The position numbers were made by a program, and so were the translations under genes. 64,000 nucleotides of DNA from positions 274,690 to 338,689 of the forward strand of contig NW_018407994.1 in NCBI RefSeq assembly GCF_002113885.1, written 5' to 3'. This document shows positions 1-64,000 of the stretch, piece after piece. The DNA comes from Mizuhopecten yessoensis (taxonomy: Eukaryota). The notes under the pieces are model-generated. The model ran no database searches, was not told where the DNA came from, and saw only the letters and a program-made list of their open reading frames with translations. Numbering within the stretch: position 1 is the stretch's first letter; every line of letters starts with the position of its first letter.

Positions 1-296
1 AGTCACTAAAACTAACATTTTTAGCCAGTAAATATGCTTAACTATTTTTATATTCTAAGACCTATGCTGTTTTTAATATAGAGAACATGCAATCCTCCCC
101 AAGAAAATTATAAAAACTGGGCAAGTATGCCACGAATGTATTTGTCTTTTTGTCTTTTCAGGGCTAGGAATTGTAAATATATATTTCTAAATGTCAATGT
201 GGTGATACAGTGGGGATCTTGATACCGATATGTAATCCAAAGTTGCTGATAAACTGTATTGCCCAATTATTTGTTTCTCAACTGTTTGAGTTCAAC

Positions 297-417
297 CAAC
301 ATACCCTGTCTCCTGCATACACACACGCAAGCAGGCATACACTACACACATGGAGGCCCATCCTTATATGACCATAGCTGTTAATAGGACGTTCAACAAA
401 ATTAAACCAAACCAAAC
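297..417 (+). mobile_element. 5'-truncated SINE with (CCAAA)n tail and 22-bp target-site duplication
   Basis: TTCTCAACTGTTTGAGTTCAAC at 275-296 and 418-439; AGCTGTTAATAGGACGTT near the 3' end. Confidence 0.85.
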
Positions 418-460
418 TTCTCAACTGTTTGAGTTCAACAATCAACATTGGTAAACCTAC

Positions 461-551
461 TTTTTGGTAGAGGAGTCAACTTTTTCTTCATAGCGAATTC
501 TGTTTTCCATGAGGCAGCTCCAGCATCAGTGGAATCGTTCTTGGCTTTAAG
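461..551 (-). CDS. Minus-strand gene exon (LKAKNDSTDAGAASWKTEFAMKKKLTPLPK)
   Basis: tgacag acceptor; donor gtaggt (or gtttac 4 nt further on). Confidence 0.8.
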
Positions 552-3500
552 CTGTCAACGAAGAACGTGTGTGTGAAATAAATACTGATTTAGATCACCT
601 AGCTTGAGGACAATAACCAAAAATGAAATCTTTATCAATAAGTACTGCCATGAATGTGTAAAGCAACGTAACATTTTATAGTAGAATGGCTCGGCAGTAT
701 TTTCATTCCGTAATCAGATGTTTCTTAAATCAATGATATAATTTTTAAAAATGAATTTCAACAGTTCACAAAGCAAGAGGTGGTGAGAAAAATGTTTTAT
801 TATTAAAAATATAGGATATTTTATTCTCGATTGATGGACAAGGGGAGATAACACAAACATTTTCTATATGACAGTTTGTGAATTGACTGACATCCCATCA
901 GGGAAAGCTTTAGCATTGGAAGATAACACCACTTTCTTATTTACCGTAAAGCAGGATATTTCCACGGTTATATTTGCGCAGTTTTGCGGCTCAATAAAGT
1001 GTTAGAGAAAATATGATTGGCAGAATAATATGACAAGCGTAATAATGTGCTGCTATGATAAACTTCAAAACTGTAATGTCATCATGAAATAGCGCATACG
1101 TGGTTGTGACGTTTCATTACACATACAAGAGGCCCAAGGGTCTTAGCGGTCACCTGAGTTATATTATAGGTACCGGTAGCTCAATTTCATTGTTGGGATG
1201 TGACGTGGAAATCAACATGTAAACTAAGTGAAATACAATACTTGTCATGTCATCAAAGGATAAGAATTTTAAAAATATTTGTAAATTTTCCCTTTGGAGC
1301 CCCACCCTAGCCCCTGGGGATGGGGCAGGAATCCCAATTTCACTGTGTAATACCCTCATCCACCAAAGATGATTGTGACCAAGTTTGAATAATTATCGCA
1401 AAGAATGGATAAAATATACCCAAAAGTGTTATTTCCCTATATAAACTATAGTAAACTTTACCCCCTCCCCAAGGGAGGACGGATGGCCCAGGCGTCCTGA
1501 AATTTACAATTAAAATAAATCCCCTGATGATTTTTTTATATTACTATAGCACCTCTGAGTCTGGAGAAGAAGATTTTTTGAATATTGGTTATTTTTTTCT
1601 TTGGGGCCATGTCCTGGCCCCTAGTGTTGGGGTAGGAATCCCAATTTTACAATTTGAAAACCATCTTCCTCTAATGATGTTTCTCACCTAGTAAGAATAA
1701 TTTCCAACAGAAAATTGTCAAAATATACCAAACCAAATGTGTTATTTCTCTGTATAAACTATAGATTTGTGAAAATATCAACCACAAAAAGCATGATTTT
1801 GGGAAAATAAAGTGATTTTTGCTTTTATCTTTGGGGAAAACACCAGAAATTATCCAAGGGAAAGGGGCATTCAAAAGGACCCAAAATTGACCTTGAAAAA
1901 TCACTGTGAATGTCCAGTCTCTGCGCTAACCCACTACACAATTCATGTTACTTCAAATGTCTAGATCGCAAATTTATATTCCATGTAAATTCAATTTTCT
2001 ATTTTTGGGTCAAATCACAAAATTTTAAGCCCGCGTAAATAACCTGCTATACGGTTCATGATCATGGTTACTTTCCTGAATGTTATTGATTTAAACATAT
2101 TTTAATGCAAAATTTGCAAATGGATTAGGCACAAGTTATTCCAACTTATGAAGTCTTCTCCCAGATTTTTGATGTACATGGCAACATCAATTGATTTTAC
2201 ACAAATCAATAAAGAAGAATGTTAAATAAGTACCTAAAAGACAAACTTTAGTAAGAGTATGTAAGAAATATAAATGTACCGGTGTATCCACACTGTTTTC
2301 CTTGCGTAACTTCCTTCTCTCTGCCAGGTCCCTTTTCCACTGTGGAATGGAGGTGGAGTCTGCTGACGGTGGCGTTATGATGTTGAGGTTTGGGGTGGAT
2401 TGGTGACGGTTGTCCGAGGTCTTCAGCCAGCTAGGAACATACTGGTCCTTTGTGCCTCCTATTTAAATACACAGTGGTCAGTGAATAGTTTTAACATGCT
2501 TTGCTCATTAACTCATTCCCCCCCTGAAATTTCATAATGAACTATTCCAACCTTTGAATTGGAAGAGTTCAAATGTGTCTTCAGGGGTGAATGAGTTAAT
2601 ACTTTCTTTCCAATAATTTTACTAGAAGAAAGTTTTGCAGTCAGCAGGTATGCATAAACTGGGTCAGTATTTGTTATTCTAATAATCCTGTTTCCACACA
2701 AATGTTATCTGATCACTATTACAGCCATCGCATTGACAGTTTGTTTGTTAAAGTTTTACACCCTTACAACAGCTAAAGTCATAAGAATTTAGTCCTAAAA
2801 TATGAAGACTATCCTTAACCCATCATGTAACTCTATTTTTACGCATACAATCAACCCTTTCACCACTGTAGACCAAAATAGACTCATCAAGATCAATGCA
2901 TGGTAGAGTCTACTAAAGTTACATAGGGATGGAAGGGTTAATCAGATATCTGTACTGGACAATCAAGTCAAGAAAGTATTTCCAACCTTGTTCAGTTTGA
3001 TTTAACAAGGAACAGCTGAATTTAGAGATAAATAACAGAAGTGATGCCGTATCGTTAAGGATGACTTACCTGATACAGGTGTGCGTTCTCTACTTGAGCT
3101 AGAACTAGAGCTGTCACCATCTTTTGATCCTGTAGATGTGAGTCTGGTTCGTCGCGTCTCCTGGTTCGGGTTCCCGTTGATTGTGTTCTCACTGCTCTCT
3201 GTTGACTCTTGGAGTGGGAGACCATTGGGCGTCTTACGGAGGCGGGGCATATCCGTCCACTGAGGTTTACCATCACCTGGTGTTTTGCTTTGGTTTTCTT
3301 TAAAATCAGAATTTGTCATTCATATCCATCATTTCATTTACTTTTACAGTATGTTAATTTTAAAATTGATTATTCACAATATGCGTAAAGAGTAGTTCAG
3401 TTACCTCCCTTACAAAACTCTCTCAGGACTAAATCTATGTGTCATTTATATCAATAAGACTTTTCAACACAGAGAATGAATTTCTATTCAACTCCATTTT

Positions 3501-6500
3501 TTTTAAAAAGAAAGCATCTTGGTAGTACATAATAGAATGTATTTTGGTTTAGTATTATCTTATATTTCATTTCACCTTATCTTGAGTGTTTAAAATCAAC
3601 ATTATCTTTTGATCAAGTAATCTGCATTCAAGACAGTGCAAGAGAATATGATTTAAGCACTGTCAATCAGTTCTTGGATGGAGTTGTCCAGAAATCCAAA
3701 AATACAGGGAAGTAAACATCTGTATAAATTTCTCACCTTTTGTGTTGAGAATCTCTGCAGCCTTTTCTCGTTTCTCTGCAGCGGTTTTCATCCATAGCGG
3801 AGTTTCCGTTTCCTTCAACTGGTCCAGACTCTCTTCAGACTTTGTACTTGTCTTTCTCAACTTCATATCCTTCAGCCATGACGGTTCTTCCTCCTTGCTG
3901 GCTGCCGGCTTACTTCCCTCAATCTCTGGCTTCGACGACTTTGGAGTATTCTTTAGTTGAGGAACATCAAAGGTATGCTTGTTTTCTGTAGACTCTTTTG
4001 TAGCGTCATCAAAGTCTAATTGTGTACCAACAGGGCAGTTGGGTCTATTCCTCAAGTTAGGGACTTCAAATGCCCCACCACTGCTCAGCTCAGAGCTGTT
4101 ACTACGAGGAACCCTAGGGGTTCTCTTTAGTGACGGTAAGTCAAATTTACCCTTACCCTCTGGACTAGCTGGGGGGTCAACATTTACTTTGGGAGTATTT
4201 CGGAGTGGAGGTTTATTAAAAGTTTTTTCAGACTCAATTTCCTGACTTTCTGATCGTTTTAGTTCACTTGAGACTGTTTTCAGTGCAGGTACATCAAATC
4301 TGCCTTCATTTTCTGGTGAAATCTTTGATCTGCTACTTTCCTCTTCCCTTTGTACCTTCTTTAATGAGGGCGTGTCAAAAATATTTTCAATTTCCTGAGC
4401 TGTTTTAACAGGTGATTTTTCACGCTTAGAATCAACTCGCCTTAGTGGTATATTGTAGGGTGTTTCCGTGGCAACAGGGTCAGGTGCTGTATCAACCTCC
4501 ATTTTGGGGACAGTTTTCAGTTGGGGTTTGGTAAAAAGTTTTTCTGTTTCAGCCTTCTCAGTGTGCCTGGCAGGTTTATCTGGTGCTACAGCTTTCAGAG
4601 CTGGAATTTCAAACACATCATTTTTCTCAACAGCTTTTTCTGTTTCTTGAGGTGAAGTTACTTTACGCAGAGCTGGCTTTTCGAATTCAGGAGACACAGA
4701 CGTTTCCTCCTGTCTGTCAGACCTCTTTGTTGGTTTAAGTTGTGGCATTGGTAATTTGATCCCCATAGCTTTGGGGTCTCTCTTTGGCTCCACAGGGACC
4801 ATTTCCTCATCAGGAGAGGCTCTGGGTTGTGGAGTTTTCCTTGGCAACATGGGCTGTACACAAACAAAACTTAGTCAAAATATTGTTGGTTAAATATCAT
4901 TAAAAGCAGAAAAATCAAAATCGTTTTAACATGAAGAAACATTAAACATTTATTTGATCTACGGTATTAGTGAATTGAGAAACGAACAGACATTTTATGA
5001 TAACGTTTTACAAAACTCATTTCAACAAAACATATTAATTTACTTTTCTTTTTAATATTCATTACCTGTCCTGTATGTGACTCGGGGAATAAGTAAAAAT
5101 AGTTTTTCAAGGATTTCAATTTCAAGTTAGGTTATCTAAGTGTAACAGTCCAAATTTATCATAATGTGAAATTTCTTTCATTTCTGATAGTCATAAAGTT
5201 ACAAATTTGATAAAACTTGTCACCGTCCTATCATGGAGGCAGACTCTTTTCTTTTTTTCTTTTTTTCAAATCAGCAGAATTTCCTCTATCTTGCTTTTAG
5301 CTCATATTCAATTAATTCATTTTTTTAAAATAGATTTTATTTATATTTTGTCGAACAGAAAATAATGATTTAAGACAATGATAGATTATGTTATGGAGTT
5401 CTCCTTCAAGGAAAATACTTGAAAGTTAGGCAAATGTTTGCTTTCTAGCAATGAAAAAGCTTGATCTTGCACGAATAAATATTGCATAAATGCCTGTTTT
5501 ACTGTAGACAGACCCACCTGTCCTAAACCAGGTAGAGGCATCATAAGGTGACTTGACTTTTTTGCCGGTGGCGAGGTTGGATCCGGAGAACCAGACTTGT
5601 CCCCTGTGAAAACTTCTTCCTCCGCACCAAAACCGTTCACCTCAGAGGATGGGGATTGTTTGGTCTCTGGAAAGCAAAGGAAATATACCTGGGTATGTCA
5701 AATAGACTCCAAAACATGATATTTAATCAACGGTGACTTTCTGTTAATTTTTCTATCCTGCAATACCACTGACCAACAGCTGAAAAATATATATCTTGTG
5801 AAAACTTCATTCTCATTACTTGAATAATTCAGTATGTATTGACAATCAGTATATGATTGTGTAAGTCACTATACCCACCTGTAGTGTCCTGGAAGTGGCT
5901 ATCCTCGGAGGAGCTCAGGATGTTTCTGACGTTGGTACGTGTGGGCTTGCGTCGCCGGGCCAGAGAGCCTTTCTTTCTGAGAGATGTCTTCTGCTTGCCA
6001 ATGTTCACATCCAGATGCGACGTGTCCTACAGGATATTTGTCACAGAGGTCAACTAAGGTCGAATCAATATCAATGTGTCTAACAGAGGTCAACTAAAGT
6101 CACACCAGTATCAGTCTGTCAAAATACCACAAAGATGCAGAAATTTTCAAGATTCTTGCAAAAATGTGATTGTTGTGTGTGAGGTAAGAATTGTGGAATG
6201 TGAATAACTCCGAGCCATCATCAAAAACATCCTCAGTCATTTATCAGCATGTAACAAAAGCAAAAGTCACAAAGGGCTGGCTATGATCACAATCAAGTAG
6301 CTAAGCTTTCTACCAGAGTTGTCCTTAATTATCAACTCCTAGACCATCCATTTAAAGGCACAGGTCTTGATAAGTGGTAATTAACTGGTTGATTAACACC
6401 TTACATCGCTTTCTTTATTTAATATATTGAACTATGAAACGTGACAATTAGAAGATTTAACAAATTATGACCATCTTGTTAGCAATTTTCAAATTATAAA

Positions 6501-9500
6501 AAAGAAAATTTTCTTAGAGCCTGTTTTCTTTTCCCGATTTTAAAACTATCTGAGCTAATGTCTAGCAAAAAATTCCTAAAAGAAATGTAATAAAACAAAT
6601 ATCAACAGTCTTGCTTGATACAAGCTTTCGAGTTTAACCTTTCATCAGGGATTGTGTGTGTGGACCTCACCCTTATGTCATATCAATATTTGAGAACTAG
6701 AAGTTTGCAGACTTTTGGATGTGACAAAGGTGAGGACCATTCAATCCCTGGTGAAAGGCTTAGCTGGAAAGCTGGGATCCAGAGTGAATGATGATATCTA
6801 TCTGAATTTAGTTATATAAACATGATACACAACACTCACTCATTGTTGAACCTCTTAACAATTAACAATTACGCTTTCTATGTAGATATTTACCCCAACA
6901 TCATTGAAGTCCAGACTAGCCTCTCTCTTGAGCTTGCTGTTCTAAAAACACACACAAAGCAGCTATAAATAAGAAAGCAAAGTAATCTAGCTCACACTTC
7001 AGTTTTGAAAGTGGTCTCTTAATGCAGGTGGTCTTCAAAGAGAGGTGGGCTCTCAAGCAGGTTTGAAAGCAAGGTAATCTAGCTTTCTTTTCTACCTTAT
7101 TGTTTTAAAAACACATATAAAACATCTATAAAAACAGTCAAACATATAATAATAAATAATGATAATAATTTGAGGTTCTAATATACTGTTTTATTACAAC
7201 CTAGTTTGTAGGTTGCTCAAAACAGTTCACAAACTATTTTAAGTGGTTATAGGGCCTTTTGCAACCAGCCAATATCTTTCTCAACTCCCTGGGGAGAATA
7301 CAGCCGGTGCTGCCATTTCGGCGCTCACAGCTAGCATTCTACAGTTTTAGCACTACCCAACCACATACTCATTTACAGCTGAGTAGACTGGAACAAGCGG
7401 AGTAAAGTATCTTGCTCAAAGATACAACACAGTGCTGTGACGTGATTCAAACTCGCAACCCTTCGGTCTCGAGTCCGGCGTCCTACCACGAGACTTCTGT
7501 GCCACCCCATATACTCAGAGACAACCTTTGGAATGTTTATAAAGTTGTCACGTATTGCAGGTGGTCTTTTAATAAAGACGGTCTCTCAAGTATAGGATTG
7601 AATGTTATAAGACAACGTACTATAGCTCTCTCTTTATCTCGTTTTTCAAGGCATACAATCAGCTATAAATATTGTCCAACTTTGTATTCAAAGATCCATT
7701 GTAGCGGGAAGTTTACAACTTGTGTCTTAATTACAGGTGGTTTCTAATACAGATTTAGTTAACACGGAAATAACTGCATTTCGGAGATTTAAAAGTGGTC
7801 GCTTATATATAACAGGTGGTTTCTGAACATGGTGGTCTCCTACCACATGTGCATGAATAAAGCTGGTCTATGAATAGAGTTATAAATGTATACTTGTAAA
7901 CTTGTTAGATATCTTACTACTGTTATGTCAGTTGTTGTATAAAGAAATTCAATATTTGCAAATCTTGAAGAAATGAATAATCATTTTTGCATTCTGATTG
8001 AGAGCCCCATTGTAACAAGAGGCCCAGAAGGCCTAAATCGCTCACCTGTTTCTTTTGTTACATGAAACTGACATATAGGTAACTTCAGACCAAATTTGGT
8101 AAGTAGAACACAAGACATTTTAACATCTCTTAAACGCTTAAGATATTGCTGTTTAAAATTTAAAATTGTAATTTTAAAGCTTTTAACCCACATTGACCAT
8201 TGACTCCGGCTAGCACTTAAAGTTTACATTTGACCTCATAACTGTAATAAAGAAAAAGATTTGCACTGCTGGTCTTCATAACATACCCAAGTATCATGAC
8301 TCTAGACCAAATGATTCTTAGCATATTGTCGTTTGAAGATTTTAACATTTTTTACTCCTGTGACCTTGAAAGTAGGTAAAGGTCATTTTAAAGAAAAAAA
8401 ATTATAGTACTCCATCCCTGGTACCTACTGGCCAAATATCATGATCCTGGGCCTTATGGAACTTGAGAGGAAGATTGTTAAAGCTTTAAACCCATGTTGA
8501 CTTTTGACCCCCAACTAGCACTTAAAGTTGACCTTTGACCTCATTACTGTAATTTGGAAAAAGATTTGCACTGCTGGTCTTCATAACATACACAAGTATC
8601 ATGACTCTAGTTCAAATGGTTCCTAGGATATTGTTATTTCAATTTTGAACATATTTGACCCTTGTGACCTTGAAAGTAGGTCAAGGTCATTTTAATGAGA
8701 AACCTTTATAGCACTCCATCCCAGGTGCCAAATATCATGACCCTAGGTCCTCCAGATCTTCAGAAGAAGTCGTTTAAAAGAAAATGTTGACAGACGGACA
8801 ATGGACGACGGACAACAGACGCCGCAGTACGGCATAAGCTCAAATGGCCCTTCAGGCCAGGTGAGCTAAAAACTGAACTAGCGTAAAAAAAGTTTAAAAA
8901 ATCTTTCGTCAAGCATATTTTCAAAACTACCGAAATTCAAAAGGAAACCAATTAAATGTTTGTAAAATATACATATGCCCGTCTTCAATTCCTTGCTTTG
9001 ATGGAAATGGAGCTAAATGCAAAGATTAGAAGCTAAAAACAGAACATATAGGTCACAGTGACCTACATTTGATACATTGGTGTAGCACTCCTATGAAGAT
9101 CCCAGACGAATGTGTTGGACTTTTAGTATATACAAGTATTGAATCTTAAAGAAAATTCTAATCAAGATGTGGTACATAAGAACCAATGGCAAAAGGGAAA
9201 CACTTAATGCTTCAATCAATTATTGTGGAGGAATCAATATGGACTATTTACATGTAAAGTGATTATGATCACCTGGTTACAAAAATAAACAATTTTTTCC
9301 CTTAATTTTCTGATACGTCTCAAGCTTTTAATTAACAACCTGGCCCAGTATAATTGTCTACATGTAGACCAATTATATTTGTTCAATTTTTTCGAAATAT
9401 GCAACAGTCAAGTTAATGTTCAAGAATTTCTAATCAGACACCGAAAGGGGCTTTACAAAATATTTTATAGAATAATACAGCAACTAAATTAGCCTTACCT

Positions 9501-12500
9501 CTGTGATAGCTTTATCATCACATAAATTCTCCATATGTGTAACAAGATCCATTATGACAGCACAAGGAATAATTTGCAGGCATCACAAATTCATGACAAA
9601 GGCAAATATTTTGGCATTTTGCCTTGGTTTTCTTTTTTTTCCTCCAAAAATATTTATTTTAGGTGATTTGGTGATGGACGTGATAAACAGAATCTCAAAC
9701 TCTTATGAATGTATTGTTTGACAATGATTTTGAATTCTTGTGAATAGAAATGAGGACAAAAATGTCTTATGAAACACAGACGATTGACAGCTACTATATA
9801 TGAGAACTCACCTCTGTTGTACTGTCATCCATGTCGGACAGAACAGCCTCTTTCTCATCTTGGTCATGAGTTTGAGTGTCGGGCTCATCATGATCAGTCA
9901 CCATCACTTCAACGTTTGGTTCCGGTTCATCCTCTACGATCTCCTCTTCCTGTTGTGGTTCCTCTTCGTCGGAGGTCAAAAGGTCTGCAACTTCGGTTCT
10001 AGTCTCCTCTACCTCCCCAAATATCTCGTCAATGGTCTTCTGGTCGTCCGATATCTGCAGTGGTTCAGCTTCCTTAGAACCCTCCTCCTTATCTTTGACT
10101 CGGCCTACTCTTTCCTCAAACTGTGTGTAGGTCTTTTTGCTCTGAGCTGCCATAGCGTTGAAGGATGCATCCGTGATCTGTCAGAAGTCATTAGAAAAAC
10201 CTCAGGTTTCCTGTCATTTAAACTACTGGGATGACGGATTCTTTTTGTGAATTTTCATTCTAACGATTGCACTTCAGAAGTATTTAGTGTAAGAATTTTT
10301 AATGTTTTGAAAAAGGACCAGTAGCATATTGATCTCTCAATTGAATTGTTTCAGTAAATATTCACATAATTTTTGAAATTAAGAAATGATTTCTTCATGA
10401 TCTACTGTTCAGTATTTCCTTTGTGTTATCATGTATTACTGTTGTTTTTCTGACTTTCACTGTCACAGCAAATTATTAACCCTTTCACCCCTAGGTAACT
10501 GTAGTAGACTCTACCATGCATTTATGGGGATGAGTCCATTATGGTCTACAGTGGTGAAATGATTAAGATATTCGTCACTTATCAAATATACTTAAATGCT
10601 TTATATCCATTATAAAGCAAAAATGAAAGTTTTCAAAATATGAAATCATGTTCTATTTTTTTACCAAAATCATCACATTGAGTTTATTTTTCAAAGACAA
10701 GAAATTACTCAATTTTCTATCAATGTATTAATGTTTTAAAAGTAGGTTCGTCTAAAATTGACAGGTAATCAATCTGAAAGTTTTCATATTTAGTAAAGGA
10801 ATCGAGTGAAAACCATTTTCCATCATATCAGTAGAGGTCTACTCTCTGTAGATACAGTAACACTGAGTAAACATACTCAAGGTTGATAATAATGTTGATT
10901 TATGCATAATATTCTTATTCCTGTATATTATTTGCATATGTCAGTTTCGTTTAAACAAAAGCCAGAATCACTGGGACATAAGGATATTGTCCAAGTAAAT
11001 AAAATTGTTAATTGAAATTGAGAAATATTGAAAGACAATTTTTGTGAGAATCAGTTTTTTAATAAGTCAAAATACTTCAGCACTCACCTTATAGAATTGT
11101 TTTTTTTTAAGAAATCAGGGTAATTAATAGAACTTGCATGCTTTCCAGCTGTGAGTTATATGTGCTTAATCAAACTTTTTAAGATTTTCAAGATTTCAGC
11201 AAAACATTGTGAATGTGGTATTTAAAATTTAAAACCATGCTTCATGTTTTCATGCCATTGACAGTACATTACAGCGTTGCAACATAAGTTCAAGGAATTA
11301 TATATATACATAATTAGTGCGATTCCAGTTAAACATCTCAACCATGAAACAAAGAAAATCACTCATACATTACAGGAAGCATTCTAACCCAACATAAAAA
11401 GCAACTCTAAAAGTTAGCACAAAAATTTCATTCAGGAAAGAAATAGACTAAAAGCAACTGAATATTAGTGACATTTAGTTGTGTTAATTTGTTGTCAGTT
11501 CACTTGTTATAGGTGCATGCATAAGTTAGTAAAATCATTTCATAAACTGCGGAAAAATTGCTGTATTTCTCTACGGCAAATTAGAAATATAACTGACATG
11601 TCTAAATCTTGTTTTTATTTAGAGTAAAACTTAGTACCAACATATTTTCTGATTTTGTCCCATTTCCACACCCATCACCTCAACATAAACAGATACTTTT
11701 TACAGCATTGAAAAATTATTTTAATTGTTTTTTGTTTTTATTTCTAGCCTCAAAAAAATATTTCTATTTTAGGTAGATTTTTTTATTTAATCTTTTCAGT
11801 TACATTTAGTTAAAAAAAAATAATCTTAAAGATATTTAAAAGTTTTCTTTTTTAACCTGGATCAATTGATTTTAGTTTTAAACAAACCTTTGAATATTGA
11901 GAAATTTATAGAAAGTAGTAAAAGGATATTTGACATTCAGACTCAGCGTAAATAGAAAAGATTGCTAGAGGTTTGAGAAAAACTTGGAAATTTTCCATCA
12001 GTTAACAAACCTGCGGACTTAGTGACCCGGTGGTCAAGATATCATCAATGTCAGCATCAAGGTCGTCTTCTTCCAGACCAGCCAACAAGTCCTCAAAACT
12101 CCGCTCCATCGTCTGGTGGTGAGCAAAACATTCTCAAGCACAGGTATCACCATAGAGATCAAGCTCATTCAAATACGCGAGTGTACCAAAACTTGAACAG
12201 GTGATTTTATTTTAGTCCGAATAAAAATTTGTATATATTTTATCATGCATCAGTATATGTGATAAGAAAAGTACCAAGGTGTGCAATATAAATGGAACAG
12301 CTCAGTACAACAACTCAATGAAGTAGTATCAGATCAGACATAATAAATGTACTTATATTTCATCAGGAACAATTTTCAAGTTACATGCATCAAGGGCCAA
12401 CTGTACACAGTTAAACTTTATTAGAAAATGTATCCATCTGGACGGACAGACAACAGACCATGCACAGAAGGCAGTCCCAACATTTGAACACAGTTACAAT

Positions 12501-15500
12501 TCCTATTTCAAAATTTCAAATTAATGTATAGTTGAATGGAGACAATAAATTTAGAAATTAAAAAATGTATGAAGAATAAAAACAGGAACACACACAAAAT
12601 TGGCAAATGTAGATGATACAGTATAAGATATCACTGGGTAAAATGGTGTGAGCAAAGGGCAATAACTCTGTATATGGAAAACAATGTTGAAATTGTAGGT
12701 TGCAGAGTTCCAGGCATAGGGATGCACACTCTAAAGGACAGCCTGATAGACAGAGATTGCAGTAGATAGTTTATGGACCAAAAATACCTGGCTTACTTAT
12801 TCTGTACTATTTTTAATCAGCTAGTACTGGTACTGGTAACAAGAAAAAGACATTTTTCTTCTTATCTTGTCTGGAGAATTCCATCTTTGCATATTGCAGA
12901 GTTATCTTCTCTTGTGAGCAGGTATTGATTGTTATGTCATTGGTTTGTGCGAGAAAATTACGTCGCTTTTTCTCAAAAATTGATGACGTAACTCTCACAA
13001 ACATGTGACGTAACAATCAATACCTGCTAACAAGAGAAGATAACTCTGCAATACGAAAAGACGGAATTGTTACAGAAAAATACTTAATGTTAATGGTTTG
13101 ACGCTAAAAAACCTTCTGTTAATAACTGATAGGAATTGTTTTCCATAATATAAAGGGCTGCATATATACTGGTGAAATATTTTGCACTACACCTATAGGC
13201 ACTAGAAAAAGTCTTTATTCTAATGGGAAGGTTTTTAATTTTCAACTAGAAACAAAACGCACCAGGAAAAGCCAATAATCTATTTTAATCGAATTATTTT
13301 CTTAGAAACAAACAAAATGCTGATGTTGCATATTAGATGATTTGTAAAAATATGTACATGAATATATATACTATATAAAGTATTATATATATGTGTGTAA
13401 TAATGAAAATATGATATAAAAGAATATATATATAAAGATATTTTTCCACAAAACATGCTATTGTATATATATGGTGAGAATATTAGGAGAAAAGAGACAA
13501 TTATAAATTTGGGGTGTGTGATGGGTGTCTATCATTAATATTAGTGCCAGTTTAAAAAGGTTATCAAATATCAGGAAAAAGTGTGATCACTGCATCGAAG
13601 TTCAAACCACTGTTAGGTTATTTGGGAAACAAAATATGTGATAACTCAACTCTTTTTAATTCTAATATATAAATATGTAACTTACTTAATACAAAAATCA
13701 TTCATTCATTAATTAATTAATTAAGAATCACATTCAATACATCATTAAATATTGGAAATTATTCAAAAGCTATGTTTTTAAATTTGCAACCTCTGTAATG
13801 ATAAGCCTTATACATGTATATACCATGCTGTTCGAGTCATACTCAGCATATATATATGCAAGGAGTTACCAGAGATCCGTTAATTCAATAGAGAACAATT
13901 CCCACATACTGGTATCTACTAGCTAATATTATGTATTAACTAGCTTTGCTCTTCTTCACTATTTCGTGTTTGGAAATTCGGCATATTCGTAAATAGTAAT
14001 CTGTTTCAGTTATTTCCACACTCCAGGTACAGTAGAAAGATTTTACGAGCCTGTTACAGTATTGATTTTTCTCTCTCTCCCGATATCGCCTATAAACATT
14101 CCGGCACATGCAACATGCCTTGTTTGTGTTATGTATCTCTAACAATAAAACTAAACAAAAAGATATTTAAAGCGAAATGTTGTAACTGTTTGATCGTACA
14201 TAATTTTACAGACTATACTAACACAGTTGTTTATAAAATCACATTCATAGGTTAAGTAGTCATGCTATTTCTGTACAAGTGCTTGAAATTCTCACCCTGT
14301 TCAGTTTGCCCCGTTTAGGATCTGCCATGTTTTCTTCCCTTTCGGAGGGCCAAGTTTCGTTTGCAAAGTCAAGCAAATTAGGTCGCCCTGCAGGCTGGAC
14401 AGTGTCCGAATCTGATCCAGAGGTCACTGTCCACTTCTTGAGTGTTGGCTCACTTTCCGATGTCTCCTGTTAACACAAAGTCAAGGTTACATAAAGGTCA
14501 ATCAAGATTATTACTTTCCCTACCATAGAAATATAGAAAACGGCCAAGGTCAGTCTATATCACTGTGAGAGAGTGGAACTCCAATAGGCCGAAAAATAAA
14601 AAAATACTTGTACTTCCCGTGAAAACTATGAGGTCAGTCTACATCACAGAGAGTGGAACCCCAATAGGCCGAAAGTTAAAAGATACTTGTACTTCCCGTG
14701 AAAACTATGAAAAAAGTTACAAGGTATAACACAGTGAAGCACTGATCTAAATATTAATGTTCCGTATTCAATTGTCATCACTTGCTTACTGTCAATGGCT
14801 AAATGTTTCCATTTCTTAATAATTCCTTTATGCATTTTCCTCAATACATTATCAAACAATACATGTCCATGTCAACTTAGATATTACCATTCATTTATAA
14901 AGCCATCATTTCTCTAGGCAAATGGTCTGGCAGTATAATCATTGTACAAGAATTTACTGTATATGTAGACAAACATTATTTTTTCAAAACATCTTTTTTT
15001 CATTTGTTATATGGAGTACATTACAGTACAGTATATATACATACTCTGTCTTTTGAATTTCTTGTTCAAAATTGGCGTAAAATTTTACAAGTAACACATT
15101 TAAATGTAGTGTAGGTAGATTTACCCAGAAAAAGGGATCTTTAGTAATTATAAGCCATCAATCTGACTCTGATGGTGTGCTAATCTACCTATACGATTCC
15201 AGATATACTTGTTCAGTGAAAATCTTGTTTCATCTATTTGGAAAGTTTCACCCAAATTTGTCTGGAATAATGAGGTTCCACCACACATGTAACGAGTGAA
15301 ATGAAGGTCAAGTATATTCTGCAACATTTCTCACATACAGGTAAATTGACTTATTGATTAATGTTACTGAGGTCAAATCAAACATTAACACAATTAAATG
15401 CATTAAAAATATTTAAATCCGCGGAAAACATTATATATTTATACCCGAATTAAATTGTATTTTTCATAATTTCAGAGAATTCAATACATTCCAATTAATT

Positions 15501-18500
15501 GTTTTTCAAATTATCCTAAATGAGCAAACAGTTATACTTTTTTTCTATGTTTAATTTTATGTTTATTTAAAAACAAATGTGGCAGCATCCGTGTTTTTAT
15601 TTTCTGAAATCTTTATCACCTGTTTTGCCGACACATGCATACAATACATACAACAATACTGTATTTATCCTAAAAACTCTGACTACAAAAATTACAAATT
15701 CATCAGTTGCCAGTGATTCAGACATTGAATGTTTCCTTCAATTCACTGGTACATACTATTGTTAAATGATGGAGTTTTATAAATAAGTAACACTATAATG
15801 TGAAGCCTATTATTGGAGCAACCTTTATCCCGACAAAAAAATGGGGCTGAGAGGTTGCAATTCCAGAACCAGGTGCACCTTAATATTGAAAGCAATAATA
15901 ATATATATATAAGTATATTAATATAACAATTGTAAATGACCTCTGCCTGTCAAGCAGACTTTACCAACAGAGAAGGGTAAGAAGCCCCGGTACCACAGTA
16001 CAATATAAGGAAATATGGAAGCAAGATTATTTTCATACAGGTTAATTACCAATGCAGTTTTGGAGGAAAAAAATTACAAGAGCATTTCAATTGAAAAAAG
16101 GACATTTGTCCCCAGACCACTGATAGTTGAAATGGCTGGACTTACAAAGCTCAACTGCATATAACCATACATTAATACACACAAATTCTACTGTTACCAG
16201 AACCACCTACCATATTTGATGTAATAAGGGTATGGACAGGGGTAAATGGCAAGTAAGGCACTGTTAAATTAAACATGTACATAATTTTTCAGGGCAGCAT
16301 TGGGTTTTTTTCTATACACTTGTGTACAGTCCCACTTTGGTGGCCTAAGCTATCTGTTTCATAAAACCAGCTGAACAATTTTTTGGCAATTTTAAAATTC
16401 CAAAAAAAAATATTCCAGAATTTAAAAAGATAATTAACTGAAATATAGTTATATTTCTAAAATCGCTTGGGGATGGGACACCTTTATTACATCAAATACA
16501 GTTTAATTAAGCATGACAAATAAAGCGGTTCACAAAGTTCAACAGATACACAGTTCTCATATTAATTTACAAGTCATCTTTCATTATTTAGCCTTCTGCT
16601 ATAATTGACAATATTAATCTAAGTCAATACATGCATTTCTATGCACCATTCAAATGTGTCATCAATCCTTGTGTACTATTCGTATGTGTCATCAATTCTT
16701 GTGTACCATTCAAATGTGTCATCAATTCTTGTGTACTATTAAAATGTGTCATGAATTCTTTTGTACTATTCAAATGTGTTGATTTGTAGAACTCTTCTGA
16801 AATGGAGATGCATAAATAGTTGTTAGGTAGCCTGTATCCTTAATACATTAGATATGGCAGAAAGCCTACACAACATTATAGATCAACCCTCACAGCTGTG
16901 GATGTACATCCATCATTTACACAATAAAATGACAAAAAATAGAAGTGTCCATTCCAACGAAATGTGTCATGTAAGTTTTGTGTATACCTACATACCAACA
17001 TGTCAAGCACAATTGTTTCCAGTGAATATGTTGTACAATATTTCTACATCAAAACTAGCAGTGGTGTAATGGTTAACATATGATAAAATGCAATTCAATT
17101 AAGGATGGAAACGCATATTCAATAAATATTTATGATGATATGCAATAAAAACTCCATCCAAACACACTCCATAATGTATAATATCTTGGAGAATACAGAA
17201 TACATTTGGATGAAACTGTGTTGAATACCATCATAGTGTTGAAAAGATGTCTTTAAGTACAAAACAATATTCAACAAAGTATTTCATCTTTCTATATGGT
17301 TTCGTTTGGCTCATGATAAATTTAAATAAACTTCTATTCAACCAATGGTGGAACTCTTTTCTATGGTCAGGCAACACATATCAATCAGAAACCATTTGAT
17401 ATTTCCTTCATAATTGAAATATGATGACATGTCATGATTAGAACCCAATTACTCAAGAGGAACAGTCTCCAAATGGTAATCATTCACTCGTAATAGCTCC
17501 AGCTCTTCCTGGTTTAAAACAATACTAGTGGTAGCTAGGTTTACCTAATTTTCATAATTTTCATAAAATGGAAATTTAGATATGTATCATTATCAATCCA
17601 ATTTATTCAACTCTCATCAGTTTTATGACATTTAAACACTATTCTGTAGCATCTTTTCATCTACTGATAATCATTTTGAATCTAAGGACATGTTTTTATT
17701 TCAATATCAATAATTGAAAAAGACAACTTAATTTTATTTCACATACATAAAAAGCATTTTATTTGATATGGACAACTGATAATGAAAAAAAAAAATGCCC
17801 CAAGATAAATGCAAATTGTCCCCAAGGCCAGGAATCAAACCCAAGCTTACCTTGACCTCAGAGTTCCAACACAAGTTCTCCCCGAGGCCAGGAATCAAAC
17901 TCTAGCTTACCTCGTAACCTAAGTGGTCTGTCCCTGAAGCCAGGACTGAAACTTAAGCTTATGATTTAACTTAGACTTTAAAGATCCAACACAAGTTGTC
18001 TCCGAGGCTAGGACTCAAACTTGAGGTTACCTTGACCTTGGAGGTCCAACACAAGCTGTCCACTAGGCCAGGAATCAAACCCGAGGTTACCTTGACCTCA
18101 GAGATCCAACACAAGTCCCAAAGGCCAGGAATCAAACCCGAGGTTACCTTGACCTAAAATAGTAGACCAACGCAAGCTGTCCGCTAGGCCGGAATCGAAA
18201 CCGAGGTTACCTTGACCTCAGAGGTCCAACACAAGTTGTCCCTAAGGCCAGGACTCAACCCTGAGCTTTCCTTTACCTTAAAGGTTAAACACAAGTTGTC
18301 CCCAAGGCCAGGACTCAAACCTGAGCTTTCCTTTACCTTAAAGGTTTAACACAAGTTGTCCCCAAGGCCAGGACTCAAACCTGAGCTTTCCTTTACCTTA
18401 AAGGTCCAACACAAGTTGTCCCTAAGGCCAGGACTCAAACCTGAGCTTCCCTTTACCTTAGAGGTTCAACACAAGTTGTCCCCAAGGCCAGGACTCAACC

Positions 18501-21500
18501 CCGAGCTTCCCTTTACCTTAAAGGTTTAACACAAGTTGTCCCCAAGGCCAGGACTCAAACCTGAGATTACCTTGACCTTAGAGGTTCAACACAAGTTGTC
18601 CCTAAGGCCAGGACTCAAACCTGAGCTTCCCTTTACCTTAGAGGTTCAACACAAGTTGTCCCCAAGGCCAGGACTCAAACCTGAGATTACCTTGACCTTA
18701 AAGGTTCACCACAAGTTGTCCCCAAGACCAGGATTCAAGCCTGAGCTTCCCTTTACCTTAGAGGTTAACCACAAGTTGTCCCCAAGGCTAGGACTCAAAC
18801 CTGAGCTTACCTTTACCTTAAAGATTCAACACAAGTTGTTTCCGAGGCATTTATAGGACTCAAACCTGAGATTACCTTTAGCTTAGAGGTCCAACAAAAG
18901 TCGTCCCCAAGGCCAGGATTCAAGCCTGAGCTTACCTTTACCTTAGAGGTTCAACACAAGTTGTCCCAAAGGCCAGGACTCAAACCTGAGCTTACCTTTA
19001 CCTTAGAGGTTCAACACAAGTTGTCCCTAAGGCCAGGACTCAAACCTGAGATTACCTTGACCTTAAAGGTTCACCACAAGTTGTCCCCAAGGCCAGGACT
19101 CAACCCCGAGCTTTCCTTTACCTTAGAGGTTAAACACAAGTTGTCCCCAAGGCCAGGACTCAAACCTGAGCTTACCTTTACCTTAGAGGTTAAACACAAG
19201 TTGTCCCCAAGACCAGGATTCAAGCCTGAGCTTCCCTTTACATTAGAGGTTAAACACAAGTTGTCCCCAAGGCCAGGATTCAAGCCTGAGCTTACCTTTA
19301 CCTTAGAGGTTAAACACAAGTTGTCCCCAAGACCAGGATTCAAGCTTGAGCTTTCCTTTACCTTAGAGGTTAAACACAAGTTGACCCCAAGGCCAGGACG
19401 AGGTTCAACATAAGTTGTCCCTAAGGCCAGGACTCAAACTTGAGCTTACCTTTACCTTAAAGGTTCAACACAAGTTGTTCCAGAGGCATTTATAGGACTC
19501 AAACCTGAGATTACCTTGACCTTAGAGGTCCAACAAAAGTTGTCCCCAAGGCCAGGACTCAAACCCGAGCTTACTTTGACCTTAGAGGTCCAACACAAGT
19601 TTTCCCAGAAGCCTGGCATCAAACCTAAGCTTACCTTGACCTAAGAGGTCTGTCCCCGAGTCCAGGACTCAAACTTGAGCTTATAATTACTCGACTTTAA
19701 AGAGCCAACACAAGCTGTCCACCTTGACCTAATTAGAGGTCCAACACAAGCTGTCTCAAGGCCAGGACTCAAACCCGAGGTTTCCATGACCTTAGAGATC
19801 CAACACAAATTGTCCCTGAGACCAGCTAGGAGTCAAATCTAAGCTTACATTTTTTTTGAGGGAGACAAAATTAGGGAGGGGGCTTAATTGCAAGCACCCA
19901 CCCGGTTCCCAGGCCGGACATTTGCCAAAGTGGGGAGGGGGCTTATTTGTGAGAGGGGGCTTATTTGCGGTCAAATATGGTAACTTGAACTCATTGAGAT
20001 TCATTAGAATTCTGTCAAACCCTCTAGACCTCATGATGAGACAAATAAAATGCTGAATGACATTGCAACGTTATAGTTCTATATTTACAGGCAATGGTAT
20101 GATTTTTAGGGATTATAAAATTACTATTATGACAGAAACAACACTATAATTTTGATAAATTGTACCTATGTGTGACAGCTAGTACTCAGTCAATATACAT
20201 CAATGTCTCCACATATACAATAAATGGAATCTATCCATCGTGAGAGAGGTTAGTAGGAAACATGTAGTAATCTACAAAATCCACACAATTAAGATGACAA
20301 CTGATAGAAATAACCTGCCATCTCCAATATCTTTAACCCTTTCATCCCTATGTTACTTTAGTAGACTCTACCATGCATTGATATGGTTGTGTCCATTATG
20401 GTCTACAGTGGTGACAGGGTTAATTAACCTCATGATCATACAATGTTTATAATTAAAGCTCTATATCTATATATAAATATAAACACTGGAGGATCTCACA
20501 TGTTCCCCATTTTTATAAGATGTTTATGAAACCAGCTTCAGAGAGCTTCATAAAACTCAGATTGTATGGAAATAAGGTTTGATTAAAAGTTTTGATTTCT
20601 CATAAAACCAGTGATATGATTATAAAATAAATATACTGATCACTGTGTTGCTTACATGTATTCAGTTTGAAATTGATATATTTATGGTAATCCTGATGAG
20701 CTGAAAACCCTGAAAATTTCATTAAAATAAAATATTGTGTAAACGAGACTCAAACCTGTCCTGAAGAATTCACAGAGTCAGTAAAGACACACAAAATCAC
20801 TAAAGACTCCAACTCACAGAGTGACAGACACACATATGCTGTATTGTGTGTGGGAATTCAAGATTAAATATAAACAAGTCTACGTCATTATGAGACATGT
20901 GTTCCAGGGGGATGATTGAGTTATACATCAGTTATCAGACCCCTGTATTTACATCAGGTCTCTCGTCTCACAAAGTCTGGTTAGTTTTTAAATGTGGTAC
21001 AATCTTGGCTTCAAGCAAACAAGACTTTTTGATGCAGAACCTGGTTGGGTCATATAACAAATGCCTGCCACAGAAACCTACTAATCCCTCTTTTAGTCAC
21101 CAAAATAAAGTCTAAAAACCCTGTCAACAGTCCCTGCAGCCAATGAACCCCTCAAGGTCACTGGAGCCTACAAACTGTCACTTTAGTCTATACCCTTCCA
21201 TTTTCATGGGAGTCTATAAATTCTTCTGCTCTCCTTCACCCAGGAGTCTAAACCCTTGTGTTGTCACTGGAACATACATAGCCCTCTGTTGTCACTTTCT
21301 TGTCACAGACAGCTGGGTTATGTAAAAGTTATGCAGACTATTATAAAACTATTCAGATTAAACTAATAATCAATCTTTTGAGTTTTATCTTTGTTTACAG
21401 AAAAGAGAACTAATTAAGTCTGATGCAGACATCAAACATACACGTCTACATTAGATAAATATTCTACAGATCACAACCTTGAAATGTTTACCCCATCTTA

Positions 21501-24500
21501 GTTTTTAATGAATCATATCTAAGCTTGATGTGTCTGGTATGAAGATGTGATATACACTATTGGGAACTCCACATGCTTCATGTATCAAATTATAATTTAA
21601 AGTGCTGACAGACCTCCCAGTCTAGTCCCCGTATCTGTCTCGAGATTTAGGACCCAGAGCACCTGTGGGGATTGATTACTGGGTCTAACTGGGACTAATT
21701 GGACTGGATAGGAGCACAGCAAGAGGATAACTGGGGCACCACTCCCTGTACTGGAGGAGACTTGGTAAGGCGGCCACATCTCCAATAGGACTCCGGAAAA
21801 GAATGGGTAACATGGATATCTATCCATTGCACCTTTGGAAGAGGATGATGCATCACAGTTCATCCTTGAAGCAGGCGGGATAATAGAAACTCTCCAGTAG
21901 GACTTAATTGAAGCAGACAGATGACGGGACATCTCTAGTTGATCAGGGAACCTGAGCTCTCCAATAGAACATTAGAGTAGACAGGAAAACAGGAATATCT
22001 TTCCAGTGGGACTAAATTGCAGACAGCATTCAATGTACACCTCAATTTTAAAACTAATCGTGCATGACTGTTTTATCTTTTATATCATTACAAAACCTTT
22101 AGTGGAAATTCTGTTAACTACAACTCTTTCATTTTCTGACTATCATTACAGGCCCCTATGGTCAGGAAACCGTCTTTAGTTCACATTTCAAATTTTAACA
22201 AGATAAATATTTCTCTTTAAAACCATCTTGAAATGGTGAAAAAGTCCATATTGACAATAAACATGTACATGCATGTAAAAACACATTTTGACATGGAACT
22301 TAAAAATTGCATAACATTCAAGTTTGAACTTAATTATTTTTTGCACGATCCTCTGGGCTTGCATATGGGTCGACATGAGTAATATCATCTTTACAAATAG
22401 AAGCCAATTCAATGTTTGTTTTTGCAGAACATGCGTAAGTTATTCATAGAATTACCTCACCACTATAATGAGACTTACTGACAATAAGAAAGTCTAAGAG
22501 TCCAATTTCTACCAGGGAGTAAGATCAGTTTGTACGAGATTATACAGACATCTGTAACCATCCCCATGGTCTAGTAGTGATCGGACCCACCTTCTCTATT
22601 ATGTCGCAACACTTTAATACCGACTTGTCAAAACAAATAGAGCATTTGTCACGGGACCGGAGCTGTGGTGTAACAAGGCTACACGAGGTGAAGGATGAGT
22701 CACGGAGCATCTCTGATCGCGCTGTCAACCTGTTCCTATACCTATCGCCACGGTGACACACTCCATCACCCAATCAGGTGTGTCGACAGATAATTAGGCC
22801 CACCTTACCTGTGATCATGGGTCGTAAACACTTAAACAGTACAAAGGTGTTACTGGACACAGGGGCTGTGACCAGACAGGGCATTAATTACATCGGGAGC
22901 TATATGACAAGACAGTGTACCTTGACCTTGTATTACATCAGTGTGCGTCAATCTCTATTTCTTAAATCATTTTTCATGAAAAAAAATCAACCGCAATAAA
23001 AACAAAAAATACAGACAGAAAACAACATCAATCTACATCGTAATTAATAATGACCCTATCATGTGAACGGCTGTTAACTAAATGACATGTGACAGACAGA
23101 GTCACGAAGCCGAAGGTGCAAACAATGTTGAAATATTGAAGTTAAACGTTACAGCTCCTGCGTCACGCGCGATCCATTTTACGCCATATATCATTAATAT
23201 CCTGGCAACATTTGTACATTTTTAACACTTGATTTTCTGTGTATTTAGAAGGTATCTTAGATGAACAGAATACCACTACACAACAAGTGTTTTAACCCTT
23301 TCACCCCTATGTAACTTCAGTAAACTCTTCCATACATTGATTTGGATGAGTCCATTATGGTCTACAGTGGTGAAAGGGTTGATAGAGTATTACATTGCAA
23401 TCTCTAACAATATGTGTCAAAGACTAATTTCTTGTAAATTCATGTCCTTTCCCTAACTTTCTTTGACCTCAAAAAGAAACACCCATCTAATATTTTTTTG
23501 TAAACCTATCGACAGCAACCTTTAAATTCATCAGGATCCTCCCCAACTTTCTTTAGTTACACTGGGATAAATACTCAGATTATGGCAGGTACATGTAGTA
23601 CTTAGTTAACAAGAGACCCTTAGGCATATACGGGAATTGTTGAAAACTTGGGCTACAACAAACTGTTTTGGGGGTTTCTTAGACTTTTTATGAAGAATTT
23701 CTCAGCTGCATTTTACTACTAGTTTATCTCCCCCTAGTTTAGAATCTAGAATCAGACATCCAAGTGATCAATTTTTTTTGAGTTAAACTTTTTTCTTAAT
23801 AATTCAATATTCTAGAGACGGTGGCCAGTTTTGGGGGGTTCTGGGAACAGTGCTTCTCCTGCAGCACCATCTGGAGTCCTGGGACTATAACAGGAATAGC
23901 TTATAATTTTGCAACCTGGTATTCTTGCCTATAGACCTTTCTATATGGATCAGGTCGTTAAATCACAGTTGTCCTTCAGCAGAAAATATTTTCATTTTGT
24001 ATAAAACTTGCCCTTGTTTAATTGGCCCTGCCTAGCTATCTGTCTCCCTGCTGACGGGCTGGAGACCTTAATACAACTGGTAATGGCCTTATTTTAAAGA
24101 TGACTAAAATGAATAAGTTTGATTAAAATACGTCATTTAAATGTGGTAGAAGGAACCATTTATGTCATTTTCCTTTATAACAATTCCTTGCGTATTGCAG
24201 AGTTATCTGCTCTTGTGAGCAGGTATTGATTGTTTCGTCATTTGTTTGTGAGAGTAACGTCGTCAATTTTTGAGAAAACGACGTAATTTTCTCACCCAAA
24301 CCAATGACGTAACAATCAATACCTGCTCACAAGAGAAGATAACTCTGGAATACACAAAAACGGAATAGTAAATTAGGGGTCGTGGAATGGTATGAACAGA
24401 TTTAACTTTTCATGGATTGATCTTTCTGCAATGAAAAAGAAACAGATTCAGGATGTTTGATTCTGTAGAAGAAATTTCTTTGAAAATGTATCATTTGGCT

Positions 24501-27500
24501 CTAAATCTTGGCGCTACAGGGCTAAAGTCCACATTCAGGCACCTTTGGATCCCTACAGTTCCTCCATTTATCATTCCTACAGAATTGGATACAATGTGGT
24601 TGAGTGCTTTAAAGGAAGTTGAAAATGTAAAATGTTAATGGACGACAGACAAAAATATGATGGACAAAAGACAAAGATGAATCACAATCGGTCACCGAGC
24701 CTTGATCTATGGTAACCTAAAAGCATGTATTGATCTCCTCCTGTCTGTTAATTCTATAAAACCCTTTATTTTAGTATTATGTAATAGAAATAACCTGATA
24801 CATGTACATGTAATGTCAAAAGATCAAATTTCATCAAAGTTATACAGGAATAGAAAATATCAAGATTACAGATAAAGGCTGAAAGTGGGAGACAAATGTT
24901 TTAACCCATAACCCTTAAAGTCACATTTGAACCTTACCAAATCAAAGACCGGGCAAGTCCAGTTTGAATATAAAGGGTGAATGAGTTAAGAATGGATGCA
25001 GTATATATATCTTTATCAAGTTTTACAATTCAAGCTTGATAACATATATGTGTAGTTATACTGATGGAAATCTTGAAAGCTAGTTTGAGATGAACGAAGC
25101 AAAAGGCGGGTTATGCCGACTGCACTGAGTAACATTTCCCCCATATACATAAAAGTTGAGCACTCCAGACTTAACCAATCAATACGGTACATCCTCTCGC
25201 AAATCTACTTATCAAGGATCAAAGCCATGCAAAGTGAGGTCTTTCTGCATTCATCCTTGCATAAGACCGTGTAGTGTATTATGTTTATCCCTATTTGGCT
25301 GTTAGCTAAATATCCGTGGCGACAAATTCTCTTTCTTTTCTCGCAAAATTCAGTTATATTGGTTGGATGTTCTTTCTGCAAATTGTTCGGGCCTTTTATG
25401 TTTTTAGATATTTCCAGATGATTTCCAGACAACTGTAAAATACCAGAATACTGCATTTATGTATCGAAATCCATAAATACATGTATAAGAAATAATCTGC
25501 ACATGTTATGGAAAGGCCGGATTCAAAAAGGGTGTGCAATTTTTATTTCTTTAATTTCCCAACATTTTCAAACTCCTAGTTATATATTCCACCATAATAT
25601 ACAAACACGGTTTGATTAAATTTCTTCTATCACACTAAATGTACACATGAAATGTTACGAACTGCATTTTTACCTGACTAATCAAATATAAGGTAGCATA
25701 ACAAAGAGAATTGTAGGGAAGATTTTGAAATGCTGATTGACCATGCATGCATTGTTCGGGCACATGTTGCATCTGTTGTCTAATAATCCATGGTATTCGA
25801 CCAACGAATATTTTACTGGTAACAAAAAACACAACTTTAGTTTCATTCAGCCTAACCCAGACAGAGCTACAGCTTTTGGATGGGTTACAGATAGCTAACA
25901 TACAAGGTTATCGTAAAAGTGACACTGGGGATACATAACATTTTAAAATGTCAGAAACATTGCCTCTAGTTAGACTTCAGTTTTCCTGAGGGTATTACAG
26001 CTCATAAAACTAAGACATTTTTTATGTGAAAAGTGAAAACTTCATAAAAAATAAAATGAATTTATAACATTCCAGTGAAAATATAACAATTTAAGTAAAT
26101 CTATATACTAGCCCCTGTTCATGAACAATATTCCCAAGAAAGTTATGAAAAAATAAATCTCAAAGGATTTTTTTTCCAAACCCCAGCAAAAACTTTCTAT
26201 GGAAACAATTTGATGTACTTTTTCAATATTTGCTTAGGAACTTATATTATGTGAAACATGTGCCCGAAAGGCATGTATGCAATCCACATGGTTAAACTTT
26301 GACATTATAAAAAACACAACCAATGTACTTTAACTTTCACTGTAAGATGGCAAGACTTAAACAAACTGACCATCGGGTCCGGATGCTGACTAATTGGCTA
26401 CCTGGTCAATACATACCTGTCTATACCTGTATTTTCCACAGCAACAGGAACACTTTTTGGACACTTTGTTACCCATAGTTTCGTGAGAAATGTTCCGAAA
26501 TCAAGACTCATTTCACCAAACAACCTCTTCACATCGAGGGAAAAAAACTTACAACTTTGCCAAATTTTCGATGTGTGTAGTGTATATATGTGTAACCTGC
26601 TATGGAATGCAGTAATCCAGTAAAAATCTGCCAAACACTCTCTGTTGAAGGGATAAAGTTTCATTCTCAGGCTGAGTCAAATTTCAGCTGTTTTGGATCC
26701 CTTTCACCCAACACTTCCTTACCAAAAGCCCAGTGTCTTTGATGCTCTGTATCATAGCACTATGTAGAAGGGTGTCTACACTTCACCACTTAAAAGCATC
26801 AACAGCTTCCAGCTACATTCAACAAGAAGATAAACAATTCGGGTTGTCTCAAAACTGTTTTGAATAAATCACCACCAACATCAACAATTTTGTAAACAAC
26901 TTAAGAAATTGCGTAACATGTGTATGTAAAAAAAATAATCAAAAAATAACAGAACAATTTAAATATTTGTTTAAATCAACTTGTACACTGGTCAGAAGCT
27001 AAAAGTACTCATGAAATCATGAGATTAGTAGGGGGTGGGGTGAGGGGGGAAGGGAGGTAATGATACACACATGTAGGGATAACCTCATACATCATACGCT
27101 AATTGGCACTCTCAGCCATTATATTATCACAACATGGGTATCACAGTGCTGCAGATCTGTTTGTTTTGTCATTGCTGGCGCCATAACATTTAATCTGACC
27201 GCCCTAATAGTAAACAATATCTGGGGTCCACTTCTCAGTTCTAACTGCACTGCTGGAGGAACTGATTGATAAGACGGAGTTTATTTTAATGGTTTAGATC
27301 CCCTGTATTATGACACATTCATAGACGCATCAAAGTTGTATATTTATATAGGGGTTAATGAGCAGTAGATTCTCTTGTGGACTGTTAATGAAATAAGTCA
27401 TTTCTCACTTTCAAACAAATTCTTTTGGGACTAATTAAGTACAACCAAGACATTTCAGTCAGGGCAATTAACTGGCATATGGCCACTACAAATCAGAATC

Positions 27501-30500
27501 ACTGAGTCATTGGTTGTCAGAATTCCTACATTTGTTCTAAAACAAGCACTCCTCTCATTTATAATAATAGTTGGTATCATTTCTTTAAGATTTAGAAACT
27601 CATACTTATGTTATTTGAGTTAGAGTGACTTCCATTAAGGATCTATGCTACCTTACCTTACGCTATGCTACCTTTTTCCCGTGATTTGTGTTAGAGTCAT
27701 CTGCCATTAAAATATATACCTTAGACATTATACATAGACTGGCTATAGCTACCATCCCCCAAGTTTTTATGAAGAATTTCTCAGCTGCATTTTACTACTA
27801 GCTTATCTCCCCCTAGTTTAGAACTTAGGGTCTGGTCAAATCTGGAAAAGCACTCCCCGTAATAGTGGAGAGTGCAGAAAGGTCAAGAAAATATAGCATT
27901 ACTGAGATCATTCTGATTCTAGAATCAGACATCAAAGTGATCAAAAAGTTTTGAGTTAAACTTTTTTCTAAATAATTAAATATTCTAGAGATGGTGGCCA
28001 GTCTACATTATACACTGCGACTCCAATTTGTGTTAGAGTGACTTCCCTTAAGGATATATGCTACCTCACACATTATTCCTGTAATTTGTGTTAAGAGTGA
28101 CTTCCTTTAAGGATATATGCTACCTTACACATTATTCCTGAGATTTGTGTTAGAGTGACTTCCCTTAAGGATATATGCTACCTCACACATTATTCCTGTA
28201 ATTTGTGTTAAGAGTGGCTTCCCTTAAGGATATATGCTACCTTAAACATTATTCCTGAGATTTGTGTTAGAGTGACTTCCCTTAAGGATATATGCTACTT
28301 TACACATTATTCCTGTAATTTGTGTTAAGAGTGACTTCCCTTAAGGATATATGCTACCTTACACATTATTCCTGAGATTTGTGTTAGAGTGACTTCCCTT
28401 AAGGATATATGCTACCTCACGCATTATTCCTGTAACTTGTGTTAAGAGTCATCTCCTATTAAAATATAAACGTTAGACATTATACACTGCGACTCCAATT
28501 TGTGTTAGAGTGACTTCCCTTAAGGATATATGCTACCTCACGCATTATTCCTGTGGTTTGTGTTAAGAGTCATACCATTACAATATATACCTTAGACATT
28601 ATACATTATTCCTGTGGTTTGTGTTAGTCTAGCATCCCTTATATATGTGCCACCTTTAACCTTCTTCTCTTGATTCATTTATCATCATCACCATAAAGTT
28701 AAATTGGTATTATCTAACAATTTATAATCAACACTGTCTAAAACTGTATAATAAGCCTTATCTAATCAGTTTAATAACCACCTGTTATCAAGGCATGCAC
28801 CTTTAACTGTGTCATCAACCAATCAACCCAGCCGTGTAATTACCATTTGTAAAAGATTTATAATGAGAGTTCCTCAACTGTAGTTGGCTGTAGAAGTTGG
28901 GGACATTTGATTCCGATTTCTGTTTCCTTTTATAGTCTATGCTCCTGATGAGTATGTCCCATAATCTGATCACAAACTTCGGGAAAAAATCCTCAGCTAA
29001 CTGCAAGAGTTTGATTCTTTCCAAAAACACCCAGCAAACTCAGACTTTCCCAAGAACATAATTTAACCCTGTTTCCCTACTTTTCCCGAAGGGGTGAAAT
29101 GTGGCATTTCAAATTTGAGTCTTTAATGATTTAAGTCGGCAGGTTTATCGATCCCTATTTCCTCGGCTAGCCATGAGACAAAGAACAAGACAACATGACA
29201 CACCATACCACCATTGATACGGAAGGCCGTCTGTTTTGTGGTTTTTACCTAAATATTATTTCTGGTGCAATAAATTTACGCTAGAATCAGCTTTGCTGGT
29301 GATGTAAAGGCCACTGGCATTGATTATCGAAGTCTTGAGTCATAATCCCACACAATATTGTGGTATGTACTGTTCCCTACATCACAATAGATGACAGAGG
29401 TGTCTGCTCAATCAATATTGGTTTAAAGATCCACAAAATTGTGAATGTTTATATCTACTCAATATAAACAAAGTTTGTGAATGAAAAGTAATCTGCTCAA
29501 TAGATGAGCAAACACAATGCACCCATTCACCCCTAAAGTCACAGTTCAACCTAACCAAATCAATGAATGGGCAAGTCCAGTTTAAATATGTAGGGGTCAA
29601 TGAGTTTATTATGAGTGTCTGTTCAGTGAAAGTGTACATAGTGGGGTTTTCTGTTCGATTCATTGTAGACAAGAGCTGTCTTAACCCATCTTCACCTGAA
29701 GACACATTTGAACTCTTCTGATTCAAAGGTTTGAATAGTCCATAATGAAATTTCAGGGGTGAATGAGTGAATATATTGGAAAACTGGTACATTTGTATAT
29801 CACAATACACAGGCATATCATATCACAATACAGAAAGAGAATACTGCTGTATCACAATATTTTTCACAAACTTATGTTTATGTTTAACATTGTACTTGTC
29901 AAGCAGCAAAATCTCATCCCAGTATCAATTAAAGTAGCGAGTTCCAGTTCTGTGTTGTACCTCCAATGAGAAGAGTTCCAATTGATCTGCTTTTTATCAT
30001 TCATGATATTTGTTACATTAACACTTTTTAGAGGCACAACTGAGACTGATTTCAAAACGTTTTAAATCCCTTAAAATGCCTGCAACTTAAAATTTTCTTT
30101 GTATAAAGTTACACACAAGTTAAACAGGAATGTATACGGTAATACTTATCAAATACTTATCACATTAGATATATAAGATTCTGTAGAATGAAAAAATGAT
30201 TTGTATGGGAAGAAACAGCTGTGACTCGAGGTTTATTGAAATTTACATTATGTTATGACATTTATGATATATATTGTAAGGTTAAAGTTTTTTCTTGTGT
30301 TAGAAAGTTTCTTCAGTATTGTTGACTCATTTACCCCTGAAAATACATTTGATTTCTTCCAATTCAAAGGTTGGAATATAGTGCATCATGAAACTTCAGG
30401 GGTGAATGAGTATGAATAAATTCACAACTACACTAATTTTTCTGGCTGTGAAAACTATTTATGATTTTCTCATGTGTCACTATAGCCTCTTATAACATTA

Positions 30501-33500
30501 TTACTTACAAGTCACCAGGTTTTAACATTCATAAATCACTTGTAAGTAGAACCGACTACTCCACAACCAGACATAACAATAAATCGCACATCTTGTATTC
30601 CCCCCCAGTCCCTATCTGTCTTTGGTAAAGAAAACCTAACGCCACAGGTCAAACTACACCAGCACAGCCTGTATATTACTTCATCACAAGTTACACTATT
30701 ATGACCTGACCTTGATCGCCTGTGTTACCCAGAGATGATAGGCAAGATTAACTCATCAGATGTTTATGCACCCATATATTAATGTTATCGAGTGAAGGAA
30801 ATCACTTCCTGTTCTCACTACATGTAGTATTGGATATACACGATTTCTCTTCTCTCATGTTAATATTTCACCCTTTTATAATTATCAACCGTGCGGCAGT
30901 TTTTCTAAAAAAAATATAATTTCAGATTTCTTTTAAAGAAATTTATGGAAAAATTTCCACTGCTAAGTGATGAATCTTGCAAAGTAAACAACAAGCCAGT
31001 AAAAATGTCAACAACAACAACAAGAATCATCTTAATATGCATATTTTCTAGACAGTAATTACTCATGAAAGGCGCTACATGAATCTTGTTCTATATTAAA
31101 TGCTTTCACTAGGCATCTAAAAGGCTGGGAGGCTAAACAGGTGCTTTTTCCTGCGAAGCCTTGTCTTTCGCAACAATTGGCATCACACACTAAGAACTAT
31201 ACAGATTCATATTGGAAAAGCTAGTGATGATAACAAAAATTATCTTAAAGGGTAACAGTGACCTTAATCTACGCAAGTCATACAAACTCTTTGATATGAA
31301 CAGAATGACCATGCAGTATCGCAAAACCCTTGATCTCCTCAAAACATTTATTGTAAATTAAGAGAGAACAAATTAATGCCTCTCTGTTGTAGAATTAACA
31401 TTATTTTAATAATAACCGACCAAAATTCATAGAAATTGTGACCTTGACCTGGCGAATAAAAGCAAGCCTTTTCTATAGAATTTTAAGGCTTAGCCTTAAT
31501 GTCAGGTGCAGATAGTCAAGTTGGTTGATACACAGATACACACAGTTTGTATGCTGACTATAGGAATGTTTACATTTCCTCTGCTGTCCGCTCTATTATA
31601 TAAATAAAAGTAACTTAATTGAAAATTGTTCAATCATGAATGTGTTTCAAGGAAAGTAAAAGTTGGTGCTCAATGACTATAAGCCCAGTATATAGTATTA
31701 GGATGATAATTAATACTGCAAAAACAGACGATATCTATATCAGTTGGTGCAGTTTGTAATATCAAACAATGATAACCTGTTCACCCCTAGGTAACTTAAG
31801 TAGACTCTACCATACATTCATCTGGAGGAGTCCATTATGGTCTACAGTGGTGAAAGCTTTAATTACTAATACCCATCACACCACCTTACAACTCTATTTA
31901 GACTACCTTATTTGCACCATTCACATAGAAAAAGAAATCTCACAGTTATCAACTTATCTGCATTCCAACTGATAATGTCAACAAAAGTTTATTGAAATAT
32001 GTACAACACTAAAGGAGGCTAAGGAGCGGTAGTCAGGACCTTTGTTAAGTAAAGGGGCATAACTCTGTGACAAAGTATCAAAATGAAAAATACACAGCAT
32101 ATATTTGTCAACCTTGTAATAATTATTGATAAGTATATAGGAGGTTTCAATGAAACACAAGCAAGCAGCACTCTAGAAATAGTCCTGGAGATAAAGTTGT
32201 GTCTACAAATATCCTGATTCCAGTATAACACCCTAACTTCACAGCAGAGTATTTAATACTATATATACATGAGCAAAGTATTTTAACCTATCAATCAATC
32301 AATTTAAACAGGAAACCTGTAAATGACATACCTCTTCAAAATGACCTTGATACAAAGGTTAAAAGTTCCCTTATCTATAGACAGTTGGACAGATGCACCA
32401 GGATGTTGACTCGCTTCCCTTTCCATCTGCCATTTCCTTTTCAGCATTGTCAGTGCAAACATCAATATATGAGCTTTCACAATGTGTATTAATACATCAT
32501 GGTCGGTGAATAAACTAACAGAGACAAATCAACGCTAACGACAGTCAGGCCTTAATTAACTAATGGCAAATTATAAAAGATAAACAGGTTCACAAACTCA
32601 CAGTGTAACTAGTAGGGACGTCACAGCTATAATCCCAGCAATGTCAGGCCTTAATTAACTAATGACAAATTATAAAAGATAGACAGGTTCACAAACTCAC
32701 AGTGTAACTAGTAGGGACGTCACAGCTATAATCCCAGCAATGTCTTCTTACACGATTTTTTTGTGAGTGATTTTTCCTGAGTGGTGTGAGATAGCCTAGC
32801 TACCCTTTGTACATCAGGATATGTCGATATGATACAAGTACATAATTAACAAGATAACACTATCTACGTTATCACTCTCCTAACACAAATCAATGTTAGG
32901 TACTACAGTTTGTATAGGTATTGTATACGTAGCTGTCACTACCTTTAACTTTCCAACCATTTTTAAAATAATTTACTCCAGAAATCTTTCAGGTCTAGTC
33001 ATTCGATCCTTGTGCAAATTTAAAAAAACCATTCTTTTTCAAGATGTAATTTAATTTTTTTAATTGTAATCCAAATTATTAAAAAATCGTTTCAATCCTT
33101 TATGCTGTCTCTCAGGATTGTTTCGTATTGTTGAATCCTGTAGTTTATGTAGCTTGTATCTATCAGAAATACTACAGGTATACATGTATTAAGCTAACAA
33201 GACTTTGAGTGAAAGTGACAACTATGACTCCCTATAACCTCTCAATACTAGTAACCTTATCATATCCTCAGGTGTTCCCCAATAACCCCTGTCACTCCTC
33301 CCGACAACAGTAGACCAGCTAAGATCAATGCCAAGGACAGTCCAGCGACTGTTGAGGGGGGTTTCCGAGGGCTTCATGAAACCCATGTTCTGCAGATTGT
33401 TGTCTGAAAGCTACCTAATTGACAAGATCATGAAACTGTTTCATGCTCGGAAATGTCCCCCTAACCTCGTCTGGTAACGCCCTCAGGTAAATACTGGGAT

Positions 33501-36500
33501 CTAGATCCGATAGTGTGGTCTTACGGTAAAAATCTTTATACATATCAATATCAATTTAAAAAGAAACAAAATGTTTATATTAACATAAATGACTGGACTT
33601 TTATGGATGGGATGTAGGAATGTTTATCTATTACAGCTTGCTATCAGTCTAGTTCAGCCAAGTAACTGGTACATTGTGTCACAGTTATTTTTAGCATCAC
33701 TCCTTAGATCTCTTCAAATATACACCACTCTTGTCATTTTTAAACTTTCATTTAATATTTTGCACAACAAAATTTACCTTTTGTATAATTCTTCAGAACT
33801 GATTATCCCCACAACCACTATAAGTTTCCCCACTCTTGACTCATTGGATAGACCTACAAGGAATCGGTTAACATTTTTGGTGGGTAAAACCCTTAACGTT
33901 ATTTTATTGGTCCATCTTTTAATTATGATGTGTCATGTAATATGCTTTTCGTTGTCATCTTTCATTGTGACGTCATGGAAACAGAAATAATATATTTCCA
34001 AGAGAAACATGATTTTCTAGATTTGAATGTTATAGGAAAGAGTTTTAGCCCCCTCAAAATTGTGATGGCTTGTTATCATGTTTATCATACTCTCATTAGT
34101 TTATTTTCAAATTGTAAAGACACTTGGCGAACGGAACCTTGTTTATTTTAAGAATTTGAAAATTAAATAACTCGATTAAGATAAACATGATAACCGAAAA
34201 TTCACTCCTTGGGGACCTCTAAATCAAGGAGAATATTAATATGAACTTTCACCCTTTTGGGGTGAAATGGTGAGACCTTGACTGGAGGGGACGAGTTATT
34301 AAGTTGCCAAACACGACCTTTGGAAATTAAAGCGTTTGTCAACTTTAGAATCTTCCCCCCAATGGTTCAGCCTCCCATCCCTCCCATGTCACATCTAAGA
34401 GAGGGAATAAGTCTGTTTTCTTACCCTGTTGGGTCCTATCATATGTTGACATTACAATAATGCATGGACATATAATTGTTATGACTTGGCGATTCCCTTG
34501 CCTAAACTCCAAGATGAAAACAAGTATATCTCACACCAGAAAATTGTGTATACAGCCTTCTAGGGTAAGAATATAAATATCCCAAAAAAGATTTTATCAA
34601 ATTTTCAAATCTTGAATAAATTTGAATAAAGATTTATGAACATAATTAAGATACAGACTGTGTCATTGATATAATGCCTTACACACCATGACACAGCATT
34701 CTATTCTTTAAAATCGCAGATAATAATAATAGACTTTTACCAATTTAAATTAAAAAGGGTTACTTTTCTAACTATAGAACATCTGGGCCCAGATACATTA
34801 CATGTCATAATGCCTAATCCTTTCATAGAGTGAAACTTAAAAGCTTTGTTGTTTTTTCCTTGTAAATGTCAAAGGAGAACGTTAAAAATCTTCAACAACC
34901 TCCATCTTAATGCCAGTTTGTTTTATAGTTTGTGTGGCTGTTGCACCCTGTAAGATCGTAATCGGAGCATGTGTTGATCGAACAATAGGTGATGATAGCT
35001 ACGTGCACTGTTGCACATGTGTGACACATCCTCGGCATATTCACTGTTCCTCAACAGTAGTTACCATCAATATTGTATAGAAAACCAAATTGGAGTAGAA
35101 AATATTCCCATTGAATAAACCTCCATGGGTTAATCTAGGAATTGTTTATAGCTAAGTTTATATTTCTGTGTTTTTGTCTCAGTATTTTATTTCCCACTTT
35201 ACCCAATTTGCTATTTATTCTCAGTAAAAGGAAGAGTTGGTTACAAAGTGTCTCAATAAACCTGATTTAACCCGAGCTGATAAAAAGGTGATACTATGAT
35301 GTGTAAATAAGTGGACTAAAACTTTAAACAGGGTTTACAGCTCAGCCTAATCTGGTGCACACAGCAATGATAATAATGTGTTTATTCTACTGTAAACAGA
35401 ATTCTTTAAATACATTGCCACACAAACACAGCTATAAAACCCATTTTCAAACAAGTGCTTGTTTTTGTCAATACTGTTAAATGTACATTTACCTATCCAA
35501 GGGAACTGAAAATGTGTCCTTTAAAGAGGGACAGACTTCATACTGAAGTTAAAACACAACAGGAACTGGAATAATAGTCCTTCTTAGACAGGTGATCTTT
35601 ATAAAGAGGTTCAAATTCAGTAAGAAATAAATTACTTTACGGTACAATACTGTAGGTGATTTTTATTAAGATTCAAATACAATATGAACTGGAATAACAG
35701 TCTTTTAAAGACAGGTTATCTTTATAAAGAGGTTCAAATTCGGTTAGAAATGAATAACTTCTTCAAAAGTAGGAGATTTTTATTAAGATTCAAATACAAC
35801 AGGAACTGTAATAAAAGTCCTTCTTAGACAGGTGATCTTTATAAAGAGGTTCAAATTCAGTAACAAATGAATTACTTCTTTAAAAGTGCAAGATTTTTAT
35901 TAAGATTCAAATACAACAGGAACAGGAATAAAAGTTCTTCTTAGACAGGTGATCTTTATAAAGAGGTTCAAATTCAGTAACAAATGAATTACTTCTTTAA
36001 AGGTGTGAGATTTTTATTAAGATTCAAATACAACAGGAACAGGAATAAAAGTTCTTCTTAGACAGGTGATCTTTATTAAGAGGTTCAAATTCAGTAAGAA
36101 ATGAATTACTTCTTTAAAAGTAGGAGATTTTTATTAAGATTCAAATACAACAGGAACTTGAATAACAGTCCTTTAAAAACAGGTGATCTTTACAAAGAGG
36201 TTCAAATAAATAGAAACTACAATAAGTTCATTCTGTAGAAAGATATCTATACAGTTTACAGAGGTTGAAATACAAAGGAAGGAATAACTCTAAAACTTCA
36301 ACTATACAATTAAGCCAGTCAAAGTTTTCTTTTTCTCACTCACAAATCTATTTTCATGTGATACAAAAATTTCACTGGGAATTGATCTATATATATATGA
36401 ACCCTTCAATTTCCATTCAAAAAGGATTTCATTGAAAAACAAACCGTATTATTGGAAATTGCTGCTATTACAAGTAACTTAACTCATTGACCCCTGAAAT

Positions 36501-36940
36501 TGCATAATGAACTATTCCAACCTTTGAATTGGAAGAGCTCAAATGTGTCTTTAGGGGTAAATGAGTTAAGTATTAAAAGCATTGTCTGCTCAGTAGTGGG
36601 TAACTTATACAACTACAAATAATGTCAATACACTAAATCATAATCTTTAGCGTTATCACTAATGGTACAAATGCTTTGTGGTGGAATAGGAACAAATCTA
36701 ACCCAGAAGGACAAATTCCCACAAACTCAGATGAATATGAACAGCTTATTGTATTTAGTGCGTACATTATATATAAAGTGGTCCAATTCACGGGTGAAAG
36801 CCATAACCGGTTTATAACTTTTTCCAAGAATTCACATTGAAACCTAAATGTAAATAAATCCTATACAATATACCTTTATCAATACAATCTACAATACACT
36901 CAGCCAGGTATATTTAGGCCTTAAAATTGACAAATACCGG

Positions 36941-36971
<31 letters not shown>

Positions 36972-39900
36972 TTGTATATGAAGACTGTACCAATTTACTT
37001 GATATTATCGATCTGAATATATAGCTATAGCAAGCTGAAAACTTGACCGTCCTACTCTATACATCAGTTACCTGATAAAACCTTTACTACATACATGATC
37101 ACACTGTTCCTGCTTCTGCATTCATTAGACACCTCATTTTACCATTTTAACTATGTATTTTTTTATTGAAATGTTCATGATAAATCAGTTACTACAAACT
37201 GTACAGTCCATAGATCAAACAAGCATGTCTGATCGGACAGATATTTGCTGGACAAAATTTTAAAAACAAAACATTTAAAAATTTGACACTGTATATAGGT
37301 CTTTCCTCTCATGCAACAGGCATTAAGGGCATTTCCCTCCATACTTTTATTTTTTCTTCAAGCTGTTGTAGTTCTATATGCAGCTTACTATAGCACACTG
37401 AGGTTTGTTAGCTTGAAGCTACATTTAAACTTCACCAAACAGACAGGCCGACACTGTAACGAATTAGGGAACACCAACGGGATACACCATTTTTATCCGA
37501 CACATTAATCTGTTCAGCAGGTTTCAAGAGACCACAATTACCCTGGTACTTATAGATCACTTAGTTCAAGTTTTGTCATTTTGTCACCTAACTGTACATG
37601 GAAGGGATATAATTTATTTGAGGAGTAAATTGATAAAATCACATGATTGTGAGAGTTTGTACAAAATTACATAGTTTTTAAACAAGAGGCCCAATGGGCC
37701 TGCATCGCTCACTTGGTATAAATCTCACACTTGTAACCTTAAAAGTGATTTAAAATAAAGCTACAGGCAAAATATCAGTATTTATGATTAAAATTCATTC
37801 AAAAGAGCCTGTAATTTTTTTTAAAACATTTCACCCCTGTGATTGAAAGTCGAACAAAGTCATAATGTTGAACAAATTTTATAGCCTTTCATCTCAGGAT
37901 GCAACTTGCAAAGTATCAACATCCTGGGACCCATGGTTATTCAGAAGAGGTCGTTTAAAGATTTTAAACAAATTTGACCCCTGTGACCTTGAATATAAGT
38001 CAAAGTCATTCACTTTAACAAACATAGTAGTCCTTGATCCCAGCATGCTACTGACTAAATATCAACATCCTGNNNNNNNNNNNNNNNNNNNNNNNNNNNN
38101 NNNNNNNNNNNNNNNNNNNNNNNNNNNNNNNNNNNNNNNNNNNNNNNNNNNNNNNNNNNNNNNNNNNNNNNNNNNNNNNNNNNNNNNNNNNNNNNNACAT
38201 ATTTGACCCCTGTGACCTTGAATATGGGTGAAGGTCATTCATTTGAACAAACTTTGTAGCCCTTCATCTCAGCATGCTACTGGCCAAATATCATCACCCT
38301 GGGCATTTTGGTTATTCAGAAGAAGTTGTTTAAAGGTTTTTTAAGACAATTGACCCCTGTGACCTTGAATATAATTGAAGGTCATTCATTTGAACAAACT
38401 TGGTAGCCCTTTACCCGAGCATGTTACTGGCCAAATATCATCTCCCTGGGCAGTTTGGTTATCGAGAAGAAGATGTTTAAAGTTTTTAACATATTTGACC
38501 TCTGTGACCTTGAAAATGGGTCAAGGTCATTCATTTTAACAAACTTTGTAGCCCTTCATCCGAGTTTGCTTCTGGCCAAATATCGACACCCTAGGCCTTT
38601 CGGTTATTAAGAAGAAGGCGTTTAAAGTAAAATATTGACGCCGGACGCAGGACGCCGGACGTCGCGCCACGGCATAAGCTCACTTGGCACTTCGTGCCAG
38701 GTGAGCTAATAAAAACTGACAGACATGGGGAAATGGAAAGATAAAATGGAAGAATGTAAACTCTTGAAGTCCTGGACTGGCCAAATCGAAACATTTTATA
38801 CTGGAAATGTGCTGTAAACACATTATATCATCATAAACATTGAAGGAGCAGAAATATGGAAGCATTTCAGCCTTGAGGGACAACATACTATTTTGCCATG
38901 TAAAGATCACACAGTGATACATAGCAAAATACCAAGTCAAAGGGATTTATAACTGAAAATACAAAACCATTCTCAGCTTTCATTAAACAGACACAAGGTC
39001 GCAAACATCCCTGTTATACTGTACGATTTGATTACTTTTGTCTGGAATGCCTACATAAATATTTTAAATTACGTTCAGGTTTTTTATTACCAATTTTTAG
39101 AGAACACATTCTCGTCTGTGCCAGGCTTTGACCATCAATGCACATATCAGAGAAACTAACTTAAATGCAAAAACTTCATGTTGATGGAGATGCTGACAAA
39201 GTGAATGCAGGCCGCATCCAGCATTTGATGCATGGGTTGAGATGTACTACCAAGATGCATCTGTGGTCCACGTTTGGTTGGTCTAGCACTTATACTTTCA
39301 GTGAAACTAACTTAAACACAAAAATTTAATGGTGACGCCGTCGTCGCCGGAAAAACAACACCTTAGTCTCGCTTCCACTTCATGACGGCAAGACAAAAAT
39401 AACAAGAAAATATTTTGAGACGAGGGAGATACAATCGCAGCACCACATGTCATTGGTCTTTATTCTACATGTTACTCGTCAATGCAATGATTTTGTCGTG
39501 CAATCACCATGCATATCTACACGTATAGACAAAACATCCGGCTATTGGTTACTACTCCAAGACAGGGTGTCAACTCCTCCTCCCCTTCTCAGCTAGAATT
39601 TACATAGCACTGTGCCAGAACCGGTACATGTACATACTATACTATACAATAACTTCCCATAAAGTTAAACACATATTGAATATTAATCCAATATGTCAAC
39701 AGGATCACAGTGTATACAACAGATCATCAGTTATAACACTGTATCTAGCTGTTATATAAATACCTGTTTACCTAAGTACACCCACAAACATAGAATAGTA
39801 CACACAGTACAGCAAAAGTTTTATTCAAATGTTTTTGAATGAAGCGAGATCCTGGATATCAAATTACTATAAACACCAGTAATGTGACAAGTTTTCCTTA

Positions 39901-42900
39901 CAAGTAAAGAGTTGTTTAAGAGAGCAGGTTTGAAAATCTCTCCCCTCCCTCCCATGTAGGCACTTAGATCATCTCCTCAATTGACAAAACGACAGTAAAA
40001 AGAAACACAAAACTATAAAAGATAATAGGATACTTATTTTACTCAGAGCGTTTACTTGTTCTTACACTTGCCAAATCTCCCTATCTTGGAGGGAGATTTG
40101 CCTTCACCTTCTATTTTACTTTGAAATAAACAGGTCCACTAAATCTTAACTTTTGCATGCACTGTTATGCTGTTTAATAAGGGGCATTGTAAGAAGTACC
40201 TTATAGAATTTACTGTAAATAACAGTTCACTTTAAAGAAATACTTTCAGAATGTTATTTAGAACGATAATGTGCCAAAAAACGTCTATAAAAATAAAATG
40301 CTCTTCATCTTCGGGTTATTTTGTGACCCCGACAGGTTCGGGGAAAATATAAGCCTGCTATATCCCACTGCATGTATCATAAGAGACAACAAACATAAAA
40401 ATAATAGTAAATAATAATTCAAGGTTCTTATGTACCGCTTTATCACAACCTAGTTCGTAGGTCGTCTCAAAGCGGTTAAGTTATTATCCCTGGTTATATG
40501 ACCTTTGCAACCAGCCAATATCTTTCTTAATTCCCTGGGGAGCATACAGCCGGAGCTGCCATTTCATTGCTCAAAGCTAGCATTCAACAATTCTAGCACT
40601 GCCCGACCTCGTACTCATTTACAGCCGAGTAGACTGGAATAAGCGGAGTAAAGTACAAAGCTCAAAGATACAACACAGTGCAGTGCCGTGACTCGAACCC
40701 ACAACCCTTCGGTCACGAGCTCGGCGTCCCACCACTAGACTACCGTGCCTCCAAACATACTGCTCCCTGTAGACACAGGGGTACCTGAACCCGCAACCCT
40801 TTGGTCACGAGCTCGGCGTCCCACCACTAGACTACCGTGCCTCCAAACATACTGCTCCCTGTAGAAGCAATGGTACTTGAACCTGCAACCCTTCGGTCAC
40901 AAGCCCCGTGTTCTACTACTGGACTACCGTGCCTCCAAACATACGGTTCTCTGTAGAAGCAAGGGTTTTCTTCTGTATTTTCACAGAAGAAACCAAAACT
41001 AATCTGTCGCACCACTTGAGCCTATTCATTCATTTCGACAGTATCTCCCTAGGTACTCGTCCTATTATTGAAGATATTCATATTCTTTCTTTTCGAAAGT
41101 ATCTCCCTAGGTACTCATCCTATTATTGAAAGTATTCATTCATTTCGGAAGTATCTCCCTAGGTACTCATCCTATTATTGAGCGTATTCGTTCATTTCGA
41201 CAGTATCTCCCTAGGTACTCATCCTATTATTGAGCGTATTCATTCATTTCGACAGTATCTCCCTAGGTACTCATCCTATTATTGAGCGTATTCATTCATT
41301 TCGGCAGTATCTCCCTAGGTACTCATCCTATTATTGAGCGTATTCATTCATTTCGACAGTATCTCCCTAGGTACTCGTCCTATTATTGAACGTATTCATT
41401 CATTTCAACAGTATCTCCCTAGGTACTCATCCTACTATTGAGCGTATTCATTCATTTCGACAGTATCTCCCTAGGTACTCACCCTATTATTGAAAGTATT
41501 CATTCATTTCAACAGTATCTCCCTAGGTACTCATCCTATTATTGAGCGTATTCGTTCATTTCGACAGTATCTCCCTAGGTACTCGTCCTATTATTGAACG
41601 TATTCATTCATTTCAACAGTATCTCCCTAGGTACTCATCCTATTATTGAACGTATTCTTTCTTTTCGGAAGTATCTCCCTAGGTACTCATCCTATTATTG
41701 AACCTTTTCTTTCTTTTTGGAAGTATCTCCCTAAGAACTCATCCTAATATGACCTTGAGATGTTGCAAGGACAACACAATTTATCTTCCACTGTGATAAT
41801 CACCAACATATTTCAAAGTTCTCTTTTATCTAATTCTTCAAAATTCCCCTCTATAATACATTTTTTTTTGCCACATTTGGTGCAAAAATATAACTTTAAT
41901 ACAGTCACTGGATCTACAGAAAGTAGCAAGAGACTGTCGATATAAACAGGTATTTTATGCATGTTTGGAAGCCTGTCTCTGAGATTCCCATAATGAATTT
42001 CAGAATTTGTTATCCATGGAATTTAATTGATTTTCCATGTACAGTTACAGAAAAGACATGGATTTTCCATGTCCATATTATATTTGATGTCTATAATATA
42101 TTTTCCATGTCCTTATTATATTCCATGTCCTTATTATATTCCATGTCCGTATTATATTCCATGTCCATATTATATTCAATGTCCTTATTATATTCCATGT
42201 CCTTATTATATTCCATGTCCTTATTATATTTTCCATGTCCATATTATTTTCCATGTCCATATTATATTTTCCATGTCCATATTATATTCCATGTCCATAT
42301 TTGACATGAAACGACATGGAAATACATGGACATATAGAAATACATGGAAACCGTGAATGGATTTCCATTGAAATGGGGACCTAGATATTTTTTTCATGAA
42401 AATGACATGGCAAAATATCTTAGCAAATTTATAACATGGAAATACATGGATATTCTATTGGAGAGTATCCAGTAGAATTGGGAGTAGCAACCTAAGATTT
42501 GCCAAAGGCTTTACTCCCAAATCATATAAACCTGGAGATGGAATCTTCTGACTTCCATATGCAAATGTATGAAAAAGTTTTTCTGTTATAAATATCTTTT
42601 TACGATACGTCATTAAAAGGAATATTAGATCTCAGGGCAGCAGTCAGGCTTAGACATGACATCATTTCATTGTAAAGCATGACATACTATTGTCTTACTT
42701 GTGATGTCACCAATACCATGACATGTCATGGAAGAGGGAGATTCCTTACACCCCTATATAATAATTCATATAACCAGATACATGTACGATAATTATCTAT
42801 CTTATGTACCAAATGATATCAGGAAAAATAAGTTCTTCATATAGATCAGATGTAAGGAGTCAGTATAGACAGATAAAAAAAAAAAAAAAATATCAAGTGG

Positions 42901-44021
42901 TTGGCTTTGTCAGAAATATATATGGAATGACAGGACATTTCCACAATAAACATTAATAGTTAAACGAACAGGTGGTAAGTTCAACACAATCCTGTTTGTG
43001 CATAATAGGAATAATAATAACCTTAATGTCTAACATTGCTGTTGACATATAGCTATAGGTGCATTATGTAGATGACTACCTGTCTGCATGGTTATGGCGA
43101 AATAGCACATAAAAAGCCATTTACCTGTCACACACGCACGGGCTCATATATATACACCACTGCTAACCTGTGCACATAATTGTCACATCTTAGATCACCC
43201 TTTACAATCAACAAAGCAGGGCCGCATAATGACACAAGACGGACTCAGTACAAGACATAAAACTTCTAAGCTTTACATTACAGCTAGTACACATATTATA
43301 TATTTCTGTTTACAAGGAAAATATAAGAAGCAAACAGTTACACAGAGCACATAATGCTTTAACCAAAGGATAGGCTAGGTAAGAAGCTACATGTATCTAT
43401 AAAAAAACCATCCAATTGCTGGACTGTGTAAAGGAGAAACCTACCACCACATAAAATAAATCAATAAAACAAAGAGGTTACAACACGAAACAACATCCAT
43501 GTCCAACAACATCTTACTAGATAGCCCAAGCCACAGTGCGAACGACAGAGGGTGTGAAATGCACATGCGTTGTGTAGGAATACCTGTGTGGGCTTGAGTG
43601 GTGATGTGGGAGCTAGGGGATCAAACAGGAGTGCATCCTCGTCGCTGAGGGAACCCACGCTGGATTTAGACTGGCGCGACGGTGTCAAGTCTATCTGACC
43701 AGGTATAACGTCCAGTGGTTGCCAGGGAGATGTGGGCGTTATGGCTGATTTACCAGTGGTCAGAGTATTAGATCCCTGATCAGCGACATCGTCCATTTTG
43801 AACAGACAGAAATCACCATCCTTTGAGAATTCCTTCTGTTCACTATCGTCAGTGGATGACTCTGTAGTTGGGGCACCAAAATCTAACAGCAGAGAATTAG
43901 ATGTATTCGATACTCCGGGTCTATTTACCACCTGAATCGCACCTGCTGAGCTCTGATTAGCAGCAGCTGGACCAAAGTCTAAATCCAGTAAGTCATCAAT
44001 AGATGATGTTGATGATGTCAT
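461..44021 (-). CDS. Large disordered TNKS1BP1/KIAA1671-like protein, 3'-partial: complement(join(461..551,2280..2458,3070..3297,3737..4853,5518..5666,5879..6026,6894..6941,9812..10177,12011..12112,14296..14466,43584..44021))
   Basis: Eleven exons, each bounded by AG/GT, join in one open frame (~1010 aa). The segment LDFNDVG-DTSHLD...FQDTTE...PSS..EEE...LPGL resembles the recalled TNKS1BP1 C-terminal DFSFIEDTEILD...FQDSTE...PSSDEE...FPGL. The gene model is solid; the family call is moderate. Confidence 0.85.
944..2054. mobile_element. Non-autonomous TIR DNA transposon with a nested, 3'-truncated HINE (~1125-1770)
   Basis: ta|CCGTAAAGCAGGATATTTCCACGG at the left matches the reverse complement of CCGCGTAAATAACCTGCTATACGG at the right; internal ACAAGAGGCCC...GTCACCTG HINE start. 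Confidence 0.7.
2280..2458 (-). CDS. Minus-strand gene exon (GTKDQYVPSWLK...IPQWKRDLAERRKLRKENSVDTP)
   Basis: aaatag / gtacat, phase 1-0. Confidence 0.9.
2508..2599. mobile_element. TTAA-flanked 91-bp MITE, subfamily A (others at 29681-29771, 30322-30414, 36479-36569, 63225-63315)
   Basis: TTAA-CTCATTCACCCCTG...CAGGGGTGAATGAG-TTAA. Confidence 0.88.
3070..3297 (-). CDS. Minus-strand gene exon (NQSKTPGDGKPQWTDMPRLRKTPNG...RERTPVS)
   Basis: tttaaag acceptor (an in-frame CAG alternative would start the exon at 3276), gtaagt donor, phase 1-1. Confidence 0.85.
3737..4853 (-). CDS. Minus-strand gene 1117-nt exon with FxxPxL[KR] repeats
   Basis: gtacag / gtgaga, phase 0-1; lies within the 395-aa ORF. 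Confidence 0.93.
5518..5666 (-). CDS. Minus-strand gene exon (TKQSPSSE...MMPLPGLGQ)
   Basis: ttccag / gtgggt, phase 1-0. Confidence 0.9.
5879..6026 (-). CDS. Minus-strand gene exon (DTSHLDVNIGKQKTSLRKKGSLARRRKPTR...FQDTT)
   Basis: ctgtag / gtgggt, phase 0-1; core of the TNKS1BP1-C-like segment. Confidence 0.9.
6894..6941 (-). CDS. Minus-strand gene exon (NSKLKREASLDFNDVG)
   Basis: ttttag / gtaaat, 16 codons. Confidence 0.82.
7146..7506 (-). mobile_element. tRNA-derived SINE (Meta-core-like)
   Basis: A/B-box-like head; TGTTGTATCTTTGAGCAAGATACTTTAC core; CTCCCCAGGGAG; (TTA)n tail; second copy at ~40400. Confidence 0.85.
8014..8872 (+). mobile_element. Non-autonomous Helentron-associated (HINE/pearl-like) element
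   Basis: AACAAGAGGCCC start; GCTCACCTG/CAGGTGAGC subterminal inverted repeats; internal ~305-bp repeats with TGACCTTGA; GGAC microsatellite; 3' hairpin plus A-run. Confidence 0.85.
9812..10177 (-). CDS. Minus-strand gene acidic exon (ITDASFNAMAAQSKK...MDDSTTE)
   Basis: tgacag / gtgagt, 122 codons. Confidence 0.9.
12011..12112 (-). CDS. Minus-strand gene exon (TMERSFEDLLAGLEEDDLDADIDDILTTGSLSPQ)
   Basis: caccag / gtttgt, 34 codons, phase 0-0. Confidence 0.85.
12877..13068. mobile_element. ~190-bp palindromic MITE
   Basis: ~60-bp TIRs (TATTGCAGAGTTATCTTCTCTTGTGAGCAGGTATTGATTGTTA); second copy at 24182. Confidence 0.88.
14296..14466 (-). CDS. Minus-strand gene exon (ETSESEPTLKKW...NLLDF...MADPKRGKLNR)
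   Basis: taacag / gtgaga, 57 codons, phase 0-0. Confidence 0.85.
14547..14711. repeat. ~83-bp tandem duplication
   Basis: AGGTCAGTCTA...CCAATAGGCCGAAA...CCCGTGAAAACTATGA occurs twice. Confidence 0.85.
16645..16780. repeat. 30-bp tandem repeat, ~4.5 copies
   Basis: ATTCAAATGTGTCATCAATTCTTGTGTACT. Confidence 0.9.
17800..19850. repeat. 60-bp satellite array, ~33 copies
   Basis: CAACACAAGTTGTCCCCAAGGCCAGGACTCAAACCTGAGCTTACCTTTACCTTAGAGGTT; copies line up in 60-column register. Confidence 0.97.
20333..20423. mobile_element. TTAA-flanked 91-bp MITE, subfamily B (others at 2851-2941, 10476-10566, 23292-23382, 31772-31862)
   Basis: TTAA-CCCTTTCA...TGAAAGGG-TTAA; piggyBac-like ends. Confidence 0.88.
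24182..24367. mobile_element. ~186-bp palindromic MITE, opposite orientation
   Basis: Same TIRs as 12877-13068. Confidence 0.88.
24901..24989. mobile_element. TTAA-flanked ~91-bp MITE, subfamily C (others at 29518-29608 and partial 52562-52635)
   Basis: Same termini; different spacer sequences. Confidence 0.82.
26417..26476 (-). CDS. Candidate alternative first coding exon MGNKVSKKCSCCCGKYRYRQ
   Basis: aaactATGG Kozak context, 20 codons, CAG/GTATGT phase-0 donor compatible with the exon at 14466; myristoylation consensus plus Cys cluster. Confidence 0.68.
28020..28630. repeat. 57/58-bp minisatellite, ~10 copies, alternating dimer; related degenerate units at ~27610-27740
   Basis: ATTTGTGTTA(A)GAGTGACTTCCCTTAAGGATATATGCTACCT[CT]ACACATTATTCCTG[TA/AG]. 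Confidence 0.95.
32543..32744. repeat. 100-bp tandem duplication
   Basis: GTCAGGCCTTAATTAAC...CCCAGCAATGTC occurs twice, nearly identical. Confidence 0.93.
35550..36210. repeat. ~117-bp tandem repeat, ~6 copies
   Basis: GACAGGTGATCTTTATAAAGAGGTTCAAATTC recurs at ~35588, 35710, 35827, 35944, 36061 and 36178. Confidence 0.93.
36950..36971. repeat. (TG)n microsatellite preceded by (TA)n
   Basis: Directly visible. Confidence 0.9.
37681..38715 (+). mobile_element. HINE-like element with ~150-bp internal tandem units; contains the assembly gap
   Basis: Same termini as 8014-8872; GGACGC repeats; TGGCAC-TTC-GTGCCA hairpin. Confidence 0.85.
38073..38196. other. Assembly gap (124 N)
   Basis: Run of n. 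Confidence 0.99.
40400..40940 (-). mobile_element. Same tRNA-SINE (40400-40752) plus two tandem extra copies of its head
   Basis: Homologous to 7146-7506; B box GGTTCGAGTC; head repeated with ~92-bp period. Confidence 0.85.
41016..41750. repeat. 52-bp minisatellite, ~14 copies
   Basis: ATTCATTCATTTCGACAGTATCTCCCTAGGTACTCATCCTATTATTGAGCGT. Confidence 0.96.
42064..42300. repeat. ~18-20-bp minisatellite TTCCATGTCC[TA]TATTATA
   Basis: About 12 tandem copies, followed by inverted ACATGGAA copies at 42315-42450. Confidence 0.92.
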
Positions 44022-44039
44022 CTTCCTGCCTATCCTCTC
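43584..44039 (-). CDS. Minus-strand gene: first major coding exon (MTSSTSSIDDLLDLDFG...LLFDPLAPTSPLKPTQ)
   Basis: ttgtcag acceptor, ATG at 44021 with AAG-ATG context, CAG/gtattc phase-0 donor. Confidence 0.82.
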
Positions 44040-47000
44040 CTGACAAACAAATTGATTATATACAGAATGTGTTGAGTACCAATGACACTGTCATGTCACC
44101 CTCAGTCACAGGGTGTCGTAGACCTGTTTTGACAGATATCCGAGGCTGAGGTTTCTGATGTCACAGGGGGACCCGGGAATTCCTCCTAATCCCGTCACAC
44201 ATACGCACAAAGGAAAAGCTAGATCCTGTCCCAATCGGCCGTGTTTACATCCGAAAATTCCTCAGCCTTGTAACACACAGTATACCTTGTGTGTTGTGCA
44301 GCAATTTCACGGCACAGTTAATCCAGGACCGACATGCACTTTATCAAATCTTTCAGTTATAAAATTCAGTTGAACCTAAGGTATTATTTAAATCCCAAAT
44401 TCCTTTATAGAGTACAAGCACTTCTTTTCTGTTGTAAATACCTGTAACAGTAGTTCTGATATATATCAGAGAGTCAAGAGAATTCCTATCATATAGTTAA
44501 AATATAATGAATCACATTTATTGGCTGCAATAAAACAAAGTGAAGTATTATTGACATCTTTACGAATTTTAGCACAGGTCCTTACAGTATTCACCAGTGT
44601 ATTGTTTCAGGATTTTATCTTCAAAAGTATTTATTTAATTTTTCATTCTTGTCTCAGTTTTTTACACAGTTTTTTCACAGAATTCAGTGCATTATTTTAA
44701 TATTTCATTACATAAGTTTACTTATTTGTAGAGTTCTTTAATCTTGCATACAAAATTTGCCATAACTCAGGGTGCTTATTTAACAGATTGAGTGAGGAGG
44801 GCACTTATTCGGAAAACAATAAGTTATGGCAGTTGCTGCGTGTATAGACAATGTTAGACATATTCCAAGAGAATGTTCCACAATTGTTCACTCCATTTTT
44901 CTGAAACACTGCAAGATGGTCCTAATCTTGAAAGTGAGCTGTCTGATATTAAGTGTATGTGCATGTGCATAAATCACCACTCCTATTATGCGACTTATTT
45001 ATATCTACCTTCATGTACTAAAAAATAGTCAGTCTCATTTTATAGTAATATCTGCCTTTATTTTATTTCATTTTTTTACAGTGTATTAGACTTTTTTTTT
45101 AGATTTTTATGCTCTGTGATATATGTCAAGGATTGAATTAAGAAACCTTTTATTATGATAGATCTGTTTTTATTCTCAATCTTAATACAAAATACTCTTT
45201 TCATTTACAAGCTGCATTGTGTTAATTGTATGTTTTATTCTAAATTGTGATATCTTGTAATAATATGGCTATTTTACCTGAATAAATATTATTATTATTA
45301 TTATTATGTTTCTATAGTACTATATTTTGTTACCCAGTGGGCCAGGGTGGAGATTGTTAAGATTTTATTTCAAAAATGTGGAAGGATGCTTAATTATAAG
45401 GGAAGAGGCTGTAATTGCAATAAATATGGTAAGTTTTTATACTATTCAATGTATTAATTTGGAAGTGTGTTCAAGAAGTTTATGGGGCAGTAATTGAAAC
45501 AAATTCGGTAATGTTTCATGCTATTCAGTGTTTTATTTAGGAAGTAGTATTCCAGAAGTTTATCTTTTATCACAGATAAGAGCACTTGTCGGTCGTCGGG
45601 TGTATATATATCCTTTCCCTCTCAGGAGAAGCACTTAGAGATAGCGTGAGGTCTTACAAACATAGGTAGCTAAAGGAAGTTAATAGTTTATATAGACATC
45701 ACAACATGTCTGTATATCCACAGCATCGCCTGCTCATAGCCATACACAAACACTGCTTCAAATGGTAAAACGTGAAATTTAACAAGTCAATCAACACACA
45801 ACTGGGATATATATATATGTGTATGTGTGTGTACATAGTATACTCGGGACAGTGACAAGGGACGATATATAGGGTGTGCAAATGAATTTAACTGCCTGCA
45901 AATAAAATATATATTTTTATAAAATGCTTTATGTAAATTAGGTTGTAAATGATGACATGGGGTTTCGGTAGCATGCATAATAAACAGTTGGGAACATGCT
46001 ATTCCAGTTTTACTTAGCCTACAAAAGGTAAAAGATTATGGATTGTTCCAGTCTAGACCACTTTTAAACCTGTTACAGAGTATTCTATTAAAGATCAGTA
46101 TTATATAGGACCTGCCGTGTGCATGTTACAAGCACAAATCTCAAAACCTAATGCAATTCAATATCAAGGTAAATTTATACACAAATATATTCACATATTT
46201 CACCCAATAAACAAGCATGTACATCAGCAGGCTTATTCTTGTTTTAAAAGTTGCAAATAAGGAATGTGACTGTCAATGAATAGTACTGAAATTTCATACT
46301 GTCTATTTATACTTAAGAGAAAAATATTGTTCGATAAAAACATTGATTTAATCAGTATGTGAATCATTTTTGCTTTTGGAGCGAACTTTCAATAACAAGC
46401 TGTTTATTTTTATAAGAAGAAAACAATGAATAAAGTACTTGCCAACTTTTTGAAATTTCCATGAGGGAGATTACACGTGGTCAGAATTATAAAATGTGTG
46501 TATGTACAGGAACACTCTTTCAGGTAAAATCATCGGATCGTAGAAAATGGGAACAGTTTAGAAAATTCACTGATTAAAAATGTTCCATTTTAGGGTCCAA
46601 AATCAGTAGTTTCCCTCCTAAATAGGGAGAGTTGGCAAATATGAAATCACATTTATTACGGACCAATCTAAACAATATTGACATTCTTAGGTATCTTTTT
46701 CAGTTACTCACCAATAAATAATAAGAAAGTTACATTGAACATTTACTTCACTCATGCTTCACAAAGACCAACAGGTTACAATCACGTCTTTTAAAAAAAA
46801 AAAATAACAAAATACTTCCAGTAACCTTATTGCTATAATGAACTATGTTAAATATTTTTAACTGTATTTAAATATCCTTTAAAGATTTATATCCGAGTAA
46901 TTTAAAACTTTTTATGTATGTATCATGAATTATTTACAAGTTATCGTAACATTCTCAGTTGTATGATTTTGAAATGATTTAGCATGACAATATGTATGGA

Positions 47001-49095
47001 ATTTCACTAGTTTTAAGACTATATTAGAAGTAATTGATATATTTTTTTTCAATTCATTACATAATAAAGACGGAGCAATTGATTATCAAGTTATTTATGG
47101 ACAGACATACATGTGCATCTCCTGTGACTTACCTGACAAAGCTTGGTTACGACAACAGGGCTATCATTCTTGTTCAGCTTGTATATCCAATCAAATCATC
47201 TGTGGAATATAGAAAAAAGTCCTATATATATATATATAGTACAGCACACACATTGTGGAAGTCAAATGTTCTTGTGAAATACGAAACAAGTATAATTATG
47301 ATACTTCAGCAATCACAGAAATCAATTTAATCCTCCTGGATCACGTTGTATAAAGTGTCATTAGCTGAACAGGAGGTTAATGTTATCATTTGTTTAAAAC
47401 TAAAGTTGTTTGGAGATAAGACAATCACCTGAAGACAAGAAATAATTGATGGTAAATTTTTAGATATATTCCTAAAAAATAACCCCTCCGATGTCACATT
47501 AGACTATGAACAACTGTGCCTGCTCTTAGGATTCTAATGAATATGAGGTTAAGAGATTCAAGCAAGTTGATTACACACATCAGTCGTGTATTGTTTACGC
47601 AGAAAAGTGGCGAGTTGGTGTGTATAAACATGGACTTCAGTGATCGATAGCTTGTATTTGTAGTAATAGTTATAGAAATCAAGTAGATTTCAAGAATATT
47701 TACAGTCAATTTACCCACAGCAAAAACATTTTCATCAATTCTGCCCAAAGTTTTTATATCTTTTTCATAACAAACCCTACAGCAACATCAGATTAACAGC
47801 ACAATACTAATTTATTAAGTTTGAGTTACATTGATTATCCTACTACTGAGAAGGTTTAGTTCCATATATTTGAAATTGAAAAAATCCAGATAATATAAGG
47901 TCATTCTAAATATACAATAAAGTAATTTATAATGAGGTTAAAACATATCACCTCTGCTTTTTTAAATAAAACTGCCCTCTCCCCGTCCCCCCTCCCTACC
48001 CCACGATTTCAGTATATACTTTTTGTATCATAGGCCAATGTAAATAAACGTTATCATTTTATCACAGGTCCGATCCTAAGTGTATCACTCGTGGACTTTC
48101 TAAAGTAAACACTGGATATTATCTACAAAGTAACACATCGACAGCAGGTTAGCTTGAAGGACACTGAGTGTTACAACCTGCTCAAGTTGACTAATAGCTA
48201 CCAGAGTATGTTAAGGGCTTGTATCTTTCTAAGTTTAACCTTAGCTTGACGAAATTACAATCTGCTCCTTCTCGATGCACACCTGCACCATGCATACACA
48301 CTCAAATACACCAGAAATACTCTAAGGCCGGTCCATTTGTTTTTTAGGTGTTTGAAAGACGTCTATATATATCTGATACAGAGAATCAAGAAAGCATTAA
48401 ACTGCAATCTTACTAGAAGATCATGTCATAATAACCCAATAAATCACATGTTATATTGACTTTGCAGTGATTTGCTTTGCTCAGTTTCTCAGCCAAAAAT
48501 ACAGGCTGTTTCCCCTCACTAAAAAAAGTGCCTTATTTTCCTAAAATGACCCAAATGAAGAATATATTCCCAATTTTTCAATTAAGATAATGTTATGTTT
48601 TCCCATTAATAAAGAAACAAGCTGTGGTTAAATTTAGGTAAAAATACAGTTCATGCCAGCCAGGTCTTGTTCAACTTCTAATGCTGTGCATTTGACGAAA
48701 GAGAAAAGTAAATACCATATTTTTTTTAAAGATATATATATAAGATAAGATATATATTTCAGTGTTTTAAGAAACACTCTGGCACGCAATGGAAAATATA
48801 ACAACTTTTAAAAAGTATTTACCCGGTAATCATTTGAAATGCTCATCTCAACGAACAATCTGAGCACTATATATTTGAATGGTCATATTTATGATGAATT
48901 TCCCAATCACTGAATTTTGTATAGTTGAACAAGAACGAAATTGCAATCTTCCATCTGAAATATACATGAAAACTGAAGAAAGCAGAATATCATAAAATAA
49001 ACACAAATTTCAATTACAGTGACCTCTTTTGTAATTATACACAGTTGTTCGTTGAATTTTTTTTTCATTTAAAAGAAAATGAAATTAGAATAAGC

Positions 49096-50692
49096 TCAGG
49101 ACCCGCTGGAAACGCCACAGGAAGGTAAAAATGTAAACTCAAATCCCAGCCAATGGCCTGCCAGGGACACCACAAGAAGGTAAGGTAAAAATGTAAACTC
49201 TAATCCCAGCCAATGGCCTGCCAGGGACACTACTGGAAGGTAAGGTAAAAATGTAAACTCTATTCCCAACCAATGGCCTGCCAGGGACGCCACAGGAAGG
49301 TAAAAATGAAAACTCTTTTCCCAGCCAATGGCCTGCCAGGGACGCCACAGGAAGGTCAAAATGATAACTCTATTCCCAACCAATAGCCTGCCAGGGACGC
49401 CACAGGAAGGTAAAAATCTAAACTCTAATCCCAGCCAATGGCCTGCCAGGGACACCCCAGGAAGGTAAAAATGTAAACTCTATTTCCAGCCAATGGCCTG
49501 ACAGGGACACCACAGGAAGGTAAAAAAGACAACCCTATTCCCAGCCAATGGCCTGCCAGGGACCCCACAGGAAGGTAAAAATGTAAACTCAAATCCCAGC
49601 CAATGGCCTGCCAGGGACACTACTGGAAGGTAAGGAAAAAATGTAAACTCTAATCCCAGCCAATGGCATGACAGGGACACCACAGGAAGGGAAAAATGTA
49701 AACTCTAATCCCAGCCAATGGCATGACAGGGACACCACAGGAAGGTAAAAAAGACAACCCTATTCCCAGCCAATGGCCTGCCAGGGACGCCACAGGAAGG
49801 TAAAAATCTAAACTCTAATCCCAGCCAATGGCCTGACAGGGACACCACAGGAAGGTAAAAATGAAACCTCTATTCCCAGCCAATGGCCTGCCAGGGCCAC
49901 CACAAGAAGGTAAGGTAAAAATGTAAACTCTATTCCCAACCAATGGCCTGCCAGGGACGCCACAGGAAGGTAAAAATGTAAACTCAAATCCCAGCCAATG
50001 GCCTGCCAGGGACACCACAGGAAGGTAAAAATGTAAACTCTATTCCCAGCCAATGGCATGACAGGGACACCACAGGAAGGTAAAAATGAAAACTCTATTC
50101 CCAGCCAATGGCCTGCCAGGGACCCCACAGGAAGGTAAAAATGAAAACTCTAATCCCAGCCAATGGCCTGCCAGGGACACCCCAGGAAGGTAAAAATGTA
50201 AACTCTATTTCCAGCCAATGGCCTGCCAGGGACACCACAGGAAGGTAAAAATGTAAACTCTAATCCCAGCCAATGGCATGACAGGGACACCACAGGAAGG
50301 TAAAAATGTAAACTCTAATCCCAGCCAAGGGCCTGCCAGGGACACCACAGGAAGGTAAAAATGAAAACTCTATTCCCAGCCAATGGCCTGACAGGGACAC
50401 CACAGGAAGATAAAAATGTAAACTCTAATCCCAGACAATGGACGGTCAGGAACGCCACAGGAAGGTAAAAATGTAAACTCTATTTCCAGCCAATGGCCTG
50501 ACAGGGACACCACAGGAAGGTAAAAATGTAAACTCTATTCCCAGCCAATGGCCTGACAGGGACACCACAGGAAGGTAAAAATGTAAACTCTATTTCCAGC
50601 CAATGGCCTGCCAGGGACACCACAGGAAGGTAAAAATGAAAACTCTATTCCCAGCCAATGGCCTGACAGGGACACCACAGGAAGGTAAAATG
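49096..50692. repeat. 55/60-bp satellite array, ~28 copies
   Basis: AAGGTAAAAATGTAAACTCTAATCCCAGCCAATGGCCTGCCAGGGACACCACAGG, with or without a TAAGG insert. Confidence 0.97.
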
Positions 50693-53600
50693 GAAAGCTG
50701 AAGAAGGTATACTAACAGCAGATATACGGGTTGATATATCTGTATGTAAATAAAGATAAATAAACAGGTCAGGTGACAGATGTCCACAAATCCAGGTATA
50801 AACTGCAATACACAGCCTTACAGGGGAATATCAGCACTCACAATCACAAGACTTATGTGCCAATATTAGAAACACACTAGAAAGACTATTATGATGTTAG
50901 TCAGCCCAGCTGGAGTATTAAAATATTCAAATAATATCAAAGGGTTATGAACATAAAGAAAGCCTCAAGATTTATCCTGAAGCCAACCACCCAGAACAAG
51001 TGGGTCAATTTACATTCAAGCCAGAAGTACATACTTTTTGAAGGAGATAAGTTTTATACTTTCGGTAGATGTTAATTCATTTATCACATAGTTCTGGGAT
51101 GGGTTTTTTAAGCTAGTATGATAATGCAGTTGTGAAGCTAATAAATGTTTATGGACATGCATGTATATATGAATGAACGGCACATTTTATCAAGTTTTCA
51201 TTACTTTGTATTAACATTCACAATTTGTGAAATACTACATAACATACGTGCTTATGATGCTTCTAACTAACTTTTAAGAAACTCAATGTAACATTTGTGT
51301 ATAACAACCAGGGATGTACAACACCACAATTAAGTCCAATGCCAATAGCCAGAAGATTTTATGTTTAGGCTAGTGACTATTTTCAACATTAAGTACTAAA
51401 ATATAGGCCATATGCTAGTAAAACAATCAAAATCCACCAGGCTAATACTATAAACATGAAATTGTATACAGGAGAAGAGGTTTTTTTAGATCTATTTTTA
51501 ACAGTTCACATCCAAGATTTGTTACAGAAGTAGAAAAGAGTATTCAGCATTTATGCATCACAAAGAAACGTACATCTTTCAAACTTTGCTTTCAAATAGA
51601 ACATATAAGTACATAATTGGAAATGTGGTACATCAGCATGTGTAATTTCAGTCTTTACTTTCAAGTCTTCGCATTTTCACTTTAAGCAATTAAAAACATG
51701 GAAAATGTCACTTCATTAGGAATCCATCAATATTTTAACCCTAATCAGTAACTGAATTACCACCAATGCAAAAGATTTCTACAAGGATATTGACATTGAA
51801 AACTAAAAAAGTTTCTGTTAAAAGAAACTGTAATGAGTTTTCATTATTAATATTTTATGCCATGTTTTAAAAAGATTGGCATGAACTGTGATGCTCCCTC
51901 AATTGCCAGCATTCTTGTACTAATCAAATTTAAATTTGTCGAACTGAATTCAGACCCAGAGCTAGCCCTGATCCAGCACATTTCACAAAATAAATGCAAT
52001 GTCGTTAAAAAATGATCAGACGGAATGCCATCACATCAATTATTCAATGCTTGCTCCTTCTGTTTTAAGAATTGACGAAAAAGCAGACAACAAGAATGGT
52101 TGGCATACCATGATGTTGAAAGTTGTGCAATAAATTACTATGACAAGATGAATACATTTAGAGACATTAATTTGATAAGTGTGGAAAAACAAGACATGAT
52201 CAGAAAGCATTGAGACACCAAAAGACAGTAGGAAAACTTGATCAGAAAGCATTGAGACACCAAAAGACAGTAGGAAAACTTAAGTAACTATGCATCAAAT
52301 AGCTTCTTAAAATCAGTTCATAGTCAGGATGCTGGGTAACGGGAAACGTTAGAATGGAATTCATAACTGATATACAGTAATGGGAACTCAACTTTAGTAA
52401 AGACAAGTGACAATAACTTCTAGGGTTTGTCAATTCCTAACTATCTCATTAATTAGAGGGGTGTTATAAGAAGAGCAAACTGTATATTGTGTATAATGGG
52501 GTTGAGATTGGGGCGTAATGATGGAATTCTGGAAGGAATTCACCAATCTAATAGAATGGATTTAACTCATTCACCCCTACATAATTAAACTGGACTTGTC
52601 CAGTCTTTGATATGGTAAGGTTCAAAATGTAGTGGATGGTAGAACGGCTCATGTAACCCAACCAATAGAGTGTAAAGTGATTACGTTTGATTAAGGTGAC
52701 ATGGTATAAACTTTACAGTCAGTACTAGTCATTGAGGTTATATCAAACTGGTTTGGTAGCGAGTAGAAACTTCTCATTCTACCAACCTACTAAAGGATCA
52801 CATAGCAGCAAAACCAGTGGGAATGTCTTACTAGGGCTAACAACTTGGACAATTCTTACTAACCCAACCATGTTCAGGTAACAATCCCTACAAACCAAAC
52901 AGGCCTAATCTCATCCTCAGACCAATTTAACCCGTCCTGTAATATTCAACGACATTTTAGAAATTTATATATATATTTATGATATGTTTTACATAATTTC
53001 TTTAATGAGATTTTCAGTATTTCAGTACTTGATCTAATTTTTGTGTGTATTATCTGTGACATCTGATCTGTTAATGATATTGCTTAACGAATCTGCACAA
53101 CACTGATTGCCTCCTCATGACTGTGCGAGAGGAATTAATCAAGTTTTTTGCTATGCTCATTAAAATTGCATGTTTGAGCATCCCAACAAACACCCTGTAC
53201 AAGAAGCAACACATGTAACTTGGTGATTTAGCATCTCCCAAATCAATAAAACGAATATCAAACAGAAAAACAAATGTTACAAGCTAGGAAACATACCTGT
53301 CTACAGTATGAAATTAAAGCAACATATAATATACACTAATTTATCATATATCCATTTACAAGTTCAAATTCAAATCCTTTATTTCATCTTATATACATCT
53401 CATCGATTCAAAGGAAAATTTCATAATGTTCATTCAAAATCAGCACCGGCTGTAAGATACAATCAGCATATGGAATTTATAATTTAAATACAGGTGTTAA
53501 CGAGGTCTTGTTTCATCTTCTACTTCCTCATTTATATCACTTAGTTTGATGAATGAATTAATCACGTTGATAATTTATCATTAAAAAGATAACTATGATA

Positions 53601-54905
53601 CTAGTAATGATTGAGGTATTTTAGTATAATATGTATACATGTATCCTTGTAAAGAGTTCAAAGAGATGTTTCAGTAAGATAGCAAGAACTATGAACACTT
53701 TTTGAAAATTATTTAATTTATGATTTTCACTTGAAATTGGAGATAAATTTACAAGATCCTTTTATATTACACAAACATTTCAAAACGAAATAAAATTTTC
53801 ATCGAATGTACATATTTGCCAACCTTCTACATTTCCCTGGGGCAGGTGGGAGGAACCATGCGGAGAAATTGACTAAGATTAAGAATGTCTTAAAAAAAGA
53901 GGCACAAGGTCCAATTGGACAAAATTGTAATGCATAAATTGTTATTTTTCTAGCTATTCTGTGCAATGAAAAATTGAATTTGAACAAAAACCTAGATGTA
54001 TGGAATTGTGCTGATTTCCAAAGTTAAAAGTGAAAATGGAAAATCAGGAGAACTAGTGTTCCTCCAAAATAAAGAGACTTGAAAAATATGCATGATTACA
54101 TTATGATTAGTCCATTAAGAGGAAAAAAGTATATGTCAAGTGATTAAGGACACTAAATTTGTTTGAACTGTCATGCAAATCTGAATCTGAATTTTTCCAC
54201 ACTAAAAAGGCCAAGTAGCTGTTGTAAACCTCCATATTTATTACATAACAAATATGTGGTCAGCAAGATTTCAATTAGTAATTAAGATTAGTGTAGTTAT
54301 CCAATCCATGCAAATTATGCTCGTCTGCACTTTTAATATGATAAATAGAGTGCAAAATAAATCACAAAAAGGAAAAATGAGAATGTCTGGTGGTGTAATC
54401 ACAGCGATCTCTTTTAATCTTATAATGATTGATCCAAATTTAGCACCCTTTTTTTAAATGGAAATTCTTTCTAACAACAATATATCACAAGATAACATAT
54501 GAAACTTTTTTTCAGTTCTGTACTGTAGTATGCAGTAGAGAATGGAAACTTCTATTCATCACTGAAATAATTTCAACTAATAATTTGCTGCCCATTGATT
54601 ATATATTATATAATCACGCAAAATGGAATGTTCACAAAATAACATGAAAAAAATCGTTCTATTAAAATACCAAAAGGCTATCCCTTAAAAATTATAGTAC
54701 GATCGTCATTTTTGTAGTTTGCTGTGTATTGAAGCACTGTCAATAACGTGAATACAGGGTACTGTGTTCATACACATTCAGACCCGATAGCATTCATGTT
54801 ATTTTCCCCGTGTCAAATTTTCATAGTGCGATTTCTGAACTTCTAGTTTATGTTTCGGGTTATTTGTTTTGCTGAAGTAAAAACTTCCGCGTTCTCGTGA
54901 CTTAC

Positions 54906-54975
54906 CTGGATAACAATAGAGCAGAGTGCATCCAGGTTGTCTCGCTTGCAGGTGACAGAACTGCGACAGGAAGTG
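54906..54975 (-). other. Probable first (5'UTR) exon of the minus-strand gene; TSS approximate
   Basis: Perfect CAG/GTAAGT donor next to the CpG-containing promoter motif cluster. Confidence 0.65.
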
Positions 54976-55560
54976 ACAAGGAAAGGTAACCGTGACGTAA
55001 TGTCAATACACAGTCCCCTACTTCCGTTTTGGACACGGCAAATAAACCGGTGTTGATCTATGGTAATGACAGTCATAAAAATCATTAGAAGAGAGATGGA
55101 CACTGTTGAATTCAAATGAGAATACTGTTATGCAAGAAAAAAAAACGTCTCATTATTAATAAAACGTTTTCTTAAAGATAAACAATACACTATTTCCCGC
55201 CATATTTTCTAGAGTGTTAAGAGGCTTAACAGGTTGTATATATCAGTTCCGAAAGGCAAGCGTGTTTTTACAGACACAGAGTTACAAAATCGTCTAGTGA
55301 AATTAATACAATAATGAATTGATTTGATTTGATAATCGACTTCATGATCAGTCAGGTCTCAGTTTATCAATATAGTGATGCCCGTTGGATTTTCAGGCAA
55401 AACATATTTTCGAATACGAGACCGGAAGTTGTCGTTCGTGTCTCCAATGAGTAAAGATCTAAAAAGGACCACATGAGAATATTCTGCTAACATCAGCCAC
55501 ATGCGATACGAAGACATGTAGGCATTGGGACCGTTGGCGATTGGTTTAAATTGAAGTAAC
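54960..55560. promoter_or_regulatory. Bidirectional promoter shared by SSRP1 and the minus-strand gene
   Basis: ETS CAGGAAGTG 54967 and ACCGGAAGT 55421; CRE-like TGACGTAA 54993; E2F TTTCCCGC 55193 overlapping YY1 CGCCATATT 55198; ATTGG at 55524 and 55540; lies between two divergent 5' ends. Confidence 0.7.
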
Positions 55561-55582
55561 TTTGAGGAAATATTTATCAAAT

Positions 55583-55636
55583 ATGAGTGACATTCAAGAA
55601 TATTCAGATGTGGTACAGGAAGTCCGAGGTGCTCTG
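55583..55636 (+). CDS. SSRP1: SSRP1 coding exon 1 ([18 protein letters not shown])
   Basis: ATG at 55583, donor GTAATA at 55637; resembles vertebrate MAETLEFNDVYQEVKGSM. Confidence 0.92.
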
Positions 55637-58600
55637 GTAATATCACCATACCATTGTTGACTAAACTAGCAATTGTCTATTCTATTAACCATTTTGTTTG
55701 GAGTCAAGAGAGCTTATTAAGTATGTACAAACCATGCATTTTATAAATATCATCAGTCACATCAGAATATTTAGAACTCCTCCAAAAAGTCAAATTAACC
55801 CGTTATCTAACATATCTGTAGAAATGTGTTGGAAAACCAACGGATAGGAGGAGCGCACTTAAAACTAGTCACTGTGGAGGTGAGACTTGCATGTATCCAC
55901 AGTAGTTGACTGGACCATACCATCAAAAAGTTGGTCCTTGGGAAACACAAATATATTACTTTTAGCGTGACCGTTTTGGCACTGATGGGTTTGTAGCATC
56001 GACTGTTGTTAGTTTCCAGTTTGTCTACTACGTTGGTAGCTACAAAGTTCACAAATTTGTGTGCTCGCACATGACGTCTCTCTCTTTCTTGCTGTCAGTA
56101 TTGAATTGGTTGTTATGGCCGGCACCAACCCCTCACCCACCTTAAACAGGAATGTCATTACCGGAGTTCCTTCCTGCACTGCTGCGGGGTCGGAAAACCC
56201 AGATCCTTTAGCATTTTTGTGATGTATCCCGTGTTCCTTGAATTAGTCCCAGGTAACAAACCTAACTGCTTTCTGTTGAATAAACTCTCAAACTTGTCAA
56301 TGTCAGATTGGAGAAATAGGTCCCATATAATGGCACGGTACGTATATATACATACTCAAATGTTGATCTCCCAAGCGAGACGTAGTACGCCGATTTCCAA
56401 TAGGTTAAAGGGCAGTGATTTAGGTTGCGTCTGATAAAGCCAAGGGTTGAACAGGCTTTCTTGCAGATGTTATCGATATGATTTCCCCACTTGAGATTGT
56501 CTGAAATGGTGATACCTAAAAAGGGATTTTGGATTTTCAGAACGAGGTTGTTACTGCTGCTTCATAAATGTAGAAAAACAAGATATATATATAGCTGTTC
56601 ATGGATCAAAAAGTTCCAACGATTTCACCACTAGTGTTTATCAGTCCCCATTAGTAAGATAGTTGTCAAAATGACCATTAGTCTCAAGACATTCTCATTT
56701 ATTTGTGTGTCGAATTAAAAGTGCGTGGATCAAATATAATGTCACAGGAGGTGGTCATCATTTATGGGGTGAGATATTGGGTGTCCAGAGCTGAAATATG
56801 TTGAGAGCCATGGATATATATATAGGCCATTTTTATGACAGAATACGGGTCAATTCCCATCTCCTATTTCGGCGGTATTTTCCCCTATTTCAGATTTGTT
56901 TCCCCTTTTTTTTCATTAAAAAATTATCCCACTTTTAACTGAAATACTACCACACGAATATCTCTCTTGGTTCTATTCTTGTACATTTTCCTTCAGTTCG
57001 ACAACTGAGTGATTTATTTAATTTTCCCTGTGTTCATGTCATTGTTGATATTTTACAACATGTTTACGGCTGGCCCTGTTTATGGTATACAATATCATAA
57101 AAGTCGCACAAACGTTTTATTCTAATACATATCTAGTGGTCGATTCAAAGCGTTTAATGAACAGCAAGAAAAAATATTAAAGACGTGCAACTACAGCGCA
57201 CATTTTCCCCCTATTTCAAAAAGGTACTAACTTTCTATTCCTGCATTTATCCCTGAGAGCACTTGGATGCACAATGAGGTTTCAGTACTTTGGTAACGAT
57301 TTGTTAACCAGTGATATATAAGAACATCAAAATTTCTTTTGGTATAAAAAAGATATGTTTGTTCTGAAATTGCAGGCTGTGGGTTGTTATTTGAAATTCA
57401 CTACAAGGAATCCTGGCCATGGACACTTCAAAACAATTTGATGATTTTCAACCAAAAAAGTTGTAATATTTTCATTTTTTTTTATTTTTTTTTATTTTTT
57501 CGCATAGCTTAGTAAAATTTCCAGTTGTATTAACAACCTTGCATTTGCCAGTGATTTACGTTTGAAATTGTGTGTAAATGTTGTCATGCACATGCAATGT
57601 TTTCTCCTGGTTTGAAAAAAGGAAGGGGTAATTGGTTGTGTGATATAGGTAGATTTTCAAAATTTACAGGGTATACCTCATTAGATCTGGAGAAAAAACT
57701 GTCAAAGACCCTTCCTTTAAATGTCTGATCCTTTTCCTGAAGGGTCATGGCATTGATGGCATAATCATTCTTAATCTTCTATTGTTTATATTGTTCTTAT
57801 ATTAAATATTTATTTATGTGATGTTTCATGTTTTACTTTCAGAATGCAGGCAAGCTAAAGTTGCAGAGTACAAGTGTTAGTTTCAAAAACATTAAAACTG
57901 GAAAAGTTGACCAATACCAAAGTACAGATGTTGACAAAGTGTACTGGTTAAAACGAGCAAGAGGATATTGTTTAAAGTTCATGTTGGATACAGGAATTAT
58001 TCACAGATATGATGGATTCAAAGAAACGGTAAACAAATTTGTATACACAATTTTCTTGTGCACTTTATCAAATTTCTTTTGGCTGATAAAGCTTTAAGTT
58101 CACTGCCTTTATTCAGAATTAATATCTAAAAATGATCAGATATTGAATTGTGGAGAATTTCTTGTTTTATTTTGTGGAGTTTTGCTTACCTCCAAGGAAT
58201 GATAATTTTCTACTTTTCAAGTTTTGAAAAGTCAAATATTAGAAAAATTATCATGCAAATATTATAAATTGTAGTTGTATTTTTAATAGTAATTTCTTAT
58301 ATATGTATCAAATATTAATTTAAACCAAAACACATCATACGTTTATTAATTTATTGACCTTCGTTGTTATGAATATTTTAAATGTTGCATGTCGTTCTGT
58401 TATTTTTATCAATCCAATGAAGTGTTTTTTTGCAGGATTTTGACAAGCTGTCCAGTTTTGTTTCAAAATATTATGAAACATCCTTAGAAAAACAAGATTT
58501 ATCTGTGAAGGGATGGAACTGGGGAATTGCAAACTTCACAGGTATAAAAACCATGTATCCCACTAGTGATTTTTAAGTCGGAATAAGACTGCTTCCTTAA

Positions 58601-61600
58601 GAAAACAAAAAGCTTTATTATCTCAAGGAATTTCTTCCCAATTCCACAAAGAATAATTCTATATTTTTTTCCAATTCATGAAGGATCCCGGAACAGGCCT
58701 TTATAAAACAGAAGGTAGAAAAACACGGCCCACCATCCTTTCATTAAGCTTCCGACCATATTGTTTAACTAGTCGCTTTGATAGAGGTTTTTGTGTCTAC
58801 AGATACTTTCTTTTTCAATAGTCTTGTCGGTACAATCCTTGCTACAGTTTTCATCTTGACTATTGTGTAATGCCACACGTAAAATTTAACTTGCCCAGCA
58901 GTAAAGATGGAAACTAACGGAGGTCCATTTCTCAAAATTATTAGCCATATCTTGTCAGGCCAAAAAAGTCCTCATAAAATTTTCATCCAAATTTTGTGAA
59001 AAATATATAAATGTTATAACAATAAGATTTAGTTGTTGGGTCGGAGAGTGTTAAGTTTTATGTTTAACTGTTATCAGGAAACTCCTTAAGCTTTGAGGTG
59101 GACAACAAACTTGCTTTTGAAGTACCCCTCAACAACGTTTCCCATACAACTACCTCTAAGAGTGAAGTGACGTTGGAGTTCCACCAGAATGACGATGCCG
59201 CTGTATCACTCATGGAACTGCGTTTCCATATTCCTGGACAGCCAGCTGCTGCAGCTCTTGCAGCGGCAAATGCTGAAAAGGGAGAAATCACAGAGATCAA
59301 AGATCCAGTACAGGTAATAAAGAGAGATCAAAGATCCAGTACAGGTAATAATGAGAGATCAAATATCCAGTACAGGTAATAATGAGAGATCAAATATCCA
59401 GTACAGGTAAAACACAAGAGATCAAAGATCCAGCTGGTACAGGTAATAATGAGAGATCAAAGATCCAGTACAAGTAAAACACTTAGATCAAAGATCCAGT
59501 ACAAGTAATAAGGAGAGATTAAATATCCAGTACAGGTAATAAAGAGAGATCAAAGATCCATTACAGGTAAAAATGAGATATCAAAGATCCAGTACAGGTA
59601 AAACACAGAGATAAAGATCCAGTACAGGTAAAACACAGAGATAAAGATCCAGTATAGGTAATACTGAGAGATCAAAGATCCAGTACAGGTAAGAATTAGA
59701 GATCAAAGATCCAGTACAGGTAAGAATGAGAGATCAAAGATCCAGTACAGGTAATAATCAGAGATCAAAGATCCAGTACAGGTAATTATGAGAGATCAAA
59801 GATCCAGTACAGGTAATAATGAGAGATCAAAGATCCAGTACAAGTAATAATGAGAGATCAAAGATCCAGTACAGGTAATTATGAAATTAGAATTTTTCCC
59901 CATGGTTTATAGTGTTTTAAGATCAAATTTATTATAAATTACTTAACATAGGCATTTTATTGGCAAGTGTTTACATTGATGGCATCTGTGTATGAAAGTA
60001 AAGAAAAAGCAAAATGTCTATGTTACCAAATTATTTTTACCATAATAACTTGAATTTAAAATGTGAATTATATTTAGCAAAACAGAGTTTGTCATTTCTG
60101 ATTTTATAATTTCAAGAAGTTGCATCCTTTGACAGATTCTGTCACAAAAATGCACTTTTATCAGTTCAGATAACAAGTAATGTTAAAATCAAATATAAAT
60201 TCTATGCAATTGAACATTATCAGTGTATACAGTGACCAATGTAGTACCGTATTTGAATTATATACCGCAAAATTAATTATTAATCGGGAGCGTATCTTGA
60301 CTTGGGATTGAGACATTCACGTCTGCTGCAGCTGAAAAATCTAAGATATATACATGTACATTTTATAATAAAAACCAAATAACGTATGAAATAAAGTGCA
60401 TTAGGTTATTTGCTGCGTTTCAAAAGATGGCTGGAGATATAAAAGATTCTTTTTTATTTGGCCTGATAGGTTAAGAAATTTAAACATATATATATGATGA
60501 TTATATCTTTTTATTGGTATTTCTTTCTTTGACAGGAATTTTACGAGAACGTTCTCGACAAAGCAGATATTATCCAGGCGACTGGAGAAACTATTGCAGT
60601 ATTCACCGAAATACATTGTCTCACACCTAGGTAGGTCCATCAGATTGTTGTCATTTATGATATTAAAGGATGTGTAGTGGTTTGTCCTTTCAAATGAGGG
60701 GACGTTATTATTAACAAAAATAAAAGAAGTGTGTTTAATTTTCATTTTGATTACAAAGCACTGGAACAAAAATATAAGAATATCTTGTATTTTGTTAATG
60801 ATCTGTTTGCATTAATAACCTATCTTTGATGTATGTAAATAAAATAAGCTTTACTTTTTCAGGGGTCGATACGACTTTAAGATATACCCAACTTTCCTAC
60901 AACTCCACGGTAAAACCTTTGACTATAAAATCCCCTACACAACAGTTTTACGGTTGTTCCTGTTACCGCACAAAGATGGCAGACAGATGTTTTTTGTGGT
61001 GAGTTGTCATGTGTGAATTTTTCGAATGCAAGTCCCATCTGTTCCTATAAGAGGAAGGCTAGTTTCTCTGTGCTATAGCTGTTGTGTCACAGTGACCTAT
61101 TTTATTGCACTAGATTTCAGTAAAACTATGCTTAGTTTAGAACACTGAAATATTAACATGCTTGCAATGTTAATGTTTCCAAGATCTTTTTGGAATCTCC
61201 ATCTACCTCTCTACTTGATTTCATTGATGTATACAAAAGTTTGTCCTGAATAAAGGGCATTTAGGTTTTGGATTGTAGAAAGGGGACACAAATCAACAGC
61301 ATTTATGATTGTTTTTCTCAGAAGTTATGAAATTGTATTCATCCACTTTTAAATTTTTCATTCTGCAGATCATTTCATGTTAGTCAGACTTACATTTTCA
61401 CTTTTATTCAAGCAGAAAACTCAAAATCAGATTTTATATTTGATTGTTATTTATTAATCCACTTGCTGTTCCTTCAGCGAATTTCTTCGGGGAGGGGGTT
61501 TCGGAAAGATGCAGTTCCTCTGTAACATTAATATTATATAATTTAACGTTTATCAATAACATCTGTTTCGCATGATTGTTCCATATTTCTTATATTTTAA

Positions 61601-63770
61601 TCACACAGGTGAGTCTGGATCCTCCAATCAAACAGGGCCAGACGAGATATCCATTTATCATTCTCCTCTTCCAAAAGGATGATGAGATGACGTTAGAGCT
61701 GGGACAGTCCGAGTGAGTCTAACTCAAAGTTGATTTTAACTAAATCTCTTGAACTGTTGTGGGTGTGGTGGGAGGTGATGAGAGGTGGATGAATGTGTCG
61801 TCATGCTGTCACATCCCTTAGTTTCATGTGTAAAAATGACCAAAGGTGGCCAACTAGGGCAAGTGTGGTAGAAAAGGAATGAAACTAATGTACATAAAGT
61901 AACATTTTTTGATGCCAACAATTTAACAGGTTTAATGTTACTTAATTATAATTTGAATTTTTCAAGAATTCCGGACAAGTTAACAAGTTAATTACTCCAC
62001 TGAACTAATGTGAATTTTATTATTAAAGATTTTTTGTGGAAATTTATTGTTATGCAATCAGTGTAAGTTGTACTGACATATAAAAGTAATGTGTGGTGCC
62101 TGTTTACAGTGAAGACTTCGAGACTAAGTACGAGGGTAAACTACAGAGAGAGATGTCCGGCCTTGAGTACGAGGTCATCAGTCGTGTGTTTAAGGCTGTA
62201 ACGAACAGAAAGATCACCGTCCCTGGGACATTTGTCGGGTAATTCTTACGTCAATTTCCTATGTTTTATACAACTCAAACAGGGTTTTAGTTTACCCCCA
62301 TATCGTAGTATATGACCTCCTGCTTTATTTTATGACGGCAATCAAGACTTGGTGTTAATAAGTACAAGTTATATTGTGGGGTAAGTTTTAAAGAATCTGG
62401 AAGGTAGGCTTTAAAAGCATGAGGTAGGTGAAAAATCATTAAACTTGTATTACACATTTAAGTTGAATGTTTCATATCTTTAAAATTTGTTAGTTATCAA
62501 AGTTGTTCGGAATAAAATGTAAATTTTTATTGCAGGAGTTCTGGAACCAATGCAGTCAGCTGCTCCTACAAAGCAGCCACAGGTTTCCTGTACCCACTAG
62601 AGAGAGGGTTCATATTCATACACAAACCTCCCATGCACATCCGCTTCGATGAGGTGGCCAGCGTTAACTTTGCGAGAAGTGCAGGCAGTTTAAGGTCATT
62701 TGACTTTGACATCGAGACAAAGTCAGGCACCATGCACACCTTTGTTGGTGTAGAAAAGTAGGTTTTTGTGTTTTTTGTGATTTATTTTTTCTATGGTTCC
62801 AACATCTTATTCAAGTCAGAAAGTAAAGAATAACTACAGTATTTTAAGACCACTGTCATCAGATGGCCAGCTATTCGTAAATGCCTTTGTTCTGTGGTCC
62901 ATTTTCTGTAAGAAATTCTTGTTATTTCTATTTCTCAGAAAGAACTTGACCGGTCGCTCTCAAATTTTGTACACATCCCCACTAATCGGTCCAATTAGTG
63001 CAATATCTATTTGTTTGTTGGAGATGAAAAGCAATATGGCTACCAGGGTCAAAGTTTATCATGACTATTTCTATGAAAAGGGCTGGACATATTTTACTCA
63101 TATTTTGTGTAAAGATTCCTGTTGGCTCCTAGGTATTTCCACACTTAATAGTAATAATATTTTATTTTTAGAGGTTACAACTCATTTAGCCAACAATAAA
63201 GGCTAATCTCTTAAGGGGCCCTCTTTAACTCATTCACCCCTGAAGACACATTTGAACTCATCCATTTCAATGGTTGGAATAATTCATTATGAAATTTCAG
63301 GGGTGAATGAGTTAAATAGGTACACAAACATAGATGGAAAAAAATGAATAACAACAAAACAATCAATAATCAACATGCACTCAATGATATTCATAATAGT
63401 ACATAAATATACGAAGATAGTTAGACAGATACTTGTTTAAAATATTTGTGACATTTTTCTTTGAATTCATAAAGATTGCGGGCAGTCTTCATTTCAATAG
63501 GAAGTTGATTCCATATTTTAGGTCCAGAATAACTAGTATTTATTCTAGGTTTTGGGAACTGCAAATTGTGGTTTGCAGCTGATCTCGGAGCACATTTCCT
63601 TGCAGTATGATACAAATCTTTTTATAAAAAAACAAGTATGTATGATCAAGGTAAATTGTTGATTGTTGATATATAATTCTGTATCTCTATTTTTCAGGGA
63701 TGAATATGGCAAATTGTATGATTTTGTCAGTAACAAGAAACTTCGAGTGAAGAACATTGGTGGAAAACTG
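55583..63770 (+). CDS. SSRP1: FACT complex subunit SSRP1, spliced, 3'-partial: join(55583..55636,57843..58028,58436..58541,59078..59313,60536..60630,60863..60998,61609..61712,62110..62238,62536..62757,63698..63770)
   Basis: All introns are GT-AG and phases are consistent (1341 nt, 447 aa). Translation has hallmark SSRP1/Pob3 motifs: [76 protein letters not shown]. Confidence 0.98.
55850..56590 (-). mobile_element. Decayed non-LTR retrotransposon (CR1/L2-like) ORF2 C-terminal fragment in SSRP1 intron 1
   Basis: Translates to [38 protein letters not shown], followed by frameshifted KAVRFV and MLKDLG segments. Confidence 0.85.
57843..58028 (+). CDS. SSRP1: SSRP1 exon 2 (NAGKLKL...YDGFKET)
   Basis: tttcag acceptor, gtaaac donor; [10 protein letters not shown] and YDGF motifs. 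Confidence 0.96.
58436..58541 (+). CDS. SSRP1: SSRP1 exon 3 (DFDKL...SVKGWNWG)
   Basis: tgcag acceptor, gtataa donor; KGWNWG. Confidence 0.96.
59078..59313 (+). CDS. SSRP1: SSRP1 exon 4 (FEVPLNNVS...LEFHQNDDA...DPVQ)
   Basis: atcag acceptor; the first CAG/GTAATA donor keeps frame with exon 5. Confidence 0.95.
59292..59884 (+). repeat. 31-bp minisatellite, 19 copies, unit = exon-4 end plus splice donor
   Basis: GAGATCAAAGATCCAGTACAG/GTAATAATGA repeated in tandem. Confidence 0.97.
60536..60630 (+). CDS. SSRP1: SSRP1 exon 5 ([17 protein letters not shown]...CLTP)
   Basis: gacag / gtaggt; conserved sequence. Confidence 0.96.
60863..60998 (+). CDS. SSRP1: SSRP1 exon 6 ([25 protein letters not shown]...MFFV)
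   Basis: ttcag / gtgagt; conserved sequence. Confidence 0.97.
61609..61712 (+). CDS. SSRP1: SSRP1 exon 7 ([14 protein letters not shown]...)
   Basis: cacag / gtgagt; conserved sequence. Confidence 0.96.
62110..62238 (+). CDS. SSRP1: SSRP1 exon 8 (...[20 protein letters not shown])
   Basis: tacag / gtaatt; conserved sequence. Confidence 0.96.
62536..62757 (+). CDS. SSRP1: SSRP1 exon 9 (CSYKA...LYPLERGF...RSFDF)
   Basis: tgcag / gtaggt; conserved sequence. Confidence 0.97.
63340..63620 (-). mobile_element. LINE (CR1/L2-like) 3'-end fragment in SSRP1 intron 9
   Basis: [14 protein letters not shown]...[15 protein letters not shown]...EFKEK matches the typical G.KxWNxLP..IK...FK ORF2 end. Confidence 0.8.
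63698..63770 (+). CDS. SSRP1: SSRP1 exon 10 ([21 protein letters not shown])
   Basis: ttcag / gtacgt; conserved sequence. Confidence 0.95.
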
Positions 63771-64000
63771 GTACGTTTCCTGATTTTGACATTTTAATCT
63801 TCGTGGCAATATATATATTTCCTGTAAAACCTGGAATTATTGACATTTATGTAGTAAAAGAAACCAGAAGAGTGATTGAAATTTAGTAAAACAATGCCAA
63901 GTATAGTTATAAAATATACACCAGTAATAAAGAAAAAGAAATAACAAAGAAAAAAGGTAGGGAAAATTAAAAATCCTTAATTACTTGCCCTGACTTGCCT

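What the first reader, a model, noticed from the sequence alone, without database searches (positions are those of the whole stretch)
5518..6941. Invertebrate TNKS1BP1/KIAA1671-like domain, next to SSRP1 as in vertebrates
Seen: three small exons splice to SLDFNDVGDTSHLDVNIGKQKTSLRKKGSLARRRKPTR...FQDTTE...PSSE...EEEV...PLPGL. Known (recalled): the human TNKS1BP1 C-terminus reads DFSFIEDTEILD...NLGRKRGHRAP...FQDSTE...PSSDEEVVEE...LFPGL, is reported to bind actin capping protein, and human TNKS1BP1 lies immediately next to SSRP1 on 11q12. Inference: this is a highly diverged orthologue, and the SSRP1-TNKS1BP1 linkage is ancient bilaterian microsynteny. It is head-to-head here but tandem in human.
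Basis: partly seen in the sequence, partly recalled or inferred. Interest (0 to 1): 0.8.

Follow-up and report, generated by a model that had tools for sequence, protein, structure and literature searches.

The report
Invertebrate TNKS1BP1-family gene beside SSRP1
A scallop gene with only a generic database name is a distant relative of the human actin regulators TNKS1BP1 and KIAA1671; it keeps the short motif cluster that likely binds actin capping protein, and it sits next to SSRP1 as human TNKS1BP1 does and as its relatives in two limpets and a chiton likely do, so the gene pair likely goes back to the common ancestor of molluscs and vertebrates.

Summary
Confirmed. The three exons are coding exons 5-7 of a minus-strand gene whose product equals RefSeq XP_021364942 (Mizuhopecten yessoensis, 1,052 aa, named 'SRRM2-like'). 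The scallop segment itself misses Pfam PF15327 (Tankyrase_bdg_C), but 11 of 22 domain segments scanned hit it. Five pass the curated cut-off: oyster, Lingula, Owenia, Saccoglossus and one unnamed. A profile of three of them scores the scallop at 56 bits (shuffles at most 12.5). The conserved part matches the human capping-protein-binding stretch motif for motif. It differs in four ways: it lies mid-protein, it is followed by a roughly 550-aa tail of repeated short motifs, it has three more residues in the basic tract, and it lacks a strict tankyrase-binding motif. SSRP1 is the head-to-head neighbour here. Consecutive or near-consecutive accessions imply adjacency in Lottia, Patella and a chiton, and human TNKS1BP1-SSRP1 adjacency is in print. 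Aplysia has the two genes on different scaffolds; non-mollusc invertebrates are untested. It is best read as the single pre-vertebrate orthologue of both TNKS1BP1 and KIAA1671. Capping-protein binding is inferred, not shown. A candidate divergent first exon lies about 0.7 kb from the SSRP1 start codon.

The parts
5879..6026 (-). Coding exon 6 (aa 376-425): core motif L-x5-K-x-K-x2-L-x2-K-G-S-x2-x-R-x-K-P-x-R and F-x-D-[ST]-T; corresponds to the human capping-protein-binding stretch
   Evidence: single copy in G000
6894..6941 (-). Coding exon 5 (aa 360-375): the D-F motif that opens PF15327
5518..5666 (-). Coding exon 7 (aa 425-474): acidic patch and hydrophobic-P-G-L motif
43584..44021 (-). 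First coding exon of the long isoforms X1-X3 (aa 1-146), acidic with DDL/DPL motifs
26417..26476 (-). Alternative first coding exon of isoform X4 (XP_021364944): Met-Gly start followed by a Cys cluster, myristoylation/palmitoylation-like (motif meaning from general knowledge)
14296..14466 (-). Coding exon 2 (aa 147-203); holds the start codon of the short isoform X5 at 14,328
12011..12112 (-). Coding exon 3 (aa 204-237), skipped in isoform X3
9812..10177 (-). Coding exon 4 (aa 238-359), acidic
3737..4853 (-). Coding exon 8 (aa 475-847): nine F-x-x-P-x-L-[RK] repeats and the first two P-x-W motifs
3070..3297 (-). Coding exon 9 (aa 847-923)
2280..2458 (-). Coding exon 10 (aa 923-982): P-x-W-x3-L-x2-basic motif; weak Phostensin_N hit, 14.5 bits against a cut-off of 23
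461..551 (-). Coding exon 11 (aa 983-1013); the gene continues off the window's left end
54889..55430 (.). Candidate bidirectional promoter: ETS-type CGGAAGT sites on both strands, CRE-, E2F- and YY1-like sites, raised CpG (o/e 0.78), and a perfect minus-strand donor CAG|GTAAGT at 54,908-54,900 (candidate non-coding first exon; untested)
55583..63770 (+). SSRP1 (FACT subunit), coding exons 1-10; continues off the window's right end

Best explanation
The gene is likely the single invertebrate orthologue of vertebrate TNKS1BP1 and KIAA1671, a predicted disordered scaffold whose conserved central motif cluster would bind the actin capping-protein heterodimer, while its repeated tail motifs would likely tether it to the actin cytoskeleton. 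Shown: gene structure, single copy in this genome by the exon search, homology to PF15327 through orthologues, conservation across molluscs, an annelid, a brachiopod and a hemichordate, and adjacency to SSRP1 in this genome. Inferred: the D-F...L-D...K-x-K-x2-L...basic-P...F-x-D-S-T stretch wraps the capping-protein stalk like a divergent CPI motif and loosens barbed-end capping at cortical sites; acidic D-P-F/D-D-L-F motifs, and in isoform X4 lipid anchors, place it on membranes. The SSRP1 linkage is inferred to be ancestral to bilaterians.
For: Pfam PF15327 is the top family for 11 of 22 domain segments, and 5 of 22 pass the 27-bit cut-off: C. virginica 29.5; Lingula 32.3, Saccoglossus 28.7, Owenia 31.7, unnamed P0063 29.9. 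No DUF4592, CAP-ZIP_m or CARMIL_C hit in any of the 22. A profile of the Lingula, Owenia and Saccoglossus segments scores the scallop at 56.2 bits over residues 366-476; the best of 2,000 shuffles scored 12.5. In the 23-row alignment L380, R400, P403, R405 and T424 are in 23 of 23 rows, and K388, G395 and D422 in 22 of 23. The human stretch that binds CAPZA2 (TNKS1BP1 1543-1635, as cited in PMC10092648) has the same D-F-x8-L-D-x4-[RK]-x-R-x2-L spacing and the F-x-D-S-T-E motif (supplement). ESM Atlas lists PF15327 and KIAA1671 clusters at rank 2-3 for scallop and Saccoglossus (0.76-0.80, lead level only). Synteny: Lottia ESP04178/ESP04179 on one 810,649-bp scaffold; Patella XP_050407826-8/825; Liolophura XP_064613502-3/505-6; human order APLNR, TNKS1BP1, SSRP1, P2RX3. 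AlphaFold2 gives pTM 0.18 and two short helices, as expected of a motif cluster rather than a fold.
Against: The scallop and ark-clam segments give no PF15327 hit, nor do 9 other segments. Full-length proteins miss it (0 of 5; 1 of 42, at 15.9 bits), so the passes depend on my cropping. The bivalve profile reached no vertebrate at E<=0.001 among the 18 of 46 hits that were named. The Atlas top hit in both searches was a CRYBG1 fragment cluster (0.78, 0.81), with CRACD-like at rank 7, so the motif may belong to a wider superfamily. The strict CPI consensus is in 0 of 31 proteins, and the profiles matched no CPI peptide in the PDB. Aplysia has the two genes on different scaffolds; Pecten and Babylonia share a chromosome but their accessions are far apart. 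Accession order is a proxy for position and gives no strand.
Confidence: 0.68

Rival explanations
1. The protein carries a motif of a wider capping-protein-binding superfamily (TNKS1BP1, KIAA1671, CRYBG1-type, CRACD/DUF4592) and is the ancestor of several of these vertebrate genes, not of the TNKS1BP1/KIAA1671 pair alone.
For: A CRYBG1 fragment cluster ranks first in both Atlas searches and CRACD-like ranks seventh. The central domain with a long tail of Trp motifs differs from TNKS1BP1 and KIAA1671, where the domain is C-terminal (KIAA1671 1628-1797 of 1806).
Against: Pfam gives only PF15327, never DUF4592, in 22 segments. Atlas scores under 0.9 are leads only. SSRP1 adjacency points to the TNKS1BP1 locus.
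Confidence: 0.25
2. It is a true homologue, but the conserved basic motif serves another partner (CCR4-NOT, nuclear import or membranes) rather than capping protein.
For: Human TAB182 is also reported in CCR4-NOT and DNA repair, and its binding site there is unmapped (PMC7692201). The motif fails the strict CPI consensus, and the basic tract resembles a nuclear localisation signal (general knowledge).
Against: The only stretch conserved between mollusc and human is the one mapped for CAPZA2 binding, and KIAA1671 also co-purifies with CAPZA2 (as cited in PMC10092648). CPI motifs tolerate much divergence (PMC6249002).
Confidence: 0.2
3. The resemblance is convergence of low-complexity basic and acidic patches, and the SSRP1 neighbourhood is chance.
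For: The scallop segment has no Pfam hit of its own, and the proteins are low-complexity.
Against: Five segments from four phyla pass the curated cut-off (one is unnamed). Three motifs are in the same order and spacing as in human. An independent positional signal, the same neighbour, is seen here and implied in three more molluscs; chance for one genome is about 1 in 10,000 (my estimate: 2 neighbours among roughly 20,000 genes).
Confidence: 0.05

Closest known systems
Human TNKS1BP1 (TAB182, CNOT12), Pfam PF15327 Tankyrase_bdg_C
   Same: D-F / L-D / basic / F-x-D-S-T-E motif series with the same D-F-to-L spacing; large predicted-disordered protein; next to SSRP1.
   Different: Domain central with 578 residues after it; 11 residues between the conserved Leu and Pro in 22 of 23 invertebrate rows against 8 in both human proteins (read); no strict tankyrase-binding motif; head-to-head with SSRP1 (human tandem, recalled).
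Human KIAA1671
   Same: Same PF15327 motif series; Atlas rank 3 for the Saccoglossus segment.
   Different: Domain at the C-terminus of 1,806 aa. It lies on another chromosome, without SSRP1, and is likely a whole-genome-duplication paralogue of TNKS1BP1 (both recalled, not tested).
CPI-motif proteins (CARMIL, CD2AP, CIN85, CKIP-1, CapZIP, FAM21/WASHC2, twinfilin tail)
   Same: A roughly 30-residue extended motif in a disordered host, opening with an invariant Leu and ending in a basic tract and an invariant Pro; likely the same partner.
   Different: The consensus LxHxTxxRPKx6P is in 0 of 31 proteins; Leu-to-Pro span is 23 rather than 16; no PDB CPI chain matched.
CRACD/KIAA1211 (DUF4592) and CRYBG1/AIM1
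   Same: Atlas feature similarity 0.77-0.81; AIM1 is cited as actin-binding (reference title in PMC13364712).
   Different: No DUF4592 or crystallin Pfam hit in any protein scanned.
Phostensin N-terminal motif (PF13916)
   Same: Weak hits (14.5-17.2 bits) on the tail P-x-W-x3-L-x2-basic motifs in 4 scans: window exon 10, P0003, P0074, P0086.
   Different: All below the 23-bit cut-off; no RVxF-type PP1 motif in the scallop protein.

Membership tests
TNKS1BP1/KIAA1671 family (PF15327) | Scores at or above the Pfam cut-off of 27 bits, scallop protein itself | tested here: not met
   No hit for exons, full length or cropped segment; no hit of the family in G000, where the control also rang nowhere.
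TNKS1BP1/KIAA1671 family (PF15327) | Orthologues of the scallop protein score above the cut-off, and the scallop is significantly related to them | tested here: met
   5 of 22 segments pass; scallop 56.2 bits against a three-sequence non-mollusc profile, best shuffle 12.5.
TNKS1BP1/KIAA1671 family (PF15327) | Motif order and spacing D-F-x8-L-D-x4-[KR]-x-[KR]-x2-L ... P ... F-x-D-[ST]-T | tested here: met
   Scallop D370, F371, L380, D381, K386, K388, L391, P403, F420, D422, T424 against the human alignment in the supplement of PMC10092648; three extra residues before the Pro.
TNKS1BP1/KIAA1671 family (PF15327) | Domain at the C-terminus | tested here: not met
   317-947 residues run from the core Leu to the C-terminus in the 29 of 31 proteins that match the core pattern.
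TNKS1BP1 orthology group | Neighbour of SSRP1 | tested here: met
   Direct here. Of 8 other species with both genes in hand: 3 have consecutive or near-consecutive accessions, 4 share a chromosome only, 1 has them on different scaffolds.
TNKS1BP1 orthology group | Tankyrase-binding motif (RxxPDG type; pattern recalled) | tested here: not met
   Strict pattern in 1 of 31 proteins (Owenia). A relaxed pattern is present at residue 867 in the scallop and in the other two scallops, but not in oysters or ark clam.
TNKS1BP1 orthology group | Reciprocal best match to TNKS1BP1 rather than KIAA1671, CRYBG1 or CRACD | not testable with these tools
   No vertebrate member was retrieved; Atlas ranks are ambiguous.
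CPI-motif proteins | Consensus LxHxTxxRPKx6P | tested here: not met
   0 of 31.
CPI-motif proteins | Binds the capping-protein stalk and weakens capping | not testable with these tools
   Scallop CapZ alpha and beta exist but only as short exons; no whole subunits were available to fold.
SFM actin-filament motif proteins (VxxLxxxFE, PMC13364712) | SFM pattern in the tail | tested here: not met
   Absent from the scallop protein; a relaxed pattern occurs in 4 of 31 proteins at unconserved places.

The most novel reading that the evidence does not exclude
The first half of PF15327 is an unrecognised, ancient, lengthened CPI-type capping-protein motif. One bilaterian gene carrying it gave rise to TNKS1BP1 and KIAA1671, and perhaps to the matching parts of CRYBG1 and CRACD. 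In invertebrates it is coupled to a new class of tandem actin-binding repeats. It has stayed beside SSRP1 since the mollusc-vertebrate split because the two genes share a bidirectional promoter, whose divergent first exon is visible here at about 54.9 kb.
Probability: 0.25. Interest if true: 0.75.

Novelty: new variant of a known kind. Interest (0 to 1): 0.52.

Why it matters
TAB182/TNKS1BP1 is described as mammalian and absent from Drosophila and yeast (PMC4033318, PMC7692201), and has been assigned several unrelated jobs: tankyrase partner, CCR4-NOT subunit, DNA repair, capping-protein regulator. Invertebrate orthologues show which part has lasted: only the stretch mapped for capping-protein binding, not a strict tankyrase motif. 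That points to actin capping as the ancestral role and names a handful of invariant residues (L380, K388, R400, P403, D422, T424) to mutate in the human proteins. It also puts a function on an unnamed gene family in molluscs, an annelid, a brachiopod and a hemichordate, and adds a mollusc-vertebrate neighbour pair that orthology pipelines would likely miss because one partner is too diverged. It is a solid extension of a known family, not a new kind of system.

Tried and rejected
RNA reads on window 1-17,400: swamped by repeats, no splice joint among the 15 rows shown (92 more not shown); the promoter region was not covered. PF15327 against G000: nothing, but uninformative. PDB sequence searches with both profiles: nothing, and one chance ribosomal protein at E 0.054. 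Complex prediction of tail residues 790-845 with scallop actin given as two exon chains: no answer, score 0.01; counted neither way. A CapZ complex was not run: whole subunits were not obtainable (viral scan empty; prokaryote scan one chance 18-residue match). Metagenome scan with A1: one locus, an off-frame chance match in a bacterial contig. No coding gene was evident between 44.1 and 55.5 kb, but this was checked only by an ORF list and against proteins already fetched. SFM motif rejected. Strict CPI and tankyrase motifs rejected. Literature searches found no paper on invertebrate orthologues or on this linkage: TNKS1BP1+capping protein, TNKS1BP1+SSRP1 (28), CPI motif/CRACD/KIAA1671/TNKS1BP1/CRYBG1 (29), KIAA1671+CAPZ (49), TAB182+Drosophila+CCR4-NOT+ortholog (50), SSRP1+microsynteny (51, 0 papers), CPI motif+CRACD (60, 0 papers), KIAA1671+TNKS1BP1+paralog (73). 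These were judged mostly from listings; subscription journals and supplementary microsynteny tables were not searched. Earlier scan findings: none relevant.
Full report
Observation. The three exons are real, on the minus strand, with AG/GT boundaries at 6941-6894, 6026-5879 and 5666-5518. A search with the middle exon returned 5 proteins among 14 candidates; the best, XP_021364942 of Mizuhopecten yessoensis (1,052 aa, named 'serine/arginine repetitive matrix protein 2-like'), is identical. Twelve AG/GT-bounded exons from 44,021 down into the neighbouring stretch reproduce its first 1,038 residues. The three exons are residues 360-474, so 578 residues follow them. RefSeq lists five protein isoforms: X4 starts in an exon at 26,476 with Met-Gly and a Cys cluster, and X5 has four accessions for one protein starting at 14,328, which implies several non-coding first exons. 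The core exon is single-copy in the genome. RNA reads added nothing, because repeats dominated the lay.

Homology. Pfam does not see the scallop protein, as exons, whole or cropped. Its relatives do. A region search gave 10 bivalve-type proteins among 176 candidates, and a profile of 8 segments found 46 proteins at E<=0.001 among 1.84 billion. Eighteen of the 46 were named: bivalves, gastropods, a chiton, the annelid Owenia, the brachiopod Lingula and the hemichordate Saccoglossus; one more was looked up and has no name, and 27 were not looked up. No named hit is a vertebrate. I scanned 22 cropped domain segments (5; 17 of the 23 printed). Eleven hit PF15327 Tankyrase_bdg_C as top family and five pass its 27-bit cut-off; none hit DUF4592, CAP-ZIP_m or CARMIL_C. 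Full-length scans mostly miss it (0 of 5; 1 of 42), which explains why these proteins carry generic names and also means the passes depend on cropping. A profile built only from Lingula, Owenia and Saccoglossus scores the scallop at 56.2 bits, against 12.5 for the best of 2,000 shuffles. The supplement of PMC10092648 (read whole) prints the human TNKS1BP1/KIAA1671 alignment. By eye, both have D-F, eight residues, L-D, four residues, [RK]-x-R, two residues, L, a basic tract ending in Pro, and later F-x-D-S-T-E. The scallop has the same series at D370/F371, L380/D381, K386/K388, L391, P403 and F420-T424, with 11 residues between Leu and Pro (22 of 23 rows) where human has 8. ESM Atlas ranks PF15327/KIAA1671 clusters second and third, behind a CRYBG1 fragment cluster, all under 0.9 and so leads only.

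Anatomy. AlphaFold2 on the 23-row alignment gives mean pLDDT 60.5, pTM 0.18 and two short helices: a motif cluster, not a fold. The N-terminal part is strongly acidic (net -55 in the scallop), with repeated DPF/DDLF motifs in several gastropods and the chiton. The tail has two repeat types. P-x-W-x3-[LMA]-x1-3-basic-basic occurs 73 times in 23 of 31 proteins, including Lingula, Owenia and Saccoglossus (shuffled total 0.19). F-[DETSV]-x-P-x-L-[RK] occurs 72 times in 10 of 31, the scallops, oysters, ark clam and three unnamed proteins closest to them (shuffled 0.16). The patterns were drawn from these same proteins, so the shuffles show only that they are not compositional. They recall the LKKT/LRKV part of WH2 motifs and the phostensin N-terminal motif (recalled; Pfam hits are below cut-off), but they are not SFMs (PMC13364712 sections 6 and 12 read, supplements searched except one scanned PDF). 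Their role is untested.

Synteny. SSRP1 starts at 55,583 on the plus strand, 11.6 kb from the first coding exon at 44,021, with no evident gene between. Neighbourhoods in other animals could not be read, so I compared accessions and contig lengths. Lottia: ESP04178 and ESP04179, both on an 810,649-bp scaffold. Patella vulgata: XP_050407826-8 and XP_050407825. Liolophura (chiton): XP_064613502-3 and 505-6. Different scaffolds: Aplysia. SSRP1 was not retrieved for oysters, Tegillarca, Lingula, Owenia or Saccoglossus. So of 9 species with both genes, 1 is directly adjacent, 3 are adjacent by proxy, 4 are linked and 1 is unresolved or broken. Bivalve, limpet and chiton span the deepest split in molluscs (general knowledge). 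The human order APLNR, TNKS1BP1, SSRP1, P2RX3 is printed in PMC5485587 (one passage) and agrees with PMC9329103 (passage). Human strands, and KIAA1671 as a duplication paralogue on another chromosome, are recalled.

Promoter. The perfect donor CAGGTAAGT occurs 3 times in the window (expected 0.64; 2 of 100 shuffles reach 3), all on the gene's strand. One is the real donor of exon 9; the others are at 47,135 and 54,908. The last lies just downstream of ETS- and CRE-like sites and 675 bp from the SSRP1 start codon, in a CpG-rich kilobase with ETS sites facing both ways (motif names from general knowledge). A shared bidirectional promoter is a plausible reason for the linkage in molluscs, but no transcript was seen, and it cannot explain a tandem human pair.

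Mechanism. Human TNKS1BP1 binds CAPZA2 through residues 1543-1635, and KIAA1671 co-purifies with CAPZA2. I saw this in passages of PMC10092648 and PMC10093482; the original paper (Ohishi 2017) was not held. That stretch is the one conserved in invertebrates, so capping-protein binding is the most likely ancestral function (about 0.7). CPI motifs are roughly 30-residue peptides that wrap the stalk and weaken capping, in otherwise unrelated hosts, and tolerate divergence (passages of PMC13004031, PMC6249002, PMC10881157 and bioRxiv 2020.02.06.936211). I infer a similar mode, but the strict consensus fails in 0 of 31 matches and no PDB CPI chain matched, so it may work like a CPI protein without being filed as one. 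A strict tankyrase motif is present in 1 of 31, so the name-giving activity is likely a later gain.

Novelty and verdict. Reviews treat TAB182 as mammalian and missing from Drosophila (passages of PMC4033318 and PMC7692201). Eight literature searches, listed under Tried and rejected, showed no report of invertebrate orthologues or of the SSRP1 linkage; subscription papers and microsynteny supplements were out of reach and could hold it. New variant of a known kind; interest 0.52.

Noticed in passing
window 26417-26476 (-): Alternative first coding exon of RefSeq isoform X4 begins Met-Gly with a Cys cluster, a likely myristoylated and palmitoylated membrane isoform; not seen in the other fetched relatives.
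   Followed up: partly
window 47127-47135 and 54900-54908 (-): Two perfect splice donors upstream of the first coding exon; candidates for non-coding first exons.
   Followed up: partly
P0077, P0074, P0086 N-terminal halves: Up to 13 DPF motifs (Babylonia copy 2), 7 DPF plus DPL/DDL motifs (chiton) or several DDLF motifs (abalone), like AP-2-ear or retromer-binding motifs of endocytic scaffolds such as FAM21 (recalled), suggesting a trafficking link.
   Followed up: no
ESM Atlas hits for P0001 355-480 and P0090 270-410: A 239-aa CRYBG1 fragment cluster without a Pfam family ranks first both times, hinting at an unannotated related motif in CRYBG1/AIM1.
   Followed up: no
window 59074-59313 (+): SSRP1 exon carries an Ala-rich insertion after the SSrecog domain, and the following intron (59.3-59.9 kb) is a tandem repeat whose unit begins with the exon's last codons.
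   Followed up: no
window 2521-2600: Short interspersed repeat in intron 9 that draws thousands of RNA reads from elsewhere in the genome; others near 7.0-7.5, 8.0-8.8, 10.5 and 12.9-13.0 kb.
   Followed up: no
window 17700-19830, 42000-42350, 49100-50830: Tandem repeat arrays that give long pseudo-ORFs in several frames.
   Followed up: no
window 56000-56600: Reading frames resembling a fragment of a LINE reverse-transcriptase region in SSRP1 intron 1 (resemblance recalled).
   Followed up: no
P0003, P0004/P0020, P0065/P0077: The Pecten protein repeats a 233-residue tail block almost identically (possible assembly artefact); Tegillarca and Babylonia each have two gene copies.
   Followed up: no

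What the first reader, a model, noticed from the sequence alone, without database searches (positions are those of the whole stretch)
26417..26476. Hidden alternative first exon encoding a dual lipid anchor (MGNKVSKKCSCCCGKYRYRQ)
Seen: deep in the 29-kb intron, the minus strand has an ATG in strong Kozak context (A at -3, G at +4), 20 codons and a CAG/GTATGT phase-0 donor that fits the phase-0 exon at 14466. It is missed by the ORF track. Known: M-G-x-x-x-S-K is the N-myristoyltransferase consensus, and an adjacent Cys cluster plus basic residues is a classic palmitoylation and membrane-targeting signal. Inference: promoter choice switches the N-terminus between a clathrin-motif exon (43584-44021) and a lipid anchor, relocating the same C-terminal module.
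Basis: partly seen in the sequence, partly recalled or inferred. Interest (0 to 1): 0.85.

Follow-up and report, generated by a model that had tools for sequence, protein, structure and literature searches.

The report
Conserved lipid-anchor start exon in scallops
A 20-codon exon deep in a scallop gene's intron is real, already in the public annotation and conserved in two other scallop genera; it gives one isoform a start that looks built for fatty-acid anchoring to membranes, a familiar way to relocate a protein.

Summary
On the minus strand, 26476..26417 reads MGNKVSKKCSCCCGKYRYRQ, with A at -3, G at +4 and a CAG|GTATGT donor. The window is Mizuhopecten yessoensis. The exon is not hidden: RefSeq XP_021364944.1 (isoform X4, 933 aa) starts with this 20-mer joined to the exon at 14466. 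New here: the exon lies in the orthologous intron of Pecten maximus (19/20 residues) and Argopecten irradians (18/20), where no such isoform turned up. Nucleotide changes are almost all synonymous (dN/dS 0.01-0.06) and the GT donor is kept. DNA similarity stops at the donor and runs about 345 nt upstream. All residues of the N-myristoylation consensus and three of four cysteines are invariant. No counterpart was found in the fetched loci of four non-scallop bivalves. My RNA look showed low-level coverage of 26310-26739 but no spliced junction. Lipidation and an own promoter remain inferences. The clathrin-motif exon is not a first exon, because non-coding exons lie upstream near 54.9 kb and 47.2 kb. 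Verdict: a real, selected coding exon and a new, untested example of a known kind of N-terminal switch. Interest is modest. The scan noted this same stretch once before (s1-567478), and not on other DNA.

The parts
26417..26476 (-). Coding part of the alternative 5' exon ('exon 1b'): 20 codons, MGNKVSKKCSCCCGKYRYRQ, phase 0
   Evidence: Searches give the sequence; it is identical to the N-terminus of RefSeq XP_021364944.1 (P0018); conserved in Pecten maximus (L003:28318-28377) and Argopecten irradians (L004:20917-20976), with dN/dS 0.01-0.06.
26411..26416 (-). 5' splice site GTATGT after CAG
   Evidence: The GT is kept in all three genera (GTAGGT in Pecten, GTAAGG in Argopecten), and alignable similarity ends here.
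26477..26822 (-). Conserved non-coding block upstream of the ATG: 5' leader and probable promoter. It contains an E-box CAGCTG (26690-26685), TGACTCAGC (26679-26671, AP-1/ARE-like) and upstream ATGs at 26664, 26533 and 26511.
   Evidence: about 80% identity to both other genera, whereas synonymous sites of the adjacent CDS are saturated. RNA-run contigs cover 26310-26728, 26379-26631 and 26445-26739; no Rfam family and no covariation.
14296..14466 (-). Common exon 2 (57 codons, phase 0 at both ends), the acceptor for both coding 5' exons. It contains the internal Met used by isoform X5.
   Evidence: One search gives the sequence; all isoforms continue with ETSESEPTLKKW...; the same junction is present in the Pecten protein.
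43584..44021 (-). Alternative coding exon 'exon 1a' (146 codons), with LLDLD and LLLDF clathrin-box-like motifs. It is not a first exon: an acceptor lies about 22 nt upstream of the ATG.
   Evidence: it forms the N-terminus of isoforms X1-X3; the motifs are kept in Argopecten.
54906..54957 (-). Upstream non-coding exon 0 (3' part), with donor CAG|GTAAGT. It marks the distal promoter, next to divergent SSRP1.
   Evidence: the 5' end of an Argopecten RNA contig (L002) matches here at 88%. One search shows the donor; the block 55044-54854 is 86% conserved.
47132..47199 (-). Non-coding exon 0b, flanked by cacag| and |GTAAGT
   Evidence: L002 positions 50-121 match at 71%. One search shows the splice sites. 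In Argopecten it is spliced directly to exon 2.

Best explanation
This is a genuine alternative 5' coding exon of a scallop gene that encodes a roughly 1000-residue, largely disordered protein. That protein carries acidic stretches, about 11 F-x-x-P-x-L-[KR] repeats and C-terminal P-x-W-[KL]-K motifs. When the exon is used, it is spliced in phase 0 to common exon 2. This replaces the 146-residue clathrin-box N-terminus with a 20-residue peptide. After removal of the initiator Met, the peptide is predicted to be N-myristoylated on Gly2, because Asn3, Ser6 and Lys7 fit the NMT consensus. It is then predicted to be S-palmitoylated on the adjacent cysteines (Cys9, 12 and 13, plus Cys11 in two genera), helped by flanking Lys/Arg residues. 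The result would be a membrane-tethered isoform of the same downstream scaffold. What is shown: the exon sequence, its use in the RefSeq isoform, its conservation, and purifying selection on the peptide and on the upstream block. What is inferred: lipidation, membrane targeting, and transcription from an internal promoter lying in the conserved block at about 26477-26822.
For: The sequence and its context are as described, and the site is very unlikely by chance. RefSeq XP_021364944.1 (P0018, 933 aa) starts with the 20-mer joined to exon 2; 1059 - 146 + 20 = 933. The orthologous introns hold MGNKVSKKCSCCCGKHRYRQ in Pecten and MGNKFSKKCSSCCGKYRYRQ in Argopecten, each with a GT donor and A at -3. 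Mizuhopecten differs from Pecten by 7 synonymous and 1 non-synonymous codon, and from Argopecten by 8 synonymous and 2 non-synonymous. Of 15 variable columns, 11 are at codon position 3 (P=0.002), and dN/dS is 0.013-0.059. G2, N3, K4, S6, K7, K8, C9, C12 and C13 are invariant. Against Argopecten, this is the best-conserved colinear block of the 29-kb intron (80-82% identity, compared with 72.5% for exon 2 and 74% for exon 1a), and it ends at the donor. It is single-copy. RNA-type runs from several studies hold part of the stretch. In the two such runs laid, the unique intron on either side has no coverage. The general principle, that alternative N-termini carry acylation signals which redirect proteins, is established (PMC13082882 citing BTK-C; PMC3973911 on KChIP isoforms).
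Against: I saw no spliced 26417->14466 junction. The Logan contigs of runs X5 (26310-26728) and X7 (26379-26631) continue colinearly 107 and 38 nt past the donor. A raw RNA-seq run (12.4 M reads sampled) had zero reads on the exon. No short protein fragments carrying the junction are in the protein collection. If transcripts start near 26740, the leader contains three upstream ATGs, and the one at 26664 is conserved and opens an 88-codon overlapping frame in Mizuhopecten, which would depress translation of the MGNK frame. The isoform was not found among Pecten or Argopecten proteins. Lipidation is a prediction from a consensus only. The RNA-seq support behind the RefSeq model could not be inspected.
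Confidence: 0.68

Rival explanations
1. The exon is real and coding, but it is an internal cassette exon. On this reading it is reached by splicing from the distal promoter's non-coding exons (about 54.9 kb and 47.2 kb) rather than being a first exon with its own promoter. The switch would then be by alternative splicing, not promoter choice.
For: The gene has a distal promoter and non-coding exons that can splice straight to exon 2. Two acceptor-like sites upstream of the ATG are conserved in all three genera...cccttcaacag| at 26642 and ...cattccatag| at 26600. Using the 26642 site would also remove the conserved upstream ATG at 26664 from the mRNA.
Against: Contigs in runs X5 and X8 run colinearly through both acceptor candidates and end at 26728 and 26739. 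Conservation extends about 180 nt beyond the better acceptor and includes E-box and AP-1/ARE-like motifs. No contig or loose end marks an acceptor here.
Confidence: 0.3
2. The isoform is made, but the N-terminus is not dually lipidated. For example, it may be myristoylated only, with the basic residues helping, or the Cys cluster may serve another role such as metal binding, a redox function or a degron.
For: There is no strict palmitoylation consensus, and one of the four cysteines is Ser in Argopecten. No experiment exists.
Against: Every NMT-determinant residue is invariant, and three cysteines plus the flanking Lys/Arg are invariant despite saturated synonymous change. Established knowledge is that Cys close to a myristoyl-Gly is the classical substrate context for S-acylation (Src-family SH4 domains, G-alpha subunits, eNOS, AKAP18-alpha).
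Confidence: 0.15
3. The conserved island is mainly a regulatory element, such as an intronic enhancer or promoter giving unspliced low-level RNA. On this reading the 20-codon frame is rarely or never translated, and the RefSeq isoform reflects minor splicing noise.
For: The only RNA I could lay is unspliced across the donor and at depth 2-14. The non-coding part is as conserved as, or more conserved than, the coding part. The leader contains upstream ATGs.
Against: The codon-position pattern of substitution and dN/dS of 0.01-0.06 are specific to a translated frame. The start context, frame, length, phase and GT donor are all kept in three genera, and similarity ends exactly at the donor.
Confidence: 0.07
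4. A chance ORF next to a chance GT.
For: The scan covers very many windows, so rare patterns will turn up.
Against: The expectation is about 0.05 per window before requiring the Kozak context, donor, phase and strand. The site also has independent annotation and cross-genus conservation with a coding signature.
Confidence: 0.01

Closest known systems
RefSeq model XP_021364944.1, 'titin-like isoform X4' of Mizuhopecten yessoensis (automatic Gnomon annotation)
   Same: It is the same exon, the same junction to exon 2 and the same protein.
   Different: The record carries only an automatic, uninformative name. It has no note of a lipidation signal, no functional study and no cross-species comparison. 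The equivalent isoform did not turn up for Pecten maximus or Argopecten irradians in the protein collection.
Dual-acylated N-terminal anchors: Src-family SH4 domains (Lck, Fyn), G-alpha-i/o, eNOS, AKAP18-alpha (from established knowledge)
   Same: Met-Gly start with Ser at position 6 and Lys at positions 7/8, and cysteines within the first 13 residues flanked by basic residues. This is a short autonomous peptide ahead of an unrelated body.
   Different: Here there is a run of three to four cysteines at positions 9-13 rather than Cys3 or Cys3/5. There is no sequence homology to any of these proteins, and acylation is untested.
Alternative N-terminal exons that add or remove an acylation signal: PSD-95 alpha/beta, KChIP isoforms (PMC3973911), BTK-C (cited in PMC13082882), PDE2A isoforms (partly from established knowledge)
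   Same: One gene has mutually exclusive 5' coding exons joined to a common body. One of those exons carries a lipid anchor that changes location.
   Different: The alternative here is a clathrin-box-like N-terminus, and a third class has neither signal. The host protein is an uncharacterised disordered bivalve protein, and the exon was detected only in scallops.
Vertebrate KIAA1671 / TNKS1BP1 (a lead for the host gene only)
   Same: The gene sits next to SSRP1 in the window and in Pecten and Argopecten. That the human genes are neighbours too is from memory. The nearest named Atlas clusters are KIAA1671 homologues, at score 0.80.
   Different: The defining Tankyrase_bdg_C domain is not detected in the protein or anywhere in the genome. 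That search rang in no control genome, so this is weak evidence of absence. An Atlas score of 0.80 is at chance level by the tool's own statement.

Membership tests
N-myristoyltransferase substrates (PROSITE-type consensus G-{EDRKHPFYW}-x(2)-[STAGCN]-{P} after the initiator Met) | Gly at position 2 directly after the initiator Met | tested here: met
   Invariant in the three genera.
N-myristoyltransferase substrates (PROSITE-type consensus G-{EDRKHPFYW}-x(2)-[STAGCN]-{P} after the initiator Met) | Permitted residue at position 3, a small residue (Ser preferred) at position 6, and no Pro at position 7 (Lys is favourable) | tested here: met
   The residues are Asn3, Ser6 and Lys7. A regular-expression scan found that only 2 sites in the window meet the strict form. 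These residues are invariant in the three genera.
N-myristoyltransferase substrates (PROSITE-type consensus G-{EDRKHPFYW}-x(2)-[STAGCN]-{P} after the initiator Met) | Myristate actually attached to Gly2 | not testable with these tools
   This needs metabolic labelling or mass spectrometry.
Dual-acylated (myristoyl + palmitoyl) N-terminal membrane anchors | One or more Cys close to the myristoylated Gly, usually with nearby basic residues | tested here: met
   Cys9, 11, 12 and 13, with Lys4, 7, 8 and 15 and Arg17 and 19. Cys9, 12 and 13 and the basic residues are invariant.
Dual-acylated (myristoyl + palmitoyl) N-terminal membrane anchors | S-acylation and membrane localisation that depend on Gly2 and the Cys residues | not testable with these tools
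   This needs an experiment.
Alternative 5' coding exon of the host gene | Spliced in frame to the common downstream exon in a transcript | tested here: met
   The database protein P0018 (RefSeq) shows the join, and phase 0 holds on both sides. I did not build a joined model myself.
Alternative 5' coding exon of the host gene | Junction seen directly in RNA reads or contigs | tested here: inconclusive
   low-depth contigs run unspliced through the donor, and one raw run has no reads there; no junction-bearing fragments in the protein collection.
Alternative 5' coding exon of the host gene | Coding constraint in relatives | tested here: met
Alternative promoter / true first exon | A transcription start of its own just upstream | tested here: inconclusive
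   A conserved 345-nt upstream block and contig ends at 26728 and 26739 in two studies. Contigs cannot show starts, and conserved acceptor-like sites exist.
KIAA1671 / TNKS1BP1 family (host gene) | Tankyrase_bdg_C domain (PF15327) | tested here: not met
   No hit at E<=1 in P0018, P0033 or P0027. No hit in the whole genome, although the control genomes did not ring either.

The most novel reading that the evidence does not exclude
A scallop-lineage innovation. On this reading, a 20-codon lipid-anchor exon arose inside the first long intron of an old bivalve scaffold gene, together with its own deeply conserved intronic promoter carrying E-box and AP-1/ARE-like sites. The gene would then make three N-terminal classes of one disordered protein with possible actin-related repeats: clathrin-box, lipid-anchored and bare. 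Stimulus-dependent promoter use would move the protein to membranes.
Probability: 0.3. Interest if true: 0.45.

Novelty: new member of a known kind. Interest (0 to 1): 0.3.

Why it matters
The result shows that a 60-nt coding exon, invisible to ORF lists, can be validated from sequence alone by cross-genus codon-pattern analysis. It flags an isoform that did not turn up among the Pecten maximus and Argopecten irradians proteins searched. It gives an uncharacterised, fast-evolving bivalve protein a concrete, cheap-to-test cell-biological hypothesis: one gene may produce a membrane-anchored form, a clathrin-motif form and a form with neither signal. The mechanism itself is textbook, so the value lies in annotation and in the hypothesis, not in a new concept.

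Tried and rejected
- **RNA junction.** The 12-kb intron could not be spanned within the 6,000-letter limit.
- **Junction-bearing protein fragments.** A search with P0018:1-110 found nothing.
- **Exact look-up of the unspliced 88-codon frame.** The frame 26664..26401 is not on record.
- **Older bivalves.** tblastn, blastn and motif scans of the fetched loci found no counterpart in Saccostrea echinata, Ruditapes philippinarum, Sinanodonta woodiana or Tegillarca granosa. Short hits such as KKCNCC at L005:6938 and MGGC... at L007:36634 were read and are chance or lie in other frames of coding exons. Flanks were limited to 10 kb, so absence is not proven.
- **Paralogous copies.** There are none in the own genome.
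- **Structured-RNA reading of the conserved leader.** No Rfam family reached threshold (best: mir-84, 19 bits against a 60-bit cut-off, outside the block). The covariation term was unfavourable.
- **Host-gene identity.** Pfam gave nothing for P0018. It gave a sub-threshold Phostensin_N hit on the P-x-W-K motif of the Pecten protein. PF15327 was absent, and a PDB sequence search of the conserved basic segment was empty. The Atlas gave only a 0.80 lead.
- **Left out.** I did not build or search a self-made joined exon model. The joined form used is the database's own record, P0018. The N run at 38073-38196 was left as it is.
Full report
**1. What is in the sequence**

On the minus strand, 26476..26417 reads ATG GGT AAC ... 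CAG and translates to MGNKVSKKCSCCCGKYRYRQ. The start context is gaaACTATGGgt, with A at -3 and G at +4. The last codon is followed by GTATGT.

The exon is 60 nt, so phase 0. The exon at 14466..14296 opens after ...ttaacag and is 171 nt, phase 0 at both ends. The exon at 44021..43584 is 438 nt and also ends in phase 0.

**2. Is it more than chance?**

- In the 29,117-nt intron there are 488 ATG-frame/phase-0-GT combinations. Only three combine a strong start context with a donor matching at least 7 of 9 consensus positions, and this is the only one at 8 of 9.
- An NMT-type start with four or more cysteines in the first 20 residues is expected about 0.05 times per 64 kb on both strands. This comes from 300 order-3 Markov simulations. 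It is the only such site in the window.
- The stretch is single-copy in the 988-Mb assembly, and a degenerate pattern for the peptide finds only this site.

**3. Identity of the locus and existing annotation**

A library-wide HMMER search with the large repeat exon (3666-4850) found a 100%-identical 1052-residue protein. Its cluster members are five RefSeq isoform classes of one Mizuhopecten yessoensis gene:

- X1 to X3 (1059, 1052 and 1025 aa) start with the 146-residue exon at 44021.
- X5 (867 aa, four accessions) starts at an internal Met in exon 2.
- X4 (XP_021364944.1, 933 aa, auto-named 'titin-like') starts with exactly the 20-mer followed by ETSESEPTLKKW..., the exon at 14466. The lengths fit: 1059 - 146 + 20 = 933.

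It is 'hidden' only from an ORF list. NCBI's pipeline normally creates such alternative forms from transcript alignments. That is general knowledge; I could not inspect the record's support. I did not build a joined exon model myself. Wherever a joined form was used, it was the database record P0018.

**4. RNA evidence obtained here**

Eighteen runs from eight studies hold all or part of 26300-26700. Eight RNA-type runs from five studies hold only 37-56% of its sampled words. Four runs were laid on 25000-28999:

- Runs X7 and X8 come from different studies and leave the unique intron on either side uncovered. Each has one contig here: 26379-26631 at depth 2.1, and 26445-26739 at depth 3.4.
- Run X5 is metatranscriptomic and has a background of 3-7 over most of the intron. 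It has a contig at 26310-26728 at depth 13.6.
- The raw RNA-seq run X22 (12.4 M reads sampled) has no reads on the exon.

This points to a discrete, weakly expressed unit with an upstream edge near 26730-26740. However, the X5 and X7 contigs run colinearly 107 and 38 nt past the donor, and no joint or loose end is reported at 26417. I therefore did not see the junction. The intron is too long to span within the permitted stretch, and the depths are very low. This neither confirms nor refutes splicing. Searches for junction-bearing protein fragments and for the unspliced frame were empty.

**5. Conservation, the decisive result**

The orthologous genes of Pecten maximus (L003) and Argopecten irradians (L004) were fetched with their introns. 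Both have SSRP1 as a divergent neighbour. tblastn finds one strong hit in each, on the gene strand, between the clathrin-motif exon and exon 2:

| Species | Locus position | Peptide | Identity to Mizuhopecten |
|---|---|---|---|
| Pecten maximus | L003:28318-28377 | MGNKVSKKCSCCCGKHRYRQ | 19/20 |
| Argopecten irradians | L004:20917-20976 | MGNKFSKKCSSCCGKYRYRQ | 18/20 |

The alignment shows that the ATG, the A at -3, the length, the frame and the GT donor are kept in both. Similarity collapses immediately after the donor.

The substitution pattern is that of a translated frame:

- Mizuhopecten against Pecten: 7 synonymous and 1 non-synonymous codon change.
- Mizuhopecten against Argopecten: 8 synonymous and 2 non-synonymous.
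- Of 15 variable columns, 11 are at codon position 3 (P=0.002).
- dN/dS is 0.013 and 0.059 where it could be computed, with dS above 1.
- G2, N3, K4, S6, K7, K8, C9, C12, C13, G14, K15, R17, R19 and Q20 are invariant.

A blastn of the whole window against both loci shows that, against Argopecten, this is the best-conserved colinear block of the intron. It has 80-82% identity over 26808-26406. Exon 2 has 72.5% and the clathrin-motif exon has 74%.

The searches found no MGNK isoform for Pecten or Argopecten.

In the fetched loci of Saccostrea, Ruditapes, Sinanodonta and Tegillarca I found no counterpart. The flanks were limited, so the exon may be scallop-specific, but absence is not proven. By contrast, a clathrin-box-like N-terminus is present in Sinanodonta and a related one in Ruditapes.

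**6. The upstream block**

About 345 nt upstream of the ATG (26477-26822) are about 80% identical across the three genera, with long invariant runs. These include CAGCTG (26690-26685), TGACTCAGC (26679-26671) and TTACTGGATTACTGCATTCCATAGCA. This stands against saturated synonymous sites next door.

There is no Rfam family and no covariation, so a structured RNA is not indicated. The simplest reading is a promoter plus 5' leader. The motif names (E-box, AP-1/ARE-like) are from general knowledge and untested.

Two caveats apply:

- Conserved acceptor-like sites lie at 26642 and 26600.
- The leader holds upstream ATGs at 26664 (conserved), 26533 and 26511. The 26664 frame is 88 codons in Mizuhopecten but is broken by an 8-nt deletion in Pecten, so it is not a conserved peptide. 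The ATG may simply lie in a conserved binding site upstream of the true start.

**7. Gene architecture**

An Argopecten RNA contig (L002) starts in a non-coding exon that matches window 54957-54906. It continues through a second non-coding exon matching 47199-47132, and then splices directly to exon 2. Both have consensus splice sites in Mizuhopecten.

The clathrin-motif exon has an acceptor about 22 nt upstream of its ATG. It is therefore not a first exon. The distal promoter lies near 55 kb, back to back with SSRP1.

The gene makes three N-terminal classes: clathrin-box, lipid-anchor motif, and neither. Whether the lipid-anchor exon has its own promoter or is a cassette is open. I put it at roughly 60:40 in favour of its own promoter.

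**8. Mechanism**

*Shown:* a selected, annotated alternative N-terminal peptide.

*Inferred from established rules:*

- Co-translational N-myristoylation of Gly2, because Asn3, Ser6 and Lys7 are favourable.
- S-palmitoylation of the neighbouring cysteines, reinforced by basic residues, giving stable membrane attachment of the common body.

That body is disordered. It has acidic stretches, about 11 F-x-x-P-x-L-[KR] repeats that loosely recall the beta-thymosin/WH2 LKKT segment, and C-terminal P-x-W-K motifs. Pfam gives no family for it. There is one sub-threshold Phostensin_N hit, in the Pecten protein.

The KIAA1671/TNKS1BP1 idea from another note of this scan is not supported by the defining domain. 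It rests only on the SSRP1 neighbourhood and a chance-level Atlas score.

**9. Comparison and verdict**

The kind of feature is well known: alternative N-termini that add an acylation signal (KChIP isoforms, PMC3973911; BTK-C as cited in PMC13082882). PSD-95 alpha/beta and AKAP18 are further examples from general knowledge.

This is a new, uncharacterised member of that kind. It is already present as an automatic isoform model in one species and did not turn up among the annotated proteins of two others. It is a sound finding of modest interest.

Noticed in passing
window 54854-55044 and 47132-47199 (minus strand): Two non-coding 5' exons of the same gene, both with consensus GTAAGT donors. 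The first lies about 2.8 kb from the first SSRP1 coding exon on the other strand and has a ttacgtca (CRE-like) motif just upstream. This suggests a bidirectional promoter region shared with SSRP1. In Argopecten these exons splice straight to exon 2, skipping both coding 5' exons.
   Followed up: partly
window 32757-32914 and 22742-22843 (minus strand): Two further blocks of the long intron are colinear and 73-75% conserved with both Pecten and Argopecten. They could be additional non-coding alternative exons (isoform X5 has four accessions) or enhancers.
   Followed up: no
L004:20864-20916 (Argopecten irradians): A tandem duplication of about 35 nt of the leader (…TTCTCACGAAACT) lies immediately upstream of the MGNK start codon. 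It is present only in Argopecten.
   Followed up: no
window 27680-28620: Very high contig depth in all RNA runs (up to about 2500) with many loose ends and internal joints. This is a dispersed, expressed repeat inside the intron, unrelated to the exon.
   Followed up: no
window 18536-19413: A tandem array whose units read as a repeated ...RPGLKPE[LI]TFTLEV[QK]HKLS... frame on the plus strand. It is a satellite-like repeat inside the intron.
   Followed up: no
P0018 residues about 265-320 (window about 5900-6100, minus strand): The segment SHLDV.IGKQKTSLRKKGSLARRRKP.R...EDS.FQD.TE is the best-conserved part of the protein across bivalves from Solemya to scallops. It loosely recalls a capping-protein-interaction motif (from memory). 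A PDB sequence search found nothing.
   Followed up: partly
L003 about 50400-57400 (Pecten maximus): The repeat exon and the two exons after it match two places about 4-5 kb apart. This is an internal duplication (or an assembly duplication) in the Pecten locus, and it explains its longer 1259-residue model.
   Followed up: no
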